Positions 1-64,000 of a stretch of 64,000 nucleotides of DNA are shown here, piece by piece. The stretch spans positions 3,464,383-3,528,382 of the forward strand of contig CBDEVO010000003.1 in assembly GCA_965243615.1 (NCBI GenBank), in the 5' to 3' direction. The translations under genes were made by a program, and so were the position numbers. A model generated the notes under the pieces. The model was given only the letters and a program-made list of their open reading frames with translations. It was not told the DNA's origin and did not search any database. How positions within the stretch are numbered: the stretch's first letter is position 1; the number at the start of each line of letters is the position of its first letter. This DNA comes from Vicinamibacterales bacterium. Its GTDB lineage: Bacteria; Acidobacteriota; Vicinamibacteria; Vicinamibacterales; UBA8438.

Positions 1-98
1 CCACGCGCAGACGGGCTCGATCTCGGGCCCGTTCGGACTGCTCCCGGGTTGTTGCCCCAGGCCGTTCCGGGTAGGAGAGCGAAGGGGGATCGCAAGGG

Positions 99-126
99 TT
101 GATCAGTGATACATATGTATTATATT
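99..126 (+). promoter_or_regulatory. Putative sigma70 promoter of the lexA-imu operon overlapping a perfect 12-bp palindrome (candidate LexA operator)
   Basis: TTGATC (99-104), 16-bp spacer, TATATT (121-126). ATACATATGTAT (109-120) is self-complementary. AT-rich island about 8 nt before the ATG at 135. Confidence 0.55.
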
Positions 127-134
127 CTCCGGAC

Positions 135-743
135 ATGAGCCAGGCACGGGTGGAGCGGACCCGCGACCGGGTGTTCCGGTTCGTTCGCGACCGGCTGCTC
201 GCCGGCGACCCGCCGACGGTGCGCGAGGTGCAGCAGGTGTTCGGCTTCCGCACGCCGCACACGGCGCGGTACCACCTGGAGAAGCTCGTGGCCGAACGGA
301 AGCTGTCGGCGGCCCGCGGCAAGGCCCGCGGCTATCGCCTGCCGATGGGCGGCGAGCCAGCGGCGCCGGTGGGCTGGGTGCCGCTGCTGGGGCGGGTCGA
401 GGCGGGGCGTCCGGCCGAGGCGGTCGAGGACGTCGAAGGCTACGTTCCGATGCCGGCCGATCGGGCGGGGGCGGGGCTGTTCGCGCTGCGGGTGCAGGGG
501 CGCAGCATGGTGGGGGCCGGCATCCTGCCCGGCGATCTCGTGATCGTGCGGCGCCAGCCGACCGCCGATCCGGGGGCGCTGGTGGTGGCCCTGGTCGACG
601 GCGAGGCGACGGTCAAGCGGCTGCGCCGGCGGGACGGGCGGGTGGAGCTGCACCCGGAGAACCCCGAGTTCGCGCCCATCCGGTCCGACCGGGAGATAAC
701 CCTGCTCGGCAAGGTCGTCGAGGTGCGCCGCACCGTAGGTTGA
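135..743 (+). CDS. lexA: SOS repressor LexA
   Basis: N-terminal wHTH (PPTVREVQQVFGF), Ala-Gly cleavage site (GRVEAG), catalytic Ser (GRSM) and Lys (TVKR); first gene of the imu cassette. Confidence 0.93.
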   Translation: MSQARVERTRDRVFRFVRDRLLAGDPPTVREVQQVFGFRTPHTARYHLEKLVAERKLSAARGKARGYRLPMGGEPAAPVGWVPLLGRVEAGRPAEAVEDVEGYVPMPADRAGAGLFALRVQGRSMVGAGILPGDLVIVRRQPTADPGALVVALVDGEATVKRLRRRDGRVELHPENPEFAPIRSDREITLLGKVVEVRRTVG

Positions 744-755
744 TGGGGATGCGCG

Positions 756-1526
756 ATGGCCCGCGCCGCAACGCTGAAGCTGCCGCCGCGACTGGCGGGG
801 CGCCTGGTGGCGTCCCCGCTCCCGGGTGCGCCCGCCGCCCCGGGGCCGGCCGGCGGGCCGCTCAGGTCGTGGCGTTTCGCGGCCCTGGCCGGGCGGCTGG
901 CCGAGTTGTCGAGCCGGGAGGGGGCGGCGGGGCTGACCCTGGCGTTCTCGCTGGTGCTCGATGCCCAGCGGGCCGGCGAGCCGGTGGGCTGGCTGACGGT
1001 TGACGAGAGCGCCTTCTTCCCCCCCGACGCGGCGCGCGGCGGCGTCGACCTCGACGCCCTCGTCGTTGTCCGGCTGCCGGCGGCCGGGCAGCTCCCGCGC
1101 GCGGCCGAGCACCTGGCGCGCTCGGGCGCCTTCGGCCTCCTCGTGCTCGACCTCGGCGAGGCCGCCCGGGTGCCGGTCCCCATGCAGATGCGCCTGCTCG
1201 GTCTGGCCCGGCAGCACGAGTCGGCGGTGCTGTTCCTGACCCGGAAGGGGGCCGGCGACGCGTCGCTCGGCTCCCTCGTGTCGCTCAGGGCCGAGGCGGG
1301 GCAGGCGCCGGCGGGTCCGGCGGCGGCCGGGGAGGACGCTCCGGGGAGTTCGCCCCGTGCCGAGCCGGCCGGGGGGGCGCCGGCGGGTCCGGCGGCGGCC
1401 GGGGAGGACGCTCCCCGCTACGGGGCCGGCGCCTTCACGTGCACCGCCCGGGTGATCAAGGACAAGCGGGGCGGGCCCGGGTGGAGGCACGTCGAGGTGT
1501 GCCGTGGACCGGATGGCCTGTGTTGA
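756..1526 (+). CDS. imuA: ImuA / RecA-like mutasome accessory protein
   Basis: RecA-like core (FFPPDAARGGVDLDAL, LARSGAFGLLVLD, LGSLVSLR) without a canonical Walker A; lies between lexA and imuB. Confidence 0.85.
   Translation: MARAATLKLPPRLAGRLVASPLPGAPAAPGPAGGPLRSWRFAALAGRLAELSSREGAAGLTLAFSLVLDAQRAGEPVGWLTVDESAFFPPDAARGGVDLDALVVVRLPAAGQLPRAAEHLARSGAFGLLVLDLGEAARVPVPMQMRLLGLARQHESAVLFLTRKGAGDASLGSLVSLRAEAGQAPAGPAAAGEDAPGSSPRAEPAGGAPAGPAAAGEDAPRYGAGAFTCTARVIKDKRGGPGWRHVEVCRGPDGLC
1304..1414 (+). repeat. 39-bp exact direct repeat x2 (period 72) inside imuA
   Basis: GGCGCCGGCGGGTCCGGCGGCGGCCGGGGAGGACGCTCC at 1304-1342 and 1376-1414; encodes APAGPAAAGEDAP twice. Confidence 0.9.
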
Positions 1527-1629
1527 CGCGCCGCCGCCGCAGTTGCCGTTGCCGCTGTCGGAACCGTCGGACGGATCCGGGGTGGAGGCACGTCGAGGTG
1601 TGCCGTGGACCGGATGGCCTGTGTTGACG
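1479..1629 (+). repeat. 50-bp exact direct repeat duplicating the imuA-stop/imuB-start junction (period 101)
   Basis: GGGTGGAGGCACGTCGAGGTGTGCCGTGGACCGGATGGCCTGTGTTGACG at 1479-1528 and 1580-1629. Confidence 0.92.
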
Positions 1630-3215
1630 TGCCGGCGTTGCCCCTCCAGTTGCTGATGCGCCGGCACCCCGCGTGGGCGGCGCACCCGGCGGCGGTGGTC
1701 GACCGCGACCGGCCGCAGGGGGTCGTCGAGTGGGTGAACGAGCCTGCCCGCCGGGCCGGGGTGCTGCCCGGCATGTCGTACGCGACGGGGCTCTCGCTGG
1801 CCGGTGGGCTCCGTGCGGCCGAGGTGCCCCCCGGCGACGTCGCGGCCGGCGTCGATGCGGTCGTCGGCCTGCTCCGGCGGTTCACGCCCGGCGTCGAGCC
1901 GTCCCGCGCCCGTCCCGGCGTGTTCTGGCTCGACGCCTCGGGGCTGCAGCCGCTGTTCGCCTCCCTCGTGGACTGGGGGCGCGGGATATGGGCGCATCTG
2001 CGGGGGGCCGGGTTCCGGGGCCGGGTGGTGGTGGGGTTCACCCGGTTCGGCACGTATGCGCTGGCCAGGAGTCCGTGTCGTGGAACGGTCCGGACTCCTC
2101 GCGGGTTGGTTGGGCGCCAAGCGGAGCCGTCAGGCGACGATTGGCGGGCTGGGGCCGGGGCGGAAGCGGACCGGGGGGAGGGGGACGGTCAGGTGACGGT
2201 GCTCGACGACGCCGCGGCCGAGCGGCGGGCGGCCCGCCGCGTCCCCCTGCGCCGGCTCGACGTCGACCCCGCGCTGCGCGACGCCCTCGACAAGCTCGGG
2301 GTCCGCACCGTCGGGGCGTTCCTGCGGCTGCCGGCCGCCGGCGTCCGCCGGCGCTTCGGCCGCGAGGCGCACCGGCTGCACCGCGAGGCGGCGGGGGACC
2401 TGGCGGTCCCCTTCCAGCCCGCGCCGGCGGTCGAGCCGCTCGCGCGCCGCCTCGACCTCGACGCGCCGGAGACGGGGGTCGAGGGCCTGCTGTTCCGGGT
2501 CAAGCAGGCGCTCGACCCGTTGCTCGGGGTGATGGCGTCGCGGCAGGAGGCGCTGGCCGGCCTCGAGCTCCGCCTGCGGCTGGACGCGCCGGCCACGGCG
2601 CCGCGGGTCGAGCGGGTCGAGCGCATCCGCCCCGCCGCCCCGACCCTCGACGTCCGACAGGTCCTGAACCTCGTGCGACTGCGCGTCGAAGGGCTGGCCC
2701 TGTCCGCCGGGGTGATCGAGATCGGCCTGGCGGTGACGCCGGCGCGGGCGACCCGCGAGCAACTGCGGCTCTTCCAGGAGGGGACCCGGCGCGACCTCCG
2801 GGCCGCAGACCGCGCCGTGGCCCGCGTCAGGGCCGAGTTCGGCGACGGCGCGGTGGTGCGGGCGGCGCTCGCCGACGGCCATCTGCCCGAGGCGGCCTTC
2901 GACTGGCGGCCGCTCGACCACGTCGTGCGCCCGGTCCCCGCCCCGGACGGCGTCCTCTCGTTGGTGCGGCGCTTCTTCGCCGCGCCGCGCCGGATGCCGT
3001 CCCCGCGGCAGCGCGAGCTGGACGGTAGAGTGGCGCCCGGCGCTGGTCCCGGCCGGGCCGGCGGGATGCGCGGGCCCTACGTGGTGGCGGGCGGCTGGTG
3101 GAGGACCCCGATCCACCGCGAGTACTACTTCGCCGGGGCCGGGGGGCGGGCCTGGCGCTGGATCTACTACGACCGCCGCCGCCGGGCCTGGTTCGAGCAG
3201 GGCGCGGTGGAATGA
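1605..3215 (+). CDS. imuB: ImuB, inactive Y-family polymerase-like protein
   Basis: Y-family N-terminus ([22 protein letters not shown]), clamp-binding-like QLRLF, C-terminal [10 protein letters not shown]...REYY motif. Confidence 0.9.
2062..2142 (+). repeat. Copy of the ~80-bp dispersed repeat, in frame inside imuB
   Basis: 62/81 ungapped identity by hand alignment to 22315-22395; similar to units at 21403-21602; internal IR AGGAGTCCG (2067-2075) / CGGACTCCT (2091-2099). Confidence 0.8.
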
Positions 3216-3304
3216 AGCGGCGGTCGCATGGCCGCGGTCGAATGAGCGCAGTGACCCGAGCCGAGGTGGCATGAGCCGGGTGGGAAACGGCCGAGGTGGA
3301 GTAC
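3201..3304 (+). repeat. Four degenerate ~30-bp-period copies of the imuB/dnaE2 junction motif
   Basis: GGCGCGGTGGAATGA (3201), GCCGCGGTCGAATGA (3231), GCCGAGGTGGCATGA (3260), GCCGAGGTGGAGTAC (3290). Confidence 0.7.
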
Positions 3305-6300
3305 GCGCCGCTCTGGTGCAAGAGCAACTACTCGTTTCTGGAAGGCGCCTCCCATCCCGAGGAGCTGGTCGAGCAGGCCCACGCCCTGGGCCTGCGCGGC
3401 CTCGCCCTGACCGACCGGGACGGCGTCTACGGCATCGTGCGCGCCCACGTGCGGGCCCGCGAGCTCGGCGTGCACCTGATCTGCGGGGCCCAGATGTCGC
3501 TGGCGGGCGGGGCGCAGGTGGTGTTGCTGGCCGCCGATCGCGCCGGCTACGCCAACCTCTGCCGGCTCATTACCCTCGGCCGTCTCCGACACGCCAAGGG
3601 CGAGTGCACGGTCACCGCCGACGAGGTCTGCGGGCACGGCGGGGGGCTGCTGGCCCTCTGGCCCGGCGCCCACTGGGCGGCCGAGGCCGACGCCGACCGC
3701 GACCGCCCGGCCCTGGCCGCCCTTCGCGACGCCTTCGGCGACCGGGCCTGCGGGCTGCTGGCCCGCCACCGCCTCGCCGGCGAGGGGCCGCGGGAGGGTT
3801 GGCTGCGGGCGCGGGCCCGGGAGATCGGCCTGCCCCTGGCGGCGGCGACCGAGGTGCTCTACCACGACCCGGCGCGCCGCGATCTCCAGGACGTGCTGAC
3901 CTGCATCCGGCACGGCGTCAGCCTCGCCCGGGCGGGACGGCGCATCCACGCCAACGCCGAGCACGGCCTGAAGTCTCCGGCCGCCGTCGCCGCGCTGTAC
4001 CGCGACGACCCCGCCGCGGTGGCGCGTACGGTCGAGATAGCGGCCCGGTGCCGCTTCTCGCTCGACGCCATCCGCTACCGTTACCCGTCCGAACGCCTGC
4101 CCGACGGCGACACCTCGTCGAGCTGGCTCGCCCGGCTCACCGAGGAGGGGGCGCGCCGTCGCTTCGGCGGCCGAGTACCCGCCGCGTTGCGGACGCAGAT
4201 TGCGAAGGAGCTGGCCCTCATCGACGAGCTCGACTACTGCGGCTACTTCCTCACCATGTGGGAGATCGTCGAGTTCTGCCGCCGCCACGGCATCCTCTGC
4301 CAGGGGCGGGGGTCGGCCGCCAACTCGGCCGTCTGCTACTGCCTCGGCATCACCGCCGTCGACCCCACCCGGGTCGACCTGTTGTTCGAGCGCTTCCTGT
4401 CGCGCGAGCGGGCCGAGCCGCCCGACATCGACCTCGACATCATGCACGAGCGGCGGGAGGAGGTGATTCAGTTCGTCTACGAGAAGTACGGGCGCGACCG
4501 GGCGGCGATGGTCGCCAACGTCGTCCGCTACCGCGCCCGCTCGGCCGTGCGCGAGGTGGGGAAGGCGCTGGGGCTGCCCGAGACCCCGGTCGACCGGCTC
4601 GCCAGGCGGTTGTCCCACTACGACGCCGTCGACGGGGACACGGTGCGGCAGGTGCTGGACGGCGAGGGCCCGGCGGCGGCGCACCTCGTGCGGCTCGCCG
4701 GCGAGATCCGGGACTTCCCCCGCCACCTGTCCATTCACCCCGGCGGCTTTCTCTTGGGCCACGAGCCGGTGCACGACCTGGTGCCGATCGAAAACGCGGC
4801 GATGCCCGGCCGCACCGTGATCCAGTGGGACAAGGAGGACCTGGAGAACCTCGGGCTGTTCAAGGTCGACCTGCTGGGGCTGGGGGCGTTGACCCAGCTC
4901 GACCTGTCGTTCGGGCTGATCGAGCGGCATTACGGCCGCACGCTGTCGATGGCCGCGATCCCGGAGGGGGACGAGGCCACCTACGACATGATCTGCCGCG
5001 GCGACACCGTCGGCGTCTTCCAGATCGAGAGCCGGGCGCAGATGGCGATGCTGCCGCGGCTCAGGCCGCGCAGCTACTACGACCTCGTCATCGAGGTGTC
5101 CATCGTCCGGCCGGGGCCCATCACCGGCGGGATGGTGCACCCGTACCTGCGTCGGCGCAACGGGGAGGAGGCGGTGGCCTACCCCCACCCGTGTCTCGAG
5201 CCGGTGCTCGAGAAGACGCTGGGGGTGCCGCTGTTCCAGGAGCAGGTGATGAAGCTCGCGATGGTCGCCGCCGACTACACCCCCGGCGAGGCGGACCAGT
5301 TGCGGCGCGACATGGCGGCGTGGCGGCGCAGCGGGCGGATAGAGCGTCACCGCGAGCGGCTGGTCGGCAGGATGACGGCCAAGGGCATCGCCCCCGAGTT
5401 CGCCGAGCGGGTGTTCGACCAGATTCGCGGCTTCGGGGACTACGGGTTTCCCGAGAGCCACGCGGCCAGCTTCGCGCTCATCGCCTACGCCACGTCCTGG
5501 CTCCGGCGCCACTATCCCGACGTCTTCACCTGCGCACTGCTCAACGCGCAGCCGATGGGGTTCTACGCGCCGGCCACCATCGTCGACGACGCCCGGCGGC
5601 ACGGCGTCGACGTGCGCCCGGTCGACGTCGCCTGCAGCGACTGGGACTGCACCCTGGAGCCGGCGGGCGAGGCGCCGTCTTCTCCAGCGCCGGTGCCGGT
5701 CGGCGCGGGCGGGTCGACGGGGCCGGCGCGGTCGGACCCGGCCATCGGCGCCCTGCCGCGCCGATCGTCGCCCGACCGCTCCTCGGGGAGTCTGTCCAGG
5801 CGCCGTTCTGCGGGCGCCCAGACCGAGGAGAGCAGGACCCGGGCCGTCGACTCGGGGAGTCTGTCCAGGCGGCGGCGTTCTGCGGGGACGCCCAGGTTCG
5901 CGGTGCGGATGGGGCTGCGGTACGTCAAGGGGTTGTCCGAATCGCGCGACTGGGCCCGCATCGAGGCCGCGCGCGGGCGGGTACGGTTCGGCTCGGTTGC
6001 CGACTTCGTGGCCCGGACCGGCCTCGACGAGCGGGTGGCGGGCCGTCTCGCCGAGGCGGGGGCGCTGGCCGGTCTGGAGCGGCGGCGCCGCGACGCGCTC
6101 TGGCAGGTCCGCGGCCTCGTCCATGCGCGCGCGCCGGTCCTGCCGCCCGGGGCCGCGCGGGACGAGACCCCCGCGTTCGACGACCTGGACCCGGGCGAGA
6201 CCATCGCGTGGGACTACCGCACCAGCGCGCACAGCCCGCGCGGCCATCCCCTCGCCGCCCTGCGGGCGCAGCTCGGGGCCCGGCGCCTTCCCGACGCCCG

Positions 6301-6607
6301 CACCGTCTCGGCGATGCGCGACGGGCGGAAGACGCGCTACGCCGGCCTCGTCATCTGCCGGCAGCGTCCCGGCACCGCGGGCGGGGTCGTGTTCATGACT
6401 CTGGAGGACGAGACCGGGTTCGTGAACCTGGTCGTGTGGAGCCGGGTGTTCGACGCGCATGCGCTGATCGCGAGGACCGCGTCTTTCCTCGGCGTGACCG
6501 GCAGGATTCAGCGGGCGGACGGCGTCGTGCACCTCGTCGCCGACACGTTGTGGCGGCCCGAGCTCGACGCGGGGCCGAACGCGGTCGGCAGCCGGGACTT
6601 CCACTAG
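3296..6607 (+). CDS. dnaE2: Error-prone DNA polymerase III alpha DnaE2 (ImuC)
   Basis: PHP domain ([10 protein letters not shown]), GRGSAANS, catalytic PDIDLD, GFPESHA, OB fold, DnaE2-type C-terminal SRDFH. Confidence 0.97.
5782..5895 (+). repeat. Imperfect ~40-bp direct repeat x2 in the dnaE2 linker
   Basis: CTCGGGGAGTCTGTCCAGGCG...CGTTCTGCGGG at 5782 and 5851; encodes SGSLSRRR(R)SAG twice. Confidence 0.85.
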
Positions 6608-6642
6608 ATGCGCCTGCGTTGTTGTCCTTTTAACCTGCTTCT

Positions 6643-6696
6643 AATCAATACCTTACAACGATTTCGTTTGACTTCGTGCGGTTCGTCGCCTATGAT
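6643..6696 (+). promoter_or_regulatory. Sigma70 promoter with upstream IHF-consensus site
   Basis: AATCAATACCTTA (6643-6655) matches WATCAANNNNTTR; TTGACT (6668-6673), 17 bp, TATGAT (6691-6696); RBS AGGAGA at 6725. Confidence 0.65.
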
Positions 6697-6739
6697 GACC
6701 ACTTTCGCAGATTCACCCCGTTCCAGGAGATCAACTTCC

Positions 6740-7789
6740 ATGAAGGACTGTGTTCGAAGCGCTTGGGTCGTGGCCGGGTGCGTCACGGCGATGATGTTCG
6801 CGGCTGTGCCGGTCGGCGCGCAAGACCTCGAAGACTGGCAGGAGGAAGAGCTGCGCACCCTCGTGGTGGCCGTGGACCAGGCCCGCCGGGGTGAGCGCGC
6901 TCCCGACGTCGGCGCGATCACCTATCTGCCCAGCTACCTCAAGGGCGCCGACGACGTTACCTATGTCCCGTTCACGCTGCTGATCGATCCGGCGGCGGTG
7001 AGCGATGAGGACAACGACGTCCAGGACAACATCGTCGCCTACGTGGCCATGGCCGAGCCCGGCTCCGACTCGTCGGATCTGGACTTCGAGAATGGCTTCT
7101 ACGTCGAGGCCGACGAGCGGGAGGGCGATCGGGTACGTGTCGCCGGCAACCTGCAGGCCGAAGGCGGCGACTACGACCTCTACATCGCCATCCGCTACAG
7201 CTTCGACGACGATGCGCCGGTAGAGCGGTCCCTCGACCCGGTGACGAGACGGATCATCGAACAGACGGTCGTTCCGCCGATCACCATCCTGCGCGAGCGC
7301 GTCACGATTCCCGACCTGTGGAACGACGAGCTGCAGACCAGCAGCGTCCTGCTGATCCAGGACGTGCAGCCCTTGCAACAGGCCCCGACCCCGGAAGAGC
7401 TCGCCGAGTTCCCCTACATGGTCGGCCCGACCCGGGTCATTCCCCGGCTGAGCGTCGACTTCGGCAAGCAGGACGTGCTGGGCTTCGTGTTCGTCATCTA
7501 CAACACCGGACACGACGGCGGGGTGCCCGACGTCACCGTCGACTACGACTTCTACACGCAGGACGACGGCGGCGAGGATCTCTTCAACAGCACCGCCCCG
7601 CAGCAGCTCGGCCCGCAGACCCTGCCGCCGGGCTTCGACGTCCGGCAGGGGATGCAGCTCGTCACCGGGCAGAACATCCCCCTCGGCGGCTTCCCCGCCG
7701 GCTCCTATCGTCTCGAGATCAAGGTCACCGACAACGAGGAGGACGAGGAGCTGACGCAGGAGCTCTTCTTCTCGGTCGCCGACAACTAG
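6740..7789 (+). CDS. Secreted acidic hypothetical protein with C-terminal Ig-like beta-sandwich
   Basis: RBS, signal peptide ending VGA-Q, typical high-GC codon usage, C-terminal IPLGGFPAGSYRLEIKVTD. Confidence 0.8.
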   Translation: MKDCVRSAWVVAGCVTAMMFAAVPVGAQDLEDWQEEELRTLVVAVDQARRGERAPDVGAITYLPSYLKGADDVTYVPFTLLIDPAAVSDEDNDVQDNIVAYVAMAEPGSDSSDLDFENGFYVEADEREGDRVRVAGNLQAEGGDYDLYIAIRYSFDDDAPVERSLDPVTRRIIEQTVVPPITILRERVTIPDLWNDELQTSSVLLIQDVQPLQQAPTPEELAEFPYMVGPTRVIPRLSVDFGKQDVLGFVFVIYNTGHDGGVPDVTVDYDFYTQDDGGEDLFNSTAPQQLGPQTLPPGFDVRQGMQLVTGQNIPLGGFPAGSYRLEIKVTDNEEDEELTQELFFSVADN

Positions 7790-7805
7790 CCCGAGGCCCG
7801 CTCCG

Positions 7806-7846
7806 CCCGCTGTCCGCGCCGTGTCTCGGCGCGGACAGCGGGTTTC
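7806..7846. terminator. 16-bp perfect hairpin between convergent genes
   Basis: CCCGCTGTCCGCGCCG-TGTCT-CGGCGCGGACAGCGGG followed by TTTC. Confidence 0.7.
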
Positions 7847-7903
7847 GCCTTGCACCGCAAGCCCCCGGCCCGGCTGCTCCCCGCGGTCCCGTGCCGCCGT
7901 CCG

Positions 7904-9025
7904 TCAGGGGGCGCCGTCCACCACGATGGTCATGTCGCCGCTGAAGGTCGACAGCTCGAGGCGGGCGCCGCCGCCGCCGACGGTGCCGTCTATCTCGCGG
8001 TTGCCGGTGCGGCTTCCGAGGTCGAAGAGCGAGTCGACGGTCAAGACGCCGGTCGTCTCCACCGGCGTTTCATCGACCCGGCCCCGAGTCGTGAAGAACC
8101 TGCCGCCGGTTGTCAGTTCGACGGTCCGGTTGCCCCGCCCGGCGACCCGGACCGTGATCGGAGCGTTCAATTCCAGAGCGCCGCTGAAGGACTGCGCCTC
8201 GAGATCGAATCCGGTCCCGGCCGGCACCGTCGCGCGGATGCTGCCCGAGTGCGACTCGAACTCGTAGCGGCCGTCGGCGTCGAGCGTGCCGTCGAAGGTG
8301 ACCGGTCCCGATACGGTCTCCACGTCGACCCGCCGGGCCTCCACGCGGGTGAGCGCGAGCGTCCCGCTGACCGTCGACACGTCGAGCCGCGGTGCCCGGA
8401 CTCCGTCGATGGTGATCCGCCCGCTGACGGCCTCGGTCGACAGCTCGTCGTCGCTGCCGACGTCGGTCATCCGTAGATCGCCCGACACCATCTCCACCTC
8501 GGCGAGCCGCGGCAGCGAGGCGAGCCGCACGTCGCCGCTGACCGTCTCGATGCTCGTCTCGCCGTCGATGCCCTCCACCGTGACGCCGCCCGAGATCGAC
8601 TCGATCGCGACCCCGACGCCGCGGGGGACGGTCACCTCGTAGTCCACCGCCACGGCGGCCCGCCCGCCTCGGAACAGGCCGCCCAGACGGTCGCCGAGGC
8701 CGCGGCGCGGATACTCGGTCTCGACGGTGACTCGATCGCCCCGCTCCCGGATCTCGATCTCGACGCGGTCGAGCGCATCGTCGGCCGCCGCCTCGCTGAC
8801 GGCTTCGGGATCGACGAGCCGCTTCGTGACGCGCAGCGTCAGCGTGCCGTCGTCGGTCCCGGCTACCGTGATGTCTCCCGAGATGTTGCTGAGCGTGAAC
8901 TGCCCGCCGGGCTCCATCGGAATGGTCCTGACGAGCTCTTCGGTCTGGCCGCCGGCGGTCCCCGCCACCCCTGTCGCCAGGACAACGATGCTCGCGCGCC
9001 GCAGGAACTGTCTGATCATGGTCAC
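7904..9025 (-). CDS. DUF4097-family beta-strand repeat (putative adhesin) protein
   Basis: Signal peptide; repeated (T/S)(V/I)SG(D/x)(V/I) units; downstream of an ECF sigma/anti-sigma pair. Confidence 0.85.
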   Translation of the reverse strand: MTMIRQFLRRASIVVLATGVAGTAGGQTEELVRTIPMEPGGQFTLSNISGDITVAGTDDGTLTLRVTKRLVDPEAVSEAAADDALDRVEIEIRERGDRVTVETEYPRRGLGDRLGGLFRGGRAAVAVDYEVTVPRGVGVAIESISGGVTVEGIDGETSIETVSGDVRLASLPRLAEVEMVSGDLRMTDVGSDDELSTEAVSGRITIDGVRAPRLDVSTVSGTLALTRVEARRVDVETVSGPVTFDGTLDADGRYEFESHSGSIRATVPAGTGFDLEAQSFSGALELNAPITVRVAGRGNRTVELTTGGRFFTTRGRVDETPVETTGVLTVDSLFDLGSRTGNREIDGTVGGGGARLELSTFSGDMTIVVDGAP

Positions 9026-9244
9026 TCTCCGTTTCGGTTCCGTCCGCCGCTCCGGTCCGTCCCGGGAAGCGGCTCAGCCGGGCCGGGGTCACCTGCCGAA
9101 GACGATCGCGGCACCGGCAACATCTCTCCGGCCGTCCCCGGTCGGTCCGTCGTCGCGGTGTCCGCGGCCCGCTGCGGCCGATCGGTGCCGCCGCGCTCAC
9201 ATCCGTCGCTTCCAGGCCGCCAACCGGGGTGCTCGCGGCCCGCG

Positions 9245-9931
9245 TCAGCCGCCTTCCAGCTCCAGGGCGGCCATCGTCCGGAGCAGCGCCAGCTTCCGGG
9301 TCAGGCCGGCCTGCAGCCGCTCGCGGGCGATGGCGGCGGCGGGATCGGTCGCCGCGGCGGCCCGGCTCTCGGCGATGGCGTCGTCGACGAGGGCCAGGTT
9401 CCTGGTCAGCACGTCGCGGGCGGCGGCCGGGATCGGCGCGCCGGTCCCGATGCGCCGCTCGAGCTCCCGGATGGCGTCGGCGTGAGGCCTCTCGATCTCT
9501 GCCAGCGCGGCCGCCGCGGCCCGGACCGCGGGGTCCGCCGGGTCGGTCGACGCCGGCGACCGGGCGAGGTCGGCGGGGCCGATGACGAGGACGGCGGCCA
9601 TCGCGGCGGCGCCGGCGAGGGCCGCGCCGCCCAGCGGCCACCAGTGTCGCCATCCCACCGCGTTCCGCGGCGGCGGCTCGGCCGACGCGATCCGCCGCCG
9701 GACGTCGTGCCAGACCCGGGCCGGCGGCTCGATCGGCTCGAGAGCGGCGGCGACCGATCGAATCTCGCGCAGGTCCGCGAGCAGGGCCCGGCACGCCTTG
9801 CAGCCGGCGAGATGCTCGTCGAGCGGCCGCCGTTCGCGCGGGTCGAGGGCGTCGTCGACCAGGGCGGCAAGGGCGTCGGCGTGCCGTTCGCAGTCGGGTC
9901 CCCGCGCCGGTTCGTGGTTGCTCTTGCTCAT
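9245..9931 (-). CDS. Zinc-binding (zf-HC2) anti-sigma factor
   Basis: HLAGCKAC (HxxxCxxC), one TM segment, ATGA overlap with the sigma gene. Confidence 0.85.
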   Translation of the reverse strand: MSKSNHEPARGPDCERHADALAALVDDALDPRERRPLDEHLAGCKACRALLADLREIRSVAAALEPIEPPARVWHDVRRRIASAEPPPRNAVGWRHWWPLGGAALAGAAAMAAVLVIGPADLARSPASTDPADPAVRAAAAALAEIERPHADAIRELERRIGTGAPIPAAARDVLTRNLALVDDAIAESRAAAATDPAAAIARERLQAGLTRKLALLRTMAALELEGG

Positions 9932-10464
9932 GGTCGCCTCAACAGGCGGCGGAGCCGCAGGCGCGCCTTGTGCACCTGCGACTTGGAGGTGCCGGTGGCG
10001 ATGCCGAGCCGCTCGGCGACCTCCCGGTGCTCGTACCCCTCGACGTCGTGCAGCACGAAGGCCATTCGGCAGCCGTCCGGGAGTTGCGCGATGGCGCGCT
10101 CGAGGTCGAGGTGCGTGATCGGGCTCGCCCCGGCGTGGTCGGGCGGCGGGTGGTCCGCGTTCAGCGGCTCGGTGACCGCATCCTGCCGGGCGGCGCGGCT
10201 GCGCACGTGGTCGAGGCAGCGGTTGACGGCGAGCCGGTGCAGCCAGGTCCCGAGGGCCGCCTCGCGGCGGAAGCCGCCGAGCTTGCGGTACGCCTGCAGG
10301 AAGATCTCCTGCAGCAGCTCCTCCGCCTCGGCCGCGTTGCCTGCGAACCGGTAGGCCAGCGAGTAGATGCGTTTCGCATGGGTGCGATAGAGCGCCTCGA
10401 AGGCCGACTCGTCGGCGCTCGCCGCGGCCGGCGCCAGCGCGTGGACGACCTGCGTCTCCGCCAT
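9928..10464 (-). CDS. ECF RNA polymerase sigma factor
   Basis: Region 2 (AEELLQEIFLQAY...TWLHRLAVN) and region 4 (LHDVEGYEHREVAERLGIATGTSKSQVHKAR). Confidence 0.92.
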   Translation of the reverse strand: MAETQVVHALAPAAASADESAFEALYRTHAKRIYSLAYRFAGNAAEAEELLQEIFLQAYRKLGGFRREAALGTWLHRLAVNRCLDHVRSRAARQDAVTEPLNADHPPPDHAGASPITHLDLERAIAQLPDGCRMAFVLHDVEGYEHREVAERLGIATGTSKSQVHKARLRLRRLLRRP

Positions 10465-10696
10465 CACTCCCTTGGACGGCAGGGTACGGCCAGGGGTTGC
10501 CGGCGATTCGGGTCTCGGCCGGTCGGACTCTGTGGTTCAGCTTCCGCCGCCGAGACGCGGTTGGCGCCCGAGATTGGAGGTCGTCCGGCCTTGTCGACCA
10601 CGGCCGTGCGATGTCAAGCCATTTCGCGGGCCACACCACTCGTCGGTCCGCAGAATCTCGACCGCGTGCCGCCGGTCGCGAAGCGAGCGCGAGCCG

Positions 10697-12253
10697 TCAG
10701 CCCGATTCCGAGGCCAGCCGCTTGCGCCCCGCCACCACGTCGTAGAAGTCCTCGCCGGCGTCGTCGTCGGCGGTCATCAGCGACACGATGGGGACGACCG
10801 CGAGGGGCACGAAGAAGGTGAAGTACGACGGGTCGACGCCTTCGCCGCCGACGGTGAGCGCCTCGACGAGAAGTCGCACGACGGGCCCCGCCGACTCGGG
10901 GGCGGTCAGGCCGGCCGCGACGGCGATCTTGATCGCCGCGAACCAGACGAGCCCGGCCCCGTAGCCGACGGCCATGCCCCACCACGCGCCCTGCTCGGTG
11001 GTCCGCCGCCAATAGATGAGGTAGCCGAGGGCGACGGCGGGCGGGACCACCATGGCGAAGCCGAACAGCAGCAGGTCGAGGATGGAGATGCTGGTCCGGG
11101 TGGCGACGTACCAGGCCGCGACCGCCGCCGCGAAGGCGTAGACGGTGGTGGTGACGCGGTACGCCTTGAGCCGTTGCTCCTGCGTCCGGCGGCGGGCCGC
11201 CGGCAGCCAGTCGTCGACCACCATGGTGGCGCTCGAGAGCAGGATCGGGCCCCCGGACGAGATGACCGCGGCGAGCACCGCGGCGAGGGCGACCCCGCCG
11301 ACCACCGGGTCGATCTCGGAGGCGAGGGTCGTGAGGTTGCGGTAGCCGCCGAGCCCGGCGTCGAAGCCGTAGCGGGCGGTGGTGAGGACGCCGATCAGGC
11401 CCGCGAGCACCGACATCGCGGCCGCGATCAGTCCCCCGATCAGGAACGCTGGCGCGATCTGCCGCTCGGTGCGGGCCGCCGTCGAGTAGTTCGTGTACAC
11501 CGAGGCGGCCGGCGTGTGCACCGACGCCGCGAAGAACATCCCGATGACGGGGAGCCACCCCGCCCCCGCGAACCCCCACCAGGCCGTCTCGCTCCGGGAG
11601 GCCGCCTCGAGCTGGTCGCCGACGGCCGCGGTGACGGCGGGCCAGCCCCCGAGCTGCTCGATGCCGGCCAGCCCCACCCAGAGGAGGCCGACGAGCACCA
11701 CCGAGCAGTGGATGAGGTTGGTGACCGCGGTGCCCCACAGCCCGCCGAGGGAGACGTAGGTGGAGAAGATGACGGCGGCCACCATGACCCCGCCGAACAT
11801 CGAGAGGGGCGTCAGGGTGCTCAGGATGACCCCGATGACGTAGGCCTCGATGAGGTTGACGACGACGTACTCGGTCTGGACGCACAGGCTCGTGAGCCAC
11901 TGGCACCGCCGGGTGCCGAAGCGGATGGTGAACAGCTCGCCGACCGTGTGCAGCCGGAAGCGCCGGTAGTAGACGCCGAAGAAGATGCCGACGATGGCGA
12001 GGGCGAGGAACGTGTTGATGCCGTACCACCACAGGTTCCAGACGCCGCCGGTGATGACGTCGCCGGCCACCCCGTAGGTGCCCGCGCCCCCGATGCGGGT
12101 GCCGGCGACCCCGAAGGCGACCATCGCGGTGGACATGCCGCCGCCGGCCACCGCCCACCCCGCCGAGCTGCCGGCCCGGCGGGCCATGAGGCTGCCGACG
12201 GCGGTGGCCGCCACCAGGTAGACGACGATGATCGCGGGCGCGATGGCGTCCAT
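10697..12253 (-). CDS. Sodium:solute symporter (SSS) family transporter
   Basis: About 13 TM helices, YVSLGGLWGTAVTN, AAVLAAVISS. Confidence 0.88.
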   Translation of the reverse strand: MDAIAPAIIVVYLVAATAVGSLMARRAGSSAGWAVAGGGMSTAMVAFGVAGTRIGGAGTYGVAGDVITGGVWNLWWYGINTFLALAIVGIFFGVYYRRFRLHTVGELFTIRFGTRRCQWLTSLCVQTEYVVVNLIEAYVIGVILSTLTPLSMFGGVMVAAVIFSTYVSLGGLWGTAVTNLIHCSVVLVGLLWVGLAGIEQLGGWPAVTAAVGDQLEAASRSETAWWGFAGAGWLPVIGMFFAASVHTPAASVYTNYSTAARTERQIAPAFLIGGLIAAAMSVLAGLIGVLTTARYGFDAGLGGYRNLTTLASEIDPVVGGVALAAVLAAVISSGGPILLSSATMVVDDWLPAARRRTQEQRLKAYRVTTTVYAFAAAVAAWYVATRTSISILDLLLFGFAMVVPPAVALGYLIYWRRTTEQGAWWGMAVGYGAGLVWFAAIKIAVAAGLTAPESAGPVVRLLVEALTVGGEGVDPSYFTFFVPLAVVPIVSLMTADDDAGEDFYDVVAGRKRLASESG

Positions 12254-12301
12254 GCGCGGGCTCCTTCGGCCGGCTCGACCGGGCGGCACGCCCGGCCTGC
12301 G

Positions 12302-12853
12302 TCACGCCGGGGCGGTCAGCGCGGCGAGGATGTCGTCCAGCGCGTCACGCGCCTTCGCCCGCATCTCGTCGTCGGTGGCGTCCTGGATCGGATGCGGCAC
12401 GAAGACCGAGCCGCTTGCGATTTCCGGCATGCCGAGCGCTTCCGCCTGCATCCGGGCGGGGCGGACGAACTCGCTCGACGCCACCATGACGGCGGGAATG
12501 CCGCGGGCCTCGTAGTCGACCAGGTCGTGCACACTGCACGACGTGCAGGACCCTCAATCGGCGAGGGCCTGGATGACGGCCCGGCACCGCGCCCCCACCT
12601 CCTCCCGCAGGTCGTCCGGGGCCGGCTTGGTGTAGGTCGGCTTGCGGAGGCGGATGACGTCGAGCGAAGGGAACCGCTCGCGGACGAGCCGCTCCACCTC
12701 GTCGCAAAAGACGTCGCCCCGCGCCTTCGCGATGTCGATGATGCCCAGCGCGCCCTCGAGGCGGGCGGGCCGGGCCGCGGGCTGCCGCCCCATGGGGGCG
12801 CGCTCGTCGGTGGGGTCGAGAATGACCGGGGACTCGTTGTGCATGTCGTTCAC
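12302..12853 (-). CDS. UGSC-family selenoprotein (in-frame TGA at 12554-12556 read as Sec)
   Basis: Two ORF-track fragments join in one frame: ...VIQALAD-TGA-GSCTSCSVHDLVDYEARGIP...; the GTG start overlaps the upstream stop (GTGA); hairpin 11 nt after the UGA. Confidence 0.85.
12524..12542 (-). promoter_or_regulatory. Candidate bacterial SECIS element
   Basis: GUCGUGCA-GUG-UGCACGAC stem-loop with a G-initiated loop, starting 11 nt 3' of the UGA. Confidence 0.6.
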
Positions 12854-14505
12854 CCTAGTGTAGTGTCCGTGATCTTCCGCGTCACCGCGGTCGAGCCGGC
12901 GGCGCCGCTCGCCCAGCCGCCCACCACGGCCGAGAACTTCCCGGCGGTGCCGCCGGCCACGACTATCAGGATGTCGTCGTCGCGGCGGAACTTGGGCAGG
13001 GGCGTGTCGAGCGCCTCCGGCGTCGGGCGGCCGTCCGGGCCGAGGAGCTCCGGGGGCAGGGCGCCGGGGACCATGCCCTTCCGGCACTCGTCGTCGGGCA
13101 GCAGCTCCCGCAGGGGCCTCGCCGTCGCCTCCTGGATGCGGGCTCGCAGGTCGGCTTTGGTGTAGCCGTCGCGCGCGAACGTCCTCGCGTGCTCGGGGCT
13201 GACCACCAGCAGCACCTCGCCCATGCGGTGCAGCCGGGGGTGCGCCACCGTCTCCATGCACCACCCCATGCTGGCCCCGAGCGACCGCGCCGTCCGCGAG
13301 AGCTGGTCGCGGATGGCCCGCGGCCCCTCGCCCGCGAAGACGGTGACGGTGCTGGCCCCGGCCGGGAACCCGCGCTCGACGTGCAGCGGCTCCCAGGCGC
13401 TCACCTCCTCGTGCTCGCCGATGCAGCAGGTGAACTTGCCCGGCTGGCCGAGGGTCGACATGTCGACCTCGCCGGGCCGGCCGCCCCCGACGTTGCGCAC
13501 CAGGAGCTGCAGCGCCCGCCCGATGGTCGCGTTGGCCCGGAACCCCTGCCCGAAGACGTTGCCGCCGCAGTTGAGGCCGATGCGTGCCCGGATCGGCCCG
13601 TTGACGACGATGACCGGCGTCGCGAAGTAGGTCGTGGCCAGCACCCCGTGCAGGTTGAACGTGTCGGTGCAGGCGGCCTCGGCGGCGGCGATGACCACCG
13701 GCAGGTACTCGGGCCGGCAGCCGGCCATGACCGCGTTGATGGCGACCTTCTCCACCGTGGCGGGGGCGAGGTTCGGGGGCACGTGGGCCACGACGTCGGA
13801 CGCCGGCCGGCTCGTGCCCGCGAGCATCCGCAGCACCCGGTCCTCGGTCGGGGGCACCACCGGCAGCCCGTCGCCGAGACCCTGCGACGCCATGAACTCG
13901 AACGGATCGTCGTCGACGGGGATGCGCACCCGCCGTGCCCCCAGCGTCGCCGCGCCGCGCCTCACGGCGAGGCGTCGGGCCACCTCGGGGTCGTGGACCT
14001 TCGAGCCGCACCCCGGACGATGCTCGGGCAGGCCGTCCTCGTCGCGGACGATCTCGGGCGCGGCGACGCTGCACGCCGCCGCCGCCTCGGCGATCAGCGC
14101 CAGCAGGTCCTGCTTCACGAACCCCTCGAAGCTGCGCCGGACGCGGCGGGCGGCGCCGGCCAGCACGAGGGCGGGCACCGCGTCGAACCCGTAGTCGGCC
14201 GACACCGTGAGGTCGCCGTCGAGGGCCACGTCGAAGCTCAGGCCGTGCCGCTCCACGAAGCCGGCGGTGTCGGCGTCGGGGTCCTGCGACACCCCCGTGA
14301 CCCGCAGGCCGTGCGGCCCGAGGGCGCGGTGGAGCCGCTCGACGAGCGGGGCCGTCAGCTCGCACGTCGCGCAGTCGTGCTTGAAGAAGAAGAGCAGGGT
14401 GGCCCCGGGCGCGTCGGCGTCGCCGTCGAACGCGAGGGTGCCGCCGTGCCGGTCGGTCAGCGAGAACGCCGGCGCCTCGGTGCCGGCCGTGGGCAGGTCG
14501 GACAT
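12850..14505 (-). CDS. AhpC/TSA (TlpA-like) redoxin fused to an uncharacterised DGLP-motif domain (UGSC partner)
   Basis: APAFSL...FFKHDCATC (CxxC), RPGCGSK linker, then DGLPVVPPTE...KVAINAVMAGC...RANATIGRAL domain. Confidence 0.8.
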   Translation of the reverse strand: MSDLPTAGTEAPAFSLTDRHGGTLAFDGDADAPGATLLFFFKHDCATCELTAPLVERLHRALGPHGLRVTGVSQDPDADTAGFVERHGLSFDVALDGDLTVSADYGFDAVPALVLAGAARRVRRSFEGFVKQDLLALIAEAAAACSVAAPEIVRDEDGLPEHRPGCGSKVHDPEVARRLAVRRGAATLGARRVRIPVDDDPFEFMASQGLGDGLPVVPPTEDRVLRMLAGTSRPASDVVAHVPPNLAPATVEKVAINAVMAGCRPEYLPVVIAAAEAACTDTFNLHGVLATTYFATPVIVVNGPIRARIGLNCGGNVFGQGFRANATIGRALQLLVRNVGGGRPGEVDMSTLGQPGKFTCCIGEHEEVSAWEPLHVERGFPAGASTVTVFAGEGPRAIRDQLSRTARSLGASMGWCMETVAHPRLHRMGEVLLVVSPEHARTFARDGYTKADLRARIQEATARPLRELLPDDECRKGMVPGALPPELLGPDGRPTPEALDTPLPKFRRDDDILIVVAGGTAGKFSAVVGGWASGAAGSTAVTRKITDTTLG

Positions 14506-14651
14506 GGCGGAGAGTTTACCCCGATGCGGCGCTCGCGCCCCAGGGGCGTCGGCGGGCGCCTCCGCGGCCGGCTGGAGTACCATGTTCGCGCTGGTCGGAC
14601 GGGTGCGTTCAGGGTGGGAGACGGTTTCCGGCCCACCGCCGCAGGGGAAGC

Positions 14652-15038
14652 ATGAGCCGAGAAGTCTCGCTGTCGATGATGCTGGTGGCCGCGGCGGGCC
14701 TGATGGCGGGGTGCGACTCCGTCGGCTCCCTCAATCCCTTCTCGCCCGGCGACGAGGACCTGCAGCCGTCGTTCGCGGAGTTCGTCTCGGATCAGACGTG
14801 GACGGTCGGCGTCGCCATCCACATGTCGCTGCCGGCCGCGACCGGCGGGAACCCGCCCCTGACCTACCGCCTCTCGCCGGAGCTCCAGGCCGGGCTGACC
14901 TTCGACGCCGCCGCGCGTACGATCTCCGGCACCCCGACCGCGGTTCAGTCGGCAACCACCTACGTCTACTCGGCGACCGACGACGACGACGACACCGCGT
15001 CCATCCAGTTCCAGGCCAGCGTGGTCGCGGCTCCGTAG
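14652..15038 (+). CDS. Small lipoprotein with putative Ig (He_PIG-like) domain
   Basis: Lipobox LMAGC; LPAATGGNPPLTYRLSPELQAGLTFDAAARTISGTPT. Confidence 0.75.
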   Translation: MSREVSLSMMLVAAAGLMAGCDSVGSLNPFSPGDEDLQPSFAEFVSDQTWTVGVAIHMSLPAATGGNPPLTYRLSPELQAGLTFDAAARTISGTPTAVQSATTYVYSATDDDDDTASIQFQASVVAAP

Positions 15039-15058
15039 AGTCGTGACGCGGACGGTGA

Positions 15059-15083
15059 TGCCCGCGCGGCGAGTGCGCGGGCA
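15059..15083. terminator. Hairpin between convergent genes
   Basis: TGCCCGCGC-GGCGAGT-GCGCGGGCA. Confidence 0.4.
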
Positions 15084-15133
15084 GCCCCGCCTTTCTTCGC
15101 AGCGGCGAGCGCCGTCGTGGCGTCCGGCGGAGA

Positions 15134-16120
15134 TCACGTGGCCGCAAGCAGCTCCGCGTACAGGTCGTAGAAGGCGCCGACGTCGAGATCCAGCATGACC
15201 TCGACGGGCCGGCCGCGGGGGTCGTCCGGTGCGGTTACGGTGGTGGCGCCGCACGCGGGGCCGAACGCCGTCTCGACCGCGACGGGCAGCGTCTCCGACA
15301 CCGTCACCACCGACGGGTCGATGAGCCACGCCGCGGTGATGCAGTCCCAGACGTAGTAGGTCGCGGCGGGGTCGCGGGCGTAGCGGGGCCCCATGTGGTG
15401 CTGCATGAGCCGGGTGAGCGGGGTGTCCGCGGCGACGATGCGGTCGAAGAGCGCCTTGCGCACCGGGGCGTGGTTGGTGATGTCGAGGCCGAACATCACG
15501 ACGGAGGGCACGCCGGCCCGGAGCACCTCGGCCGCCGCGTCGGGATCGAACCAGAGGTTGAACTCCGCCGCCGGCGTCACGTTCCCCGGCACCCGTGCGG
15601 CCCCGCCCATGAAGACGAGGCGCTTGACGCGGGGCGCGAGGTCGGGGCGGGCGCGGAACACGTGCGCGAGGTTGGTCATGGGCCCGACCGCGACGAGGGT
15701 GACCTCGTCCGGCCGCCGCTCGATGGTGTCGATGATGAACGATGTTGCGTCGGCCGGCCGGGGACGGACGGCGGCGAAGCGCCCCCCGTGCGGCAGGCGC
15801 ACGTCGGGCCCCTCGTCGAAGGCGCCCTTGAACGAGATCGGCCCCCACTGCGCTTCCTGCCGCGCCGCTCGTTCGGGGGTGTTGACGAGGGGAACGCGCG
15901 CGCCCAGGTGAAGCGGGACGTCAGCCGCCCCCACCAACTCCAGCAGGTGCAGCATGTGCTCGGCGCCCTGCGGGACGGTGTGGTTGCCGGCGACCACCGT
16001 GACCCCGAGCACGTCGACCCGGTCGGGCCGCCGGAGGAGCATCGCCAGGGCCGCCGCGTCGTCGTTGAAGACGGCCGAATCCGTATCGAAGATGATGAGC
16101 TCGGGCTCAGAATCGGACAT
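15134..16120 (-). CDS. Nucleoside hydrolase (IU/IAG-NH family)
   Basis: DTDSAVFNDD Asp-rich motif, GPMTNLA, AEFNLWFDP, WD near the C-terminus. Confidence 0.9.
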   Translation of the reverse strand: MSDSEPELIIFDTDSAVFNDDAAALAMLLRRPDRVDVLGVTVVAGNHTVPQGAEHMLHLLELVGAADVPLHLGARVPLVNTPERAARQEAQWGPISFKGAFDEGPDVRLPHGGRFAAVRPRPADATSFIIDTIERRPDEVTLVAVGPMTNLAHVFRARPDLAPRVKRLVFMGGAARVPGNVTPAAEFNLWFDPDAAAEVLRAGVPSVVMFGLDITNHAPVRKALFDRIVAADTPLTRLMQHHMGPRYARDPAATYYVWDCITAAWLIDPSVVTVSETLPVAVETAFGPACGATTVTAPDDPRGRPVEVMLDLDVGAFYDLYAELLAAT

Positions 16121-19100
16121 TGACCCCCACCTGGGCCCGCCGGGTGTCGCCGAGCCCGCTACGAATGGTGCCGTCGAAGTTGAAGAGCAGCGACCCCTGG
16201 GCGGTGTCGAGGATGTTGTCGGCGTTCAGGACGTTGAACACCTCGAAGACCGGCTCGACCGTGGCGCCGTTCCGGAGGCCGAAGCGCCGGGCGAGCCGCA
16301 GGTCCCACGTCACGAACTCGTTCTCGCGGCGCAGCGTGTTGCGCCGGAGGATCGACCCGTCGGCGCAGATCCGGTCGGAGGGCTGCGCGGCGCGCGTCCC
16401 CGGGGCGGCGCACCGCTCGGACACCGGCGACGCCGACAGGTACTGGAACGCGTTGTCGAACCGCACGTCGCCGGGCAGGGTGAGCAGGACGTAGCCGTTC
16501 GCCCCGTGTCGCCGGTCGCGGTCGGACCAGCCGAACTCGGGCGCGAGGTCGGCGGCGGTCGCGTAGCGGAAGACGAACGGGTCACGCTCGTTGTCGTCGT
16601 CGGAGCGGTCGAACGCGAGCGTGTAGTTGGTCTCGAACGTCAGCCGGCCCCCGAGCGCGTCCCGCCCCCGCAGGCCGAGGGTCAGCCCGTGGTAGCGCGA
16701 GCGGGCGCTGCTCTCGGTCACGGTCAGGGCGCCGAGGCCGCCGCCGGTCGGGTGCGTGCCGAGGCCGAACGGCGCGCCGAGGACGGGGTCGTTCCGGTTG
16801 ACGAAGCGGAACAGGTCGTCGGTGCGCGCGTGGGTGAACGTGACGCTCGCGGCGAGGCCGCGCCCGAGGTCCCGGTCGACGGCGGCGCTGAACGACCACG
16901 TGCGCGGCAGCTCCAGGTTGCGATCCGCGACGTGGACGTCGGGCAGGAACGGCAGGGTCGCGGCGCCGTCGATCTGGCCGTCGAGGGCCGGCACCGGCCC
17001 GAGCGCCGGCGAGGCGGCGCTGCTGCGGAAGATGATCTGCTGGAAGGCGCCGTTGGTGGTGCGGTGCTGCGCGAAGACCAGCATCGGGATGCGCGCGACG
17101 TAGGAGCCGGCGTTCGCCCGCACCACCGTGCGGCCATCGCCCCCGACGTCCCACGCCATCCCCACGCGGGGCTGGAAGTTGTCGAGGTCGTGGGGGATGC
17201 GGCCGTCGGAAGGGAAGCGCGGATCGTCGAGGTAGGGGGCGAAGAACGTCTCCTCCGGCGCGACGAACATGTCGGGGTGCCACGAGCCCTCCCAGCGGAG
17301 GCCGAGGTCGAGGGTCAGCCGGTCGTGCGGGGTCCACGTGTCCTGCAGGAAGAGCCCCAGCTCCTGGGTCCGGAGCTGCTGCCGCCCGAGCTGTTCGGGG
17401 GGCACCCCCGGCACCGTCGCTGACTGCAGGTAGAGCAGCACCGGCCCGGTGATCTCCGCCCCCGCCGGGCAGACCCCCACGTCGCTGCTCGAGCCGTCCG
17501 AGCAGGTGACGTAGCGGTTGCCGCGGGTCGCGAAGTTCATGAAGCCCGAGACCGAGTCGAAGAGATAGCGGCTGTTGGCGAACCCGATGAACTGCTGGCC
17601 GGCGCCGGTCCGGTTGTACTCCACGCCCGCCTTGACGAGGTGGCGGCCCACGAGGACCGAGGCGTTGTCGAGCACCTGGAGGCGGTTGTCGTAGGCGGGG
17701 TCGATCGGCAGGAAGAACGGTAGCCCGATGCGGAAGCCGTCGGCGAAGTCCATCCCGATGTCGGGAAAGGGGCGTCCTCCGAGGCGATCGAACTGCGGCG
17801 GGCCGGGCAGCGCCGCCCCCGGCATGAGCGGGCCGTCGTACCAGCGGGGCCGGTCCTCGCGCGCCCACTGCACGCGGAACTCGTTCGACAACGTGTTGCC
17901 GAGGAGCGAGCGCAGCCCGGCGTTGAACGCGTGCGACCGGTCGCCCTCGATGCCGTTGGCCGAGCGCCCCCACGAGTCGACGTCGAAGGTGCCGTTCACC
18001 TGCTCGGACCACGTGTGGTTGTACTTGCCGCTGAGCTGGTGGCGGGCGTCGAGGGTGACGTCGATCTTGGCGAGGAGCGACCGGGCGTCGTCGGTGCGGC
18101 GGATGGGCCCGAACTCGTCGTCGAAGAGGCCCGGCCAGCGGGCCTGCAGGAACGTCTCGAGCCGGGCCAGCTCGGCCGGGTTCACGACGCGGCGCTCCAC
18201 CTGTCGGGTCTCGGCCGCCGCCTGCTGGTCGTAGGCGACGAAGTAGAACGCGCGGTCGCGCACGAGGGGGCCGCCCAAGGTGCCGCCGAGCTGGTTGCGC
18301 CCGAAGTCGGGCTCGCCGCCCCCCCGGGCGGGCGAGTGGGCGGCGGATATCTCGTCCCACTGCCCGAAGTAGTGGGCCGACCCGCTCGCGTCGTTCGTCC
18401 CCGACTTGGTGATGACGTTGACGAAGCCGCCGGCCGAGCGGCCGAACTCGGCCGTCGCCCCCTGGTTCACCACCACGATTTCCTCGATCGCGTCCTGGTT
18501 GAAGGTGAACGCTGGCCGCTGGCCGCCCCGCTGCTCGCCGAAGAAGGGGTTGTTGAAGTCGGCCCCGTCGACGATGACGTTGTTGAAGATGCCGCGCTGG
18601 CCGGCGATGTTGAGGACGTCGCCGTCGGGCCCCTGCGAGATGGACGCCCCCGGCGTCAGGAGGGCGAGGTCGAGGTAGTTGCGGCCGTTGCTGGGCAGCC
18701 GGTCGACCACCTCCTCGGCCACCCGCTGCGAGCTCGTCACGTCTGCCGTCGAGACCAGGCGCGCGGTGTCCGCGGCCACCGTGACCGTCTCCGCCGCCAC
18801 CACCCGCAGGTCGACCGCGAGGTCGAGGGTCTCGCCCACCCGCAGCGCCGCGCCCTCGATGCGCTCGACCCCGTACCCGCCGTCCGCCGTCACCGTGAGG
18901 TCGTAGGTGCCCGGCGGCAGGAGGGTACGCACGAACGTGCCGGCCGGCGTGGTCTCGACGATGGTCTGCAGGTCGGTCTCGCGGTGCAGGACGACGATGA
19001 CCGCGCGGGGCATGGGCTGGCCGAGCGGATCGCGGACCACGCCCCGGATGACGCCCGTCGTCGCCCCGGCCTGGGCCGCCGCGTCGGGGGCCTCGGCTGC

Positions 19101-19163
19101 GAGCAGGGCCAACGCGGCCGCCCCGATCAGGCGGGCTCGAGCCGAATTCGGAGCCGTGGTCAT
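16107..19163 (-). CDS. TonB-dependent receptor (Oar-like, carboxypeptidase-regulatory N-domain)
   Basis: Signal peptide, LPSNGRNYLDL, AEFGRSAGGFVNVITKSGTN plug, C-terminal Phe (VNVRF). Confidence 0.92.
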   Translation of the reverse strand: MTTAPNSARARLIGAAALALLAAEAPDAAAQAGATTGVIRGVVRDPLGQPMPRAVIVVLHRETDLQTIVETTPAGTFVRTLLPPGTYDLTVTADGGYGVERIEGAALRVGETLDLAVDLRVVAAETVTVAADTARLVSTADVTSSQRVAEEVVDRLPSNGRNYLDLALLTPGASISQGPDGDVLNIAGQRGIFNNVIVDGADFNNPFFGEQRGGQRPAFTFNQDAIEEIVVVNQGATAEFGRSAGGFVNVITKSGTNDASGSAHYFGQWDEISAAHSPARGGGEPDFGRNQLGGTLGGPLVRDRAFYFVAYDQQAAAETRQVERRVVNPAELARLETFLQARWPGLFDDEFGPIRRTDDARSLLAKIDVTLDARHQLSGKYNHTWSEQVNGTFDVDSWGRSANGIEGDRSHAFNAGLRSLLGNTLSNEFRVQWAREDRPRWYDGPLMPGAALPGPPQFDRLGGRPFPDIGMDFADGFRIGLPFFLPIDPAYDNRLQVLDNASVLVGRHLVKAGVEYNRTGAGQQFIGFANSRYLFDSVSGFMNFATRGNRYVTCSDGSSSDVGVCPAGAEITGPVLLYLQSATVPGVPPEQLGRQQLRTQELGLFLQDTWTPHDRLTLDLGLRWEGSWHPDMFVAPEETFFAPYLDDPRFPSDGRIPHDLDNFQPRVGMAWDVGGDGRTVVRANAGSYVARIPMLVFAQHRTTNGAFQQIIFRSSAASPALGPVPALDGQIDGAATLPFLPDVHVADRNLELPRTWSFSAAVDRDLGRGLAASVTFTHARTDDLFRFVNRNDPVLGAPFGLGTHPTGGGLGALTVTESSARSRYHGLTLGLRGRDALGGRLTFETNYTLAFDRSDDDNERDPFVFRYATAADLAPEFGWSDRDRRHGANGYVLLTLPGDVRFDNAFQYLSASPVSERCAAPGTRAAQPSDRICADGSILRRNTLRRENEFVTWDLRLARRFGLRNGATVEPVFEVFNVLNADNILDTAQGSLLFNFDGTIRSGLGDTRRAQVGVNVRF

Positions 19164-19180
19164 CGTCGGCTTGTCGAACG

Positions 19181-21223
19181 CTACTCGGGCAGGGCCAGCG
19201 CGATGAGCTCGGGCACCGGCGAGCCGCCGACCGTCAGGGCGATGTACTGCCGGCCGTCGAGCAGATAGGTCATCGGGGTGCCGATCGCTCCGCGCGGGAT
19301 GTCGACCGACGCCAGTTCCCCGCCGGTGGCCTTGTCGACCGCGAGGAGGCGGGGGCCGCCCGACGACCCGCCGGTGGTCAACGCGTAGATGAGCAGGGTC
19401 GGGGTCACCAGCGGCCCGCTGCGGCTGTGGTCGCCGCCCACCGGCGGCAGGTCGAGGTCGCGCAGCCGCGGGTGGTTCCGCACCCGGTCGCCGTCGCCGA
19501 GCGGGTTCATCCACGCGTGGTCGCCGGTGTTCAGGTCGATGGCGGTCATCCGCGAGTACGGCGGCTTGAACAGGGGCAGGCCCTGGGGCATCGTCGGCGA
19601 CCGGGTGCCGGCCCCGCGCGCCTCGATGATGTTCAGGGTGGCCCCCTCGCCTGGCTCGGGGTCGCGGTAGTTGCGCACGCTGAAGGCGTTGACCGAGGGC
19701 ACGTAGAGCAGGCCCGTCTCGGGGTCGACCCCCGCCCCCGACCAGTTGGCGCCGCCTCCGGCGCTGGGCCGCTGGATGGTCCCGCTGAGGCTCTGCGGCG
19801 TGAACAGGGGCCCGAGCCGGAAGCCGTCCACCGCGTCCATCGCCATCTGTCGGATCTCGGGCGTGAAGTCGGCGAGGTCGTCGATGGTCGCGCCCTGGTA
19901 CTCGAACGGCGCGGGCCGGGTGGGGAAGGGCTGGGTGGGCCAGACCACCTCGCCGGGGATGTCGGTGTCGGTCGGGACCGGCCGCTCTTCGATGGGCCAC
20001 ACCGGCTCGCCGGTGATCCGGTCGAACACGTACAGGAACCCCTGCTTGCTCACCTGGGCCAGCGCCTTGATCGGGCGGCCGTCCACCTCGATGTCGACGA
20101 GGTTCGGCGCGGCGGGGAAGTCGTAGTCCCACAGCCCGTGGTGCACAGCCTGGAAGTGCCACTCGCGCTGGCCGGTCTCGATGTCGAGCGCCACCACGCT
20201 CTCCGCGAAGAGGTTCTCACCCGGGCGGTGCCCGCCGTAGTAGTCGGGGGCGGGGGTGTTGGTGGGCAGGTACACGAGGCCCAGCTCCGGGTCGGCGCTC
20301 ATCATCGTCCACACCCCGACCTTGCCGGTGACCCGCCACGAGTCGCCGCCCCAGGTGTCGTTGCCGAACTCGTCGCCCTGGGGAATGGTGTGGAACGTCC
20401 ACTTCGTGCGGCCCGAATGGACGTCGAACCCCCGCATCCACCCCGGCGGGGCCTCCCGCGTGATGTTGTACGACGAGATGGACGACGGGGTGATGATGGT
20501 GTCGCCGACCACCAGGGGCGGCGACTGCACCGAGTAGAGCAGGGCGTTCAGCCAGTCGCGGTCGCCGCGGCCCGCGCGGGGGATGTCGCGGGTCAGGTCG
20601 ACGCGTCCGTTCTCGCCGAAGTCCGGGCACGGCCGCCCGGTGGCCGCGTCCACGCAGAGCAGGAAACCGTTGCTCGTGCCCCAGAAGACGCGCTCGGCCG
20701 ACCCGTCGCTCCAGTAGGCGACGCCGCGCTGGTTCCACCGCGCGGTCATGGTGGTGGTGCCGGCCTCGTAGGTCTTCGGGTTGTAGACCCACAGGGTCTC
20801 CCCGGTGGCGGCGTCGACGGCGGCCCCCTGCGAGGTCGGCATGTTGATGAACAGCCGGCCGCCGACCATCAGCGGCGTCGCCTTGAGGTTGTTCGTGTAG
20901 GGCGCCTGGCGGTCGCGCCATCGCTCGGGGTCGGCCGCGTCGAGCGCGCCGAAGATGACGTCCGACCGCGCCCGCCACTCGCCCCCGCCGGGAGTGGTCA
21001 TGCTGACCCAGGCGTCGGCCGACTGCCAGCGCCAGGCGATCTCGAGGTCGCCGAAGTTGCCGGCGTCGATCTGATCGAGGGGCGAGTACTTGGTGCTGCC
21101 GAGGTCGCCCCCGTAGGTGGGCCACTCGCCGTTGGCCGGCGCCCCCTGTTGCGCCGCCGCCGTCGGCGCGGCCATCAGCGCCGCGGCCAGCATCCAGCCG
21201 ATCGGGTGAGCCCTTCGCGTCAT
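19181..21223 (-). CDS. PQQ-dependent (glucose/quinate-type) dehydrogenase
   Basis: WPTYGGDLGSTKYSPLDQI, HHGLWDYD, PPYSRMTAIDL, PMTY..GRQYI; signal peptide. Confidence 0.92.
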   Translation of the reverse strand: MTRRAHPIGWMLAAALMAAPTAAAQQGAPANGEWPTYGGDLGSTKYSPLDQIDAGNFGDLEIAWRWQSADAWVSMTTPGGGEWRARSDVIFGALDAADPERWRDRQAPYTNNLKATPLMVGGRLFINMPTSQGAAVDAATGETLWVYNPKTYEAGTTTMTARWNQRGVAYWSDGSAERVFWGTSNGFLLCVDAATGRPCPDFGENGRVDLTRDIPRAGRGDRDWLNALLYSVQSPPLVVGDTIITPSSISSYNITREAPPGWMRGFDVHSGRTKWTFHTIPQGDEFGNDTWGGDSWRVTGKVGVWTMMSADPELGLVYLPTNTPAPDYYGGHRPGENLFAESVVALDIETGQREWHFQAVHHGLWDYDFPAAPNLVDIEVDGRPIKALAQVSKQGFLYVFDRITGEPVWPIEERPVPTDTDIPGEVVWPTQPFPTRPAPFEYQGATIDDLADFTPEIRQMAMDAVDGFRLGPLFTPQSLSGTIQRPSAGGGANWSGAGVDPETGLLYVPSVNAFSVRNYRDPEPGEGATLNIIEARGAGTRSPTMPQGLPLFKPPYSRMTAIDLNTGDHAWMNPLGDGDRVRNHPRLRDLDLPPVGGDHSRSGPLVTPTLLIYALTTGGSSGGPRLLAVDKATGGELASVDIPRGAIGTPMTYLLDGRQYIALTVGGSPVPELIALALPE

Positions 21224-21402
21224 CGTCGTCGCTCCTCGCAGGTGTCGAACCGCGTCGCCGAAGTGCACAAATGATACCGCTACCCGCCGCCTCGGCGGGC
21301 AAGGCCGGTCGGCCGGAGGGTGACAAAGGCGCCGCCTTCGGGGCAGCGTGGTGAAGAGGAAGCGACTGCGGCGCGTCCCGGCGCGGACGCCTCGATGTTC
21401 CA

Positions 21403-21602
21403 TTGGGCGGCCATCGGAGCCGACAGGTGACGATTTCCGGGACAGGAGTGTGCGGCGTGCAACGATGCGGATTCCCGCAGGTTGGGCGGTCTTCGGAGCC
21501 GTCAGGCGACGGTTTCCGGGGCAGGAGTGTGCGGCGTGTTGCGACGCGCACTTCTGCAGGTTCGGGTCTGGTGGCCAAGCGGAGCCGCAGGGCACGAATC
21601 CG
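21403..21602 (+). repeat. Tandem array (period 79, ~2.5 units) of the ~80-bp dispersed repeat
   Basis: Units start at 21403 and 21482 (TTGGGCGG..TCGGAGCCG.CAGG.GACG.TTTCCGGG.CAGGAGTGTGCGGCGTG), with a partial third unit at 21568. Confidence 0.85.
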
Positions 21603-21620
21603 CGCTAGAATGGCCGGGCC

Positions 21621-22442
21621 ATGCCCGAACGGATCCACGGTCGGCGGGCCCTGGCGGCGGCGGGGGTCGCCACCGCGGTGGTGATCGGCGCGGTGCTGGG
21701 CGCTGCGGCGCTGGAGGGACGTGCGGGAGTCGGGCAGCAGGACTGGCGGCCGGCGTCCGAGACCTGGCACTGGGTGCTCCCCGCGCAGCACGACGGGGTC
21801 GAAGTGGTCGAGCTGCATCCCGGCGACTGCTACGTGATCCGGCAGGTCGACGGCATGGTGTACTTCGGCGAGCCGCCACCCGACGTCCTCGAACTCCAGG
21901 CCCGGCTCGGCGATCCGATCGTGCATCGCGTCGAGGAGGTCGGCGACCATCCCGAGTGCCGGGAGTGCCTCGCGATGTCGCGGCTGACGCAGGCCATCGT
22001 GAACCGGCTCGTCGAGGCCGGCGACCGGCGCTCCATGCGCCGGGCCAACCACCGGCCGTCGCCCCTCGACGACATGCGGGGCGGCGCGTACACCGACGTG
22101 GGGTCCCCGGATCGCCCGCGCTACCGCCAGACCCGCGAGCAGCGCATGGCGTACCTGCACCTGCAGACCGCCGCACGGGACAACTGCTACGCCGCCCAAG
22201 TGCCGCGGACGCTGACGATTCACATCCGGGACCGGCAGCACCGCCCCGACCGCACCGGGTTCTACAGCGGCTATCTCTATCTGGAACACCACCACGCGCC
22301 GGCCCCGGGGCGGGTGGCCAGGAGTCTGCGCCTTGGAACGGTGCGGTTTCCCGGGGGATTGACTGGGCGGCAGGCGGAACCGCAAGGCGACGCTTTCACG
22401 GCCCGCAACGAGCGCGTTCTATTGGAGGCGAACCACCGATGA
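21621..22442 (+). CDS. Hypothetical exported/membrane-anchored protein
   Basis: N-terminal hydrophobic segment, CRECL motif, -10-like TAGAAT at 21606, ATGA overlap with the next gene. Confidence 0.65.
   Translation: MPERIHGRRALAAAGVATAVVIGAVLGAAALEGRAGVGQQDWRPASETWHWVLPAQHDGVEVVELHPGDCYVIRQVDGMVYFGEPPPDVLELQARLGDPIVHRVEEVGDHPECRECLAMSRLTQAIVNRLVEAGDRRSMRRANHRPSPLDDMRGGAYTDVGSPDRPRYRQTREQRMAYLHLQTAARDNCYAAQVPRTLTIHIRDRQHRPDRTGFYSGYLYLEHHHAPAPGRVARSLRLGTVRFPGGLTGRQAEPQGDAFTARNERVLLEANHR
22315..22395 (+). repeat. Copy of the ~80-bp dispersed repeat, in frame in the 3' end of ORF 21621-22442
   Basis: 62/81 identity to 2062-2142. Confidence 0.8.
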
Positions 22443-23503
22443 AACGACTTCTGATGACCCTCTCCATCGTCGCCCTGGCCGTGTTCGCGGCCCAGTGGCA
22501 GACCCGCGTCGCCGCTCTGCAGAGCCCCGACGGCAGCCCCAGCCACCGCTTCGAGGAGCTCGCCGACGGGGTCTGGTTCGCCATCGCCTCCGGGTCGATG
22601 ACGGTCATGAGCAACTCGCTCGTCATCATCAACGACGACCACGTCATGATCGTCGACACCGCGGTGACCCCCGCCGCCGCGCGCGGGCTCCTCGAGGGCA
22701 TCGCGACCCTGACCGACAAGCCCGTCCGCTACGTCTTCAACACCCACTACCACTTCGACCACGCGCACGGTAACCAGATCTTCGGCGACGACGTGGAGAT
22801 CATCGGCCACGACTTCGTGCGTACGATGCTGTCGTCCGACGTCCTCAGCCAGCGCACCAACCGCTCGTTCACCGAGGTCATCCCCGGCCGGATCGAGCAG
22901 CGGAAGGCGGAGATCGCGGCGACGGAGGACGCGGCGGAGCGGGCGCGGCTGGAGACCCAGCTCCGCATCCAGGAGGCCCACTGGGAGGCCCTGCAGGAGA
23001 CGGTGCCGACCCCCCCGAACCTGACCTACAGCGACACCATGACCCTGGTGAAGGGCGGCCGCGAGGTGCAGCTCCACTTCCCCGGGCCCGGCCACACCGG
23101 CGGCGACACCCTGGTGTTCCTGCCCGAGGAGCGCATCGTGTTCACCGGCGATTTCTTCGTCGGCCGCCCCGGCGGCCACGGCCTGCCCTACATGGGCGAC
23201 GGCTACGTCGAGGAGTGGCCGGCCTCGCTGGACCGGCTGAAGGCGCTGGAGTTCGACGTCATGGTGCCCGGCCACGGCACGCCGTTCACCGAGCGCGAGC
23301 AGATCGACCACCTGCAGGCGTATCTCCGCGACCTGAACCGGCAGGTCAACGACCTGTACGCCGAGGGCGTCTCCGCCCAGAGCGCGGCCCGGCGCGTGGA
23401 CCTCGGCGCCCATACGCAGCACTACGGCCCGAACGCGGCGCGGCCCGACCCGCGCGCGGTCGTACGAATGTACGAGCGGCTGCAGATCAAGTACCCGCGG
23501 TAG
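22439..23503 (+). CDS. Secreted MBL-fold metallo-hydrolase (cyclase-like)
   Basis: NTHYHFDHAHGN, GHTGGD, FTGD, PGHG; signal peptide. Confidence 0.9.
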   Translation: MKRLLMTLSIVALAVFAAQWQTRVAALQSPDGSPSHRFEELADGVWFAIASGSMTVMSNSLVIINDDHVMIVDTAVTPAAARGLLEGIATLTDKPVRYVFNTHYHFDHAHGNQIFGDDVEIIGHDFVRTMLSSDVLSQRTNRSFTEVIPGRIEQRKAEIAATEDAAERARLETQLRIQEAHWEALQETVPTPPNLTYSDTMTLVKGGREVQLHFPGPGHTGGDTLVFLPEERIVFTGDFFVGRPGGHGLPYMGDGYVEEWPASLDRLKALEFDVMVPGHGTPFTEREQIDHLQAYLRDLNRQVNDLYAEGVSAQSAARRVDLGAHTQHYGPNAARPDPRAVVRMYERLQIKYPR

Positions 23504-23687
23504 AGTTGGAGGAGGACAAGGCAGCGGCGCAGAAGGGCCTGCACGGCGCCGACAGTGGTCCCACTCTCGGTGGAGACCAGAAGCACGGAGCGTCTACGGG
23601 GACGAGTTGCGGCGGCGGATGAGCCGTTCTCGACTCCGTTGTGGCGACCGCGGACTATCGGGACGACAGTCAGAGGTCGGCACGACC

Positions 23688-23987
23688 GTGTTCCAGCACC
23701 ACGTTTCCTGGGATCCGGTCAAGGCACGGAGGAACCATGGCAAGCACGGCGTCACGTTCGATCTGGCCGCCACCGTTCTCAACGATCCGCTCGCCCTGTC
23801 GGTTCCGGACGAGGATCACAGCGCGACCGAGGAACGTTGGCTGACCCTCGGTCAGGCCGCCAACGGGGCTCTGCTCGTGGTTGTTCATACCTACCAGGAG
23901 GTCGGCGTCGATGCCGCCGTCGTTCGCATCATCTCCGCACGAAGGGCAGGGAAACGCGAGCGCAGGCAGTATGAGTCGAAGGAATGA
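23688..23987 (+). CDS. brnT: BrnT-family ribonuclease toxin
   Basis: WDPVKARRNHGKHGVTF...EERWLTLG...VRIISARRA. Confidence 0.9.
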   Translation: MFQHHVSWDPVKARRNHGKHGVTFDLAATVLNDPLALSVPDEDHSATEERWLTLGQAANGALLVVVHTYQEVGVDAAVVRIISARRAGKRERRQYESKE

Positions 23988-24778
23988 AACCAGAATACGA
24001 CTTCTCCAGGGGGGAGCGCGGCAAGTTCTTTCGCAGGGCGGCCCGGTTGATTCTGCCTGACAGCGACCACGGGTCCACGGGAACGAAGCCTGACTACGTG
24101 TTTCCCGACGCTGCCGAGCGAGTACCTGACGAAGTCCGCAACGGGCTGGAAAAACTGGCGACCACCGTGAACAGCAGTCCGCGTTGCCTGCGGTTCGTGG
24201 AGAAGTCCGTCCGATCACGGTGGCAGCACCTGCTTCACGAATGGGAGCTGGAGGAGGACATTCCCCTGCTTGTGAGAAAAGCATCGAAGGAGCGGGGGTC
24301 GGTCGTCATTCATGAATCGGGCCGAAAACTCGTTCGGTGCGACAATTCGCCGGCGCATTGGGGGTGCTGGCTGGCTGTCGCTGGCAGGACGCCGAGCATC
24401 GCCCAGGTTCGCGAGTGGTTCGAACGCGACGAGATTCCGGTGGCGATGGCGTTCGAGCGGGAAGAACGCAAGAAGGCGCAGTACCGGTGCCCGCTGGGAA
24501 AATACAGCGTGAATGAGCGTGGGTGGAAGTTGTGTCACGTCGAGCCTGTGGGGATGAGAGTCCGTGTCCCTCTGCAACGGATTCCCATCGAGCAGGTGCT
24601 CGCCGCATTCCGCAACCTTCTGGATCCGGCCAACTACTTCCTGTTGGCGAAGTCGTTGGGCGGATTGGGGGAGGTGCAGGCCTTCCAGCAGGGCGTGTTG
24701 CGTTCCGGCGAGGGAACGGACGAGCGCACCGTACCTCCGCGAGGCCAGGGGAATCGTTCAGGGCGACGCCTCCACTAG
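23984..24778 (+). CDS. BrnA-like N-terminus fused to an unknown, possibly HNH-like domain
   Basis: MKPEYDFSRGERGKF BrnA-type start overlapping the brnT stop; C-terminal WKLCHVEP...NLLDPANYFLL; lower GC. Confidence 0.65.
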   Translation: MKPEYDFSRGERGKFFRRAARLILPDSDHGSTGTKPDYVFPDAAERVPDEVRNGLEKLATTVNSSPRCLRFVEKSVRSRWQHLLHEWELEEDIPLLVRKASKERGSVVIHESGRKLVRCDNSPAHWGCWLAVAGRTPSIAQVREWFERDEIPVAMAFEREERKKAQYRCPLGKYSVNERGWKLCHVEPVGMRVRVPLQRIPIEQVLAAFRNLLDPANYFLLAKSLGGLGEVQAFQQGVLRSGEGTDERTVPPRGQGNRSGRRLH

Positions 24779-26239
24779 CCGCGTGAATGCCGCCTGGAGC
24801 GCGGACTGAGCTTCGGCGAGGCGTGCGCGCGTATCGCGCAGCCACCCCCGGCTGGCATCGGCGCGCTCGCGGCCCGCCTCGAGCATGCGCGTCACCTCCG
24901 CCGCCTGCGGCCCGCCGAGGCCTCGCCGGCTCGCCACCATCTGCTCGGGGTCGAGCGCGGCCTGTATCAGGGTCACGTCGACGGGCAACGGCTCGCCGTA
25001 GGCTTCGTCGTACAGGTGCCGCAGCTCGTCGGCGGTCAACTCCTTCGGGCGCTTGCCTTGCGCGCGGCCGTACTCCGTGATCTCCGACGCGTAGTGGTGG
25101 CCGATGCGGAACGGCACGCCGGCGTGCCGCAGCAGCGTGTCGGCGACCTCGGTCATCGTCGCGTAGTCGGCGTCGACTTCGGCAAGCGACCGCGCGGGGT
25201 CGACCACCAGCCCGTTCACGACGCGCGCGTAGACCCGGTACATCTCCGCCGCCTTGGCGATGGTCTCGAGAAGCTGGTCGGGGGCGCGGTAGTCGGCCAT
25301 GCCCGTCGACGTGTTGTGCGCGGCGAGGAACACCGTCTGCGCGTCGCCGATCACGGTGCTCGCCAGCCGCCGGAGCGTCGCCATGATGACGGGGTTCCGC
25401 TTCTGCGGCATGATGCTGCTGACCCCGGTGAGCGAGCGGTCGAGGAGCAGCCACGGCGCCGGGTCGTGGTACTGGACGTGCACGTCCTCCATGAGCTGGC
25501 CGATCGACAGGGCGGAGATCGCGAGGGTCGAGGCGACCTCCGTCTTCGAGTCGACCGACGAGACGTGGTTGGCGTCGTAGGCGTTCTCGACGACGCTGTC
25601 GAACCCCAGCAGCTCGGCGAGGCGCCCGCGGTCGAGGGGGAACCCGGAGGTGGCGAGGGCGGCGGCCCCGAGGGGGCTGCGGTTCACCCGCGCGAAGGCC
25701 TCCTCCAGCCGCTCGGCGTCGCGGTCGAGAGCGGCGGCGAAGGCCAGCAGGTAGTGGGCCAGCGACGTCGGCTGCGCCTGCACGCCGTGGGTGTAGGCGG
25801 GGATGATTGTGGCGGTGTGCTGCGCGGCCAGGTCGAGCAGCGCATCGCGCGGCGCGAGCAGGGCCTCGTAGGCCTCGAGCAGGGCCCTGCGGATGGCGAG
25901 GCGCCGGAAGGTCGAGCCGATGTCCTGCCGGCTCCGGCCGGTGTGGAGCCGCGACGCGTCGCGGCCCGCGACCTCGACGAGGCGCGCCTCGAAGTCGAGG
26001 TAGTCGGACGAGCGCGGCGCGCCCGGCTCGTCCTGCCCGGCGACGACCGCCGCAATGCCGCGGGCGATCTCCGCCGCCATCGGCTCGGGAACCAGGCCGA
26101 CCTCGGCCAGCATGACGATGGACGCCTTGTTGATCTCGCCGAGATGGTGAAAGTCGTCCTGCACGGGCTGCGCCGCCGCTGGGGCGGCGCCGAGCGCCAT
26201 GCCGAGTCCCATCGCCGCCGCGAGCTGACCACGTGACAT
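24758..26239 (-). CDS. Argininosuccinate lyase-family protein with N-terminal signal peptide
   Basis: LHTGRSRQD, YTHGVQAQP, SSIMPQKRNP, PFRIGH; N-terminus AAAMGLGMALGAAPAAA-Q. Confidence 0.85.
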   Translation of the reverse strand: MSRGQLAAAMGLGMALGAAPAAAQPVQDDFHHLGEINKASIVMLAEVGLVPEPMAAEIARGIAAVVAGQDEPGAPRSSDYLDFEARLVEVAGRDASRLHTGRSRQDIGSTFRRLAIRRALLEAYEALLAPRDALLDLAAQHTATIIPAYTHGVQAQPTSLAHYLLAFAAALDRDAERLEEAFARVNRSPLGAAALATSGFPLDRGRLAELLGFDSVVENAYDANHVSSVDSKTEVASTLAISALSIGQLMEDVHVQYHDPAPWLLLDRSLTGVSSIMPQKRNPVIMATLRRLASTVIGDAQTVFLAAHNTSTGMADYRAPDQLLETIAKAAEMYRVYARVVNGLVVDPARSLAEVDADYATMTEVADTLLRHAGVPFRIGHHYASEITEYGRAQGKRPKELTADELRHLYDEAYGEPLPVDVTLIQAALDPEQMVASRRGLGGPQAAEVTRMLEAGRERADASRGWLRDTRARLAEAQSALQAAFTRLVEASP

Positions 26240-26287
26240 CGCAAATCCTCCCGAACCCGGGCGCGCTGGCGTCTTCCGCCGGGCTTA

Positions 26288-26336
26288 ACTCATCAGTTTC
26301 AAGAAAATTGATGAACATTGGTGATGGTTCATCAAT
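26288..26336. promoter_or_regulatory. Three-box site, left of fic (CATCAGTT-N7-AATTGATG-N16-CATCAAT)
   Basis: AT-rich palindromic boxes with the same geometry, inverted, as 28047-28092. Confidence 0.7.
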
Positions 26337-26603
26337 CCGCCGCCGCAGCCGGCGCCCGTGACTCCTCCATCGGGGTCACCGACGGCAGTTAGTGATGCGC
26401 CGGCCGGGCGTCGTCGCCGCGGAGCCGGCCGGGCGTCTGTGGCCGGCACCATCGCGGCGTCGATAGAGGTTGATATACCACAGAGCGCGTCGCGACGTGG
26501 TCGCCGGCAGAACGCGACGCCTGCCACTCGCATCACGCGTCGCCGCCGTCTCGCCGGCGACGGACGACCGCGAAACAGCTACCGGGCACCCGATGGAGTC
26601 GGC

Positions 26604-27950
26604 TCATTCGGCCGGGGCGGGCGATTCCAGTCGGGTCTCGAGGTCGGCCGGTACGCGAAAGACATGGGTGCGCCGGCCCATCCGCCGCTGCTCCAGGAGC
26701 CCGAGCTCGGCGAGCCGGAACAGATCGGCGCGGGCCGTCGCGTAGGCGACGTCGTGACTCGTCTGGTGCGACCGGGTCGTGTACTCGGCATCCGGGTGCC
26801 GAACGGCATGGGCCAGCAGCGCGAGCTGGCGGTGGTTCAGGTCGGTCGAACGCTCGATCATGCGCTCGACCCGCTGCACCTGCCGGACCTTGGTTTCGAG
26901 GTACGTGTCGAGCTCGTCGATTGCCCGCCGGATCACGTCCACCTGGTGCACGATGAAATAGGTCAGGTCGTTGCCGTCGGTCTCGGTGTGCAGGAACGCC
27001 CGGGCGTACTGCGCCGGCGCCTTCTTGAGAAAACGGCTGATCGAGATGAACTCGAACGGCCAGTAGCCGTGGCGCAACATTGCCCAGTAGAACAGCGCCC
27101 GGGCCGTGCGGCCGTTGCCGTCCTCGAACGGGTGGTCGAAGGCGAGCCAGAAGTGCAGCAGGATGGCGCGAACGACGGGGTGCATGAAGGCGCCGTCGTC
27201 GGCGTCCCGATTCGCGAACTGCACCATCTGGTCCAGGCGTTCGGGAAGCTGTTCCGCCGGCGGCGGGTGGTACAGCACCTGGTCGTCTGCGTCGCCCACC
27301 TCGACGCGGTCGTCCTCCGGCCGCTGCAGACGCCCGGCTGCGGCCGGGTCGCGTAGCGTGTCTGCCGTCAGCGTGACGTGCAGGGTCAGGACTGCGTCGG
27401 CGGTCAGCGGCGACTCCCTCATCGTGCGGATCGCCTGCATGGCCCGGTAGTTGTTCAGGATCATCCGTTCGCTGCGGTCCCGGGGGCGTCGTCCGGATCG
27501 GATCATCCTGGTCGCGGCGGCCCTCGTCGTGGAGGCGCCCTCGAGCTGGCTCGACGTGATGGCCTCGTCGATCAGCGAGTCGACGATGAACCGGTCCCGG
27601 GTCTGCCGGTTGACCACCGTGTCGGCCGTTCCAATCCGCCCGCCGGCCCGGCTGTCGATCCGGTGCAGCGCCTCCTGGACGGGGTCGGGCAGCATGAAGC
27701 GGAACGGCCGTCCGCGCGCGTCGCGCAACGGGACCCGGCGGGACAGGCCGCTCCGGGACAGCCTGATGCCCGTCCACCACTCTTCGCAGCTCAGGTTTGG
27801 GGGCGGGTCGAGCCGGCGCAGCGTGTCCCAGTGGAGATAGCGGCCGTCCACGATCGGGCGGAAGACGTGGTCCATCAACAACGTCGGCAGGCGATCGCGG
27901 TGCCTGTGGAGCAGCTTATCGAGGGGCAACGGCGAGCGTGGTCGCTTCAC
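26604..27950 (-). CDS. Fic-family protein with C-terminal wHTH
   Basis: HPFEDGNGRTAR Fic motif, SSQLEGA inhibitory-helix motif, C-terminal ATARADLFRLAELGLL; start approximate. Confidence 0.9.
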   Translation of the reverse strand: MKRPRSPLPLDKLLHRHRDRLPTLLMDHVFRPIVDGRYLHWDTLRRLDPPPNLSCEEWWTGIRLSRSGLSRRVPLRDARGRPFRFMLPDPVQEALHRIDSRAGGRIGTADTVVNRQTRDRFIVDSLIDEAITSSQLEGASTTRAAATRMIRSGRRPRDRSERMILNNYRAMQAIRTMRESPLTADAVLTLHVTLTADTLRDPAAAGRLQRPEDDRVEVGDADDQVLYHPPPAEQLPERLDQMVQFANRDADDGAFMHPVVRAILLHFWLAFDHPFEDGNGRTARALFYWAMLRHGYWPFEFISISRFLKKAPAQYARAFLHTETDGNDLTYFIVHQVDVIRRAIDELDTYLETKVRQVQRVERMIERSTDLNHRQLALLAHAVRHPDAEYTTRSHQTSHDVAYATARADLFRLAELGLLEQRRMGRRTHVFRVPADLETRLESPAPAE

Positions 27951-28020
27951 GAGTGCATCTCTGGCCTGAGGCGTAGCGGCACTGCCCGCGGTGAACCGGC
28001 ACTGCAACGGCGCAACGACC

Positions 28021-28097
28021 CATCAGTTCATGGGAAACTGATGAGTATTGATGCAACTCTATCACATATCATCAATTCAAAAAAAATTGATGATATG
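28021..28097. promoter_or_regulatory. Two CATCARTT-N7-AAYTGATG palindromes plus an extra box, right of fic
   Basis: CATCAGTT-CATGGGA-AACTGATG (28021-28043); ATTGATG (28047); CATATCATCAATT-CAAAAAA-AATTGATGATATG (28065-28097). Confidence 0.75.
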
Positions 28098-28296
28098 CAT
28101 GGGGTGGTTCGGCTGCGGTACTGGTGACGTGCCGACCGATTCCCGGTCATCGATTCCGTGCCCGGCCCCTACTCGTGCGGCCCGAACGGCGACCGGGCCA
28201 CCCCGCCGCACACGCCGACGATGGGGCGCACGACCCTCCGTCCCACGCCGCCCACCGGCGTACGCGAGGGGAAACGGAGCCGCCGTCGCGAACGCG

Positions 28297-29355
28297 TCAC
28301 TCCAGCAGCCGGATGCGGTGGGCCTCGCTGTCGCCGACGTAGAGGCCGCGGCCCGTCTCGTAGAAGATGCCGTGGGGCCTCGCCATGCGGCAGCGCAGGG
28401 GGTCATCCTCGGGGCCGTCGCCGCGGGTGCCGTCGCCGAGCACGGTGGAGATGAGGCCGGTGGCGGTGTCGACCATGCGGATGACGTGGTTCTCGGTGTC
28501 GGCGATGTAGAGCCGGCCCTCGGCGAAGGCGAGCCCCTTGGGACCGGCCAGGGTCGCCGCCGCGGCGGGGCCGCCGTCGCCGGTGAAGCCCTGCTCGCCG
28601 GTGCCCGCCACGTGGTGGATGGTCTCGGCCGCGAGGTCGATGCGGTAGATGGCGTTGCCTTCGCGCAGGGCCAGGTACAGGTTGCCGTCGGGGTCGCTGG
28701 CCATCGCGCGGGGGCCGTTGAGGGGGGTGCCGGCGAGGGGGGCGCCGTCGGGCGTCGTCTCGCGGTCGCCGGTGCCGGCCCAGGTCTCGATGAGGCCGGT
28801 TGCGGGGTCGACGCGGCGGATGCGGTGGTTCCCGATGTCGCAGATCATGAGCCGGCCCTCGGGGTCGAAGGCGATGCTGTGGGGGCGCCGGAGCATCGCC
28901 TCGACGGCCGGCCCGCCGTCGCCCGAGAAGCCGGCCTCGCCGGTGCCGGCGACGGTGGAGATGACGCCGGTCTCCGCGTCCACCCGGCGCACGACGTGGC
29001 TGTCGCGCTCGACGATGTAGAGGTGGCCGTCGCTATCGAACTGGATCTCGTGGGGCATGTTGAGGGCGGCCTCGGTGGCGGGGCCGCCGTCGCCGTAGTA
29101 GCCCCGGTCGCCGTTGCCGGCGATGGTCGTGGTGGCGCCGGTCTCGCGGTCGAGCCGCCGGATGCGCTGGTTGTCGAGGTCGCAGAAGTACAGCGCGCCG
29201 TCGGGGCCGACGACGACGCCGTAGGGGTTGGCGACCTGCGCGTCGGAGAGGCCCGCCGCGCCGTTGCCGATGACGGTAGTAACGCTGGCCGTCTGCGCGT
29301 GGGCGAGGCCGGCGAGCAGCAGCAGGGCCGATGACAGAACGATCAGGCGTCTCAT
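28297..29355 (-). CDS. Secreted NHL-repeat beta-propeller protein
   Basis: Repeated AGTG..GF.GDGGPA..A.L..P; signal peptide. Confidence 0.9.
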   Translation of the reverse strand: MRRLIVLSSALLLLAGLAHAQTASVTTVIGNGAAGLSDAQVANPYGVVVGPDGALYFCDLDNQRIRRLDRETGATTTIAGNGDRGYYGDGGPATEAALNMPHEIQFDSDGHLYIVERDSHVVRRVDAETGVISTVAGTGEAGFSGDGGPAVEAMLRRPHSIAFDPEGRLMICDIGNHRIRRVDPATGLIETWAGTGDRETTPDGAPLAGTPLNGPRAMASDPDGNLYLALREGNAIYRIDLAAETIHHVAGTGEQGFTGDGGPAAAATLAGPKGLAFAEGRLYIADTENHVIRMVDTATGLISTVLGDGTRGDGPEDDPLRCRMARPHGIFYETGRGLYVGDSEAHRIRLLE

Positions 29356-29425
29356 GGTGGATGTCTCCGTCTACTCGCGTCCTCGCGCCCACCGGCAGGA
29401 CGCATGGGCTGTTTCGTCGGGGCCG

Positions 29426-30439
29426 TCAGAACCGCGCCCGGATGTCGCGCGCGCGGGCCTCCGCCTCCGCCGCCTCGTCGCCCCGGCCGGTGGCGCGCAG
29501 CAGGGCCGCGTACTCGTCGAGCGCGGTCAGCACGCGATCGAGGTCGCGATCCGGCTCAGGCGTGTCGAGCAGAATCGCCAGCACCTCGACGTACAGCGGT
29601 TCCGCCTCCCGGTACCGCTGCTGCTGCAGCAGGAACCCGGCCAGCGATGTCCGCAGCTCCAGCACGTCGTCGTGATCGAACCCGTGGGTCCATTCGAGCG
29701 CCTGCAGCGCCCGCCAGTACAGAGGTTCCGCCTCCTCGACGCGCCCCAGATCCGTATAGAACACCGCGATGTCGGCCACGAACCGGGCCACCCGCGGCGA
29801 GTCCGGCCCGTCGATCCCTTCGAGCAGCGCCAGCGACTCGAGGTAGGCCGATTCCGCTTCCTCGTCGCGGGCCTGCGAGCGGTACAGGTCGGCGAGGTTG
29901 CCGAGGGTCAGGGCCCGCCGGGGATCGGTGTCCTCGAAGTCCTCGGCGGCCTGCGCGGCGAGGAGAAAGAACGATTCCGCCTCTTCGGTCCGGCCGTCCT
30001 GGTAGGCGAACGCGGCCGCGTCCATGTACTGCTCCCAGGACTGCGTCTGGCAGCCGACCAGGGCCGCCAGCGCCGCCGCGATTGCAAGCCTGGAGCCGGC
30101 GGCGACGCCGCGCGCGGCGCCGAGGACGGGGCGGGCGCGGGGCGGGGTGCGGCGCCGGCGGCCCCGGGGTACAGGCGACCACGGACCGAACGCAGTGCGC
30201 GCCGCACCGCAATCCACGCGGGAGGCGTTGCCGGTCGAATGCAGCGGGGTTCTCGCCACGGCTCCTGGACCTCGGCATCCATGCCCGGCGCGCCGGGCTC
30301 CCATCCGATCTCCGTCTCCGTCCGGAAGGCTCCGTCGTCCGGGGCCTCGACGAACGGTTGACATTGTGGCATGTCCGTGTCCAAATCGTGGCGGACGAGC
30401 CCGCCGTGACGGCGGCGTTCGGACCTGCGGGAGCGACAC
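29426..30439 (-). CDS. Tetratricopeptide-repeat lipoprotein (start uncertain; true start probably well 3' of 30439)
   Basis: Lipobox-like LAALVGC followed by kinesin-light-chain-type TPRs (LGNLADLY..Q.R.EEAE, AEPLY). Confidence 0.7.
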   Translation of the reverse strand: MSLPQVRTPPSRRARPPRFGHGHATMSTVRRGPGRRSLPDGDGDRMGARRAGHGCRGPGAVARTPLHSTGNASRVDCGAARTAFGPWSPVPRGRRRRTPPRARPVLGAARGVAAGSRLAIAAALAALVGCQTQSWEQYMDAAAFAYQDGRTEEAESFFLLAAQAAEDFEDTDPRRALTLGNLADLYRSQARDEEAESAYLESLALLEGIDGPDSPRVARFVADIAVFYTDLGRVEEAEPLYWRALQALEWTHGFDHDDVLELRTSLAGFLLQQQRYREAEPLYVEVLAILLDTPEPDRDLDRVLTALDEYAALLRATGRGDEAAEAEARARDIRARF

Positions 30440-30547
30440 GAGCGCTGGAGGCCACGCGGGCGGGCGGCCCGGGAACGGAGCACGGGCCGCCGCCAGTCGG
30501 CGTCACCGGAGCGAGGTCGAAGCAAAGGCAAACAGGGAGTAGAGAAG

Positions 30548-32722
30548 ATGACGAGAAGCAGGTTGGCGTTTCTCGGAGCGCTCGTGGGCGGCTTGGCCGT
30601 CTGCATGCTGGCGTTGCAGCCGGGGCTGGGCGCCCGGCAGGTGGAGGTGGTCATCGACGACGACGACATCGGCGGCGTCGTGACGGGGCCGAACGGGCCG
30701 GAGGCGGGCGTCTGGGTGATCGCCGAGACGACGGATCTGCCGACCCGGTTCAACCGCACCGTGGTCACCGACGACGAGGGCCGCTACGTCGTGCCGGACC
30801 TGCCCGAGGCGACCTACGACGTCTGGGCGCGCGGCTACGGGCTGGTCGATTCGCCCAAGCAGCAGGCGTCGCCGGGCACCCGCGTCGACCATACCGCCGT
30901 GGTCGCGCCCGACGCGCAGGCGGCGGCGCAGTACTACCCCTCGGGCTACTGGTACGCGCTGCTCGAGGTGCCGGGGCCCGAGGAGTTCCCCGGCACCGGT
31001 CAGGACGGCAACGGCATCTCGCCGAACATACCGAACCAGGCGGCGTGGCTGCGCGGCCTGAAGTCGGGCGGGTGCACCGCCTGCCACGGGCTCGGGAGCA
31101 AGGCCACCCGCGAGATCCCGCCCGAGCTCGGCGAGTTCGACTCGCTGGTGGCGGCGTGGGACCGCCGCATCCAGTCCGGGCAGGCCGGGGGCAGCATGGT
31201 CGGGGGCCTCGACCGGATGGGCCGCCGCCGCGCGCTTGAGATGTATGCCGACTGGACGGGCCGCATCATGGCCGGCGAGGTGCCGCCCGAGGCGCCGCCG
31301 CGGCCCCAGGGCGTCGAGCGCAACGTGGTCGTCACCCAGTGGGACTGGGCCGACCCGACCGCCTACCTGCACGACGAGGCGTCGACCGACAAGCGCGATC
31401 CGACCGTGAACGCCTACGGCCCGATCTACGGCGCGCTCGAGGCCAGCGCCGACTACGTGCCGGTGCTCGACCCGGTCGCCAACGCCATCTCCGAGGTCGT
31501 GGTGCCGGTGCGCGACCCCGACACCCCGGTGGCGGCGGGACCGCCCCTCGCGTCCTCGCCCTACTGGGGGAACGAGGCCATCTGGGACAGCCAGACCAAC
31601 GTGCACAACCCCATGCTCGACCAGGACGGCCGCGTCTGGCTGACCTCGCGGGTGCGCGGCCCCGAGAACCCGCCGATGTGCCTGGAGGGGTCCGACCATC
31701 CGTCGGCCCGCGCGTTCCCCAACCCCCGCGCGAACCGGCACCTGGCCGTGTACGACCCCGCCACCGACGAGATGACGCTGGTCGGCACCTGCTACAGCAC
31801 CCACCACCTGATCTTCGCGGAGGACGACGACAACACCCTGTGGACGAGCGGCGGCGGTCAGGTCATCGGGTGGCTCAACACCAACCTCTTCCTCGAGACC
31901 GGTGACGAGGAGGCGGCGCAGGGCTGGAGCCCGCTCGTGCTCGACACCAACGGCAACGGCGTCCGCGACGAGTGGGTCGAGCCCGGCGAGCCCGCCGACC
32001 CGACCAAGGACACGCGCATCCGCTCCGGGTTCTACGGCGTGGCCTACAACCCCGTCGACGGCAGCATCTGGGGATCGTCGCTCGGCATGCCCGGCGCGGT
32101 GCTGCGCTTCGACCCCACCGGCGACAACCCGTCCGAGGACGGCCTGACCGAGTTCTACGAGGTGCCGTTCCAGAACCCCGGGGCCGAGGTGCCGGACGCC
32201 TACTCGCCGCGCGGCATGGACATCGACCGCAACGGGGTCGTGTGGACCCCGCTGGCCAGCGGCCACATGGCGAGCTTCGACCGCAGCAAGTGCACCGGCC
32301 CGCTGAACGGGCCGGACGCGACCGGCCAGCACTGCCCCGAGGGGTGGACGATGTACGAGGAGCCGATGCCCCAGATGAAGGGCATCGACGCCTCGGGCAG
32401 CATCGAGGGCAGCTACTACACCTGGGTCGACCAGTTCGACACCCTGGGGCTGGGCCGCGGCGTGCCCATCAACACCGGCAACGCGGCCGAGGGCCTGCTC
32501 GCGCTGCGCGACGGCGAGTGGGTCACCCTGCGCGTGCCGTATCCGCTCGGGTTCTACACCAAGTGGATGGACGGCCGCATCGACGATCCCGACCTCGGCT
32601 GGAAGGGCCGGGGCGTCTGGGCGACCTGGAGCACCCGGGCCCCGTTCCACGCCGAGACCGGCGCGGGCACCCCGAGCAAGGTGGTGCACTTCCAGATCCG
32701 CCCCGACGCGCTGGCGAAGTAG
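30548..32722 (+). CDS. Secreted carboxypeptidase-regulatory-domain protein with CxxCH and Vgb-like propeller
   Basis: Signal peptide, VTDDEGRYVVPDLP, GCTACH, Trp-rich propeller repeats. Confidence 0.85.
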   Translation: MTRSRLAFLGALVGGLAVCMLALQPGLGARQVEVVIDDDDIGGVVTGPNGPEAGVWVIAETTDLPTRFNRTVVTDDEGRYVVPDLPEATYDVWARGYGLVDSPKQQASPGTRVDHTAVVAPDAQAAAQYYPSGYWYALLEVPGPEEFPGTGQDGNGISPNIPNQAAWLRGLKSGGCTACHGLGSKATREIPPELGEFDSLVAAWDRRIQSGQAGGSMVGGLDRMGRRRALEMYADWTGRIMAGEVPPEAPPRPQGVERNVVVTQWDWADPTAYLHDEASTDKRDPTVNAYGPIYGALEASADYVPVLDPVANAISEVVVPVRDPDTPVAAGPPLASSPYWGNEAIWDSQTNVHNPMLDQDGRVWLTSRVRGPENPPMCLEGSDHPSARAFPNPRANRHLAVYDPATDEMTLVGTCYSTHHLIFAEDDDNTLWTSGGGQVIGWLNTNLFLETGDEEAAQGWSPLVLDTNGNGVRDEWVEPGEPADPTKDTRIRSGFYGVAYNPVDGSIWGSSLGMPGAVLRFDPTGDNPSEDGLTEFYEVPFQNPGAEVPDAYSPRGMDIDRNGVVWTPLASGHMASFDRSKCTGPLNGPDATGQHCPEGWTMYEEPMPQMKGIDASGSIEGSYYTWVDQFDTLGLGRGVPINTGNAAEGLLALRDGEWVTLRVPYPLGFYTKWMDGRIDDPDLGWKGRGVWATWSTRAPFHAETGAGTPSKVVHFQIRPDALAK

Positions 32723-32743
32723 TCGAGCACTTCCGCACAATCA

Positions 32744-32781
32744 CGCGGGTGGATGTAGCCGGACGGTTGCATCCACCCGCG
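32744..32781. repeat. 17-bp REP-like hairpin at the left border of the TA island
   Basis: CGCGGGTGGATGTAGCC-GGAC-GGTTGCATCCACCCGCG (two G-U pairs). Confidence 0.6.
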
Positions 32782-32926
32782 CGCCGGCTCCCCGCCTCGT
32801 CGCGGGCGTGATGGGCGAGCGGCTTGGTATCGGAGCGCCCTGAGTGCCTGAAGTGGTATTCTGGGTTCGCAGAACTGTTCGCATCTCCAGTGTCCATGCA
32901 CGCGAACATCACGGAGATTCCGCCAG

Positions 32927-33142
32927 ATGAAGACCTATCCCGCCGTCGTCGAGCGCGACGCGGATACCGGACTGTATGTGGGCTGGGTCCCGGGATTCCC
33001 CGGAGCTCACAGTCAGGGTGAGACCCTGGACGAGCTTCACGAGAATCTGCAGGAAGTCATCGAGCTGCTCCTCCAGGATGGTGAGACTTCGACGGAGAGC
33101 GAGTTCGTCGGGGTCCAACATATTCACGTCGGCTCGCGTTGA
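32927..33142 (+). CDS. hicB: HicB-family antitoxin (short, partial RNase H fold)
   Basis: YVGWVPGFPGAHSQGETLDELHENLQEVIELLL. Confidence 0.9.
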   Translation: MKTYPAVVERDADTGLYVGWVPGFPGAHSQGETLDELHENLQEVIELLLQDGETSTESEFVGVQHIHVGSR

Positions 33143-33159
33143 TTGACTCTGTCGCGCGT

Positions 33160-33423
33160 CTACTCCAGGTCGTTTTGGCGATCCAGCGGGTCGCCCGCCC
33201 GGTCGAATCCACGCATCTCGTCCACGGACAGCTCGATATCCCGAGCGATCTTTCGGAGTAGTGACGGTGCGATGTCGCGGCCCTTGTGGAACGGAACCGT
33301 CGTCACTCTTCCGTCGGGGTGTCGAAATCGCTTGTGAGAACCGTGCTGCCGCACGTCCCGAAAGCCGAGCCGATCGAGCAACGACGCGACCTCGCGAGGC
33401 TTGAGGACCGGAGGCTTGGCCAT
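33160..33423 (-). CDS. hicA: HicA-family mRNA interferase toxin
   Basis: LDRLGFRDVRQHGSHKRFRHPDGRVTTVPFH (GSH motif). Confidence 0.9.
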   Translation of the reverse strand: MAKPPVLKPREVASLLDRLGFRDVRQHGSHKRFRHPDGRVTTVPFHKGRDIAPSLLRKIARDIELSVDEMRGFDRAGDPLDRQNDLE

Positions 33424-33429
33424 GGTCGC

Positions 33430-33963
33430 CTACTTCCTGCGCGCAGGCTTGGATGGTGCCATCCGGCTTATCGTCTCCGCCACCTGATTCGTCGCAGCCA
33501 CCTGACTCCGCAACTCCGCGGTGGTCCTGGACGTGGCTTTCACGAGTTGCTCGAGGAGATCCGGCAGCTTGCCCAGCGCTTGGATGCGATATGAGCGCGG
33601 GGCGTCATTGAACCGCCAGGCTTCTGTCTCCATGGGTGCGTCCTCGTCGAGCGGGCCTGAGCGTGTGCGGATCGCGATTCCCCATGCTCTTGAGACTTTG
33701 GCGTATCCGATCGAGCGGTCCCAGAAGTACCCAGCCTCGACGCTGAGTTCTCCTGCGAACTCTGCCCAGGCCGACACCCCCAGATTCAGCTTCTGCAGAG
33801 TCGCCTCGATGGCGGCGATGGGTTTGGCGATTTCGTCGGAGACGGCGTTCAGCTCGGTCGCGGACGCGACGAGCTTCTCGAACGCTGTCGAGACGCGCTC
33901 GCGTAGCGGATCGTGTTGTGAAGATTGAGGTACGGGGTCCGAGACAGACTTCGAGGCAGGCAT
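33430..33963 (-). CDS. Hypothetical protein with N- and C-terminal helical/coiled-coil segments
   Basis: RBS AAGGAG, 177 aa, ends 6 bp before hicA. Confidence 0.75.
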   Translation of the reverse strand: MPASKSVSDPVPQSSQHDPLRERVSTAFEKLVASATELNAVSDEIAKPIAAIEATLQKLNLGVSAWAEFAGELSVEAGYFWDRSIGYAKVSRAWGIAIRTRSGPLDEDAPMETEAWRFNDAPRSYRIQALGKLPDLLEQLVKATSRTTAELRSQVAATNQVAETISRMAPSKPARRK

Positions 33964-33974
33964 CACATGCTCCT

Positions 33975-34095
33975 TGACCCGACAGGCCGGGCAGTGCGGC
34001 ACGTACGGTGCCGGTTGTAGATCAACCGCCGGTCAGGCGGCAGGCTGGAGAGATCGGCTTCCGCCGACGCCAGCCAAGCTGGCTTCCAACCGTAT
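33975..34095 (-). ncRNA. Candidate structured leader/ncRNA
   Basis: Three-way junction (34043-34091) with a GGAA tetraloop followed by further hairpins; extended -10 TGcTACGAT at 34109-34101. Confidence 0.45.
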
Positions 34096-34236
34096 CTTCA
34101 ATCGTAGCACAAGTGGGCTTGGAAGCTGCAGGTCATGCAGGAAGACGACATCCCTATCGGCTGTCTTCCTCCGGCGCGGAATGCTCCAACAGGGCCGACT
34201 GCCATGTTGTCGTGTACGGAGTCGGGTCCTGTCGGG

Positions 34237-34677
34237 CTATTCTGGCAGTTGCGGCGGCCAGGGTTGCAGGCCGGTTGGCTGCGCCGCATGCCAGAGCTGC
34301 TTGTCGAACGTCGCGAGGACGACGTCCGAGCCAACCATGTCCTGCCAATGGGCGGCGGACGCGAGTTGGACGGCGTCGTAGCCTCGCAGGCCGTGTTCCC
34401 AGGCCAGGGCGTCGGCTACGGTCACGAGCCCCTCGGTGACGGGAATACGGGCGATATCCGGCCATTCCTGCCCGAACAGAAGCCGTGCCCGGCGGCCGTC
34501 CGGTTCGCGGAGGACGCCGCGGCGGACCGCTCCCGCCAGCGCCGCCCCCACTTCTGCGCGGCTGACGATCGATGTGGCGACGACCGCGGCATCCTCCATC
34601 AGCGCGGTCACGGCGTCGGACCCCCGTTCAGTCACGTAGCGCTTGACGAGGGCGCTGGCGTCGGCGTAGAGGGTCAT
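34237..34677 (-). CDS. vapC: VapC PIN-domain toxin
   Basis: YADASALVKRY..E.GS, LRGYDAVQLASA, ATFD. Confidence 0.9.
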   Translation of the reverse strand: MTLYADASALVKRYVTERGSDAVTALMEDAAVVATSIVSRAEVGAALAGAVRRGVLREPDGRRARLLFGQEWPDIARIPVTEGLVTVADALAWEHGLRGYDAVQLASAAHWQDMVGSDVVLATFDKQLWHAAQPTGLQPWPPQLPE

Positions 34678-34955
34678 CCACGGTTCTCGACGACGATGTC
34701 GGCGACCGCACCGGCTCCGCGGGCGCGCACATCCGGCGTCATCGCACCCAGCCGACGGCCGTTCCACAGGATCGCTCCGGTCTGCCGCAGAGCTTCGAGG
34801 CGCTCGTCCAGCGAATCGGCTTCGGGAACGAGGCGGGCCACCGGCCGCCCGCGATCGGTGACGATGATCGTGGCGCCTGATTTCACCTCACGGACACATT
34901 CGCTGAGCCGTGCCTTCAACTCGCGGATGCCGATGCTGCGCTCTCGCTTGGTCAT
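34674..34955 (-). CDS. Phd/YefM-family antitoxin
   Basis: IGIRELKARLSECVREVKSGATIIVTDRGRPVARLVP; ATGA overlap with vapC. Confidence 0.9.
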   Translation of the reverse strand: MTKRERSIGIRELKARLSECVREVKSGATIIVTDRGRPVARLVPEADSLDERLEALRQTGAILWNGRRLGAMTPDVRARGAGAVADIVVENRG

Positions 34956-35056
34956 TGAGTACACAATAACACATGATGTAGGCACAATCGATTCGAAGGG
35001 CGACTCCATCGGCCGTTGCCGAATCGAGAACAGGATTCTCGTCGTCGGCACGATCT

Positions 35057-35449
35057 TCACTGGCCGGCCGGCCAGTGCTGGACGCTGATCTCCGTCATGG
35101 GGAAGTCATCGACGTTCGCCGTTGCCAGAGCCGCGTTGACGCCGGCCGCTGCCGCCGCAATCAGGCAGTCGGCCTGGTGCAGCGTGACTCCACGCCGGGC
35201 AAAGGTCTGGCGCCACGCTCCCGCTCGTATTCCCTCGGCGACTCCCAGCGGCGCGAGTCGCAGGCCGTTGAACAGGCGGCGCGCGATCGTCTCTTCGCCC
35301 ACGCGCAGGCCGCGCCAGATCTCCTCGACGGAGATCACGCACGCCCACGGCTCCGTGCCGGTCCGTCGCAGGGCAGCCAGACGGGCCGCGGCGGGCCGGC
35401 CGCGGAGCGCGTCGATGAGCACGGTCGAATCGAGCAGCAGTCGCGCCAT
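35057..35449 (-). CDS. vapC: VapC PIN-domain toxin
   Basis: LLDSTVLID, ADCLIAAAA, LATANVDDF. Confidence 0.9.
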   Translation of the reverse strand: MARLLLDSTVLIDALRGRPAAARLAALRRTGTEPWACVISVEEIWRGLRVGEETIARRLFNGLRLAPLGVAEGIRAGAWRQTFARRGVTLHQADCLIAAAAAGVNAALATANVDDFPMTEISVQHWPAGQ

Positions 35450-35452
35450 CGG

Positions 35453-35692
35453 TCACCCCGTTCGGCGCGGGTCGGCGTGACGCTGTCGCCGCACCCACGC
35501 CGCCGGATCTTCGTCCCACTCGTGACCGCGATCAGGCAGCCCGCCGAGCGCGGCTTCGATGTCGTCCCAGCGCCGTTCGTCGTCGAGACCACGCTGGATG
35601 AGTTCGGCGATGAAGGCGCTTCGGCGCCGGGGGCCCGCGCGGCGGTCGACCTCGGCCACGAGGTCGTCGTTCAGGGCTATGTGCAAACGCAT
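35453..35692 (-). CDS. RHH/CopG-type antitoxin (VapB-like)
   Basis: MRLHIALNDDLVAEVDRRAGPRRRSAFI; 3 bp upstream of vapC. Confidence 0.85.
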   Translation of the reverse strand: MRLHIALNDDLVAEVDRRAGPRRRSAFIAELIQRGLDDERRWDDIEAALGGLPDRGHEWDEDPAAWVRRQRHADPRRTG

Positions 35693-35759
35693 GGGCTCAA
35701 CAATACCATGTTGCGCACACAGCGACCTCGTGGCGCGGTCGGGAACGAGGGGTCGACCG

Positions 35760-36602
35760 TCACGCTCCGCCGACGGCGGGTTCGCCGCGCCGGCGCAGCC
35801 AGTCGACGGTGAGCAGCAGGAGCACCGCGAAGGCGATGAGGAACGTGGCGACGGCGAGGATGGCGGGGCTGATCTGTTCGCGGATGCCGGCCCACATCTG
35901 CCGGGGCAGGGTGCGCTGGTCCTCGCCGGCCATGAACAGCACCACCACGACCTCGTCGAACGAGGCCGCGAAGGCGAAAAGGGCGCCCGAGACGACGCCG
36001 GGGGCGATCAGGGGAAGCTGCACGCGGCGGAAGATGAGGAGCGGGTCGGCCCCGAGGCTCGCCGCGGCGCGGGTCAGGTTGGTGTCGAACGCGGACAGGG
36101 CGGCGGTCACGGTGATGACGACGAACGGGGTGCCGAGGGCTGCGTGGGCGAGGATGAGCCCGAGGTGGGTCTGGGAGAGGCCCAGGGTGGAGTAGAAGAA
36201 GAACATGCCGGTGGCCGAGATGATGAGCGGCGTGACCATCGGCGAGATCAGCAGCCCCATCGTGAGCCGGCGGGCGGGCATGGCGGGGCTCGACAGCCCG
36301 AGGGCGGCGAGGGTGCCGAGCACCGTCGCGAGCGCGGTGGACATGACGCCGATGAAGAGGCTGTTGCCGAGGGCGCGCCGCCACGAGTCGTCGGTGACGA
36401 TCTGGCGGTACCAGCGGAGCGACCACGCCTCGGAATCGAGGCGCAGCATTCCCTCGGTGAACGTGAAGTAGGGCTCGGCGTTGAAGCTGAGCGGCACGAT
36501 GACGAGGATGGGCGCGATCAGGAACGTGAAGATCAGCGCACAGGCGGACAGGTAGACGATACGTCCGACACGGGCGCCCGGCTCGACCGCGTTGATGCTC
36601 AT
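35760..36602 (-). CDS. Polyamine-type ABC transporter permease (PotC-like)
   Basis: AAASLGA EAA-like loop, SFDEVVV, TLP.QMW. Confidence 0.9.
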   Translation of the reverse strand: MSINAVEPGARVGRIVYLSACALIFTFLIAPILVIVPLSFNAEPYFTFTEGMLRLDSEAWSLRWYRQIVTDDSWRRALGNSLFIGVMSTALATVLGTLAALGLSSPAMPARRLTMGLLISPMVTPLIISATGMFFFYSTLGLSQTHLGLILAHAALGTPFVVITVTAALSAFDTNLTRAAASLGADPLLIFRRVQLPLIAPGVVSGALFAFAASFDEVVVVLFMAGEDQRTLPRQMWAGIREQISPAILAVATFLIAFAVLLLLTVDWLRRRGEPAVGGA

Positions 36603-36766
36603 CGCTGCTTCCCGCCGGGCGCGGTCGACGGCGCAAGGACGGTGATCGACATGGCCTTGCCAACCACGTCGGGGACGGTCCCGCCATCCCTGCGCGCGGC
36701 GCTTGGCGAGGCGATTTCCGTAACCGTCGCGAGGGGCCGTCCCGGCTCGGCCGCGGTGGTCGTCAT
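36599..36766 (-). CDS. 55-aa relay ORF joining the potB-like stop to the potC-like start
   Basis: ATGA overlaps at both ends; its start resembles the potC start. Confidence 0.4.
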   Translation of the reverse strand: MTTTAAEPGRPLATVTEIASPSAARRDGGTVPDVVGKAMSITVLAPSTAPGGKQR

Positions 36767-37947
36767 CCCAGCCTCATGCGCTCCAGGCCGACCACCCGGT
36801 CGTAGGCCAGATAGAGCACCGCCACGCAGGCCAGCAGGATCCCGCCGAGGGCGCCGGCGAGCCCCCAGTTCAGCGAGGTCTGCATGTGGTAGGCGATGAA
36901 GTTCGAGATGAGCTGGCCGCTCTGGCCGCCCACCAGGGCCGGCGTGATGTAGTAGCCGATGGCGAGGATGAAGACGAGCAGAGACCCCGCGCCCACCCCG
37001 GAGAGCGTCTGCGGCCAGTAGACGCGCAGGAACGCCCGCGGAAAGCTCGCCCCCAGCGAGGCGGCGGCGTTCATCTGCTGCGGCGGAATCGCTCGCATGA
37101 TCGAGTAGACCGGCAGCACCATGAACGGGAGCAGCACGTGGGTCATCGCCACCACCGTGCCCGTCATGTTGTAGATGAGGGCGATGCGGCCGTCGTCGGC
37201 GAGCAGCCCGAGGGCGACCAGCACGTCGTTGACGACCCCCTGGGTCTGGAGCAGCACGATCCACGAGGTGGTCCTGACGAGGAGCGACGTCCAGAACGGC
37301 AGCAGGACCAGCCCGAGGAGCAGCCCGGCGCGCCGCGGCGGCGCGTGGGCGATGAGGTAGGCGACGGGATAGCCGAGCAGCAGGCACAGCGCGGTGATGC
37401 CGAGGCTCACGACGAGGGTGCGCCACAGCAGGGCCACGTAGATGCGGCGCTCGGGCGGCTGGCGGGCGATCGACCCGTCGGGCAGGCGCTGCAGGTCGAC
37501 CGCGTTCAGGTAGTGGCGGGCGGTGAGGCGGTCGCCGGCGGTGCGGACGGCCTGCCAGGTCGCGGGCTCGCCCCAGCGGTCGTCGATCTCCAGCATGACC
37601 GCGCGCCACGGCCCCCCCGAGAAGTCCTGCAGCCGTCGCCCGCTGCGCACGACGACGCTCCGCAGGCCGCCGCGCACCCGGTTGATGCGGCTCGCCACGC
37701 GGCCGATGGTCCGTTCCTCGCGCGCGCGCAGCAGCTCGCGCGCGGCCGCCGCGTACGCCGCCTCGCCCGGATCTGACCGCCCGTCCCAGTCGCGCAGCGC
37801 GGCAAGGGTGTCGGGCAGGGCGTCGGCGACCACCGGGTCGTAGACACTGCGTACGAGCATCGTCGCCAGCGGCACCACGAACGTGACGCCGATGAAGGCG
37901 ACCAGCGGCAGGGTCAGCCGGGCCGCGCGGAGGGCGGGTCGGGTCAC
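36763..37947 (-). CDS. Polyamine-type ABC transporter permease (PotB-like)
   Basis: LLPFWTSLLVRTTSW, AAASLGA, GYYITPALVGG. Confidence 0.9.
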   Translation of the reverse strand: MTRPALRAARLTLPLVAFIGVTFVVPLATMLVRSVYDPVVADALPDTLAALRDWDGRSDPGEAAYAAAARELLRAREERTIGRVASRINRVRGGLRSVVVRSGRRLQDFSGGPWRAVMLEIDDRWGEPATWQAVRTAGDRLTARHYLNAVDLQRLPDGSIARQPPERRIYVALLWRTLVVSLGITALCLLLGYPVAYLIAHAPPRRAGLLLGLVLLPFWTSLLVRTTSWIVLLQTQGVVNDVLVALGLLADDGRIALIYNMTGTVVAMTHVLLPFMVLPVYSIMRAIPPQQMNAAASLGASFPRAFLRVYWPQTLSGVGAGSLLVFILAIGYYITPALVGGQSGQLISNFIAYHMQTSLNWGLAGALGGILLACVAVLYLAYDRVVGLERMRLG

Positions 37948-39065
37948 CGGGCCAGCCACGCGCTGAAGCGCTCGTTCATCTCGTCCATGTGGTCGCTCCA
38001 CCACGCCCAGTCGTTCTGCAGCGCGCGCCTCGTGTTCGCCGGCCAGGCGGGCATGTGCGGGTTCATGTCGATGCCGGTGTCGGCGTGGGTCGAGACGAGT
38101 GGGGCGCCGGAACGGCGCGCGGGGCTGTAGGCGATGTAGCGGCTCACGGCGACCATCGACGCGGTGGTCGAGGCGAACCTGACGAGGTCGAGGGCCGCCT
38201 CGAGGTCGGGCGTTCCCGCGACGATGCCGATCTGGCCCACGTCCAGCACCTGGCCGTCCCACACGATCACGAGCGGCTGGTCCTCCAGGTTCTGCGCGTT
38301 GAAGATGCGCCCGTTGTAGGCGGTGCTCATCACCACCTCGCCGTCCGCCAGCATCTGCGGGGGCTGCGCGCCCGCCTCCCACCACACCACCTGGTCCTTG
38401 ATGGTGTCGAGCTTGCGGAAGGCGCGGTCGAGCCCCTGGGGCGTGTCTAGGGTGGCGTACACCCGGTCGAGCGGCACCCCGTCAGCGATGAGGGCGAGCT
38501 CGAGGTTCGCGAACGGCACCCGCCGGAGTCCGCGGCGGCCGGGGAAGCGCTCGAGGTCGAAGAAGTCCTCCAGGGTGGTCGGCCTCTCGCCGGTCAGGCG
38601 TTCGGCGTTGTAGGCGTAGACGTTGGAGTAGAGCGACGTGCCCACGCCGCACTCCAGCAGCGCGTTGGGCAGGAAGTCGTCCTCGGGGGGCGTCCCGTCC
38701 GCCCCCGGCGCGAGGAGGGCGGGGCCGATGGGCTCGAGAATGCCCTCGTCGCAGCCGCTCACCGCGTCTGGGGTCTCGAGGTCGATGACGTCCCAGTGGA
38801 TGTTGCCGGTCTCCACCTGGGCGCGCACCTGGGCGAGCCCGCCGTTGTAGTCGTCGAGGCGGATCTCGATGCCGGTCTCGGCCGTGAAGGGCTCGAGGTA
38901 GCCCCGGGTGATGGCCTGCGCGTACGAGCCGCCCCAGGAAATCACCGTCAGCGAGTCGCCGGGAGGCGGCCCGCAGTCGGCCGCCAGCACCGTCGCCGCC
39001 GCCACCGCGGACGTCAACGCCACGAGGCGGCCGGCGGCGGCGGATCGCCCGGCGACACGGTTCAC
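37944..39065 (-). CDS. Polyamine-type ABC substrate-binding protein (PotD-like)
   Basis: SWGGSY, WDVID, FPGRRGL, LADGEVVM. Confidence 0.9.
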   Translation of the reverse strand: MNRVAGRSAAAGRLVALTSAVAAATVLAADCGPPPGDSLTVISWGGSYAQAITRGYLEPFTAETGIEIRLDDYNGGLAQVRAQVETGNIHWDVIDLETPDAVSGCDEGILEPIGPALLAPGADGTPPEDDFLPNALLECGVGTSLYSNVYAYNAERLTGERPTTLEDFFDLERFPGRRGLRRVPFANLELALIADGVPLDRVYATLDTPQGLDRAFRKLDTIKDQVVWWEAGAQPPQMLADGEVVMSTAYNGRIFNAQNLEDQPLVIVWDGQVLDVGQIGIVAGTPDLEAALDLVRFASTTASMVAVSRYIAYSPARRSGAPLVSTHADTGIDMNPHMPAWPANTRRALQNDWAWWSDHMDEMNERFSAWLAR

Positions 39066-40234
39066 GCCGCGCCCTCCCCGCCGTCGGCGTCCAGGACCCG
39101 GCTGTCGGTCGACGTCCAGCCGATGCGGATGCGGTCTCCCTCGAGCACCGCGCCGTGCCCCACCACGTTGGGGATCTTCACGATGAAGTCCGGCTGGTCG
39201 CAGACGGTGACCCGGATGCGGAGGTGGTCGCCGAGGAAGGTCACGTCGTCGACCGTCGCTTCGAACTCGTTGGTGTACATGCCCGGCTCGGGGGCGATCG
39301 ACACGCGCTCGGGGCGGATGGACAGGAGGACCCGGTCGCCGGCCCCGCACGGGACGACCCGCAGCGCCTGGACCTGCCGGCCGCCGACGTCGACGTCGCA
39401 GATGTCTCCCCGGACGTTCCTCACCCGCCCCGGAAGGCGGTTGTTCTCGCCGATGAACCGGGCCACGAACGAGCAGTCCGGCTCTTCGTAGAGGGCCTCG
39501 GGCGAGGCGATCTGCTCGACGACGCCGGCCCGGAACACCGCGACCCGGTCCGACATCACCATCGCCTCGTGCTGGTCGTGGGTGACGTACACCATGGTGA
39601 CCCCGAGGTCGCGGTGGATGCGGCGGATCTCGTACTGCAGCTCCTCACGCAGGCGGCGGTCGAGGGCGCCGAGCGGCTCGTCCATCAGGACGAGGTCCGG
39701 CTCGAACACGAGGGCGCGCGCGATGGCCACGCGTTGCTGCTGGCCGCCCGACAACTGGCCGGGCCGCCGCTGCTCCAGACCTTCCAGCCGTACGAGCTCC
39801 AGGGCGCGGCGGACGCGGGCGCGCCGGTCTTCGGGGGCGAGGCCGCGCACCTCGAGAGGAAAGGCGAGGTTATCGCCCACCGTCATGTGCGGGAAGAGGG
39901 CGTAGTTCTGGAACACCATGCCGATGCCGCGCCGGCGCGGCGGCAGATGATGCACCGAGCTCCCGGCGATGCGGATGACCCCCGAGGTGGGCGCCTCGAA
40001 TCCGGCCAGCATCATCAGGCAGGTCGTCTTGCCTGATCCCGAGGGCCCGAGCAGGGTGAGGAACTCGCCCTTGGCAATCCGCAGGTCGAGGTCGCGCACG
40101 ACCAGGGTGCGGCCGTCGTAGCTCTTGGTGACGCGCTCGAAGGCGACGTACCCGGCGTCGTTCGGGGACTGTCCGCGCGGCGCCGACGCCACCGGCGTCG
40201 GCCCCCTTTCGAGGGCGCTGCTCGATTCCGGCAC
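39062..40234 (-). CDS. Polyamine-type ABC ATP-binding protein (PotA-like)
   Basis: GPSGSGKT, LSGGQQQR, MDEP, TOBE-like C-terminus; start inferred. Confidence 0.92.
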   Translation of the reverse strand: MPESSSALERGPTPVASAPRGQSPNDAGYVAFERVTKSYDGRTLVVRDLDLRIAKGEFLTLLGPSGSGKTTCLMMLAGFEAPTSGVIRIAGSSVHHLPPRRRGIGMVFQNYALFPHMTVGDNLAFPLEVRGLAPEDRRARVRRALELVRLEGLEQRRPGQLSGGQQQRVAIARALVFEPDLVLMDEPLGALDRRLREELQYEIRRIHRDLGVTMVYVTHDQHEAMVMSDRVAVFRAGVVEQIASPEALYEEPDCSFVARFIGENNRLPGRVRNVRGDICDVDVGGRQVQALRVVPCGAGDRVLLSIRPERVSIAPEPGMYTNEFEATVDDVTFLGDHLRIRVTVCDQPDFIVKIPNVVGHGAVLEGDRIRIGWTSTDSRVLDADGGEGAA

Positions 40235-40240
40235 CGGCGA

Positions 40241-40246
40241 ATTATA
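40241..40246 (-). promoter_or_regulatory. Consensus -10 box, probable leaderless start of the pot operon
   Basis: TATAAT on the minus strand, 6 nt before GTG 40234. Confidence 0.5.
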
Positions 40247-40371
40247 CTGTCGGTGAATCGCGACGTAGGCACGGCATTGGCGGGCCGCCGGAATCGCCCG
40301 GCCGGCGGCGTTCGCGGCTTCGGGTGCGCACGAGCCGGATCGCAAGGTTCCGGGGCGCCCGGTGGGTGTCG

Positions 40372-41190
40372 ATGGCTCTGGCACACGGGCCGGCGAGGTC
40401 AGACGTGATCGCAAGCAGAACCGTTCCGGGCTGGCGGCGTTGGGGACTGGCGGCGGTGATAGCGGGCGTCGCGGCGGCGCCGGCGGCGGCGCAGACCGAG
40501 TTCCAGTTCCAGTACGGCAATCTCGTGAATCCGTTCTCGGCCGAGTCCGCGCCGAGCCGGATCCTGACGTTCCAGCAGGCGTCGAGCTGGTCGCTCGGCG
40601 ACAGCTTCTTCTTCATCGACTACATCGACGACGACCTCGTCGACGGCTTCAACGACAAGGACTTCTACGGCGAGTGGTACCCGACGCTGAGCTTCGGCAA
40701 GATGTCGGGCCGGACCGTGGGCGGGGGGGCGCTCCGGGACGTGGCCCTGATCGGCGGCATCAACTTCGGCGGCGACGCCGACTTCTTCAAGTACCTGCCC
40801 GGCGTCCGGCTGTCCTGGGCGGTGCCCGGCTTCTTCTTCCTCAACACCGACTTCACCGCGTTCATCGACGGCAACACCGGGAGCGCCGCTCCGCGGACGA
40901 GCAACAGTTGGATGTTCGACGTCAACTGGGGCGCCGGGTTCGACGTCGGCACCCAGTCGTTCGCGTTCTTCGGCCACGCCGAGTACATCCACCGCGTCAC
41001 CGACGAGTTCGGGAACGAGGTCCGGAGCTGGATCCTCGCCCAGCCGCAGTTCGTGTGGGACCTTGGGAAGGCGATCAGCGGCCAGGCGAACCAGCTCTTC
41101 CTGGGCGGCGAGTACCAGTACTGGCCGAACAAGCTGGGCGCCGACACCGACGAGAACTTGATTCAGCTCCTGATCATCTGGCGGCTCTGA
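40372..41190 (+). CDS. Tsx-like outer-membrane channel
   Basis: Signal peptide (AAA-Q), GDSFFFID, FYGEWYPTLS, GEYQYW.NK, aromatic C-terminal beta strand. Confidence 0.75.
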   Translation: MALAHGPARSDVIASRTVPGWRRWGLAAVIAGVAAAPAAAQTEFQFQYGNLVNPFSAESAPSRILTFQQASSWSLGDSFFFIDYIDDDLVDGFNDKDFYGEWYPTLSFGKMSGRTVGGGALRDVALIGGINFGGDADFFKYLPGVRLSWAVPGFFFLNTDFTAFIDGNTGSAAPRTSNSWMFDVNWGAGFDVGTQSFAFFGHAEYIHRVTDEFGNEVRSWILAQPQFVWDLGKAISGQANQLFLGGEYQYWPNKLGADTDENLIQLLIIWRL

Positions 41191-41201
41191 CGGGGCACCG
41201 C

Positions 41202-42635
41202 ATGGATTTCGGCGCGTACGAGATCGACCCCGCCGTCTACGACGAGATGTTCGGGCCGGACGGCGCGCCCCGCGAGCACAGCCGGGCGCTCCGCGAGGCG
41301 CTGGGCCGGCTGTCGGCCGCCGATCTCGGCGAGATCCAGGAGCGGGTCGGCCGCTCGTTCCTCAACGAGGGCATCACCTTCACCGTCTACGGCGACGACT
41401 CGGCGGAAGAGCGCATCATCCCCATCGACTGCATTCCCCGCATCCTGGCCGCGGAGGAGTGGAAGCAGCTCGAGGCGGGGCTCGCGCAGCGGGTCCTCGC
41501 CCTGAACCACTTCCTCGCCGACGTCTACAGCGACGCCCGCGCCGTGGCCGACGGGGTCATCCCCGAAGAGCTGGTGTACGACTGCCCGCAGTACCGGCGC
41601 GAGATGCGCGGGATGCGCCCGCCCCACGGTACGTGGGTCGCCATCTGCGGCACGGACGTCGTGCGCACCAACGACGGGTTCACGGTGCTCGAGGACAACC
41701 TGCGGGTGCCCTCGGGCGTTTCCTACATGATCGCCAACCGCCGGGCGGTGAAGGCGAGCCTGCGTCGTCTCTACCGGCAGTGCCGCGTGCGGGAGGTCGA
41801 GCACTACGGGCGCCTCCTGCGCGAGACCCTCCGCGAGCTCGCCCCCGCCGGCAGCCGCGAGCCGACCCTCGCCCTGCTGACCCCCGGGGTGGCGAACGCG
41901 GCGTTCTACGAGCACATGTTCCTCGCCGACGAGATCGGCGGGGAGCTGGTGGAGGGACGTGACCTGGTGGTGAGGAACCGGGCCGTCTACATGCGCACGA
42001 CGGAGGGGCTGCGGCGCGTCGACGTCATCTACCGGCGCGTGGACGACGACTTCCTCGACCCCCTCGTCTTCCGCCCCGACTCGCTGCTCGGCGTGCCCGG
42101 CCTGATGGAGGCGTACCGGCACGGCAGCGTCGTCATCGCCAACGCCCCCGGGACCGGGGTGGCCGACGACAAGAGCGTGTATCCCTACGTGCCGGACCTG
42201 ATCCGCTACTATCTGAGCGAGGATCCGATCATCGCCAACGTGCCGACCCGCATCTGCCGGCGTCCGGCCGATCTCGAGTACACCCTCGACAATCTCGAAC
42301 GGCTCATCGTGAAGCGGGTCGGCGAGTCGGGCGGCTACGGCATGCTCGTCGGTCCCCATGCCACCCCCGCCGAGCGCGAGGCGTACGCGCGGGAGATGCG
42401 GGCCGATCCGGCCGACTTCGTCTCCCAGCCGGTGCTGGACCTCTCCCGGGCGCCCTGCTTCATCGACGGGGGGGCCGAGCCCCGCCACGTCGACCTGCGC
42501 CCGTTCGTGCTGCGGGGGCGGCGCACCCGCCTCGTGCCCGGTGCGTTCTGCCGCGTCGCCCTCCGCCGCGGCAGCATCGTCGTGAACTCGAGCCAGGGCG
42601 GCGGGGGCAAGGACGTCTGGGTGCTGGAAGGCTGA
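41202..42635 (+). CDS. Circularly permuted type 2 ATP-grasp protein
   Basis: VLEDNLRVPSGVSY, YRRVDDDFLDP, GTGVADDK, VVNSSQGGGGKD. Confidence 0.93.
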   Translation: MDFGAYEIDPAVYDEMFGPDGAPREHSRALREALGRLSAADLGEIQERVGRSFLNEGITFTVYGDDSAEERIIPIDCIPRILAAEEWKQLEAGLAQRVLALNHFLADVYSDARAVADGVIPEELVYDCPQYRREMRGMRPPHGTWVAICGTDVVRTNDGFTVLEDNLRVPSGVSYMIANRRAVKASLRRLYRQCRVREVEHYGRLLRETLRELAPAGSREPTLALLTPGVANAAFYEHMFLADEIGGELVEGRDLVVRNRAVYMRTTEGLRRVDVIYRRVDDDFLDPLVFRPDSLLGVPGLMEAYRHGSVVIANAPGTGVADDKSVYPYVPDLIRYYLSEDPIIANVPTRICRRPADLEYTLDNLERLIVKRVGESGGYGMLVGPHATPAEREAYAREMRADPADFVSQPVLDLSRAPCFIDGGAEPRHVDLRPFVLRGRRTRLVPGAFCRVALRRGSIVVNSSQGGGGKDVWVLEG

Positions 42636-43610
42636 ATGCTGGCCCGAAACGCGGAAGGTCTCTACTGGATGGGCCGCTACGTCGAGCGGACGAGCCACCT
42701 GTGCCGTTTGCTGCGCGAGCAGATGGAGACCCTCGTCGACCGGCCCGTCCGCGACATCAACTTCGGCTGGCGCCGCATCTACGGTGCATTGCGCCGGCGG
42801 CCTGCCGGTCCCGCGATCGGGTTCGGCGGCTTCGACGACGACTTCACCCTCGCCGACTCGTTCGCGCTCGCCGACGATCTCACCTTCGAGCGATCCAACC
42901 CCGATTCGGTCTGGAGCTGCTTCGCGGCGGGCCGCGAGAACGCGCGCCAGATGCGGCACTGCATCACCGGCGAGATGTGGACCTCGCTCAATCTTCCCTA
43001 CCTGCGCCTCCGGGAGCTGCGCATCGAGGACATCTGGAAGACCGCTCCGGAGAGCTTCTACGCGGAGGTGTCGCGGGACATCGACACCTTCACGGGCGTG
43101 GCCGAGCGGACCCTGTATCGAGACGACCGCTGGCGTTTCCTGCGGATCGGCCGGTGTATCGAGCGCGTGCAACTGGCGGTCTCACTGCTGCTGGCTCACC
43201 TCGAAGGCATTGCGGCGGTGGAGGAGGTCTCCGACCACGACTGGATGAGCCTGCTGCGCGTCTGTCACGCACTCGACGCCTACACGCAGCGGTACGGCGT
43301 CGCGGTCCGCATGGACCAGGTGTTCGACCTGCTGGTCGTCGATTCCGGGCTGCCGCGATCGCTGTACACGGCCTCCGACACGGCGGCCCGCGAGATGGGT
43401 GCGCTGGCGCCGGGGGCGGGACCGGTCGGAGACGCCCTGCGTCTCGGAGCGCAGATGACGACGACCGTGCGCCGCCGATGGCCGTCGGACGAACCTGCCC
43501 TGGAGGAACGCTGCGATCGGCTCCGGGAGATCGAAGCCCAGTGCCGCCGCTTCCACGACCTGATGATGGCGGCTCAGGTGCAGTACGAGATCGACGTTCC
43601 CGCGCCGTGA
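42636..43610 (+). CDS. Alpha-E domain protein
   Basis: LYWMGRYVER and IGRCIER ER motifs; adjacent to the CP-ATP-grasp gene. Confidence 0.9.
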   Translation: MLARNAEGLYWMGRYVERTSHLCRLLREQMETLVDRPVRDINFGWRRIYGALRRRPAGPAIGFGGFDDDFTLADSFALADDLTFERSNPDSVWSCFAAGRENARQMRHCITGEMWTSLNLPYLRLRELRIEDIWKTAPESFYAEVSRDIDTFTGVAERTLYRDDRWRFLRIGRCIERVQLAVSLLLAHLEGIAAVEEVSDHDWMSLLRVCHALDAYTQRYGVAVRMDQVFDLLVVDSGLPRSLYTASDTAAREMGALAPGAGPVGDALRLGAQMTTTVRRRWPSDEPALEERCDRLREIEAQCRRFHDLMMAAQVQYEIDVPAP

Positions 43611-43618
43611 CGGACGCA

Positions 43619-43682
43619 GGACGCGGACCGGAACGGCGGCCGCCGGACGGGGGAACTCCGGCGGCCCGGGCATGCCGCGTCC
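43619..43682. terminator. Long interrupted hairpin between convergent genes
   Basis: GGACGCGG...GCCGCCGGA-loop-TCCGGCGGC...CCGCGTCC. Confidence 0.4.
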
Positions 43683-43708
43683 GAGGACACGTGCCGCCGA
43701 AGGACCGG

Positions 43709-44047
43709 TCAGGAGACCTCGAGAGCCGCCTGCCGCGAGTCGCGTATCGGAATGATCTGATCGAAGCCGCTGACGCGGAACACTTCCTCGATGTGGTCCT
43801 GCATGTTGCACAGGGCGATGGTGCCCTCGTTGGCGCTGAGTCTCTTCGCCGCGATCAGGAGCACCCGCATGCCCGAGCTGCTGATGAACGACAGACGGCC
43901 GAAGTCGAAGATCAAGCGGCGCTCGTCGTTGCCGATGTGTTCCATGACGATCGACTCGAACGCCCGCGCGTTCGCGCTGTCGAGCCGCCCCACCGGGAGC
44001 AGAATCAACGCCCCGTTTTCCCGTTCTTCCGCGACTTCAATGTTCAT
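43709..44047 (-). CDS. STAS anti-anti-sigma factor
   Basis: GRLDS, LSFISSSGMRVL phospho-Ser motif. Confidence 0.92.
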   Translation of the reverse strand: MNIEVAEERENGALILLPVGRLDSANARAFESIVMEHIGNDERRLIFDFGRLSFISSSGMRVLLIAAKRLSANEGTIALCNMQDHIEEVFRVSGFDQIIPIRDSRQAALEVS

Positions 44048-44083
44048 CGATGCCCCTCGGCGGAAAGCCCGTCGACCATGCGG

Positions 44084-44527
44084 TCACTCGGACTCCGACT
44101 TGAAGTGGTGATGTACCGTCAGGCGGTTCCTGCCGTCCACGAACTCGTAGGACAGGTCGTGGGCGAAGGTCCTGACCAGGTGCAGGCCAAGGCCGCCCAC
44201 CGCCCGGTCCTCCAGTGCCGACGTGGTGTCAACGCCGTCCCCGTCCATCGCCGTCGGATCGAACGGCGACCCGTTGTCCTCCATGGTCAGGGTCACGATG
44301 TTCCGTTCGGCCTTCAGGTGGATGTCTATCGTCGGGTCGGGCACGTCGAACGTGCCATGCGTGATGGCGTTGGTGATCAGCTCGTCCAGCGCCAGGTTGA
44401 TGATGAACACCGTCGGCTGCGGCAACCGGTTGGCGTCCCCGAACTCCTCGACGGAGGCCGAGAGGTTGCGCACCTCGGTCAGCTTGGCCGGTAGCGAGAC
44501 ATGAAGGTCAGGCATGGTTTCGTGCAT
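44084..44527 (-). CDS. RsbW-like anti-sigma Ser kinase (HATPase)
   Basis: ELITNAITHG, DNGSPFDP, GGLGLHLV. Confidence 0.92.
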   Translation of the reverse strand: MHETMPDLHVSLPAKLTEVRNLSASVEEFGDANRLPQPTVFIINLALDELITNAITHGTFDVPDPTIDIHLKAERNIVTLTMEDNGSPFDPTAMDGDGVDTTSALEDRAVGGLGLHLVRTFAHDLSYEFVDGRNRLTVHHHFKSESE

Positions 44528-44610
44528 GACGGCCGGTCTGCAAGCACGCCACTATAGCAGACATCCGGTTCGGCCAATCCACTCGTCGTGTCAGCGGGAT
44601 ACCGGCGCGG

Positions 44611-47160
44611 TCACCGGCGGCGCAGCACGAGGCAGGTCATGTCGTCGGCGGCGGGGGCCCCGGTCGAGTAGGTCCCGATCTCGCTCCAGACACGGTCCAC
44701 GATCTCCGCGGTGGACCGTTGCGACGCGCCGTCCAGGGTGGCTTCCAGGCGTTCCTTTCCGAACAGGGCGCCGCTGAGGTCCACGGCGTCGGTCAGGCCG
44801 TCCGTATAGATGAACAGGGTCTCGCCCGGCTGTATCACCTCGCTGCCGCTCGCGTACTCGAAGTCGTCCATCAGCCCCATGGCCAGCCCCTGGGTCATGG
44901 GGAGGGGGCGGCGCCGATCGTCGGGGCCGACGACGTAGGCGGGCTCGTGCCCGGCGCACACGTAGTCGAACCGGCCGCTCTCCACGTCGAGGACCCCGAG
45001 CACGCAGGTCACGAAGAGCCCCATCGGGTTCTGCTGGCACAGCCGCCGGTTGGCCTCGTTGGCGATGGTGGAGATGCCGGTGTGCTCGGCGAACGCCCCC
45101 ATCACCGCGGACTGCGACGCCGCCATGAACAGGGCGGCGGCGACCCCCTTGCCGGACACGTCGCCGAGGACGAAGGACAGCTTGCCGCCCGACGCGTCCG
45201 TGAACTCGACGAAGTCGCCGCCGATCTGCTGGGCCGGCGTCATCCGCGCCGACACCGAGAAGGCCCCGAACTCGGCGTCGCCCTCGCGCACGAGCGCTTC
45301 CTGTACGACCTTGGCCATCGACAGGTCCTGCTTGATGGCCTCGTGCGCGATCTGCAGGCGCTGGTTGCTCGTCCGCAGCTCCCGGGTGCGCGCCGCCACC
45401 ATGGTCTCCAACTGCTCCTCGCGGTTGAAGACCTGCACGGTCATGTCGGAGAAGACCCGGGCGAGGCTGCCGAGCTCGTCGGTGCGGCTGGTCACCTCCC
45501 GCATCGCCTCGTTGTCGGGCGGCTTTCCGGTCTCGACCTGCCGGGCGGCGTCGGCGATGACCGCGATGGGATGGGTCAGCCAGCGTGTGCCTCCCGCCGC
45601 CGCGAAGCCGGTGAGGGCCAGGAGCACGAACGCGATGCCGACGGTGTTCAGGGTCTCGCCACGCACCGTGTCGGCGATGTCGTCCAGGCTGACGGCGATG
45701 GCGAGGCCCCCGATCGGAATCCCGCCGGTGTTGATGAGGGGCGAGGCGACCCAGATGCCGCTGTCCTCGGAAGAAAACGGGTTCAGGCTCACGGCGCTGA
45801 CGACGCGCCCCTGGTCCATGGCGGTGTCCATGACCCCGGCGGCGCGGTCCTCGAACAGCCCCCAGGCGCTGAGGCCGTCGCTGGTCTGCACCTCGGCCCG
45901 CCGCGCGGCGGCGGCCAGCTCGCGATCGAGGTTGACGACCCAGAGGGCGTCGAGGTCCTGGTTGCCGGAACGGACCAGGACGTCCGCCTCTCGCTGGTAC
46001 ACCGAGTAGAGCAGGTTGCCGCCCGACGCGCTCTCGATGGGAATGCCGACCTGCACGCGGCGACCCGCGTCGCCGGTGGCGACGGTGACGTACTTGTACA
46101 GGGCGCCGTCGGACGGCCGCGGCGCCGTCGGATGCTCAACGACGCCGCCCGATTCATCGATCAGCTCGCCGAGGTCCCCGGGACGGACGAGGGCCGCCTC
46201 GGCCGCGCCCGCGGCGGGTGGCAGCAGGCTCGAGTAGTGGGGGACGTTGTTCGCGTCGGTGACGCGGATTTCGCCGATCACGGTCTCGGTGGCGAGGCGC
46301 CGCAGCCGGAACTCGATGTCGTCCCGCGTCCATTCCGCCGCCTCGGCGGCGGCGATGAAGCGCTCCAGCATGGTCGCCTGGGCCGCCATCTGCTGGCCCA
46401 GGATGCCCTCGATGATGGCGGAAACGTCGGCCCGCTCGGACGTGTAGCGGCTCGTCAGGATCTCCTGGTCGCTGAAGACGATGTTGTTGCCGACCTGGAC
46501 GATCCGCTCCTGGTCGACCCCGCCGACCCCGACGTACTTGTAGACCTGGTTGTCGATTTCCCGCACCTGGGCGGGCTGCGTGATCACGTCGGCGTCGTCG
46601 ATGCCGTCGAGCAGCACGTAGAACTTCGACGCCTGCGGCTGCACCGCCGGATCGAAACTGAACGTGAACGGCACGAGCCGGCCCCGATCGTCCCGGACGT
46701 TGGTGAGGTAGGAGAACGCCCTCTCGTCGGTGATCCAGAACTCGTCGAGCACCGTCTCGGCGACGATGCCCTCGAGGACGCGGATGATGCGGGGTGGGTT
46801 CCACCCGGCCGCCTCCGCCGCCGCCGTGAGGTGGGCGGCGATGCGGGCCTGGGCGATCATCTGCGGGTCGAGGGTCACGTCCAGCGTCCGCGCGACGTTG
46901 GCCACGGAGATCTCGCCCATCTCCGCGAAGCTCGCGGAGAACAGCTCGGACAGGTTGACCGCGTTCGCCTCGGCCTCGTCCTGCAGGGTGGCGGCGGCGT
47001 TGTAGAGGAGGGTGGCCGAGGTGGCCACGATGGTCACCGCCAACAGCAGGGCGAGGGCGAGAAACACGCGCACCGCGAGCCGCAGCCGCACGCGCGGCTG
47101 CGATTCCGAGCTGGGAACCGAAAGCGTGTCCTCGGCGGTACGAATGGTTGCGACTCCCAT
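44611..47160 (-). CDS. Membrane SpoIIE/PP2C phosphatase with HAMP and duplicated periplasmic sensor domain
   Basis: Two TMs, HAMP (DELGSLARVF), GGDF, GDVSGKG, YTDG, DDMT. Confidence 0.92.
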   Translation of the reverse strand: MGVATIRTAEDTLSVPSSESQPRVRLRLAVRVFLALALLLAVTIVATSATLLYNAAATLQDEAEANAVNLSELFSASFAEMGEISVANVARTLDVTLDPQMIAQARIAAHLTAAAEAAGWNPPRIIRVLEGIVAETVLDEFWITDERAFSYLTNVRDDRGRLVPFTFSFDPAVQPQASKFYVLLDGIDDADVITQPAQVREIDNQVYKYVGVGGVDQERIVQVGNNIVFSDQEILTSRYTSERADVSAIIEGILGQQMAAQATMLERFIAAAEAAEWTRDDIEFRLRRLATETVIGEIRVTDANNVPHYSSLLPPAAGAAEAALVRPGDLGELIDESGGVVEHPTAPRPSDGALYKYVTVATGDAGRRVQVGIPIESASGGNLLYSVYQREADVLVRSGNQDLDALWVVNLDRELAAAARRAEVQTSDGLSAWGLFEDRAAGVMDTAMDQGRVVSAVSLNPFSSEDSGIWVASPLINTGGIPIGGLAIAVSLDDIADTVRGETLNTVGIAFVLLALTGFAAAGGTRWLTHPIAVIADAARQVETGKPPDNEAMREVTSRTDELGSLARVFSDMTVQVFNREEQLETMVAARTRELRTSNQRLQIAHEAIKQDLSMAKVVQEALVREGDAEFGAFSVSARMTPAQQIGGDFVEFTDASGGKLSFVLGDVSGKGVAAALFMAASQSAVMGAFAEHTGISTIANEANRRLCQQNPMGLFVTCVLGVLDVESGRFDYVCAGHEPAYVVGPDDRRRPLPMTQGLAMGLMDDFEYASGSEVIQPGETLFIYTDGLTDAVDLSGALFGKERLEATLDGASQRSTAEIVDRVWSEIGTYSTGAPAADDMTCLVLRRR

Positions 47161-47248
47161 GGCGCATCCGCGCCGTGATGCCTCATCAGGCGCCGACCGA
47201 TGATACCACCGTTCGGCGGCCGTACACCCCCCCCAGACTAGGAGGGGC

Positions 47249-47455
47249 TGCCGTCCCGCGCACAGGTGGAGGCGGGGACAACACCCGCGACCTGGACCGG
47301 CGCCGCGCGTGCCGTCCCGCGCACGCGCGGAGGCGGGGCTTCGCCTCGGCGCTCGGGACCTGACGGAGGTACCGTCCCGACCGCGGGCCGAGGCGGCCGC
47401 TCTCTGTCCGGGGCCCGGCGGGGCGGACCGCCCGGCTCCGCGGGCCGAGGCGGTC
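47249..47455. repeat. Degenerate array of four ~29-bp hairpin repeats at ~60-bp period
   Basis: TGCCGTCCCGCGCAC....GGAGGCGGGG at 47249 and 47310; degenerate copies at 47370 and 47427; intervening sequences differ. Confidence 0.55.
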
Positions 47456-47479
47456 CGCGAGACGGACGTCGCGGCCCGG

Positions 47480-49615
47480 TCAGTTCAGGCCGCGCCGCAC
47501 TAGCAGCGGACCGATGTCGGGCTCCGCGCCCCGGAACGCGCGGAAGAGGTCCAGCGCCTCGATGCTGCCGCCCTTCGACAGGAGCGTGTCCCGGAAGTGG
47601 TCGCCGTTCTCGCGCAGCAGGCCGCCGTTCTCCTTGAACCACTCGACGGAGTCGGCGTCGAGCACCTCGCTCCAGATGTAGGAGTAGTAGCCGGCCGAGT
47701 AACCGCTGCTCCAGATGTGCGAGAAGTAGGTGCTGCGGTAGCGCGGCGGCACCGTCTCGAGGGCGACCCCGGCCGCCGCGAGGGCGGCCGCCTCGAACGC
47801 CTCGACGCCGGCCGCGTCGGGGACCTCGTCGGCCGTGAGCTGATGCCAGGCCATGTCGAGGAGCGACGCCGCGAGGTACTCGGTGGTGGCGAAGCCCTGG
47901 TTGAACTGCTGCGTCGCCAGCACCCTGTCGAGGAGGTCCGCCGGCATCGGCTCGCCGGTCTCGTGGTGGACGGCGTAGTTCCTCAGGACCTCGGGCCAGG
48001 TGGCCCACATCTCGTGGACCTGCGAGGGGTACTCGACGAAGTCGCGCGGTACCGAGGTGCCCGCGAAGTAGGGATAGCGCACGTCCGAGAAGAAGCCGTG
48101 CAGGGCGTGCCCGAACTCGTGGAACATCGTCGTGACCTCGTCGAAGGTCAGCAGCGTCGGCTCGCCGTCGGGCGGCTTCGGCACGTTCAGGTGGTTGCCC
48201 ACCACCGGCAACGTCCCGAGCAGGTGCGACTGCGACACGTACGCGTTCATCCACGCGCCGCCCCGCTTGGACGGCCGGGCGTAGAAGTCGCCGATGAACA
48301 GCCCCAGCGGCTCGCCGCCGACGTCGAACACCTCCCACACCCGGACGTCCGGGTGGTAGACGGGCAGCTCCGGCCGCGCCTCGAACGTCAGGCCGTAGAG
48401 CCGGGTGGCGGAGAAGAACACGCCGTTCTCGAGCACGTTGTCGATCTCGAAGTAGGGCCGGAGCTGCGACTCGTCGAAGGCGTAGCGTTCCGCCCGCACC
48501 TTCTCCGTGTAGTAGGACCAGTCCCACGCGGCGAGCGCCAGGTCGGCGCCATCCGCCGCCGCCATCGCCTGCAGGTCGGCCGCCTCGCGCTCCGCGTTGG
48601 CGACCGCGGGCGGGGCGAGGCTCGCGAGCCGCTCGTTGACGGCGTCCACGGTCCGGGCCGTCTGCCGCTCCAGGATGTAGGCGGCGTGGTTGGGGTAGCC
48701 GAGCATGGCCGCGCGCTCGGCCCGCAGCCGGGCCATCTCGGTGATGACGCCCCGGTTGTCGTACTCGCCGCCCTGGCTGCCGCGGGCGAGCGAGGTCCGC
48801 ATGATGCGCTCGCGGAGGGCGCGGTCCTCGAGCGCGGCCAGGGCCGGCTGCCCGCTCGTGTTGAGCAGCGGGATGACGTACCGGTCCTCGAGGTCGCGCG
48901 CCGCCGCCGCCGCCTCGGCCGAAGCGACCTGACCCTCGGACAGCCCCGCCAGCTCCTCGCGCGACTCGACCACCACGGCCGAGGCGTTCACCTCGTCGAG
49001 CACGTTCTGGGTGAACCGGCTCGACAGCGCCGCCAGTCGCGCGTTGATGGCCTGCATCCGCTCCTTCTCGGCGTCGGAGAGCCGCGCCCCGGCCCGCACG
49101 AAGTCGACGTAGTACTCTCCGACGAGCCGCCGCGACTCGTCGTCGAGGCCGAGCGCGTCTCGCTGCTCGTACAGCGCCTCGACCCGCGCGAACAGGCCCG
49201 CGTCGAGCAGCATGCGGTCGGTATGGGCGGCGAGGCGCGGGGCCATCTCGCTGCGAATTGCGTTGATGGCGTCGTTGGTGTCGGCGCTGGAGAGCGCGAA
49301 GAACGTCGCCGCGACGCGGTTCAGCAACTGGCCCGACCGTTCGAGGGCCACGATGGTGTTGTCGAACGTCGGGGGTTCCGAGGACCCCGCGATTGCCTCG
49401 ATCTCGGCGATCTGGTCCGCCATCCCCCGCTCGAACGCCGGCGCGTAGTGCGCGTCGTCGATGCGGTCGAACGGCGGATGCTGATGGGGGAGCGGGCTCT
49501 CGACGAAGAACGGGTTGTCGGCCATCTCTTCCTGTGCGGCTGCGTTGGGGGCGTTTCCGATGGCGGTCGCCAGCGCCAGAATCGCCGCCGTCGCCCGCGC
49601 GAGCTTCGATGTCAT
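47480..49615 (-). CDS. dcp: M3-family peptidyl-dipeptidase Dcp
   Basis: FHEFGHALH, RDFVEYPSQ, KRGGAWM, GYSAGYYSYIWSE; signal peptide. Confidence 0.92.
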   Translation of the reverse strand: MTSKLARATAAILALATAIGNAPNAAAQEEMADNPFFVESPLPHQHPPFDRIDDAHYAPAFERGMADQIAEIEAIAGSSEPPTFDNTIVALERSGQLLNRVAATFFALSSADTNDAINAIRSEMAPRLAAHTDRMLLDAGLFARVEALYEQRDALGLDDESRRLVGEYYVDFVRAGARLSDAEKERMQAINARLAALSSRFTQNVLDEVNASAVVVESREELAGLSEGQVASAEAAAAARDLEDRYVIPLLNTSGQPALAALEDRALRERIMRTSLARGSQGGEYDNRGVITEMARLRAERAAMLGYPNHAAYILERQTARTVDAVNERLASLAPPAVANAEREAADLQAMAAADGADLALAAWDWSYYTEKVRAERYAFDESQLRPYFEIDNVLENGVFFSATRLYGLTFEARPELPVYHPDVRVWEVFDVGGEPLGLFIGDFYARPSKRGGAWMNAYVSQSHLLGTLPVVGNHLNVPKPPDGEPTLLTFDEVTTMFHEFGHALHGFFSDVRYPYFAGTSVPRDFVEYPSQVHEMWATWPEVLRNYAVHHETGEPMPADLLDRVLATQQFNQGFATTEYLAASLLDMAWHQLTADEVPDAAGVEAFEAAALAAAGVALETVPPRYRSTYFSHIWSSGYSAGYYSYIWSEVLDADSVEWFKENGGLLRENGDHFRDTLLSKGGSIEALDLFRAFRGAEPDIGPLLVRRGLN

Positions 49616-49763
49616 GGTCGGATCCTCCCGGCGAATAGCTACATGCAAAGCTCCAACGATATCAGCTTTCGCCGCCGGCCGGGGGCGCCGGCCGGCGGGA
49701 GGGAAGTGCCACACGCAGGCGACGAATTGGCGGGCCGGGCGAGTTCGGGCGTAGGATCGAGTC

Positions 49764-50675
49764 ATGCGCCAGGGCCTTCCCGAGATCGTCGGCCTCCGCG
49801 CCGGCTCGACGCGGCTCGAGGTCGTTCCCGAAGTCGGTGGGTCCATCATCCGCTACGCCTCGGAACGCGCCGGCCGGACCTTCGAGTGGATGCGTCCCGC
49901 CGCGCCCGAGGCCCTCGCGGCCCGATCCGCCGGTGGGACGTCGAGCTTTCCGCTCGTGCCGTTCTCCAACCGCATCCGCGACGCGCGGTTCCGTTTCCGG
50001 GGCCGCGACGTCCAGCTTCCGCGGAACTTCCCGCCCGAGCCCCACGCCATCCACGGGCACGGCTGGCGGGCGCCGTGGACCCTCCTGGACCGGGCGGAGG
50101 CGGGGTTGACGGTGGAGTACCGCCACCCGGCCGGCGCATGGCCCTGGGCCTACGCGGCCCAGCAGACCTTCGACCTCACCGAAGAGCGCCTCCGGGTCCG
50201 TTTCGCGGTCACCAACGAGGCGCCCGACCCGATGCCCGTCGGCTTCGGGCTCCACCCCTACTTCGTCCGGACTCCGCGTGCCCTGGTGCGCGCCGACGTC
50301 GGCCCCATGTGGGAGGCCGACGAGAACGTCATGCCGGTCCGCATCGTGCCGCCGCCCCCGCAGCTCCTCCTCCGCGGCGCCGGGCTCGACCCCGACGCCA
50401 CCACCCTCGACAACAACTTCACGCGCTTCGGCGGGCGCGCGATCATCGAGTGGCCGGAGTGGTCGGCCCGGCTGCGCATCGACGCCGACCCCGTCTACGC
50501 CTGCCTCGTCGTCTACACCCCGGCCGGCCGGGACTTCTTCTGCGTCGAGCCCGCCACCAACTGCATCGAAGGCTTCAACATGGCCGAGCAGGGCCGCACC
50601 GACACCGGCCTCATCGTCCTGAACCCCGGCGACACCGCCGCCGGCGACGTGACGTTCACGCCCGAGCCGGCGTAG
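49764..50675 (+). CDS. Aldose 1-epimerase family protein
   Basis: PFSNRI, HAIHG, GLHPYF, FFCVEP. Confidence 0.9.
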   Translation: MRQGLPEIVGLRAGSTRLEVVPEVGGSIIRYASERAGRTFEWMRPAAPEALAARSAGGTSSFPLVPFSNRIRDARFRFRGRDVQLPRNFPPEPHAIHGHGWRAPWTLLDRAEAGLTVEYRHPAGAWPWAYAAQQTFDLTEERLRVRFAVTNEAPDPMPVGFGLHPYFVRTPRALVRADVGPMWEADENVMPVRIVPPPPQLLLRGAGLDPDATTLDNNFTRFGGRAIIEWPEWSARLRIDADPVYACLVVYTPAGRDFFCVEPATNCIEGFNMAEQGRTDTGLIVLNPGDTAAGDVTFTPEPA

Positions 50676-50826
50676 CGGGCCGCTGCAAGCCGGCGTGGGC
50701 CATCCGAGGTCGGTCAGGGTGGCAAGGGGAGTCGCAGGGAGTCCGGGTGGCCTCAGAGCTGGCAGCGCCTCTCGAATGTGCTCCCGGGGTCGCGATCGGC
50801 CGCGGACGCGAGCGTAGTCGCGGCAC

Positions 50827-51984
50827 TCAGCGAGTAGCCGACCACGCGCCGGCCCACAGCCGGTCCAGGAAATGGGCCCAGGGCAGGATGCTGACGCCGT
50901 CGACGCGCCGCGGCCGCGGTTCCAGCGACACGATCACGTAGTCGGCGCAGAGGCCTTCCTCGCGCAGGGCCTTGACGCCCCTCATGTCTCGCGCGCCCAC
51001 GTGCTTCTTCGCCTTCACCTCGACGGCCACGTCCTGGAACACGAAGTCGACCTCGAACTGCGACTTCGACCGCCAGTACCGCGGCGTGTCGAGCCGGTGG
51101 TGATCGCACCAGGCCTTGATCTCCTGGAAGATGAAGGTCTCGAAGGCCCGGCCGTACTCTGCCGTTCCCGGCGCCAGTCCCCGCCGGCCCTGGAGGTGGC
51201 GGGCGAGCCCGATGTCGAACAGGTAGTACTTGGACGTCGAGATTGCCTTGCGCTTCCGGGTGTCGGTGAACGCCGGTACCTCGTGGGCGATGAGGGTGTC
51301 CTTCAGAATCTGGTAGTACTCCCGAACCGTCGACGCCGGCACCTGCGCGTCGTTGGCCAGGTTGGCGAAGTTGATCATGTCGCCGTGCGCCAGCGCCGCG
51401 ACTTCGAGGAACCGGCTGAACGCGCCGATGTTCCTGACGATGGCCTCGGCCGCGACCTCCTCGCGGAGATAGTCGCCGGCGTAGGCGGCGAGATCCTCGA
51501 TCGGCGATTCGGAGAAGTAGATCGACGGTAGCAGGCCGCGGTCGAGCGCCCGGTCGAGGTCGAACCGGTCGCCGAGCTCGATCCGGAGGAACGGGTGCAG
51601 CGCGCGCGACCGCGCCCGGCCCCCCAGCAGGTTGACGCCCCTGCGCCGCAGGCGCCGCGCGCTCGACCCGGTCAGCAGGAACCGGACTCCGTGCTCCTCG
51701 ATCAGCAGGTGCACCTCGTTGAGCAGCTCCGGCATCCGCTGGATCTCGTCGATTACCGCGATGCCGGTCTCGGGCCGCTCGGCCAGCGACTCGCGGATCA
51801 GGCCCGGATTCCGGGAGAGGCGCAGGAACAGCGTCTGATCCAGCAGGTTCCAGACGGGGCAGTCGGCGAACTGCTGCCGGATCAGCGTCGACTTGCCGGA
51901 CTGCCGCGGGCCGAACAGGAAGCAGGACTTCTGCTCCACGACGGCCCGCAGGTCCAGGCGGCGGGGGATCACGGGCGGCGGCAT
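50827..51984 (-). CDS. AAA_14 ATPase with DUF4143 C-terminal domain
   Basis: GPRQSGKST, IDEIQ, LTGSS, KYYLFDIG, EVDFV..AVEVK. Confidence 0.9.
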   Translation of the reverse strand: MPPPVIPRRLDLRAVVEQKSCFLFGPRQSGKSTLIRQQFADCPVWNLLDQTLFLRLSRNPGLIRESLAERPETGIAVIDEIQRMPELLNEVHLLIEEHGVRFLLTGSSARRLRRRGVNLLGGRARSRALHPFLRIELGDRFDLDRALDRGLLPSIYFSESPIEDLAAYAGDYLREEVAAEAIVRNIGAFSRFLEVAALAHGDMINFANLANDAQVPASTVREYYQILKDTLIAHEVPAFTDTRKRKAISTSKYYLFDIGLARHLQGRRGLAPGTAEYGRAFETFIFQEIKAWCDHHRLDTPRYWRSKSQFEVDFVFQDVAVEVKAKKHVGARDMRGVKALREEGLCADYVIVSLEPRPRRVDGVSILPWAHFLDRLWAGAWSATR

Positions 51985-52010
51985 GTCATGACAATCAGCA
52001 ATAGCGCCGC

Positions 52011-52031
52011 TGTTCATCATGACGATGAACA
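52011..52031. promoter_or_regulatory. Palindromic operator-like site upstream of the AAA-DUF4143 gene
   Basis: TGTTCATC-ATGAC-GATGAACA in an AT-rich patch. Confidence 0.5.
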
Positions 52032-52143
52032 ATACTCACGTCAACCGCCTTGCAGGCGGGGATCGATTGCGATTGGTCCGGAATCCGACCACCGACTCTC
52101 ACCGGCTCGGTCCCGGCGGACCGAAACCACGGTGCAGGTCCCG

Positions 52144-53040
52144 TCAGTCGGCCGTCAGCTCGTCGTACACGCCCTGAATCCGCACCGGCGCGAGGGGCCA
52201 GTCGAGGTCGGTGGTGTCGACGCGGGAGGCGATGTCGTCGCGGGTCGCGCCGGCCGCGATCTCGGCGCGCACCCGGTCGAGGACCGTCTCGAGCTTCGCG
52301 CGGAAGGTGCGGACGTCGTCCTTGGCGAGGATCCCGCCGTGTCCGGGGATCACGGTGTCGAAGTCGAGCGCGAGGAGGCCGGTCAGGGTGCCCGGCCACT
52401 CGGCGGCGCTGCCGCCGTTGCCGTAGTCCCAGAACGGGGCCAGGGTGCTGCCGTCGAGGCGCTGGCCGTGGATGAACAGGTCGCCGGTGTGGACGGTGCG
52501 CAGGTCGGGGAAGTAGATGACCGCGTCGCCGTCGGTGTGGCCGCGGCCGAAGTGGAAGGCCTGCGCCTCGGCGTCGCCGAGGAACACCGCGGTCTCGTCG
52601 GCGAAGGTCACCCGCGGCGCGCCGGGCTGCTCGTTCCTGACGAAGTTGGCGCGGGCGTTGCGGTGGGCGATGACCTCGGCCGAGCGCATGAAGTCGGGGT
52701 TGCTGCCGGCGTGGTCGCCGTGGTGGTGGGTGTTCAGCACGTAGCGGATGGGCTGGTCGGTGACGCTGGCGACCTGGGCGATGATGAAATCGTAGCTGTA
52801 GGGGAACTTGTTGTCGACGATGATGACGCCCTCATCGGTCACCCGGACCGCGACGTTGCCGCCGGACTGCCCGCCGTCGAAGCCGGGGAGGACGTAGAGC
52901 CCGTCCTTCACCTCGCGGATCTGGAGCCGGGCCTCCTGCTCTGGGGTGAACGTCGGGCGCTGTTGCGCGGCGGTGAAGACGAGTCCGGTGCCGAGGGTGA
53001 GGAGGGCCGCCGACAGGCCGAGTCGTTGCCATGCGCGCAT
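52144..53040 (-). CDS. Secreted MBL-fold metallo-hydrolase
   Basis: NTHHHGDHAGSN, GHTDGD, HTGD, PGHG. Confidence 0.9.
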   Translation of the reverse strand: MRAWQRLGLSAALLTLGTGLVFTAAQQRPTFTPEQEARLQIREVKDGLYVLPGFDGGQSGGNVAVRVTDEGVIIVDNKFPYSYDFIIAQVASVTDQPIRYVLNTHHHGDHAGSNPDFMRSAEVIAHRNARANFVRNEQPGAPRVTFADETAVFLGDAEAQAFHFGRGHTDGDAVIYFPDLRTVHTGDLFIHGQRLDGSTLAPFWDYGNGGSAAEWPGTLTGLLALDFDTVIPGHGGILAKDDVRTFRAKLETVLDRVRAEIAAGATRDDIASRVDTTDLDWPLAPVRIQGVYDELTAD

Positions 53041-53331
53041 TGGGTTGTCTCCGAGAGAGCGGGCCGCGCCGCCGGGGCCGGCTCGGCGGCGCGGAAATCC
53101 GCGGGCGTGATGGACCCCGGCCGGCGGGCCGTCGACCGCCGGCGGGATGGCCCGACTTCAGTTGGGCCTCGACCGATACAAGACCTGCCAGGTCCAGCGA
53201 GTGCCGGAGGGCGAACTCGTCAGCCGCCCCCGGGTCACGTCAGGGCAACCTCCGCCGGTGTCCGCCGGCCAGCCGACACCTCCGACGTCGGTCGACGCCT
53301 GCCGTCGGCGGTTCCGCGCGAGCAGGCCCGC

Positions 53332-54387
53332 TCACTCCACGATGACGACGCCCCACGGGCGCACGCCGACCTCCACCCTCGCGACGACCTCGAGGGTCTC
53401 GGTGTCGACGACCGAGACGTCGTTCCCGGGGCCGTTCGCGGTGTAGAGATAACGCCCGTCCGGGCTGAGGTCGATGCCCCACGGCCGCTCGCCGACCTCC
53501 ACCTGCGTGATCGGCTCGTTGGTGGCGGTGTCGATGACCGCCACCGTGCGCCCGCGGCCGGTCGAGACGTAGAGCCGCGACCCGTCGGGCGAGACCTTGG
53601 CGTCCATCGGCCGCACCAGCTCACCGGTCAGCTCGATGGTCGCGATGACGGAGTGGTCGGCGGTGTCGACGACCGACACCGTGCTCCCGTTCTCGGCCGT
53701 GACGTAGCCGCGGGTGCTGTCGGGCAGGAAGGCGGACGAGCGCGGCCGGGCCCCGACGTCGAACACCGCCGCGACCTCGTGCGACTCGGTGTCGATGACC
53801 GAGACCTGGTTGTCGTTCTCCGACGTGACGTAGACCCAGCGGCCGTCGGGGCTGCGGGTCACGCCCTCGGGCTCGCCCCCGACCGGGAGCTGGGCGAGGA
53901 TCTCGCCGCTCTCGATGTCGACGATGCTCGCGAGCGCCGCGTCCTCGTTGGCGACGAAGACCCGGGTGCCGTCGAGGCTCACCGCCACCTGCTCGGGGTC
54001 GGTGCCCGCGTTCAGCACGTTCACCACCCGTCCCTCGGCGATGTCCACGATGCCGATGCCGTCGGCCGAGCGGTCGGGCGGGGGCAGCGTCGACAGGTCG
54101 GTCCCCGGCGGGGCCGGCGGCGAGCCGCTGAGGGCGACGAAGAGGCGCTCGCCGGCCGGATCGACCTTGATGCCCCGCGGGCGCTGGCCGAGGGGGATGG
54201 TCGCCATCACCTCGTGGGTGCCGCCCGCGATGACCGTCAGGTCGCCCGAGGTCTCGTTGGTGACGAACGCGCGGTACGGCGGGGGAGCCGCCGCCTCCTC
54301 CATCGGCGGGTCCGCGGCGGGCTCGGCGCCGCCGCAGGCGTTCAGGAGCAGGGGGATGGCGAGCGCGCGAATGTCCAGGTATCTCAT
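53332..54387 (-). CDS. YVTN/YncE beta-propeller lipoprotein
   Basis: Lipobox LLNAC; FVTN/FVAN/YVTS/YVTA repeats. Confidence 0.88.
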   Translation of the reverse strand: MRYLDIRALAIPLLLNACGGAEPAADPPMEEAAAPPPYRAFVTNETSGDLTVIAGGTHEVMATIPLGQRPRGIKVDPAGERLFVALSGSPPAPPGTDLSTLPPPDRSADGIGIVDIAEGRVVNVLNAGTDPEQVAVSLDGTRVFVANEDAALASIVDIESGEILAQLPVGGEPEGVTRSPDGRWVYVTSENDNQVSVIDTESHEVAAVFDVGARPRSSAFLPDSTRGYVTAENGSTVSVVDTADHSVIATIELTGELVRPMDAKVSPDGSRLYVSTGRGRTVAVIDTATNEPITQVEVGERPWGIDLSPDGRYLYTANGPGNDVSVVDTETLEVVARVEVGVRPWGVVIVE

Positions 54388-54398
54388 GACGGGACTCC

Positions 54399-56417
54399 TC
54401 ACGATGATGCCGACGGGGCTGGGTCGTCCGACGGGACATCCACCCGGGGCGGCGGCGCGCCGGCCGTGACCGCCTCGCTGGCGACCTCCATGACGATGCG
54501 GCTGTAGGCGCCGGGGTCCGGCAGGGTGCCCCCCTCGGCGAGAATCGCCTGCCCGTTCAGAAGCTGCGCGTAGGTCTTCAGCTTGAGCGACTGCGCATTC
54601 TCGGCGTGGATGGCCGCGAGCCGCGCGATGAACGGGTGGTCGGGGTTGATCTCGAGGATGCGCTTGGTCCGGGGCGGATCCTGCCCGAGCTGCCGCATCA
54701 TCTGCTCGAGCTGCGGGCTCAGGTCGTCCTGGTCGCCGACGAGGCACGCGGGGCTGTCGGTGAGCCGCCCCGAGACCCGCACCTCCTTGACGTCGTCCTG
54801 CAGGTGCGTGCGAAGGGTCTGCAGCAGGCCGTCGAGCTGCGGCCGTTCCGCCGCGTCCTTCTCCTCGTCCTCGGCGTCGCCGGTCCCGAGGTCGACCTCG
54901 CCCTTGCTCACCGAGACGAACTTCTTGTCCTTGTAGGTGAGCTCGCGCTCCAGCCAGAACTCGTCGACGGGGTCGGCGAAGAACAGCACCTCGATGCCCT
55001 GGCGGGCGAACGACTCTAGGTGCGGCGAGTGGCGCACCGCGTCGAGCGAGGTCCCGCCCAAGTAGTAGATGTGCTCCTGGCCTTCCTTCATTCGTCCGAC
55101 GTAGTCGGCGAGCGATGTCGGCTCGTCGCCGTGGGTGGTCGCGCACAGGATCAGGCCGAGCAGGCGGTCGCGGTACTCGCCGTCCGTCGCGAGTCCCTCC
55201 TTGATGACCGCGCCGAACTCGCGCCAGAACGTGCGCATCGACTCCGGCTTGTCCTTGCCCAGCTTGCCGATCGCCTCGAGCGTCTTCCTGATCGCGAAGT
55301 TGCGGATCGACCTGACCTGCCGGTCATGCTGGAGGATCTCGCGCGACACGTTCAGCGAGAGGTCCTCGCAGTCGATGACCCCCTTCAGGAAGCGCAGCCA
55401 CTCGGGCAGCAGCGCCTTCCAGTCGTCCATGATGTGGACCCGCTTCACGTAGAGCTGCACCCCCTTGGTGATGCGCTCGCGGTGATACAGGTCGAAGGGG
55501 GCCTTCGGGGGGATGAACAGCAGGATGCGGGCGTTGAACGCGCCCTCCATCGCGGCCGGGACGGTGGCCAGCGGGTCGTGCCAGTCGTGCGACAGGTGGC
55601 GGTAGAACTCGTTGTACTCGGCGTCGGTGACCTCGCTCCGCGACCGGGTCCAGATGGCCTTCATCGAGTTGAAGGTCTCGTCCTCGATCACCGTCTTCGG
55701 CAGCACCCCCTTCACGGGCTGGCCGGTGTTGTCGAGGACCGGCTCCTGGCGCTCGACCTTCATCCGGATGGGGTGGGCGACGAAATCGGAGTGCTTCTTG
55801 ACGATCTCTTGCAGCACGAAGGGGTCGGCGTAGTCCCGCCGCCCGTCCTCCTCGTCGGCCGGCTTGAGGTGCAGCTCCACCGTGGTGCCGGCCTGGGGCC
55901 GCGCCGCCTCGTCCAGGGTGTAGGTGCCGTCGCCCGTCGACTCCCAGCGGGTGGCGCCCTCCGTGCCCGCGCGGCGGGTCGTCAGGGTGACCCGGTCGGC
56001 GACCATGAACGTCGAGTAGAAGCCGACGCCGAACTGGCCGATCAGGTCGGCGGTCGCCGCCGACACCCCTTCGCCGCCGGCCCCCGGCTTCGCCTTCAGG
56101 GCGTCGAGAAACTCCCGGCTGCCGGAGCGCGCGATGGTGCCGATGTCGCGCACCACCTCTTCGCGCGTCATCCCGATGCCGTTGTCCGAGATGGTGAGGG
56201 TGCGCGCCTCCTCGTCGGACTCGAGCCTGATCTCGAGGTCCCCCTCGGGCAGGAGCTTCGGGTCCGACAGGCCCTCGATGCGCAGCTTGTCGAGGGCGTC
56301 CGAGCCGTTCGAGACGAGCTCGCGCAGGAAGATGTCCTTCTGGGAATACAGCGAATGGACCATCAGGTTCAGGAGCTCCTGAACCTCGGCGGTGAAGGTG
56401 TGCTTCTCGGTGCTCAT
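54399..56417 (-). CDS. htpG: Molecular chaperone HtpG (Hsp90)
   Basis: HSLYSQKDIFLRELVSN, DNGIGMT, IGQFGVGFYS, LNVSREILQ. Confidence 0.97.
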   Translation of the reverse strand: MSTEKHTFTAEVQELLNLMVHSLYSQKDIFLRELVSNGSDALDKLRIEGLSDPKLLPEGDLEIRLESDEEARTLTISDNGIGMTREEVVRDIGTIARSGSREFLDALKAKPGAGGEGVSAATADLIGQFGVGFYSTFMVADRVTLTTRRAGTEGATRWESTGDGTYTLDEAARPQAGTTVELHLKPADEEDGRRDYADPFVLQEIVKKHSDFVAHPIRMKVERQEPVLDNTGQPVKGVLPKTVIEDETFNSMKAIWTRSRSEVTDAEYNEFYRHLSHDWHDPLATVPAAMEGAFNARILLFIPPKAPFDLYHRERITKGVQLYVKRVHIMDDWKALLPEWLRFLKGVIDCEDLSLNVSREILQHDRQVRSIRNFAIRKTLEAIGKLGKDKPESMRTFWREFGAVIKEGLATDGEYRDRLLGLILCATTHGDEPTSLADYVGRMKEGQEHIYYLGGTSLDAVRHSPHLESFARQGIEVLFFADPVDEFWLERELTYKDKKFVSVSKGEVDLGTGDAEDEEKDAAERPQLDGLLQTLRTHLQDDVKEVRVSGRLTDSPACLVGDQDDLSPQLEQMMRQLGQDPPRTKRILEINPDHPFIARLAAIHAENAQSLKLKTYAQLLNGQAILAEGGTLPDPGAYSRIVMEVASEAVTAGAPPPRVDVPSDDPAPSASS

Positions 56418-56493
56418 CGTCGTCGTGTCTGCGGTTTCGCCCCGGCGCATGATCCTGCGTCCGGCGGCCGGGGCGCCGCGAGCGGCGGCGCAG

Positions 56494-57996
56494 CTACGGC
56501 CGGGGCGTGTCGGCGGCCAGCGCCTGGCGCTCCCAGGGGGCGAGGTCCAACTGCCGGCGCGTGCCCGCGGCCGGATCCGAGCCGAGCTCCTCGAGCAGCG
56601 CCACGAGGTGCGGGTGCCGGTTGAACGTGTTGGGGTAGAACACGCCCTGGGCGATCGACAGCGCCGTCCAGCCGGTCCCGTTCACGGCGTCGAGCTCCGC
56701 CCCCTTCTCGTGCAGGAAGCGCACGATGCCGTCGGCGCCCCGATGGATGGCGCCGTGCAGCGCGGTGTCGCCGTTGCCGTCGACCGCGTTGACGTCGTTC
56801 CCCAGCGCCCATGCGAACTCGACCGCGGCCAAGGCCTCGTCGTTGGTTCCGGGGTTCTCGCCGATCTTCCAGATGCCCACCCCCGCCGCCGCCATCATTG
56901 GCGTCGCGCCGTTGGCGGTGGTCAGGTTCGGATCGGCCCCGAGGCTGGCGAGCAGGCGCATCATCGGCACGTCGGCCGCCTTCGCGGCGAGCAGGAACGG
57001 CGTCGCCCCCACCCGGTCGAGCATGTTGCGGTTGCCGTCGCGGGGCTCCGCCGTCTGGCCCAGGTTCGGGTCGGCGCCGTGGGCGATGAGGATGCGCGCC
57101 ATGTCGAGGCCGTCCAGCCGGCCCAGGGGCACGGGGAACGGCGGGTTGCGCCCGAGGTTCGGTCTTCGTGTCCACACCACCTGGTGCAGCGCCGTCCAGC
57201 CCTGCCCGCGTGCGTCGGGGTCGGCCCCGGCCGCGAGCAGCCGCGCCGCTATTTCGTACTGCGCGTTGTAGACGGCCATGCCGAGGGCGCTCGTGCCGTC
57301 GGGCAGGGTGTCGTCGGGGTCGGCCCCGGCCGCGATCAGCACGTCGAGTGCAGCGAGGCTGCCTTCGCGCGCCGCGAACAGCAACGACGTGAACCCGCCT
57401 CCGGACCGTGCGTGCACGTCGGCCCCGGCCGCGATCAATGCCTCGGCCGCGTTCGGCTGGTCCTGCGAGGCGGCCCACATCAGCGCCGTCTGGCCCCGCC
57501 AGCCCTCGACCGCGTCCACGTCGGCGCCGTGCTCGAGAAGGATTGCGACGGCGGGCGCAACGCCGGTCCGGGCGACCGTCATCAGCGGGGTCTCGCCTTC
57601 GCCAGACGCCCGGTTGGGGTCGGCCCCGGCCTCGAGGAGCATGCCCAGCATCGCAGCGCTGCCGTTGGTGGCGGCCAGCGCGAGGGGCGCGATGCCGTAG
57701 CGGGTGACGGCGTCCGCCTCGGCGCCCGCCTGCAGCAGACGCGCCGCCGTATCGAGGTCGTCGTTGTGAGCCGCCCAATGAAGCGCGGTGGTCCCGTCCG
57801 GCTCGACCGCTCCCGCGTAGGCGCCGTCATCGAGGAGGACCCGGACCGTTGCCGCGTCGCCGGCCTTCACCGCCTCGATCAGGGGGATGCTCGGCGGCTG
57901 CGCCGCGACGGGCGCGGCCAGAAGAGCAACGGAGGCCGCGACGAAATGCGCGGCGGCCCAGCGCGCCGAACGGAGTGCCGGTTGCGTTTGCGTCAT
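56494..57996 (-). CDS. Secreted ankyrin-repeat protein
   Basis: Multiple G.T(A/P)L(H/M).A repeats; signal peptide. Confidence 0.93.
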   Translation of the reverse strand: MTQTQPALRSARWAAAHFVAASVALLAAPVAAQPPSIPLIEAVKAGDAATVRVLLDDGAYAGAVEPDGTTALHWAAHNDDLDTAARLLQAGAEADAVTRYGIAPLALAATNGSAAMLGMLLEAGADPNRASGEGETPLMTVARTGVAPAVAILLEHGADVDAVEGWRGQTALMWAASQDQPNAAEALIAAGADVHARSGGGFTSLLFAAREGSLAALDVLIAAGADPDDTLPDGTSALGMAVYNAQYEIAARLLAAGADPDARGQGWTALHQVVWTRRPNLGRNPPFPVPLGRLDGLDMARILIAHGADPNLGQTAEPRDGNRNMLDRVGATPFLLAAKAADVPMMRLLASLGADPNLTTANGATPMMAAAGVGIWKIGENPGTNDEALAAVEFAWALGNDVNAVDGNGDTALHGAIHRGADGIVRFLHEKGAELDAVNGTGWTALSIAQGVFYPNTFNRHPHLVALLEELGSDPAAGTRRQLDLAPWERQALAADTPRP

Positions 57997-58023
57997 CGTC
58001 CCCGCCTGACCGCGTTGCCCTGT

Positions 58024-59379
58024 CTACACGGTCAGCGGCTCGAGGGGAAGCCGCCCCGTGCTGTCGCCCAACTGCTCGGGCTCGACGACCCCCGCCTTGT
58101 CCAGCATCGCCAGCAGCAGGTTGGTCATCGGGGTGTCGCTCGGGTAGCGCACGTGGCGCCCGCCCTTCAACTGCCCGGCTCCGCCGCCGGCGAGAATCAG
58201 CGGCAGGTCGATGTGCGAGTGCTGGTCGCCGTCGCTGATGCCGCCGCCGTAGAGGATGAGGGACTGGTCGAGCAGCGACCCGTCGCCGTCCTGGGTCGCG
58301 TGCAGCGACTGCAGGAACCCGGAGAGCAGATCCACGTGGTACGTGTTGATCTTGGCGTACTGCTCGAGCCGGCCGGGGTCGAGCTGGTGGTGCGACACCG
58401 AGTGGTGCGCGTCGGGCACGCCGACCTCGGGGTAGCTCTGGGCGGTCTGCTCGCGGCCGATCAGGTACGTGAACACGCGGGTCACGTCGGCCTGGAACGC
58501 GAGCCGCTGGAGGTCGAACATGAGCCGGGCGTGCTCGGTGAACGAGTCGGGAATGCCCACCGGCCGCGCGAGGTTCTCGGGCAGGTCGCCGTCGCCGGCC
58601 TGCGCCTCGACCCGCTGGATGCGGCGCTCGATCTCGCGGACGGCGTCGAGGTACTGGTGCGCCCGCCGCCGGTCGCCGGCCCCGAGGCGCTTCTCGAGCC
58701 GGGCCATGTCGTCGCGCACCGCGTCGAGGATGCTGCGGTCCTCGCGCAGGCGCGCCACGCGCTCGGCGGTGGTGCCGCCCTCGCCGAACAGCCGCTCGAA
58801 CACCACGCGCGGGTTGTGCTCCATGGGCAGGGGGGTGGTCGGCGTCCGCCACGCGATGGTGTTGGTGTAGACGCAACTGTAGCCGTTGTCGCAGTTGCCG
58901 ACCACGTAGCTGTTCTCGAGCGAGATCTCGAGCGACGGGAGCGGGGTCTCCTGACCGAGCCTCGCCGCCGCGATCTGGTCGGCGGTGGTGCCGGCGCGGA
59001 CGTCCGCGCCCTCGGTGCGCTTGGGGTGCACGCCGTTCAGCCAGACCCCGCTCGCCCGCGAGTGCTCGCCGTTGCCGTCGCCCCAGGCCTCGGCCTGTCG
59101 GTGGGCGAGGCCGGTGGGGATGACCACGTGGTCCTTGACGGGGGCCAGCGGGCTCAGGATCGGCGACAGCTCCAGGGGGCCGTCGGTGGTTGGCGTCCAC
59201 TGCGACATGTTGGCCCCGTTCGGGATGTAGATGAAGCCGAGCCGCTTCGTCGGGCGCGCCGCGGTGCGGGCGAGCGCGGTGGCCGCGGGCACCATGGCGT
59301 CGAGCAGGGGCAGGGCGAGCGCGGCGCCGGCGCCTCGGAGAAACGTGCGGCGGGGCAGCGACATCTTCGTGATGATCAT
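58024..59379 (-). CDS. DUF1552 domain protein (Tat substrate)
   Basis: RRTFLRGAGAALALPLLDAM, DQIAA, HHSVSHH, HSH.DLP. Confidence 0.9.
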   Translation of the reverse strand: MIITKMSLPRRTFLRGAGAALALPLLDAMVPAATALARTAARPTKRLGFIYIPNGANMSQWTPTTDGPLELSPILSPLAPVKDHVVIPTGLAHRQAEAWGDGNGEHSRASGVWLNGVHPKRTEGADVRAGTTADQIAAARLGQETPLPSLEISLENSYVVGNCDNGYSCVYTNTIAWRTPTTPLPMEHNPRVVFERLFGEGGTTAERVARLREDRSILDAVRDDMARLEKRLGAGDRRRAHQYLDAVREIERRIQRVEAQAGDGDLPENLARPVGIPDSFTEHARLMFDLQRLAFQADVTRVFTYLIGREQTAQSYPEVGVPDAHHSVSHHQLDPGRLEQYAKINTYHVDLLSGFLQSLHATQDGDGSLLDQSLILYGGGISDGDQHSHIDLPLILAGGGAGQLKGGRHVRYPSDTPMTNLLLAMLDKAGVVEPEQLGDSTGRLPLEPLTV

Positions 59380-61751
59380 GACTCCGTGCTCCTCATCCGG
59401 AACGGGGGGCTCTCGACGACGCCCAGGATGAGCGTCGTCAGGCGGTAGCCGTCGTCGGCCGCCGCGCGGGTGATGGCGCGGACGGCCGGCGCGTCGTAGT
59501 GCTCCACGCCGCGGCCGATGGCATAGGTCAGCAGCTTCTCGGTGACGGTGGTGACGAAGCGCTCGGGGTGGGCGAGCAGCGCCGCCTTCAGCCCGGCCGG
59601 CCCGTCGAAGACGGTGCCGTCGGGCAGCACCCCGGTCAGGTCCATCGGGACCCGGGTCTGGTTCGGGGTGCGCCGGCGGCCGATGGCGTCGAACGGCTCG
59701 AGGGCGAGGCCCAGGGGGTCCATCACCCGGTGGCAGCTCGCGCACACCGGGTTGGCCCGGTGCTGCTCCATCGCTTCGCGCATGGTCAGGGAGCGGCCGG
59801 TGGTGGTGGCCTCAAGGGCCGGGACGTCCGCGGGGGGCGGCGGGGGCGGCGTGCCGAGGATGTTCTCGAGCACCCACTTGCCCCGCACCACCGGCGACGT
59901 GCGGTTGGCGTGCGAGGTCACGGTCAGGATGCTGCCGTGGCCGAGCAGCCCGCCCCGCCCCGGATCGTCGAGGGCGACCCGCCGGAAGTGGCTGCCCCGC
60001 ACGCCGGGGATGCCGTAGTGCACCGCGAGCCGCTCGTTGAGGAACGTGTAGTCGGCCGAGAGCAGCTCGACGACGCTGCGGTCCTCGCGCAGGATGGCGT
60101 CGAAGAGCATCTCCGTTTCGCGACGGAAACCCTGCCGCAGGTCCTCCCCGAAGTCGGGGAAGAGGTCCTCGTCGGGCTGCACCGCGGCGGCGTTGCGCAG
60201 GCTGAGCCACTGGCCCGCGAAGTTGGTGACGAGGGCCTGCGCCCGCGGGTCGGCGAGCATGCGCCGGGTCTGGGCCTCGAGCACGACGGGGTCGCGCAGC
60301 TCGCCGCGGACGGCGGCGTCGAGGAGCTCGTCGTCGGGGATGCTGCTCCACAGGAAGAACGACAGGCGCGAGGCCAGCTCCAGGTCGGCGAGCTCGTAGG
60401 CGGCGCCGGGCGGCAGGCCCGCGGGGTCCTCGACGATGCGGAACAGGAACTCGGGGCTGACGAGCAGGCGCCGCAGGGCGAGCTCGATGCCGCCGTCGAA
60501 CCCGCCCGTCGCCACGCCCCGCTCGTAGAAGTCGAGCAGCCGGTCGACGTCGTCGCCGGTGACGGGCCGGCGGAACGCGCGCCGGGCGAGGCCCGACAGG
60601 ATGCCGGCGGCGCACGCGGCGGCCGAGTCGGCGTCGTTGCCCGGTTCGCAGGTGAAGATGCGCGCCCGGCTCGGCGTGTCGACGAGGGGGCGCGTGCCCC
60701 GCGACTCGAACGGGCCGGCGATGGTGAGCCGCTCGAGATACGGCTGGTAGCGGGAGTCGGCGCCCGACCCTTCGCCGGTGAACGGCCGCTTGTACAGCTT
60801 GCGCGTGCGCTCCGGCTCGGCCAGCGTCTTGCGCAGGAAGGCGGCCCCGACGCGGTGGGGGCCGGCGCTCACCCGCAGGCGGACCTCTCGCGCGTCCGCC
60901 TCGGCGTACTGGCTGCGGCGCTGGCCCGGCTCGAGGGCCCGCCCGACCGTGAAGACCTCGAGGCGCTCGCCGTCCAGGGTCAGCTCAAGCTGGTGGGGCT
61001 CGATGAAGAGGGGGCCGTCGGGGACGACCGAGATGACGTACTCGGCGTCCTCGGGGAAGTTGAAGTCGAGGACCATGCCTCCGCGGGTGCCGAACGGGAG
61101 CCCCGCGACGTGGCCGTCCTGCCCCTGGTCGGAGGGGACCCGGAACGTCTCGGCGATCGGCGACGGCACGGGCGACCCGACGGCGAGCCGGCTGATCTTC
61201 CTCGCCGCCGCGAGATACCGCTCCATGAGGGTCGGCGAAACCCCCAGCACCCCGGCGATGTTGTCGAAGCCGTAGCTGGTGTCGTCGGCCGGCAGGAGGT
61301 CGCTCACGTCGACGTCGAGGTCGAGGAGGTCCCGGACGACGTTGCGGTACTCGGCGCGGCTGAGCCGGTGCAGCGCCTCGGTCCGCCCCGGCCGCAGGTC
61401 GGCCGCGGCGGCGCGGTCGAGCTCGGTCTCGAGCCACGCGCGGAAGCCGTCGTAGGCCGCCGGCTCGGGCCGGGGCCGCGGCTGCGGCGGCATCGCCCCG
61501 GCCCGCAGCTTGGCGACCACCTTCTCCCAGACCGCGGCGTCGCCGGCGACGTTCGCCAAGTCCATCGACTCGAGCGACAGCCCGCCGGTCTCGAGCCGGT
61601 CGTTGTGGCAGGCGACGCAGTAGCGGTCGAGGAGTTGGCCGTGGCCGTCGGCAGGTGTGCCGGACCGTCCCGCGGCCGGCTGCCCGGCGCCCGCCGTCGC
61701 GCAGATCAGCGCGGTCCCGACGGCGGCGCCGATGACCCGGAATCCAGACAT
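59376..61751 (-). CDS. Planctomycete-type cytochrome c / DUF1587-1595-1592-1588-1585 protein
   Basis: CVACH, HRLSRAEY.N, LASRLSFFLWSS.PD, TSPVVRGKW, CASCH. Confidence 0.92.
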   Translation of the reverse strand: MSGFRVIGAAVGTALICATAGAGQPAAGRSGTPADGHGQLLDRYCVACHNDRLETGGLSLESMDLANVAGDAAVWEKVVAKLRAGAMPPQPRPRPEPAAYDGFRAWLETELDRAAAADLRPGRTEALHRLSRAEYRNVVRDLLDLDVDVSDLLPADDTSYGFDNIAGVLGVSPTLMERYLAAARKISRLAVGSPVPSPIAETFRVPSDQGQDGHVAGLPFGTRGGMVLDFNFPEDAEYVISVVPDGPLFIEPHQLELTLDGERLEVFTVGRALEPGQRRSQYAEADAREVRLRVSAGPHRVGAAFLRKTLAEPERTRKLYKRPFTGEGSGADSRYQPYLERLTIAGPFESRGTRPLVDTPSRARIFTCEPGNDADSAAACAAGILSGLARRAFRRPVTGDDVDRLLDFYERGVATGGFDGGIELALRRLLVSPEFLFRIVEDPAGLPPGAAYELADLELASRLSFFLWSSIPDDELLDAAVRGELRDPVVLEAQTRRMLADPRAQALVTNFAGQWLSLRNAAAVQPDEDLFPDFGEDLRQGFRRETEMLFDAILREDRSVVELLSADYTFLNERLAVHYGIPGVRGSHFRRVALDDPGRGGLLGHGSILTVTSHANRTSPVVRGKWVLENILGTPPPPPPADVPALEATTTGRSLTMREAMEQHRANPVCASCHRVMDPLGLALEPFDAIGRRRTPNQTRVPMDLTGVLPDGTVFDGPAGLKAALLAHPERFVTTVTEKLLTYAIGRGVEHYDAPAVRAITRAAADDGYRLTTLILGVVESPPFRMRSTES

Positions 61752-62114
61752 GGACCGTGGTTCCTTTCGTTGGAACGAGCTGCGGGTGCACACTGCGATA
61801 GCGTATTTTGGGCCTTGGGCGCGCGGGGTGTCAATTCGGACAGCAGCTTCGCGACGCCGGTCGGACGATTCTCGGGATCGGGGAGCTACGGGCTCATGGA
61901 CGTCCGCGACCGGTTGGACGACCCCGGACGCGAACCGTCCGACAGGCAGGGCGGCGATGCAGGGCCGGTCGGCGGTAAGCGTGTATCCTGACGGTTGTCG
62001 GCGCGAGCGCAGGGCGCCGCGCCCGGTGGGGTTGTTGACAGGAGCGGCGCGAGTCGGTAACAACGCACGTAACGCGAGGCGCGCCGCCCCGCGTCCGGAA
62101 CGCGTGAGGCACAC

Positions 62115-63503
62115 ATGAACCGATACCCGCTCGTCGTCTTCGCCCTGCTGCTGGCGCTGGCCGCTCCCGCGTCCTCCCCGGCGCAATGGGCGCAGTTCCG
62201 GGGTCCGAACGCGGGCGACGTCGGCGACGATCCCGCGCTGCCCGACACCTGGAGCGAGACCGAGAACGTCGTCTGGCAGATCGACCTTCCGGGGCTGAGT
62301 TGGAGCTCGCCGGTCGTCTGGGAGGACACCATCTTCGTCACCTCCGCGATCAGCGCCGGCGACGAGGTCGAGCCCATCCCGGGTCTGTACGACCCCGGCG
62401 ACGACAACGGGGCGACCCGCTCGTCCGAGGTCCACCGCTGGGTGGTCTGGAACATCGACTTCCACACCGGCGCCGTCCGGTGGGAGCGCGAGATGCACCG
62501 CGCCGCTCCGACCATCGCGCGGCACATCAAGAACAGCTTCGCGTCGGAGACCCCGGTCACCGACGGCCGCCGGGTGTACGTCTACTTCGGGACCGCCGGC
62601 GTCGTCGCCGCCCTGAACATGAGCGGCGAGACGGTCTGGTACACCGAGCTGGGCGCCTACGAGACGACCGGCGGGTTCGGCTCCGCCGCCTCGCCGACGC
62701 TGCACGGCGACCGCCTCTACGTCGTCAACGACAACGTCACCCGCTCGTTCATGGTCGCCCTCGACCGGGACACCGGGGCCGAGATCTGGCGGGTGGAGCG
62801 GGACGAGCGCGGCCAGAACTGGGCGACCCCGTTCGTCTGGGAGAACGAGCTGCGGACCGAGATCGTGACCGCGGGCACGCAGGGCGTCCGCTCCTACGAC
62901 CTCGACGGCAACCTGCTGTGGGAGATCCACGGCATGTCGGGGCTGACGGTGCCGACCCCGTTCTCGCGGCACGGGCTGCTCTACATCGGCTCGGGCTATC
63001 CCGGCGGCGGCCTGCGCCCGGTCTACGTGGTCCGGCCGGGCGCGTCGGGTGACATCTCCATCTGGTCGCCCGACGACATGCGGACGGGCCTCAACTTCGG
63101 CTTCCCCGGCGTCAAGGCGTCGTCCGACGACGTCGCCTGGGCCTATCCGCTCCTGGGCACCTACAACACGTCGGCCCTCGTCTACGGCGACCAGTACTAC
63201 ACGCTGCTCGACCGGGGGTTCCTCGTGGCCCACGACGCCCGCACCGGCGACGAGATCTACGGCCGCCGGCGGCTCGAGATCGGCAACGGGTTCACCGCGT
63301 CGCCGTGGGCGTACAATGACCGGATATTCCTGCTCAGCGAGGACGGCGAGACGTTCGTCGTCCGGGCGGGGCCCGACTTCGAGATTCTGCACACCAATCC
63401 GCTCAACGAGATGACGCTCGCCACGCCGGCGGTGGCGAACGGCAGCCTCATCCTGCGGACCCGCACGAAGCTCTATCGGATTGCAGAGGGGGGACAGCCG
63501 TGA
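62115..63503 (+). CDS. PQQ-binding-like (BamB-type) beta-propeller protein
   Basis: WAQFRGP, SSPVVW, ASETPVTDG, TASP, ATPAV. Confidence 0.9.
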   Translation: MNRYPLVVFALLLALAAPASSPAQWAQFRGPNAGDVGDDPALPDTWSETENVVWQIDLPGLSWSSPVVWEDTIFVTSAISAGDEVEPIPGLYDPGDDNGATRSSEVHRWVVWNIDFHTGAVRWEREMHRAAPTIARHIKNSFASETPVTDGRRVYVYFGTAGVVAALNMSGETVWYTELGAYETTGGFGSAASPTLHGDRLYVVNDNVTRSFMVALDRDTGAEIWRVERDERGQNWATPFVWENELRTEIVTAGTQGVRSYDLDGNLLWEIHGMSGLTVPTPFSRHGLLYIGSGYPGGGLRPVYVVRPGASGDISIWSPDDMRTGLNFGFPGVKASSDDVAWAYPLLGTYNTSALVYGDQYYTLLDRGFLVAHDARTGDEIYGRRRLEIGNGFTASPWAYNDRIFLLSEDGETFVVRAGPDFEILHTNPLNEMTLATPAVANGSLILRTRTKLYRIAEGGQP

Positions 63504-64000
63504 AGAGGACCATGAGAGCCGTCGCCGCGGCGGGCGGGCTGGCGCTGCTGGCGCTGGCGACCGCGCCGGCCGGCGCCCAGACCGTCACCCTGACCAAGGT
63601 CGGCGAGATCCCCGGCCCGGCCGAGCACATCCGGGTGCAGGGCGACCATGCCTACGTCTCGCACCACTCGTCGTTCACCGTCTGGGACGTGTCGGACCCG
63701 GCCGCGCCGGCGCGTATGGGGTCGACCGAGCTGCCCCAGGAGATCTGGGGGTTCCGGGTCCGCGGCGACCGGGCCTACGTGGGCGCCAACTTCTTCGGGG
63801 TGGCCATCGTCGACATCTCCGACCCCGCGTCGCCGACGGTGCTGGGCAACCACGAGACCCTCGGGCAGACCAAGATCGGCGCGGTGTACGAGAACCGGGT
63901 GGTGCTGATCGACCACATGGAGGGCATGGTGCTCGTCGACGCGACGGACGAATCGGCGCCGACGGGGGCCGGCTCGTTCTTCCTCGACGGCTACGCCCGC
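63500..64000 (+). CDS. LVIVD-repeat secreted protein (5' part; runs off the window)
   Basis: GTGA overlap, signal peptide, AYV...VWDVSDPAAP and VAIVDISDPASP repeats. Confidence 0.8.
   Translation, partial: MKRTMRAVAAAGGLALLALATAPAGAQTVTLTKVGEIPGPAEHIRVQGDHAYVSHHSSFTVWDVSDPAAPARMGSTELPQEIWGFRVRGDRAYVGANFFGVAIVDISDPASPTVLGNHETLGQTKIGAVYENRVVLIDHMEGMVLVDATDESAPTGAGSFFLDGYAR

Follow-up and report, generated by a model that had tools for sequence, protein, structure and literature searches.

A REP-like 84-nt repeat of Vicinamibacteria with in-frame copies in imuB and in a conserved hypothetical gene

The stretch of DNA analysed here (64,000 nt, hereafter the window) possesses a mutasome cassette consisting of lexA (99-743), imuA' (756-1526), imuB (1605..3215, + strand) and dnaE2 (3296-6607), as identified by the Pfam matches of the imuB neighbours. 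The imuB product, a Y-family polymerase-like subunit of the SOS mutasome, was assigned through its homologues, which are named ImuB or DNA polymerase Y family; the window protein itself gave no Pfam match at E up to 1e-4. Elsewhere in the window, a gene for a hypothetical protein of 273 aa (21621..22442, + strand) is followed by a gene encoding a metallo-beta-lactamase-fold protein (22439..23503, + strand; Pfam Lactamase_B, E = 2.9e-24), and the TGA stop codon of the former overlaps the ATG of the latter (ATGA, 22439-22442). The two genes that the initial annotation had described as hosts of a shared repeat are both real, imuB being part of the mutasome cassette and the hypothetical gene being conserved (119 homologues).

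The repeat itself was readily recovered. Positions 2062-2142 (in imuB) and 22315-22395 (in the hypothetical gene) align without gaps at 62 of 81 nt, as originally reported, and the two peptides quoted for these segments are indeed present in the translations, i.e. one of 25 residues (letters not shown) in that of the imuB ORF (P0001) and ARSLRLGTVRFPGGLTGRQAEPQGD in that of the hypothetical ORF (P0002). A degenerate pattern for the core had four matches in the window, compared to 0.10 expected, and none of 100 shuffled sequences reached four. A profile built from four copies found five in the window, all on the + strand (E = 4.5e-21 to 1.7e-10; next-best match, E = 0.044). The imuB copy is one unit of 84 nt encoding 28 aa (2067..2150, + strand; profile match 2066-2148, E = 4.8e-21). 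Another single 84-nt unit, encoding ARSLRLGTVRFPGGLTGRQAEPQGDAFT, is present in the hypothetical gene (22320..22403, + strand; profile match 22319-22401, E = 4.5e-21), and directly upstream of this gene there is an intergenic head-to-tail array of ~3 degenerate units (21366..21607, + strand; profile matches 21366-21443, 21443-21521 and 21522-21607), for which Tandem Repeats Finder gives a period of 79 and 2.0 copies with 82% matches (21403-21562). The unit, proposed initially to be ~80 bp long, thus has to be corrected to 84 nt with two hairpin modules, and the array, placed at 21403-21602, exists with the larger extent given by the profile.

The canonical unit (84 nt, 28 codons) consists of two hairpin modules, each of which is also found alone. 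Module A (~35 nt) is a near-perfect palindrome of 14 bp with a TAGAA or TGGAA loop, and its base includes a YAG word. Module B (~49 nt) is an irregular hairpin ending with GGGC-YAG; its outer stem covaries freely, and its inner stem (CGGAGCC/GGCGACG), closed by a GNNA loop (GTCA in 49, GCAA in 29 and GCCA in 11 of 112 units), contains an invariant tandem G.A/A.G pair, which 111 of these 112 keep. This loop and the inner stem are nearly invariant across ~31 species-level assemblies. The covariation analysis suggested in the initial annotation was performed with 112 distinct units and revealed two covarying hairpins: at the 25 proposed pairs, 94.3% of the cells were paired versus 31-45% in slid controls, two-sided changes occurred at 15 of these pairs, and 0 of 500 shuffles reached the observed values. 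G.U pairs strongly outnumber A.C pairs on the top strand (183 versus 47 in the 112 units), and the top strand therefore appears to be the constrained one. The same excess is equally compatible with a constraint at the RNA level. RNAalifold applied to the family alignment recovered hairpin B and paired the 3' strand of A with the linker instead of forming hairpin A; we kept the two-hairpin structure, since its helix 1 is paired at 92.5% and single-sequence folds predict it.

When folded as DNA, a canonical copy has a free energy of -30.8 kcal/mol (z = -6.0; opposite strand, -25.5 kcal/mol). In the imuB copy, both hairpins are predicted to form in single-stranded DNA (hairpin A, ~2067-2099; hairpin B, ~2115-2146; both + strand; z = -2.55), and the 9-bp inverted repeat noticed there earlier is present as the base of a longer hairpin. 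The copy in the hypothetical gene (22320..22403) is decayed and has lost the fold (z = +0.62). In Rfam searches, the window had no match at the gathering score; region 21300-22500 gave, at E up to 10, just two weak matches, both outside the units, and three canonical loci gave, at E up to 1, a tRNA beside the array L054 and a sub-threshold sRNA match, i.e. nothing relevant.

In both host proteins the segment is an addition. Empty-site imuB orthologues, proposed in the initial annotation as a means of defining the ends of the element, were found (P0021, P0022, P0027 and P0039; 83-88% identity); they read ..ALAR|AGAEA.. at this position, and according to the protein alignment the window ImuB is exactly 28 aa longer, the insert corresponding to ORF residues ~155-182. 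The same site is empty at the nucleotide level in the DNA of another species; the junctions rest on this one distant empty site and on protein alignments. ImuB proteins of relatives carry reverse-strand copies at two other sites and in other frames, so that across species three separate sites are occupied, in both orientations and with 1 or ~2 units per site. In the AlphaFold model of the window ImuB, which is of moderate quality (mean pLDDT 64, pTM 0.33, alignment of 21 sequences), the insert lies inside residues 145-203, where pLDDT is below 50. The copy is situated in a variable linker of low model confidence; the insert may be disordered, low model confidence being weak evidence for that. 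In the hypothetical protein, the insert is in the C-terminal tail, 13 codons ahead of the stop. Six orthologues are empty (..PGRV|ASNER..), the difference from the window protein being exactly 28 aa, and three have two tandem units. The 13 codons retained after the insertion include the ribosome-binding site (GGAGG before ATG) of the metallo-beta-lactamase-fold gene. Length differences in either host amount to 28 aa, or to multiples of it where the unit is tandem. The idea that the element donates peptide segments to proteins was therefore correct for both genes. Translation in the same frame applies to the two window copies and, in view of the reverse-strand copies in ImuB of relatives, is not a property of the element as such.

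Many more copies exist outside the window. At least 109 stretches matched the pattern, 108 of them in assemblies of Vicinamibacterales, Vicinamibacteria or Acidobacteria; the sole record from elsewhere did not match the profile and was discarded as a chance match. The family therefore comprises, as a lower bound, at least 108 loci beyond the window, in ~31 assemblies as counted from isolate names, and these loci have unrelated flanks and precise unit boundaries. Orthologous sites are filled or empty (0, 1 or 2 units), and no partial unit is left at empty sites. The statement that all copies are on the + strand holds for the five window copies only, as at the other loci the element is found on both strands. 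Multi-copy loci are same-strand arrays with a spacing of 82-84 or 109 and reach five units (L054); opposite-strand copies occur in one region only, where they flank genes resembling RiPP precursors (L021/L022). On the chromosome OZ251506.1, three linker variants are dispersed over ~0.2-5.0 Mb, and all 17 units of these variants are on this one chromosome; the presence of three private subfamilies on a single chromosome argues for mobility. No match to the element was found in the plasmid collection (blastn, distant mode). With further copies at hand and the segment missing from ImuB orthologues, neither of the two observations that would have spoken against a repeat family was made. The two window stretches very probably belong to a mobile repeat family and represent genuine insertions in frame. 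No published description of this 84-nt Vicinamibacteria repeat was found in the literature searched, in agreement with the earlier suggestion that the family is undescribed.

The putative insertion site has a recognizable sequence. Among 98 units that are solo or first in an array, AG is preceded by C in 52 and by T in 40 cases (YAG in 92 of 98), and the consensus of the flank, G-G-C-Y, resembles the 3' end of the element. Foot tetramers among 112 units include CCAG (31), CTAG (15), GTAG (15) and GCAG (11). The left and right YAG words of a copy do not match each other (e.g., a left TAG is combined with right TAG in 8, GAG in 7 and CAG in 7 cases), and a target-site duplication was therefore rejected. 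Most copies are located outside genes, at their 3' ends, and the YAG ends often serve as stop codons. For 82 arrays and solo copies, the upstream gene is co-oriented in 52 cases and opposite in 11, and no gene was called in 19; the upstream stop is the TAG at the unit start in 17 of 82 and the TAG in loop A in 9 of 82, and in 17 of 82 the stop codon of a convergent gene lies within the terminal CTAG. A replication-strand bias is known for IS608-type elements. In a crude test based on the local GC skew of 1.8-kb flanks, no signal of this kind was seen for the present element (39 of 74 loci positive, p = 0.73).

Translation of the element is the exception, as most copies are extragenic. In the window frame only 8 of 107 copies contain a stop codon; the numbers for the other forward frames are 71 (frame 0) and 15 (third frame), and for the reverse frames 10 (the frame of ImuB site 2), 44 and 35. 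The two most stop-free frames, one per strand, are the frames of the verified coding insertions. Both window copies follow ..GCCAG in the phase G-GCC-AG and so enter the most open frame of the family; their shared frame is explained by insertion after this word, its codon phase and the scarcity of stops in the frame. A protein search with two tandem 28-aa units as the query (E up to 1) revealed the frame-1 peptide in 29 of 555 candidates. In 24 carriers other than ImuB and the hypothetical protein, it is internal in 4, at the C-terminus in 7 and at the N-terminus in 13. Just nine proteins of the representative library matched at E up to 0.001, so the peptide is rare among cluster representatives; two of these nine are long repetitive proteins with 31-40% identity and may be unrelated.

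Several known repeats behave similarly. The Rickettsia palindromic elements (RPE), reportedly introduced by Ogata et al. in 2000, are likewise small dispersed palindromic repeats that lie in frame inside conserved protein genes with no adjacent transposase and add a peptide segment missing from orthologues, as the 28 aa in ImuB and in the hypothetical protein. However, the host phylum and base composition differ (~71% G+C here), and the Vicinamibacteria unit combines two hairpins, measures exactly 28 codons, forms head-to-tail arrays and is mostly extragenic, at stop codons; the comparison therefore concerns likeness of behaviour and not membership. Mycobacterial MIRU-VNTR are direct tandem units of 40-100 bp in operons, oriented with transcription. 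They resemble our element in the overlap of stop and start codons with unit ends and in the copy number that varies between strains, but here there are strong covarying hairpins, many solo copies at unrelated loci and copies in conserved coding sequence. A DDE-derived MITE was rejected, as the unit ends are not complementary and there is no target-site duplication.

There is also a resemblance to REP sequences and their BIME and REPIN assemblies. Common features are a short, imperfectly palindromic sequence with a conserved short word at the foot (here YAG; GTAG in 15 of 112), copies at gene 3' ends and within operons, lineage-specific subfamilies and in-frame insertions, as far as described in the available parts of PMC2817692, PMC3116915 and PMC6006769, and module A resembles the 'double-foot' long REPs of subclass 2.4 (PMC6006769). 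RPE-4 and RPE-6 have in fact been classed as CGTC-tagged REPs, and REPs inserted in frame have been described from many bacteria, according to the accessible text of PMC3733652. Unlike in REPs, the foot is YAG and not the canonical GT[AG]G (strict GTAG being confined to the 15 units above), a second, unrelated hairpin B is present, the units are arranged as head-to-tail direct repeats and not as the inverted pairs of BIMEs and REPINs, and no RAYT gene was detected among the window ORFs or next to copies at 80 loci. Furthermore, the class 3 HuH-Y1 (TnpA-Y1) genes of Solibacter, Planctomyces and Legionella are flanked by atypical hairpins, with ~600 copies in Solibacter (Quentin et al. 2018, PMC6006769). 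As judged by eye on supplementary file 2 of that paper, these hairpins appear, similarly to hairpin B, to be short and G+C-rich and to have an internal loop of 2x2 purines and a GTNA/GNNA loop of 4 nt; they seem to share the words C-n-G-A-G-C-C and GCGACG, and a high copy number is reported for an acidobacterium (PMC6006769). However, the sequences are not alignable throughout, and the published CnGA word precedes the hairpin, whereas CGGA is here inside the inner stem (PMC6006769).

We suggest that the element is probably a non-autonomous mobile repeat of the REP/RPE kind, 84 nt long, handled as single-stranded DNA by an enzyme encoded elsewhere and, as far as seen, confined to Vicinamibacteria. 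The top strand would fold as single-stranded DNA and be cut and joined by this enzyme, the preferred candidate being a HuH-Y1 protein (RAYT or class 3 TnpA-like). A unit would enter just 3' of a YAG word resembling its own 3' end, without target duplication, and, by recreating this word, would allow head-to-tail addition of further units and thus arrays of variable copy number. Insertions behind TAG stops would be harmless and would dominate, and an intragenic copy would be kept only if its length is 3n, if its frame is free of stops and if it lies in a loop or tail that tolerates it. Both window copies fit this description, each adding 28 residues. That a HuH-Y1 enzyme moves the element is a tentative proposal, with chances slightly below even. 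No HuH/Y1 transposase was detected by Pfam among the 43 window ORFs or among 139 ORFs within 900 nt of copies at 80 loci. None of the 43 window ORFs has a transposase domain of any kind, consistent with the initial annotation, which saw no transposase for the repeat there. A RAYT between the inverted copies L021/L022 was considered and rejected, as the genes in between resemble NHLP-type RiPP precursors and not transposases. A bolder version of the proposal is that the element is a high-copy substrate of an unstudied class 3 HuH-Y1 single-strand enzyme of Acidobacteria, shaped for life inside genes and providing a prefabricated linker, variable in copy number, by which proteins including the mutasome subunit ImuB are remodelled; we regard it as unlikely. 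The features cited for it are the length of exactly 28 codons, the use of the two most stop-free frames by the verified coding insertions, the YAG ends, which supply stops to the genes on either side, and the three ImuB sites occupied in both orientations.

The enzyme could also be of another type, e.g. a site-specific recombinase (tyrosine or serine) with a small circle as its substrate, an IS110-type enzyme or a DDE transposase in trans. The resemblance of the target to the element's end recalls site-specific recombination between like sites, the head-to-tail arrays would suit such a process, no Y1 gene was seen among the 43 and 139 ORFs mentioned above, and five ORFs beside copies do carry transposase domains, one of the IS110 family and four of DDE-type fragments (L076, L006, L011, L018, L062). 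These five, however, belong to five different families, and we rejected them as partners, none being consistent. As the unit lacks terminal inverted repeats and a target duplication, which speaks against DDE enzymes, and as the strand-asymmetric hairpin constraint better fits single-strand processing, we give this option only an outside chance. Somewhat less probable still is that the primary role of the element is that of a functional structured RNA (a stabiliser, processing or termination signal or protein-binding site in 3'-UTRs and between cistrons) which spread secondarily, the coding copies being accidents. Both stems covary, the G.U excess lies on the strand that has the orientation of the upstream gene, orientation follows this gene (52 versus 11), hairpin B hardly changes in its loop and inner stem among the ~31 assemblies, and enterobacterial REPs stabilise upstream mRNA (available text of PMC3733652). 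The orientation bias, however, already follows from insertion after coding-strand TAG stops, reverse-strand copies persist inside ImuB, and the genome-private subfamilies indicate proliferation and not conserved sites. Moreover, the second coding copy of the window has no fold, direct reading of the sequence revealed no U-tract after hairpin A, and the Rfam searches of the window, the element regions and the three canonical loci gave no relevant match.

Two further explanations dispense with transposition. An ordinary minisatellite, with a few ancient loci at which copies arise solely by replication slippage or unequal recombination, would account for the varying copy number at one site (0, 1 or 2 units in the hypothetical protein, 1 or ~2 in ImuB) and for arrays of up to five units (L054). 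It is nevertheless very improbable, since solo copies are dispersed and already contradict it: the separate loci number at least 108, their flanks being unrelated and their unit boundaries precise, empty sites contain no partial unit, and three variant subfamilies are dispersed over one chromosome. Finally, similar peptides in the same frame of two window proteins could reflect a true motif or domain of ImuB and the hypothetical protein, the likeness of the DNA being secondary. This notion is refuted by the close orthologues of both proteins without the segment and can practically be dismissed; in addition, most copies are non-coding, relatives have reverse-strand copies in other frames, the similarity is one of DNA and extends to arrays that are not translated, and the ImuB segment is predicted to be disordered.

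What is new here is the variant of a REP-like element in Vicinamibacteria, in-frame REP insertion itself being already known (PMC3733652, available text). If our interpretation is correct, Vicinamibacteria, a group that is abundant in soil and little cultured, possess a REP-like element of their own. It is built in an unusually clear-cut way, as the two hairpins are separable, the insertion word (YAG) is defined and the units measure exactly 28 codons, and this would make it a tractable substrate for finding what mobilises atypical REPs, a question that the accessible parts of PMC3733652 leave open for CGTC-tagged REPs and those of PMC6006769 for class 3 HuH proteins. For the annotation of these high-G+C genomes, the element would explain false N-terminal extensions and missed Pfam matches; ImuB homologues of ~528 aa or more, a length consistent with extra units, are often without a PF00817 call. 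It would also explain why orthologues differ in length by steps of 28 aa, and the ImuB variants would provide a natural series for asking how much insertion the mutasome tolerates.

The gapless match of 2062-2142, in imuB, with 22315-22395, in a gene for a hypothetical protein, which the initial annotation had claimed, was reproduced (62/81 bases identical), and the corresponding peptides are present in the translations of both host ORFs. In the window, with its G+C content of ~71%, a degenerate core pattern of the element occurs four times versus 0.10 expected, and 0/100 shuffles reached four. A profile made from four element copies found five matches (E 4.5e-21 to 1.7e-10), the sixth-ranked match in the window having only E = 0.044. 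All five are on the + strand, as had been proposed: 2066-2148 inside the imuB ORF (1605-3215), 22319-22401 close to the end of the ORF 21621-22442, and three head-to-tail copies at 21366-21607, the tandem array noticed earlier, which Tandem Repeats Finder reports with a period of 79.

The host of the first copy, imuB (1605-3215, +; placed by its Pfam neighbourhood), lies in a full SOS mutagenesis cassette lexA-imuA'-imuB-dnaE2 on the + strand (99-6607), the Pfam-assigned genes being lexA (99-743, +), the RecA-like imuA' (756-1526, +) and dnaE2 (3296-6607, +). At E up to 1e-4, the window ImuB had no Pfam match. Among its tabulated homologues, many of those with ~505-510 aa carry a PF00817 assignment, and longer ones often lack it. 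None of the 43 Pfam-scanned ORFs of the window has a transposase domain, in agreement with the initial annotation. Pfam also places genes with Fic/DOC, HicA-toxin and PIN domains at 26604-28007, 33160-34002 and 35057-35449, the second adjoined by a 190-aa ORF without Pfam match; these are possible toxin-antitoxin loci. A further tandem repeat (53346-53590; unit 126 nt, 2.0 copies, 74% matches), located where both strands have long ORFs, is not related to the element.

The ImuB segment is a true insertion, as shown by orthologues without it. The empty site was found in P0021, P0022, P0027 and P0039 (ImuB homologues, 83-88% identity), which read ..ALAR/AGAEA.. there (slash, insertion point) and which the window ImuB exceeds by exactly 28 residues. 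Of 8000 candidates scored, 2556 ImuB homologues passed E 1e-10; the lengths of the 120 listed cluster at intervals of ~28 aa (505-510, 528-539, 553-561, 570-588 and 599-634 aa), and 21 of these were aligned. P0004, P0006 and P0008 carry approximately two tandem units, and a second site in P0006, P0030, P0031, P0032, P0034 and P0038 is occupied by 28 aa that are a reverse-strand reading of the element. Furthermore, in L064 3-1550, imuB of another Vicinamibacterales assembly, the linker has a tandem pair of units and the second site a single one, all three reverse-strand and in frame; the DNA of this gene lacks the element at the site occupied in the window. In an AlphaFold model of moderate quality (mean pLDDT 64, pTM 0.33), residues 145-203 of the window ImuB, insert included, have pLDDT <50 and no secondary structure. 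Note that a third variable segment of ~24-28 aa (..GGAGRDSAPAAADRD.., columns 585-608 of the ImuB alignment) near the C-terminus of P0024, P0030, P0031, P0032, P0034 and P0038 has no counterpart in any of the element's six reading frames and may derive from another repeat; native linker sequence is locally duplicated as well in P0032, P0031 and P0034.

The same holds for the hypothetical protein (119 homologues, 18 of them aligned), where the claimed added peptide is again a true insertion. The site is empty (..PGRV/ASNER.. or a near variant) in P0141, P0142, P0144, P0145, P0147 and P0149, which the window protein exceeds by exactly 28 residues, and P0128, P0129 and P0133 have 56 additional residues there. 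The 13 codons 3' of the insert are retained; these share sequence with the ribosome-binding site and with the ATGA junction to the next gene.

The claimed repeat family was borne out by a core-pattern scan of the genome collection, which yielded at least 109 stretches, at least 108 of them in assemblies titled Vicinamibacterales, Vicinamibacteria, Vicinamibacteraceae or Acidobacteria (108/109 listed; ~31 assemblies, counted from isolate names). The sole listed record from other assemblies (L055) has no profile match and was discarded as a chance hit on the core pattern. Chromosome OZ251506.1 supplies 26 loci among the matches listed. Across the loci and the window, iterated profile searching detected 188 matches, 116 of full length. 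Spacing is 84 nt in canonical arrays; 82 and 109 are also observed.

Alignment of 112 distinct units revealed two modules per unit. Module A is a 14-bp palindrome with the word AG, preceded by C or T, in its base and a loop TAGAA or TGGAA (37/112 units each). Module B is an irregular hairpin with an outer stem of six pairs in free compensating variation (e.g., at pair 63-90, 90 units have C-G and 18 have G-C), an almost invariant inner stem with tandem G.A/A.G in 111/112 units, and a GNNA loop (GTCA 49, GCAA 29, GCCA 11). Over 25 pairs, pairing is standard in 94.3% of cells versus 31-45% in slid-partner controls; covariation was confirmed, with 15 pairs changed on both sides and 0/500 shuffles matching the observed values. 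Since G.U exceeds A.C in the stems (183 versus 47), the top strand is the constrained one. As single-stranded DNA, a canonical copy folds at -30.8 kcal/mol (z = -6.0), the opposite strand at -25.5. The window imuB copy retains the fold (z = -2.55); the second coding copy has lost it (z = +0.62). Some copies consist of B alone right after a TAG and others have additional A hairpins behind B, so the modules are separable, each with YAG borders. The element matches no Rfam family.

Among 98 solo or first units, 52 have C and 40 have T before the AG, and the preceding three positions tend to G, G, C, a flank consensus that mimics the 3' end of the unit itself. Within copies, the YAG word on the left disagrees with that on the right, hence there is no target duplication. 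Both window insertions lie directly after ..GCCAG in codon phase G-GCC-AG, as does the L064 reverse-strand pair when read in element orientation. The frames differ in how often they contain stops: these occur in the window frame in 8/107 copies, in the reverse frame used at the second ImuB site in 10/107, in the third forward frame in 15/107, in the remaining two reverse frames in 35/107 and 44/107, and in the frame reading YAG as a codon in 71/107. Three factors thus account for the shared frame: the insertion word, the codon phase it usually has, and the purging of stop-bearing frames.

Genes were called by codon-position G+C around 82 arrays or solo copies (loci with 900-nt flanks). The upstream gene is co-oriented with the element in 52/82, opposite in 11/82 and not called in 19/82. 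Its stop codon is a TAG formed by the unit's first bases in 17/82; in 9/82 it is the loop-A TAG, which is in phase. In 17/82, a convergent downstream gene has its stop within the palindrome CTAG that ends the unit on the 3' side. The orientation bias follows from TAG stop codons being on the coding strand and requires no RNA function. Among 11 copies within long ORFs, the majority precede the first Pfam domain and are likely upstream copies absorbed by over-long ORFs; one of the 11, a reverse-strand copy at L045, separates the domains of a protein of DUF1587/DUF1592 type. Large proteins of the DUF1587/DUF1592/DUF1595 ('PSD') type that have cytochrome c motifs are found repeatedly as neighbours or hosts of copies (window 59376-63392; L045, L059, L065). 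A search of 5.8 billion proteins with the window-frame translation of two tandem units produced 29 matches at E up to 1 from 555 candidates. In 24 of these 29, which are neither ImuB nor the hypothetical protein, the peptide is N-terminal (13), C-terminal (7) or internal (4; a CYTH protein, an aconitase-family protein, an HsdM methylase and a family-22 glycosyltransferase). Among 1.84 billion cluster representatives, only 9 had a match at E up to 0.001. Genuine translation of the element thus occurs but is uncommon.

Several loci deserve mention for their neighbours. In L021 (499-1948) and L022, oppositely oriented element arrays separate and flank two small genes. With leader regions resembling nitrile hydratase and tails rich in Cys, Ser and Thr, these genes look like precursors of NHLP-type RiPPs; an ORF upstream presumably resembles a precursor-binding protein. 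At L054 (810-1453), a tRNA gene (1380-1453, -) is followed on that strand by a five-unit array without stops in any of six frames.

The in-frame behaviour of the element is not new, because palindromic repeats in frame within genes are known from Rickettsia, and REPs do the same. GTAG- and CGTC-tagged REPs (PMC3733652) and REPs inside RAYT genes (PMC6006769) are reported cases. Unlike these in-frame repeats, the element is a two-module unit of exactly 28 codons, forms direct arrays, some within coding sequence, and carries YAG termini that also act as stop codons; its host clade is new as well. It lacks the GT[AG]G foot and the inverted pairing of units tested for REPs, and the terminal inverted repeats and target duplication of MITEs; as these defining features fail, we class it as an element that works in the manner of a REP or RPE and claim no membership. 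Searches of the open literature on repeats and mobile elements of Vicinamibacter, Luteitalea and Acidobacteria, including REP, RAYT and MITE, found no description of it, consistent with the proposal of an undescribed family.

The case for mobility rests on the filled and empty sites and on three further points: unit number at a given site differs between relatives; ImuB by itself has three distinct insertion sites, with both orientations represented; and three linker variants, 17 units together, occur only on OZ251506.1 (positions ~0.2-5.0 Mb) among the matches listed, which indicates amplification within that lineage. The element consists of folded, strand-asymmetric hairpins in precise units and head-to-tail arrays, with an insertion word YAG like its own end, and has neither terminal inverted repeats nor duplication. 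Such a unit would be processed as single-stranded DNA by an enzyme supplied in trans. We favour a HuH-Y1 protein as the candidate, by analogy: module A has the plan of a long 'double-foot' REP (PMC6006769), and module B, as judged by eye, shares its plan and some words with class 3 HuH-Y1 hairpins. These hairpins, listed beside class 3 genes in Solibacter, Planctomyces and Legionella, combine a 2x2 internal loop with a GTNA loop, and ~600 copies are reported for Solibacter (PMC6006769, section 27 / supplementary file 2 part 7). Mobilization by another recombinase class is a live rival, favoured by the absence of a HuH-Y1 gene among the 43 Pfam-scanned window ORFs and 139 ORFs adjoining copies. 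The latter ORFs include five unrelated transposase domains, in fragments abutting copies at L076 3-983 (IS110-type DEDD), L006 2-853 (DDE_3), L018 2-832 (Tn5-like), L062 2-871 (DDE_Tnp_1_4) and L011 2-493 (Mutator); insertion sequences may land in or beside the repeats, as they do with REPs. Element orientation has no relation to local GC skew (39/74, p = 0.73).

The observation is thus confirmed, and the existence of a small repeat family donating peptide segments to proteins is supported. Its main value lies in accounting for annotation artefacts and for protein lengths that differ in 28-aa steps among these genomes, and in offering a clean substrate for a putative, unstudied single-strand DNA system.

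Follow-up and report, generated by a model that had tools for sequence, protein, structure and literature searches.

Fic enzymes that end in a winged helix occur widely, with 1807 InterPro entries of such domain organisation counted in a preprint; among them are the anti-phage system SoFic and a secreted toxin, CccR. CccR of Yersinia pseudotuberculosis is both a class II Fic toxin, with the inhibitory motif S59ARIEG, and a transcription factor: its HTH recognises inverted repeats close to the −35 and −10 positions in the promoter of its own gene, which is thereby repressed; a dimer is required, and the footprint covers about 46 nt (PMC9755527). Dimeric SoFic of Shewanella oneidensis binds the 100 bp immediately preceding its gene (bioRxiv 10.64898/2026.07.09.737422). 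Autoregulation has been shown experimentally for CccR and is suggested for SoFic, and CccR is the only Fic protein with a winged helix-turn-helix (wHTH) for which the literature searched provides an operator sequence. In Coxiella burnetii CbFic2, DNA drives dimerisation and thereby switches AMPylation versus deAMPylation; DNA binding needs the HTH but does not depend solely on that domain (PMC10628234).

The fic locus described here lies in a 64,000-nt stretch of DNA (the window). The protein shares with CccR the N-terminal inhibitory helix, the Fic core and the C-terminal HTH, but the operators differ: CccR uses two 10-bp boxes with 26 bp between them, whereas we find 8-N7-8 palindromes, including a pair spaced by 49 bp, together with extra single boxes and a second cluster at the neighbouring gene. 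Because the half-sites of a palindrome lie 16 bp apart centre to centre, compared with 36 bp in CccR, the binding mode may differ as well. Delivered by a T6SS as an effector, CccR also regulates transcription in the cells that receive it, whereas nothing at this locus suggests secretion. CbFic2 combines a Fic domain with a wHTH, as here, but was assayed on generic duplexes of 5-60 bp (PMC10628234), whereas the sites described below are specific and conserved. EcSofic is likewise a SoFic-type enzyme, toxic and in need of restraint; its 47-aa antitoxin AS1 is encoded downstream (PMC12249575), whereas the 270-nt stretch downstream of our fic holds no conserved ORF. An 83-aa ORF considered there as an antitoxin was rejected, as it is not conserved as a protein, only over the DNA boxes, and Pfam scans of the window ORFs revealed no relevant partner regulator or antitoxin beside fic.

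The Fic protein and its gene

The product of fic is a class II Fic protein of the SoFic-like kind, a predicted AMPylase with a C-terminal winged helix. The longest ORF extends to a TTG at 28007 (467 aa); a GTG further in is the likely start, residue 20 of the long ORF aligning in locus L065 to an ATG behind GGAGGA. The Fic domain is matched by Pfam (3.6e-16; 60 bits against a cut-off of 24). Fic active sites follow the consensus HxFx(D/E)GNGRxxR, and H273, P274, F275, D277, G278, N279, G280, R281 and R284 are invariant in 14 orthologues. The class II inhibitory helix, which lies N-terminal to the Fic core, follows (S/T)xxxE(G/N); here it reads ITSSQLEGA, with S133, S134, E137 and G138 invariant in the same 14 orthologues. 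SoFic is a single-gene anti-phage system in PADLOC, and our protein matches that model by sequence alone (2.9e-44; positions 31-351 of the 361 in the profile covered). It scores far below the cut-off of the NCBIfam SoFic equivalog NF046030 (47.1 bits versus 550) and is a distant relative of SoFic, not an equivalog.

Foldseek matches the AF2 model (pLDDT 82.9) to SoFic (3eqx, 3zcn and 3zec) and to CbFic2 (8cil) over about 358-374 columns with E of about 1e-10, and its fold also matches other Fic-wHTH structures; these structures as a set match at 17-20% identity, and the sequence relation to CccR is remote. Against SoFic the alignment spans about 360-374 columns and the TM-score is 0.57-0.58 by query length and 0.67-0.69 by target length, at 18-19% identity, our protein having about 90 extra N-terminal residues. 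The modelled wHTH comprises helices 373-384, 392-399 and 403-415 and a two-strand wing (420-424 and 428-432); residue 404, whose identity varies with the DNA sites (see below), stands at the start of the third helix.

Features of the fic locus (positions in the window)
Feature	Position	Strand	Sequence or remark
Argininosuccinate-lyase-like (ASL-like) gene, downstream of fic	24758..26239	-	493 aa; Pfam Lyase_1 4.4e-35, ASL_C2
Left site	26291-26336		CATCAGTT-N7-AATTGATG-N16-CATCAAT
Left palindrome (boxes 1 and 2)	26291..26313		CATCAGTT-N7-AATTGATG; candidate operator before ASL-like gene
Box 3 of left site	26317..26323		ATTGGTG; degenerate in source genome
Box 4 of left site	26330..26336		CATCAAT
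fic	26604..27950	-	likely start GTG at 27950; 448 aa; class II Fic with C-terminal wHTH
wHTH domain	26655..26834	-	residues 373-432 of the 448-aa protein
Recognition helix H3	26706..26744	-	residues 403-415, YATARADLFRLA...
Fic active-site motif	27099..27134	-	HPFEDGNGRTAR
Proximal (third) palindrome of fic	28021..28043		CATCAGTT-N7-AACTGATG
Right site	28047-28092		layout identical to left site, opposite strand
Single box	28047..28053		CATCAAT on minus strand, just downstream of -10-like element
Candidate extended -10-like element	28056..28064	-	TGATAGAGT; pattern TGnTAnnnT, inferred from conservation
Distal palindrome of fic	28065..28097		perfect 13+7+13; core 28070-28092
NHL-repeat protein gene, upstream of fic	28297..29355	-	Pfam

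Box clusters on both flanks of fic

Three perfect CATCARTT-N7-AAYTGATG palindromes and additional half-sites occupy both flanks of fic. The initial annotation had listed the left and right sites, the third palindrome, a 13-bp inverted repeat (26288-26300 and 28034-28046, which is perfect) and the 13+7+13 palindrome, and all are present in the sequence as located. Its description of three-box sites of identical geometry holds for the geometry but not for the number: the N16 of the left site contains a fourth, degenerate box, so the unit has four boxes. In relatives this box 3 is a good AYTGATG or GTTGATG, a direct repeat of box 2 placed 10 bp after it.

The motif is confined to this locus. A pattern search of the window returned three matches at zero mismatches and none at one or two, where 100 shuffles gave an expectation of 0; the scan of the whole assembly (6,746,015 bases, 71% G+C) that the initial annotation had proposed returned the same three palindromes, with the next best match at three mismatches; and genome-wide, clusters of at least two heptamers within 40 bp occur only as the left and right fic clusters. 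Both clusters precede minus-strand genes. The right one, made up of two 23-bp palindromes and the single box, brackets the extended -10-like element upstream of fic, and the left one lies 52-97 nt upstream of the start codon of the ASL-like gene, whose product reaches 268 bits with NCBIfam argH, under the cut-off of 279.5. The fic gene looks enclosed because two mirror-image clusters precede two co-directional genes, and we consider both clusters better read as promoter-proximal operators than as recombination sites.

The -10-like element is kept as TGATA(G/C)NNT in the genus, in another genus (G023) and at L065, and its conservation is what suggests that it is the -10 of the fic promoter, a role in which it would place the transcription start of fic near 28049; a scan of 26000-28400 for sigma-70 promoters and terminators gave 0 hits. 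Contigs from RNA libraries cover fic and the operator region; they may be DNA or come from relatives, and show no transcript ends. An RNA hairpin, as opposed to a DNA site, was rejected: the R/Y positions of the arms vary independently, with all four combinations present; the single and direct-repeat boxes do not pair; and the distal palindrome is upstream of the -10-like element.

The motif in related genomes and the recognition helix

In our set of 22 genomes of the genus, all 19 perfect palindrome matches are at the fic locus; matches at many unrelated promoters, which would have spoken against a tie to fic, are absent. Full-length orthologues of fic are present in 8 of the 21 other genomes; in these 8 the arms are kept and the spacers vary, a footprint-like pattern. 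The left palindrome shows the same contrast of conserved arms and unconserved spacer in most genomes of the genus, and in fic-bearing genomes boxes 1-4 on the ASL side are retained, whereas their spacers and the DNA between site and start codon vary freely. All genomes compared are colinear at this locus.

Relatives that lack fic retain the whole left site, directly abutted by the NHL-repeat gene. Their junctions differ (G001, G003, G008/G014 and G018/G020) and fragments of fic survive in G013, G007 and G005, so fic was lost by ragged deletion and decay and not by excision. In most of them the ASL-side site has 0-2 mismatches over the four boxes, as read by eye from the alignment; only G005 and G016 show a clearly degraded site, and G012 has none. 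Five fic-less genomes (G001, G003, G014, G017 and G020) contain no close stand-alone relative of the wHTH (best E about 0.01), and the site there would be either a slowly decaying relic or one used independently of Fic. The ASL gene tree is uninformative for timing the loss, as the genus forms a star with identities of 85-94% and G012 stands apart at 72-73%. The identity of the ASL gene to G000 is uneven along the gene, and G014 and G008 have almost identical intergenic regions but ASL genes only 93% alike, which hints at recombination. The same spot in relatives hosts other mobile DNA (an IS21 IstB, a large serine recombinase and a DDE transposase).

Beyond the genus, we surveyed 94 orthologous fic loci from many phyla, 91 of them usable for comparing arms with the recognition helix. 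A palindrome stands upstream of fic in 72 of the 91 (19 are without one by the criterion applied), and the motif also precedes fic in G023 and in MAGs labelled Gammaproteobacteria; the shared geometry is 8-N7-8 with inner AATT, and 17 of 40 palindrome-to-palindrome spacings are 46-49 bp. The surroundings do not travel along: ASL orthologues in other genera carry the motif at 0 of 11 loci; 24 neighbour proteins scanned at 11 distant loci include no family common to different loci; and no like palindrome occurs within 900 nt downstream of fic at any of 36 other orthologous loci. Upstream of five remote Fic paralogues or relatives (L012-L014, L016) there is nothing comparable. As judged from these flanks, whose inspection had been suggested at the outset, the motif follows fic orthologues across genera and phyla and not their neighbours.

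The outer arm bases, moreover, vary together with the residue that opens the recognition helix (A with ATC, Q with ACT, D with ACC). Counting loci that have a palindrome among the 91, helices of the type ..YA-TAR go with (T/C)ATC arms in 17 of 19, YQ with TACT in 31 of 33, YD with TACC in 6 of 6, and (N/L)(Q/M) with TGCT in 3 of 3. On a control tree built from the Fic part only, with the wHTH left out, 7 changes of helix state occur. The arm switched accordingly in an average of 4.7 of 5 independent pairs, and the opposite switch was never seen (sign test, p 0.0625). This covariation, together with a motif that travels with fic, points to autoregulation by Fic itself. We found no paper on an 8-N7-8 operator or a Fic-wHTH recognition code in searches that covered sources other than subscription journals and supplements.

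Probable operators of Fic and rival explanations

Our comparisons suggest that the AT-rich palindromes flanking fic are probably operators read by Fic's own wHTH and not recombination ends. Fic, probably in dimeric or higher-order form, would bind the two 23-bp palindromes and the single box around the -10-like element and, by analogy with CccR, shut off its own promoter in negative autoregulation; in the genus, it would probably also control the ASL-like promoter via the four-box left cluster. The initial annotation had offered either a Fic-wHTH protein that binds and loops both ends of its own gene or a non-autonomous mobile or invertible cassette. The binding is likely to stand, given that the motif accompanies fic and its arms co-vary with the helix. 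The looping, by which Fic would bridge both clusters across its own 1.7-kb gene, is a special case of autoregulation rather than a competitor: identical heptamers and four-box geometry stand in mirror orientation at both ends, Fic-wHTH proteins dimerise, and DNA induces dimerisation of CbFic2 (PMC10628234). Yet the two-ended layout is confined to the genus, and such bridging, unnecessary for regulation in the family, seems to us quite unlikely.

That fic is a mobile or invertible cassette, its sites serving in trans as tyrosine-recombinase (Xer-like, dif/pdif) sites or transposon ends, has some points in its favour: the sites are inverted, equal in geometry and built around a 7-bp spacer; fic is present in only some genomes of the genus; the surroundings of related Fic genes in other phyla are quite different; and the spot receives mobile DNA in relatives. 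Modules of the dif/pdif type, IMEX elements and invertible cassettes likewise carry a gene flanked by inverted palindromic sites whose central spacer is short, but here there is no recombinase, the locus is not at the terminus and is the only one, and no inverted form was seen. The remark in the initial annotation that no recombinase is present was borne out among the window ORFs scanned, with no recombinase, transposase or tRNA gene within about 10 kb of fic, and a site-specific recombination module was rejected on this ground and for want of a precise empty site in relatives. A dif or Xer site was rejected because the dif-like site is at 4,035,572 of contig C3; the cumulative GC skew peaks there as well, at about 4.03 Mb, 0.54 Mb from the locus at 3.49 Mb. 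A transposon or MITE would not explain a single locus per genome in 22 genomes with no further site copy, and by eye we saw no target-site duplication and no direct repeat outside 26288 and 28097. The look for empty sites, inversions and circles that had been recommended likewise yielded nothing inverted, circular or joined without fic in the contigs of 4 runs, which were colinear but cannot exclude rare forms. With the ragged losses, the retained left sites, the missing downstream palindromes elsewhere and an arm/helix covariation that it leaves unexplained, the cassette is extremely unlikely.

Two further readings take the sites as regulatory or once regulatory DNA. Another host regulator, encoded in trans and controlling both fic and the ASL-like gene, would account for an ASL-side site that is nearly intact in many fic-less genomes, five of which lack a close copy of the Fic wHTH. 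Such a regulator, however, would have a single target locus in 22 genomes and yet a distant gene, the window holding no regulator gene near fic; no neighbouring family recurs at distant loci, the motif is absent at the ASL orthologues of other genera, and the arm changes track the Fic helix across phyla, all of which makes it very improbable. The left cluster could instead be an inverted copy of the fic operator's distal half that is decaying, has little regulatory use and persists mainly as AT-rich promoter DNA for the ASL-like gene. By eye, the two share an identical layout of palindrome, 15-nt spacer with a common TGAT core, and CATCAAT; box 3 is already degenerate in the source genome; and the site outlasts fic, with the worst decay in G005, G016 and G018. 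We consider such a duplicate unlikely, as the retention of four boxes among freely varying spacers in fic-bearing genomes looks like selection on the boxes.

Operators of Fic could also be combined with later use by others. An evolvable Fic-wHTH code, in which the second recognition-helix residue A, Q or D would set half-site bases 2-4 to ATC, ACT or ACC, may have been joined by a captured ASL-like promoter and by an operator that stayed under selection, and in use, after fic was lost. We give this combination only a slim chance. One possible user of the operator in fic-less strains would be Fic delivered from fic-bearing neighbours, by analogy with CccR; alternatively, as with CbFic2, operator DNA may be an allosteric switch of the AMPylase.

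In conclusion, with the palindromes read as probable operators of Fic, an apparent mobile cassette becomes an ordinary though neat regulatory arrangement, and the remaining puzzle is the orphan operator on the ASL side, which outlives its regulator in fic-less relatives. The locus yields an operator model for the family, xxxxAATT-N7-AATTxxxx, as a rule present twice around the -10 at a distance of about 48 bp. With this model and the candidate recognition rule obtained from 91 natural loci, targets could be predicted for uncharacterised Fic-wHTH proteins, and specificity swaps designed.

Palindromic site clusters at the fic gene

The initial annotation described inverted sites built from CATCARTT-N7-AAYTGATG around fic, and all of the sequence elements that it listed were located in the window sequence at their coordinates. 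A pattern search returned three perfect matches in the window, no further match with one or two mismatches, and no match in 100 shuffles. The genome scan that the annotation had proposed confined the palindrome to the fic locus: in the assembly (three contigs, 6,746,015 bases, 71% G+C), the same three palindromes are the only perfect matches, and the next best places carry three mismatches. The heptamer occurs 284 times, but only at the fic locus do two or more copies lie within 40 bp, forming two clusters there.

As fic and its two neighbours are all encoded on the minus strand, each cluster precedes a gene: the left one 52–97 nt upstream of the start codon of an argininosuccinate-lyase-like (ASL) gene, and the right cluster 71–147 nt upstream of the fic GTG, with its two palindromes 49 bp apart. 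This GTG (27950) is the likely start codon, as it aligns to an ATG behind GGAGGA in a 73%-identical orthologue. The three-box layout first described holds in part: the boxes are present, but the left unit in relatives comprises four (CATCART; AYTGATG; a direct repeat of box 2, 10 bp beyond it; CATCAAT), of which box 3 is degenerate in the window. In one relative (G010, L003 1143-1280), box 1 and ~25 flanking bases upstream of the ASL gene stand in about three tandem copies, followed by a complete four-box site.

Features of the fic locus and its surroundings in the window
Feature	Position	Strand	Remark
ORF, 264 aa	23984-24778	+	76% conserved in relative G002; N-terminus like ends of some antitoxins (by eye)
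ASL-like gene	24758-26239	minus	downstream of fic
Left (ASL-side) cluster	26291-26336		perfect match 26291-26313
fic ORF	26604-28007	minus	enclosed by site clusters
Proximal palindrome	28021-28043		perfect match
Single box	28047-28053
Distal palindrome	28065-28097		perfect match 28070-28092
NHL-repeat protein gene	28297-29355	minus	upstream of fic
PIN-domain (VapC-like) ORF	35057-35449	minus

The Fic protein carries the active-site motif HPFEDGNGRTAR and belongs to class II, since its inhibitory-helix motif (TSSQLEG) lies on the N-terminal side of that motif. It matches the PADLOC SoFic model at 2.9e-44 and scores far below the cut-off of the NCBIfam SoFic equivalog. The winged helix-turn-helix (wHTH) claimed for it appears in an AlphaFold2 model (pLDDT 82.9) as a C-terminal winged helix of three helices and two strands (residues 373-432); compared with SoFic, Coxiella CbFic2 and other Fic-wHTH structures, the model aligns over ~360–374 columns at 17–20% identity.

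At its N-terminus, the ASL-like protein carries ~25 hydrophobic residues resembling a signal peptide, a stretch that differs between relatives; the protein falls just under the argH equivalog cut-off, also matches coenzyme-M pathway lyases (XcbC), and may not be a housekeeping ArgH. Beyond it, G+C drops to 0.60–0.66 (vs. 0.71) at 22400-24750, a stretch that contains several ORFs with no Pfam family, the 264-aa ORF among them. Near-identical sequence to 25900-28500 is present in five public runs of two studies; partial matches in several runs labelled sponge metagenome hint that the organism lives in sponges. In one contig from a related strain (X8, a sponge metagenome run), otherwise colinear with the whole locus, 65 bases just 3′ of the fic stop (26537-26601) are missing. 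An RNA-library contig (X20) joins 28096 to 28297, which shows that the 200 bp from the NHL stop to the distal palindrome vary.

Association of the sites with fic and its recognition helix

When all 22 genomes of the genus were scanned for the pattern, 12 of them yielded perfect palindromes, 19 in total and all at the fic locus; the alternative foreseen in the initial annotation, a motif at many unrelated promoters, was not seen. Full-length fic orthologues occur in eight of the 21 other genomes (81–96% identity), mostly between the same two genes, with conserved palindrome arms and varying 7-bp spacers. The aligned upstream layout is fixed: distal palindrome, TGATA(G/C)NNT, single CATCAA box, proximal palindrome, 60–70 nt, start codon. 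TGATA(G/C)NNT is an extended −10-like element; as a simple scan found no full sigma-70 promoter at fic, we only infer that a promoter lies here. Relationships within the genus form a poorly resolved radiation, and the fic locus shows signs of recombination.

Outside the genus, the motif follows fic and not its neighbours. No such motif was found at ASL orthologues from other genera within the family (nine loci at 74–76% identity, two at 45%), and fic orthologues with the motif occur in another genus (G023), in further Vicinamibacterales, and in MAGs labelled Gammaproteobacteria and Azophilus; MAGs labelled Spirochaetia, Rhodothermales and Latescibacterota show the same geometry at fic with arms TACTAATT/AATTAGTA. 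The neighbours are unrelated between loci (mnmG/mnmE, rpoD, ilvC, an autotransporter, HicAB and others), and no regulator is common to the fic neighbourhoods of the compared distant loci. The G023 orthologue (L010, G023:C1:4280006-4284385; 69% identity) may be a pseudogene because of one in-frame TGA; its two upstream palindromes are still present.

A metagenome-contig scan added 80 fic orthologues (45–60% identity), giving 94 loci, 91 of them usable. Of 40 spacings between neighbouring palindromes, 17 measure 46–49 bp and 28 measure 45–57 bp. We recorded the two residues preceding the conserved T(A/S)R.DL of wHTH helix 3, and the four outer bases most frequent among upstream 8-N7-8 palindromes whose inner half is AATT-like.

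Helix state and palindrome arm at fic loci
Helix	Loci	Without palindrome	Arm
YQ	43	10	TACT in 31/33 with palindrome
YA	22	3	TATC or CATC in 17/19
YD	6	0	TACC in 6/6
YE	9	1	TACT in 6/8
NQ, LQ, LM	3	0	TGCT in 3/3

On a tree of the Fic part (last 110 residues removed; 72 rows, some near-duplicates, which the pair test allows for), the A/non-A helix state changes at least seven times and the ATC arm eight times. Well-supported branches gave five independent pairs; on average, 4.7 of these show an arm change in the same direction as the helix change, and none shows the opposite (sign test, p 0.0625, the best attainable with five pairs). The co-varying residue in the model is position 404, the second of the recognition helix (403-415).

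Mobile cassette, host regulator or Fic operator

One reading of the initial annotation was that fic and its inverted sites form a mobile or invertible cassette. The annotation had noted that no recombinase is present, and indeed the window holds no recombinase, transposase or tRNA gene near the sites, which speaks against such a cassette. The sites are not dif either: on the contig, GC skew reaches its maximum at ~4.03 Mb, where a dif-like site also lies, vs. 3.49 Mb for the locus (that region, C3 ~4,030,000-4,035,600, outside the window, has a cumulative skew peak and a single dif-like site at 4,035,572, and is the probable replication terminus). Relatives without fic retain the ASL gene and a complete left site, then the NHL gene, with differing junctions (spacer of ~47 bp in G008 and G014, ~58 in G003 and ~190 in G001; a VapB antitoxin gene in G018 and G020), and fic fragments remain in G013, G007 and G005; fic was therefore lost by ragged deletion, not excision. 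At 36 other orthologous loci that combine a good palindrome upstream with 300 nt or more of sequence downstream, the 900 nt beyond the gene contain no comparable palindrome. Four public runs gave contigs, a kind of data that can miss rare forms, which are colinear with the window and show no inverted, circular or fic-less joint. The arrangement is thus most likely regulatory rather than a mobile element.

One observation does not fit the Fic-operator picture: the ASL-side cluster outlives fic. Most fic-less members of the genus retain it with 0–2 mismatches (by eye; G013, G017, G014, G008, G001, G003, G020, G007); it is degraded in G018 (two mismatches), G005 and G016, and is absent from G012 (by eye), and no close relative of the Fic wHTH domain was found in five fic-less genomes. 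A trans-acting host regulator that reads the sites in place of Fic therefore remains a minor rival. Recent loss explains part of this persistence: fic fragments survive in G013 and G007, and in G017 and G001 the flanks look like those of genomes with fic. The cluster either decays slowly or serves a second purpose, e.g. by supplying promoter DNA to the ASL-like gene.

The intergenic spot between the ASL and NHL genes is a hot spot of gene turnover. In G004 (L159, G004:C3:268900-275450), an insertion of ~6.4 kb separates the left site from fic and contains an IS21 IstB, an rve fragment, the C-terminal part of a Mu transposase and a large serine recombinase of 744 aa; its flanks overlap by ~9 query bases, a possible target duplication. 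The same spot holds a DDE_3 (IS630-like) transposase beside a 137-bp fic remnant in G005 (L160 621-1709) and a peptidase M23 gene in G017 (L161 296-1327). In G020 (L053 2198-2395), a solitary VapB-type antitoxin ORF (Pfam VapB_antitoxin, 2e-16) stands in place of fic, with the NHL gene on one side and the ASL-side operator on the other, as also in G018 and, by eye, in G016; no adjoining VapC was seen at these loci.

Proposed self-repression by Fic

The comparisons show that the sites exist, occur at this locus alone, are conserved only in their arms, accompany fic across phyla and correlate with its recognition helix. We propose that the Fic wHTH recognizes the heptamer, that bound Fic would cover the −35 zone and start region of its own promoter and thereby repress it, and that the same repression may act at the ASL-like promoter in this genus. 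By analogy, this putative self-repression matches published behaviour: CccR acts on inverted repeats near −35/−10 to repress its own promoter, with a 46-nt footprint, and requires its C-terminal HTH and dimerisation to do so (PMC9755527); the SoFic dimer binds to the 100 bp lying immediately upstream of its gene (bioRxiv 10.64898/2026.07.09.737422); and dimerisation of CbFic2 is driven by DNA binding, with enzyme activity switched (PMC10628234). The CccR operator consists of two 10-bp boxes with 26 bp between them and in this differs from the operator at the window's fic. Self-regulation by a Fic-wHTH enzyme is already known. Five points, not found in the literature searched (a search whose scope excluded subscription journals and supplementary files), are new: the operator architecture, its cross-phylum conservation, the rule linking helix and arm, the second operator at a neighbouring gene, and the persistence of that operator after fic loss.
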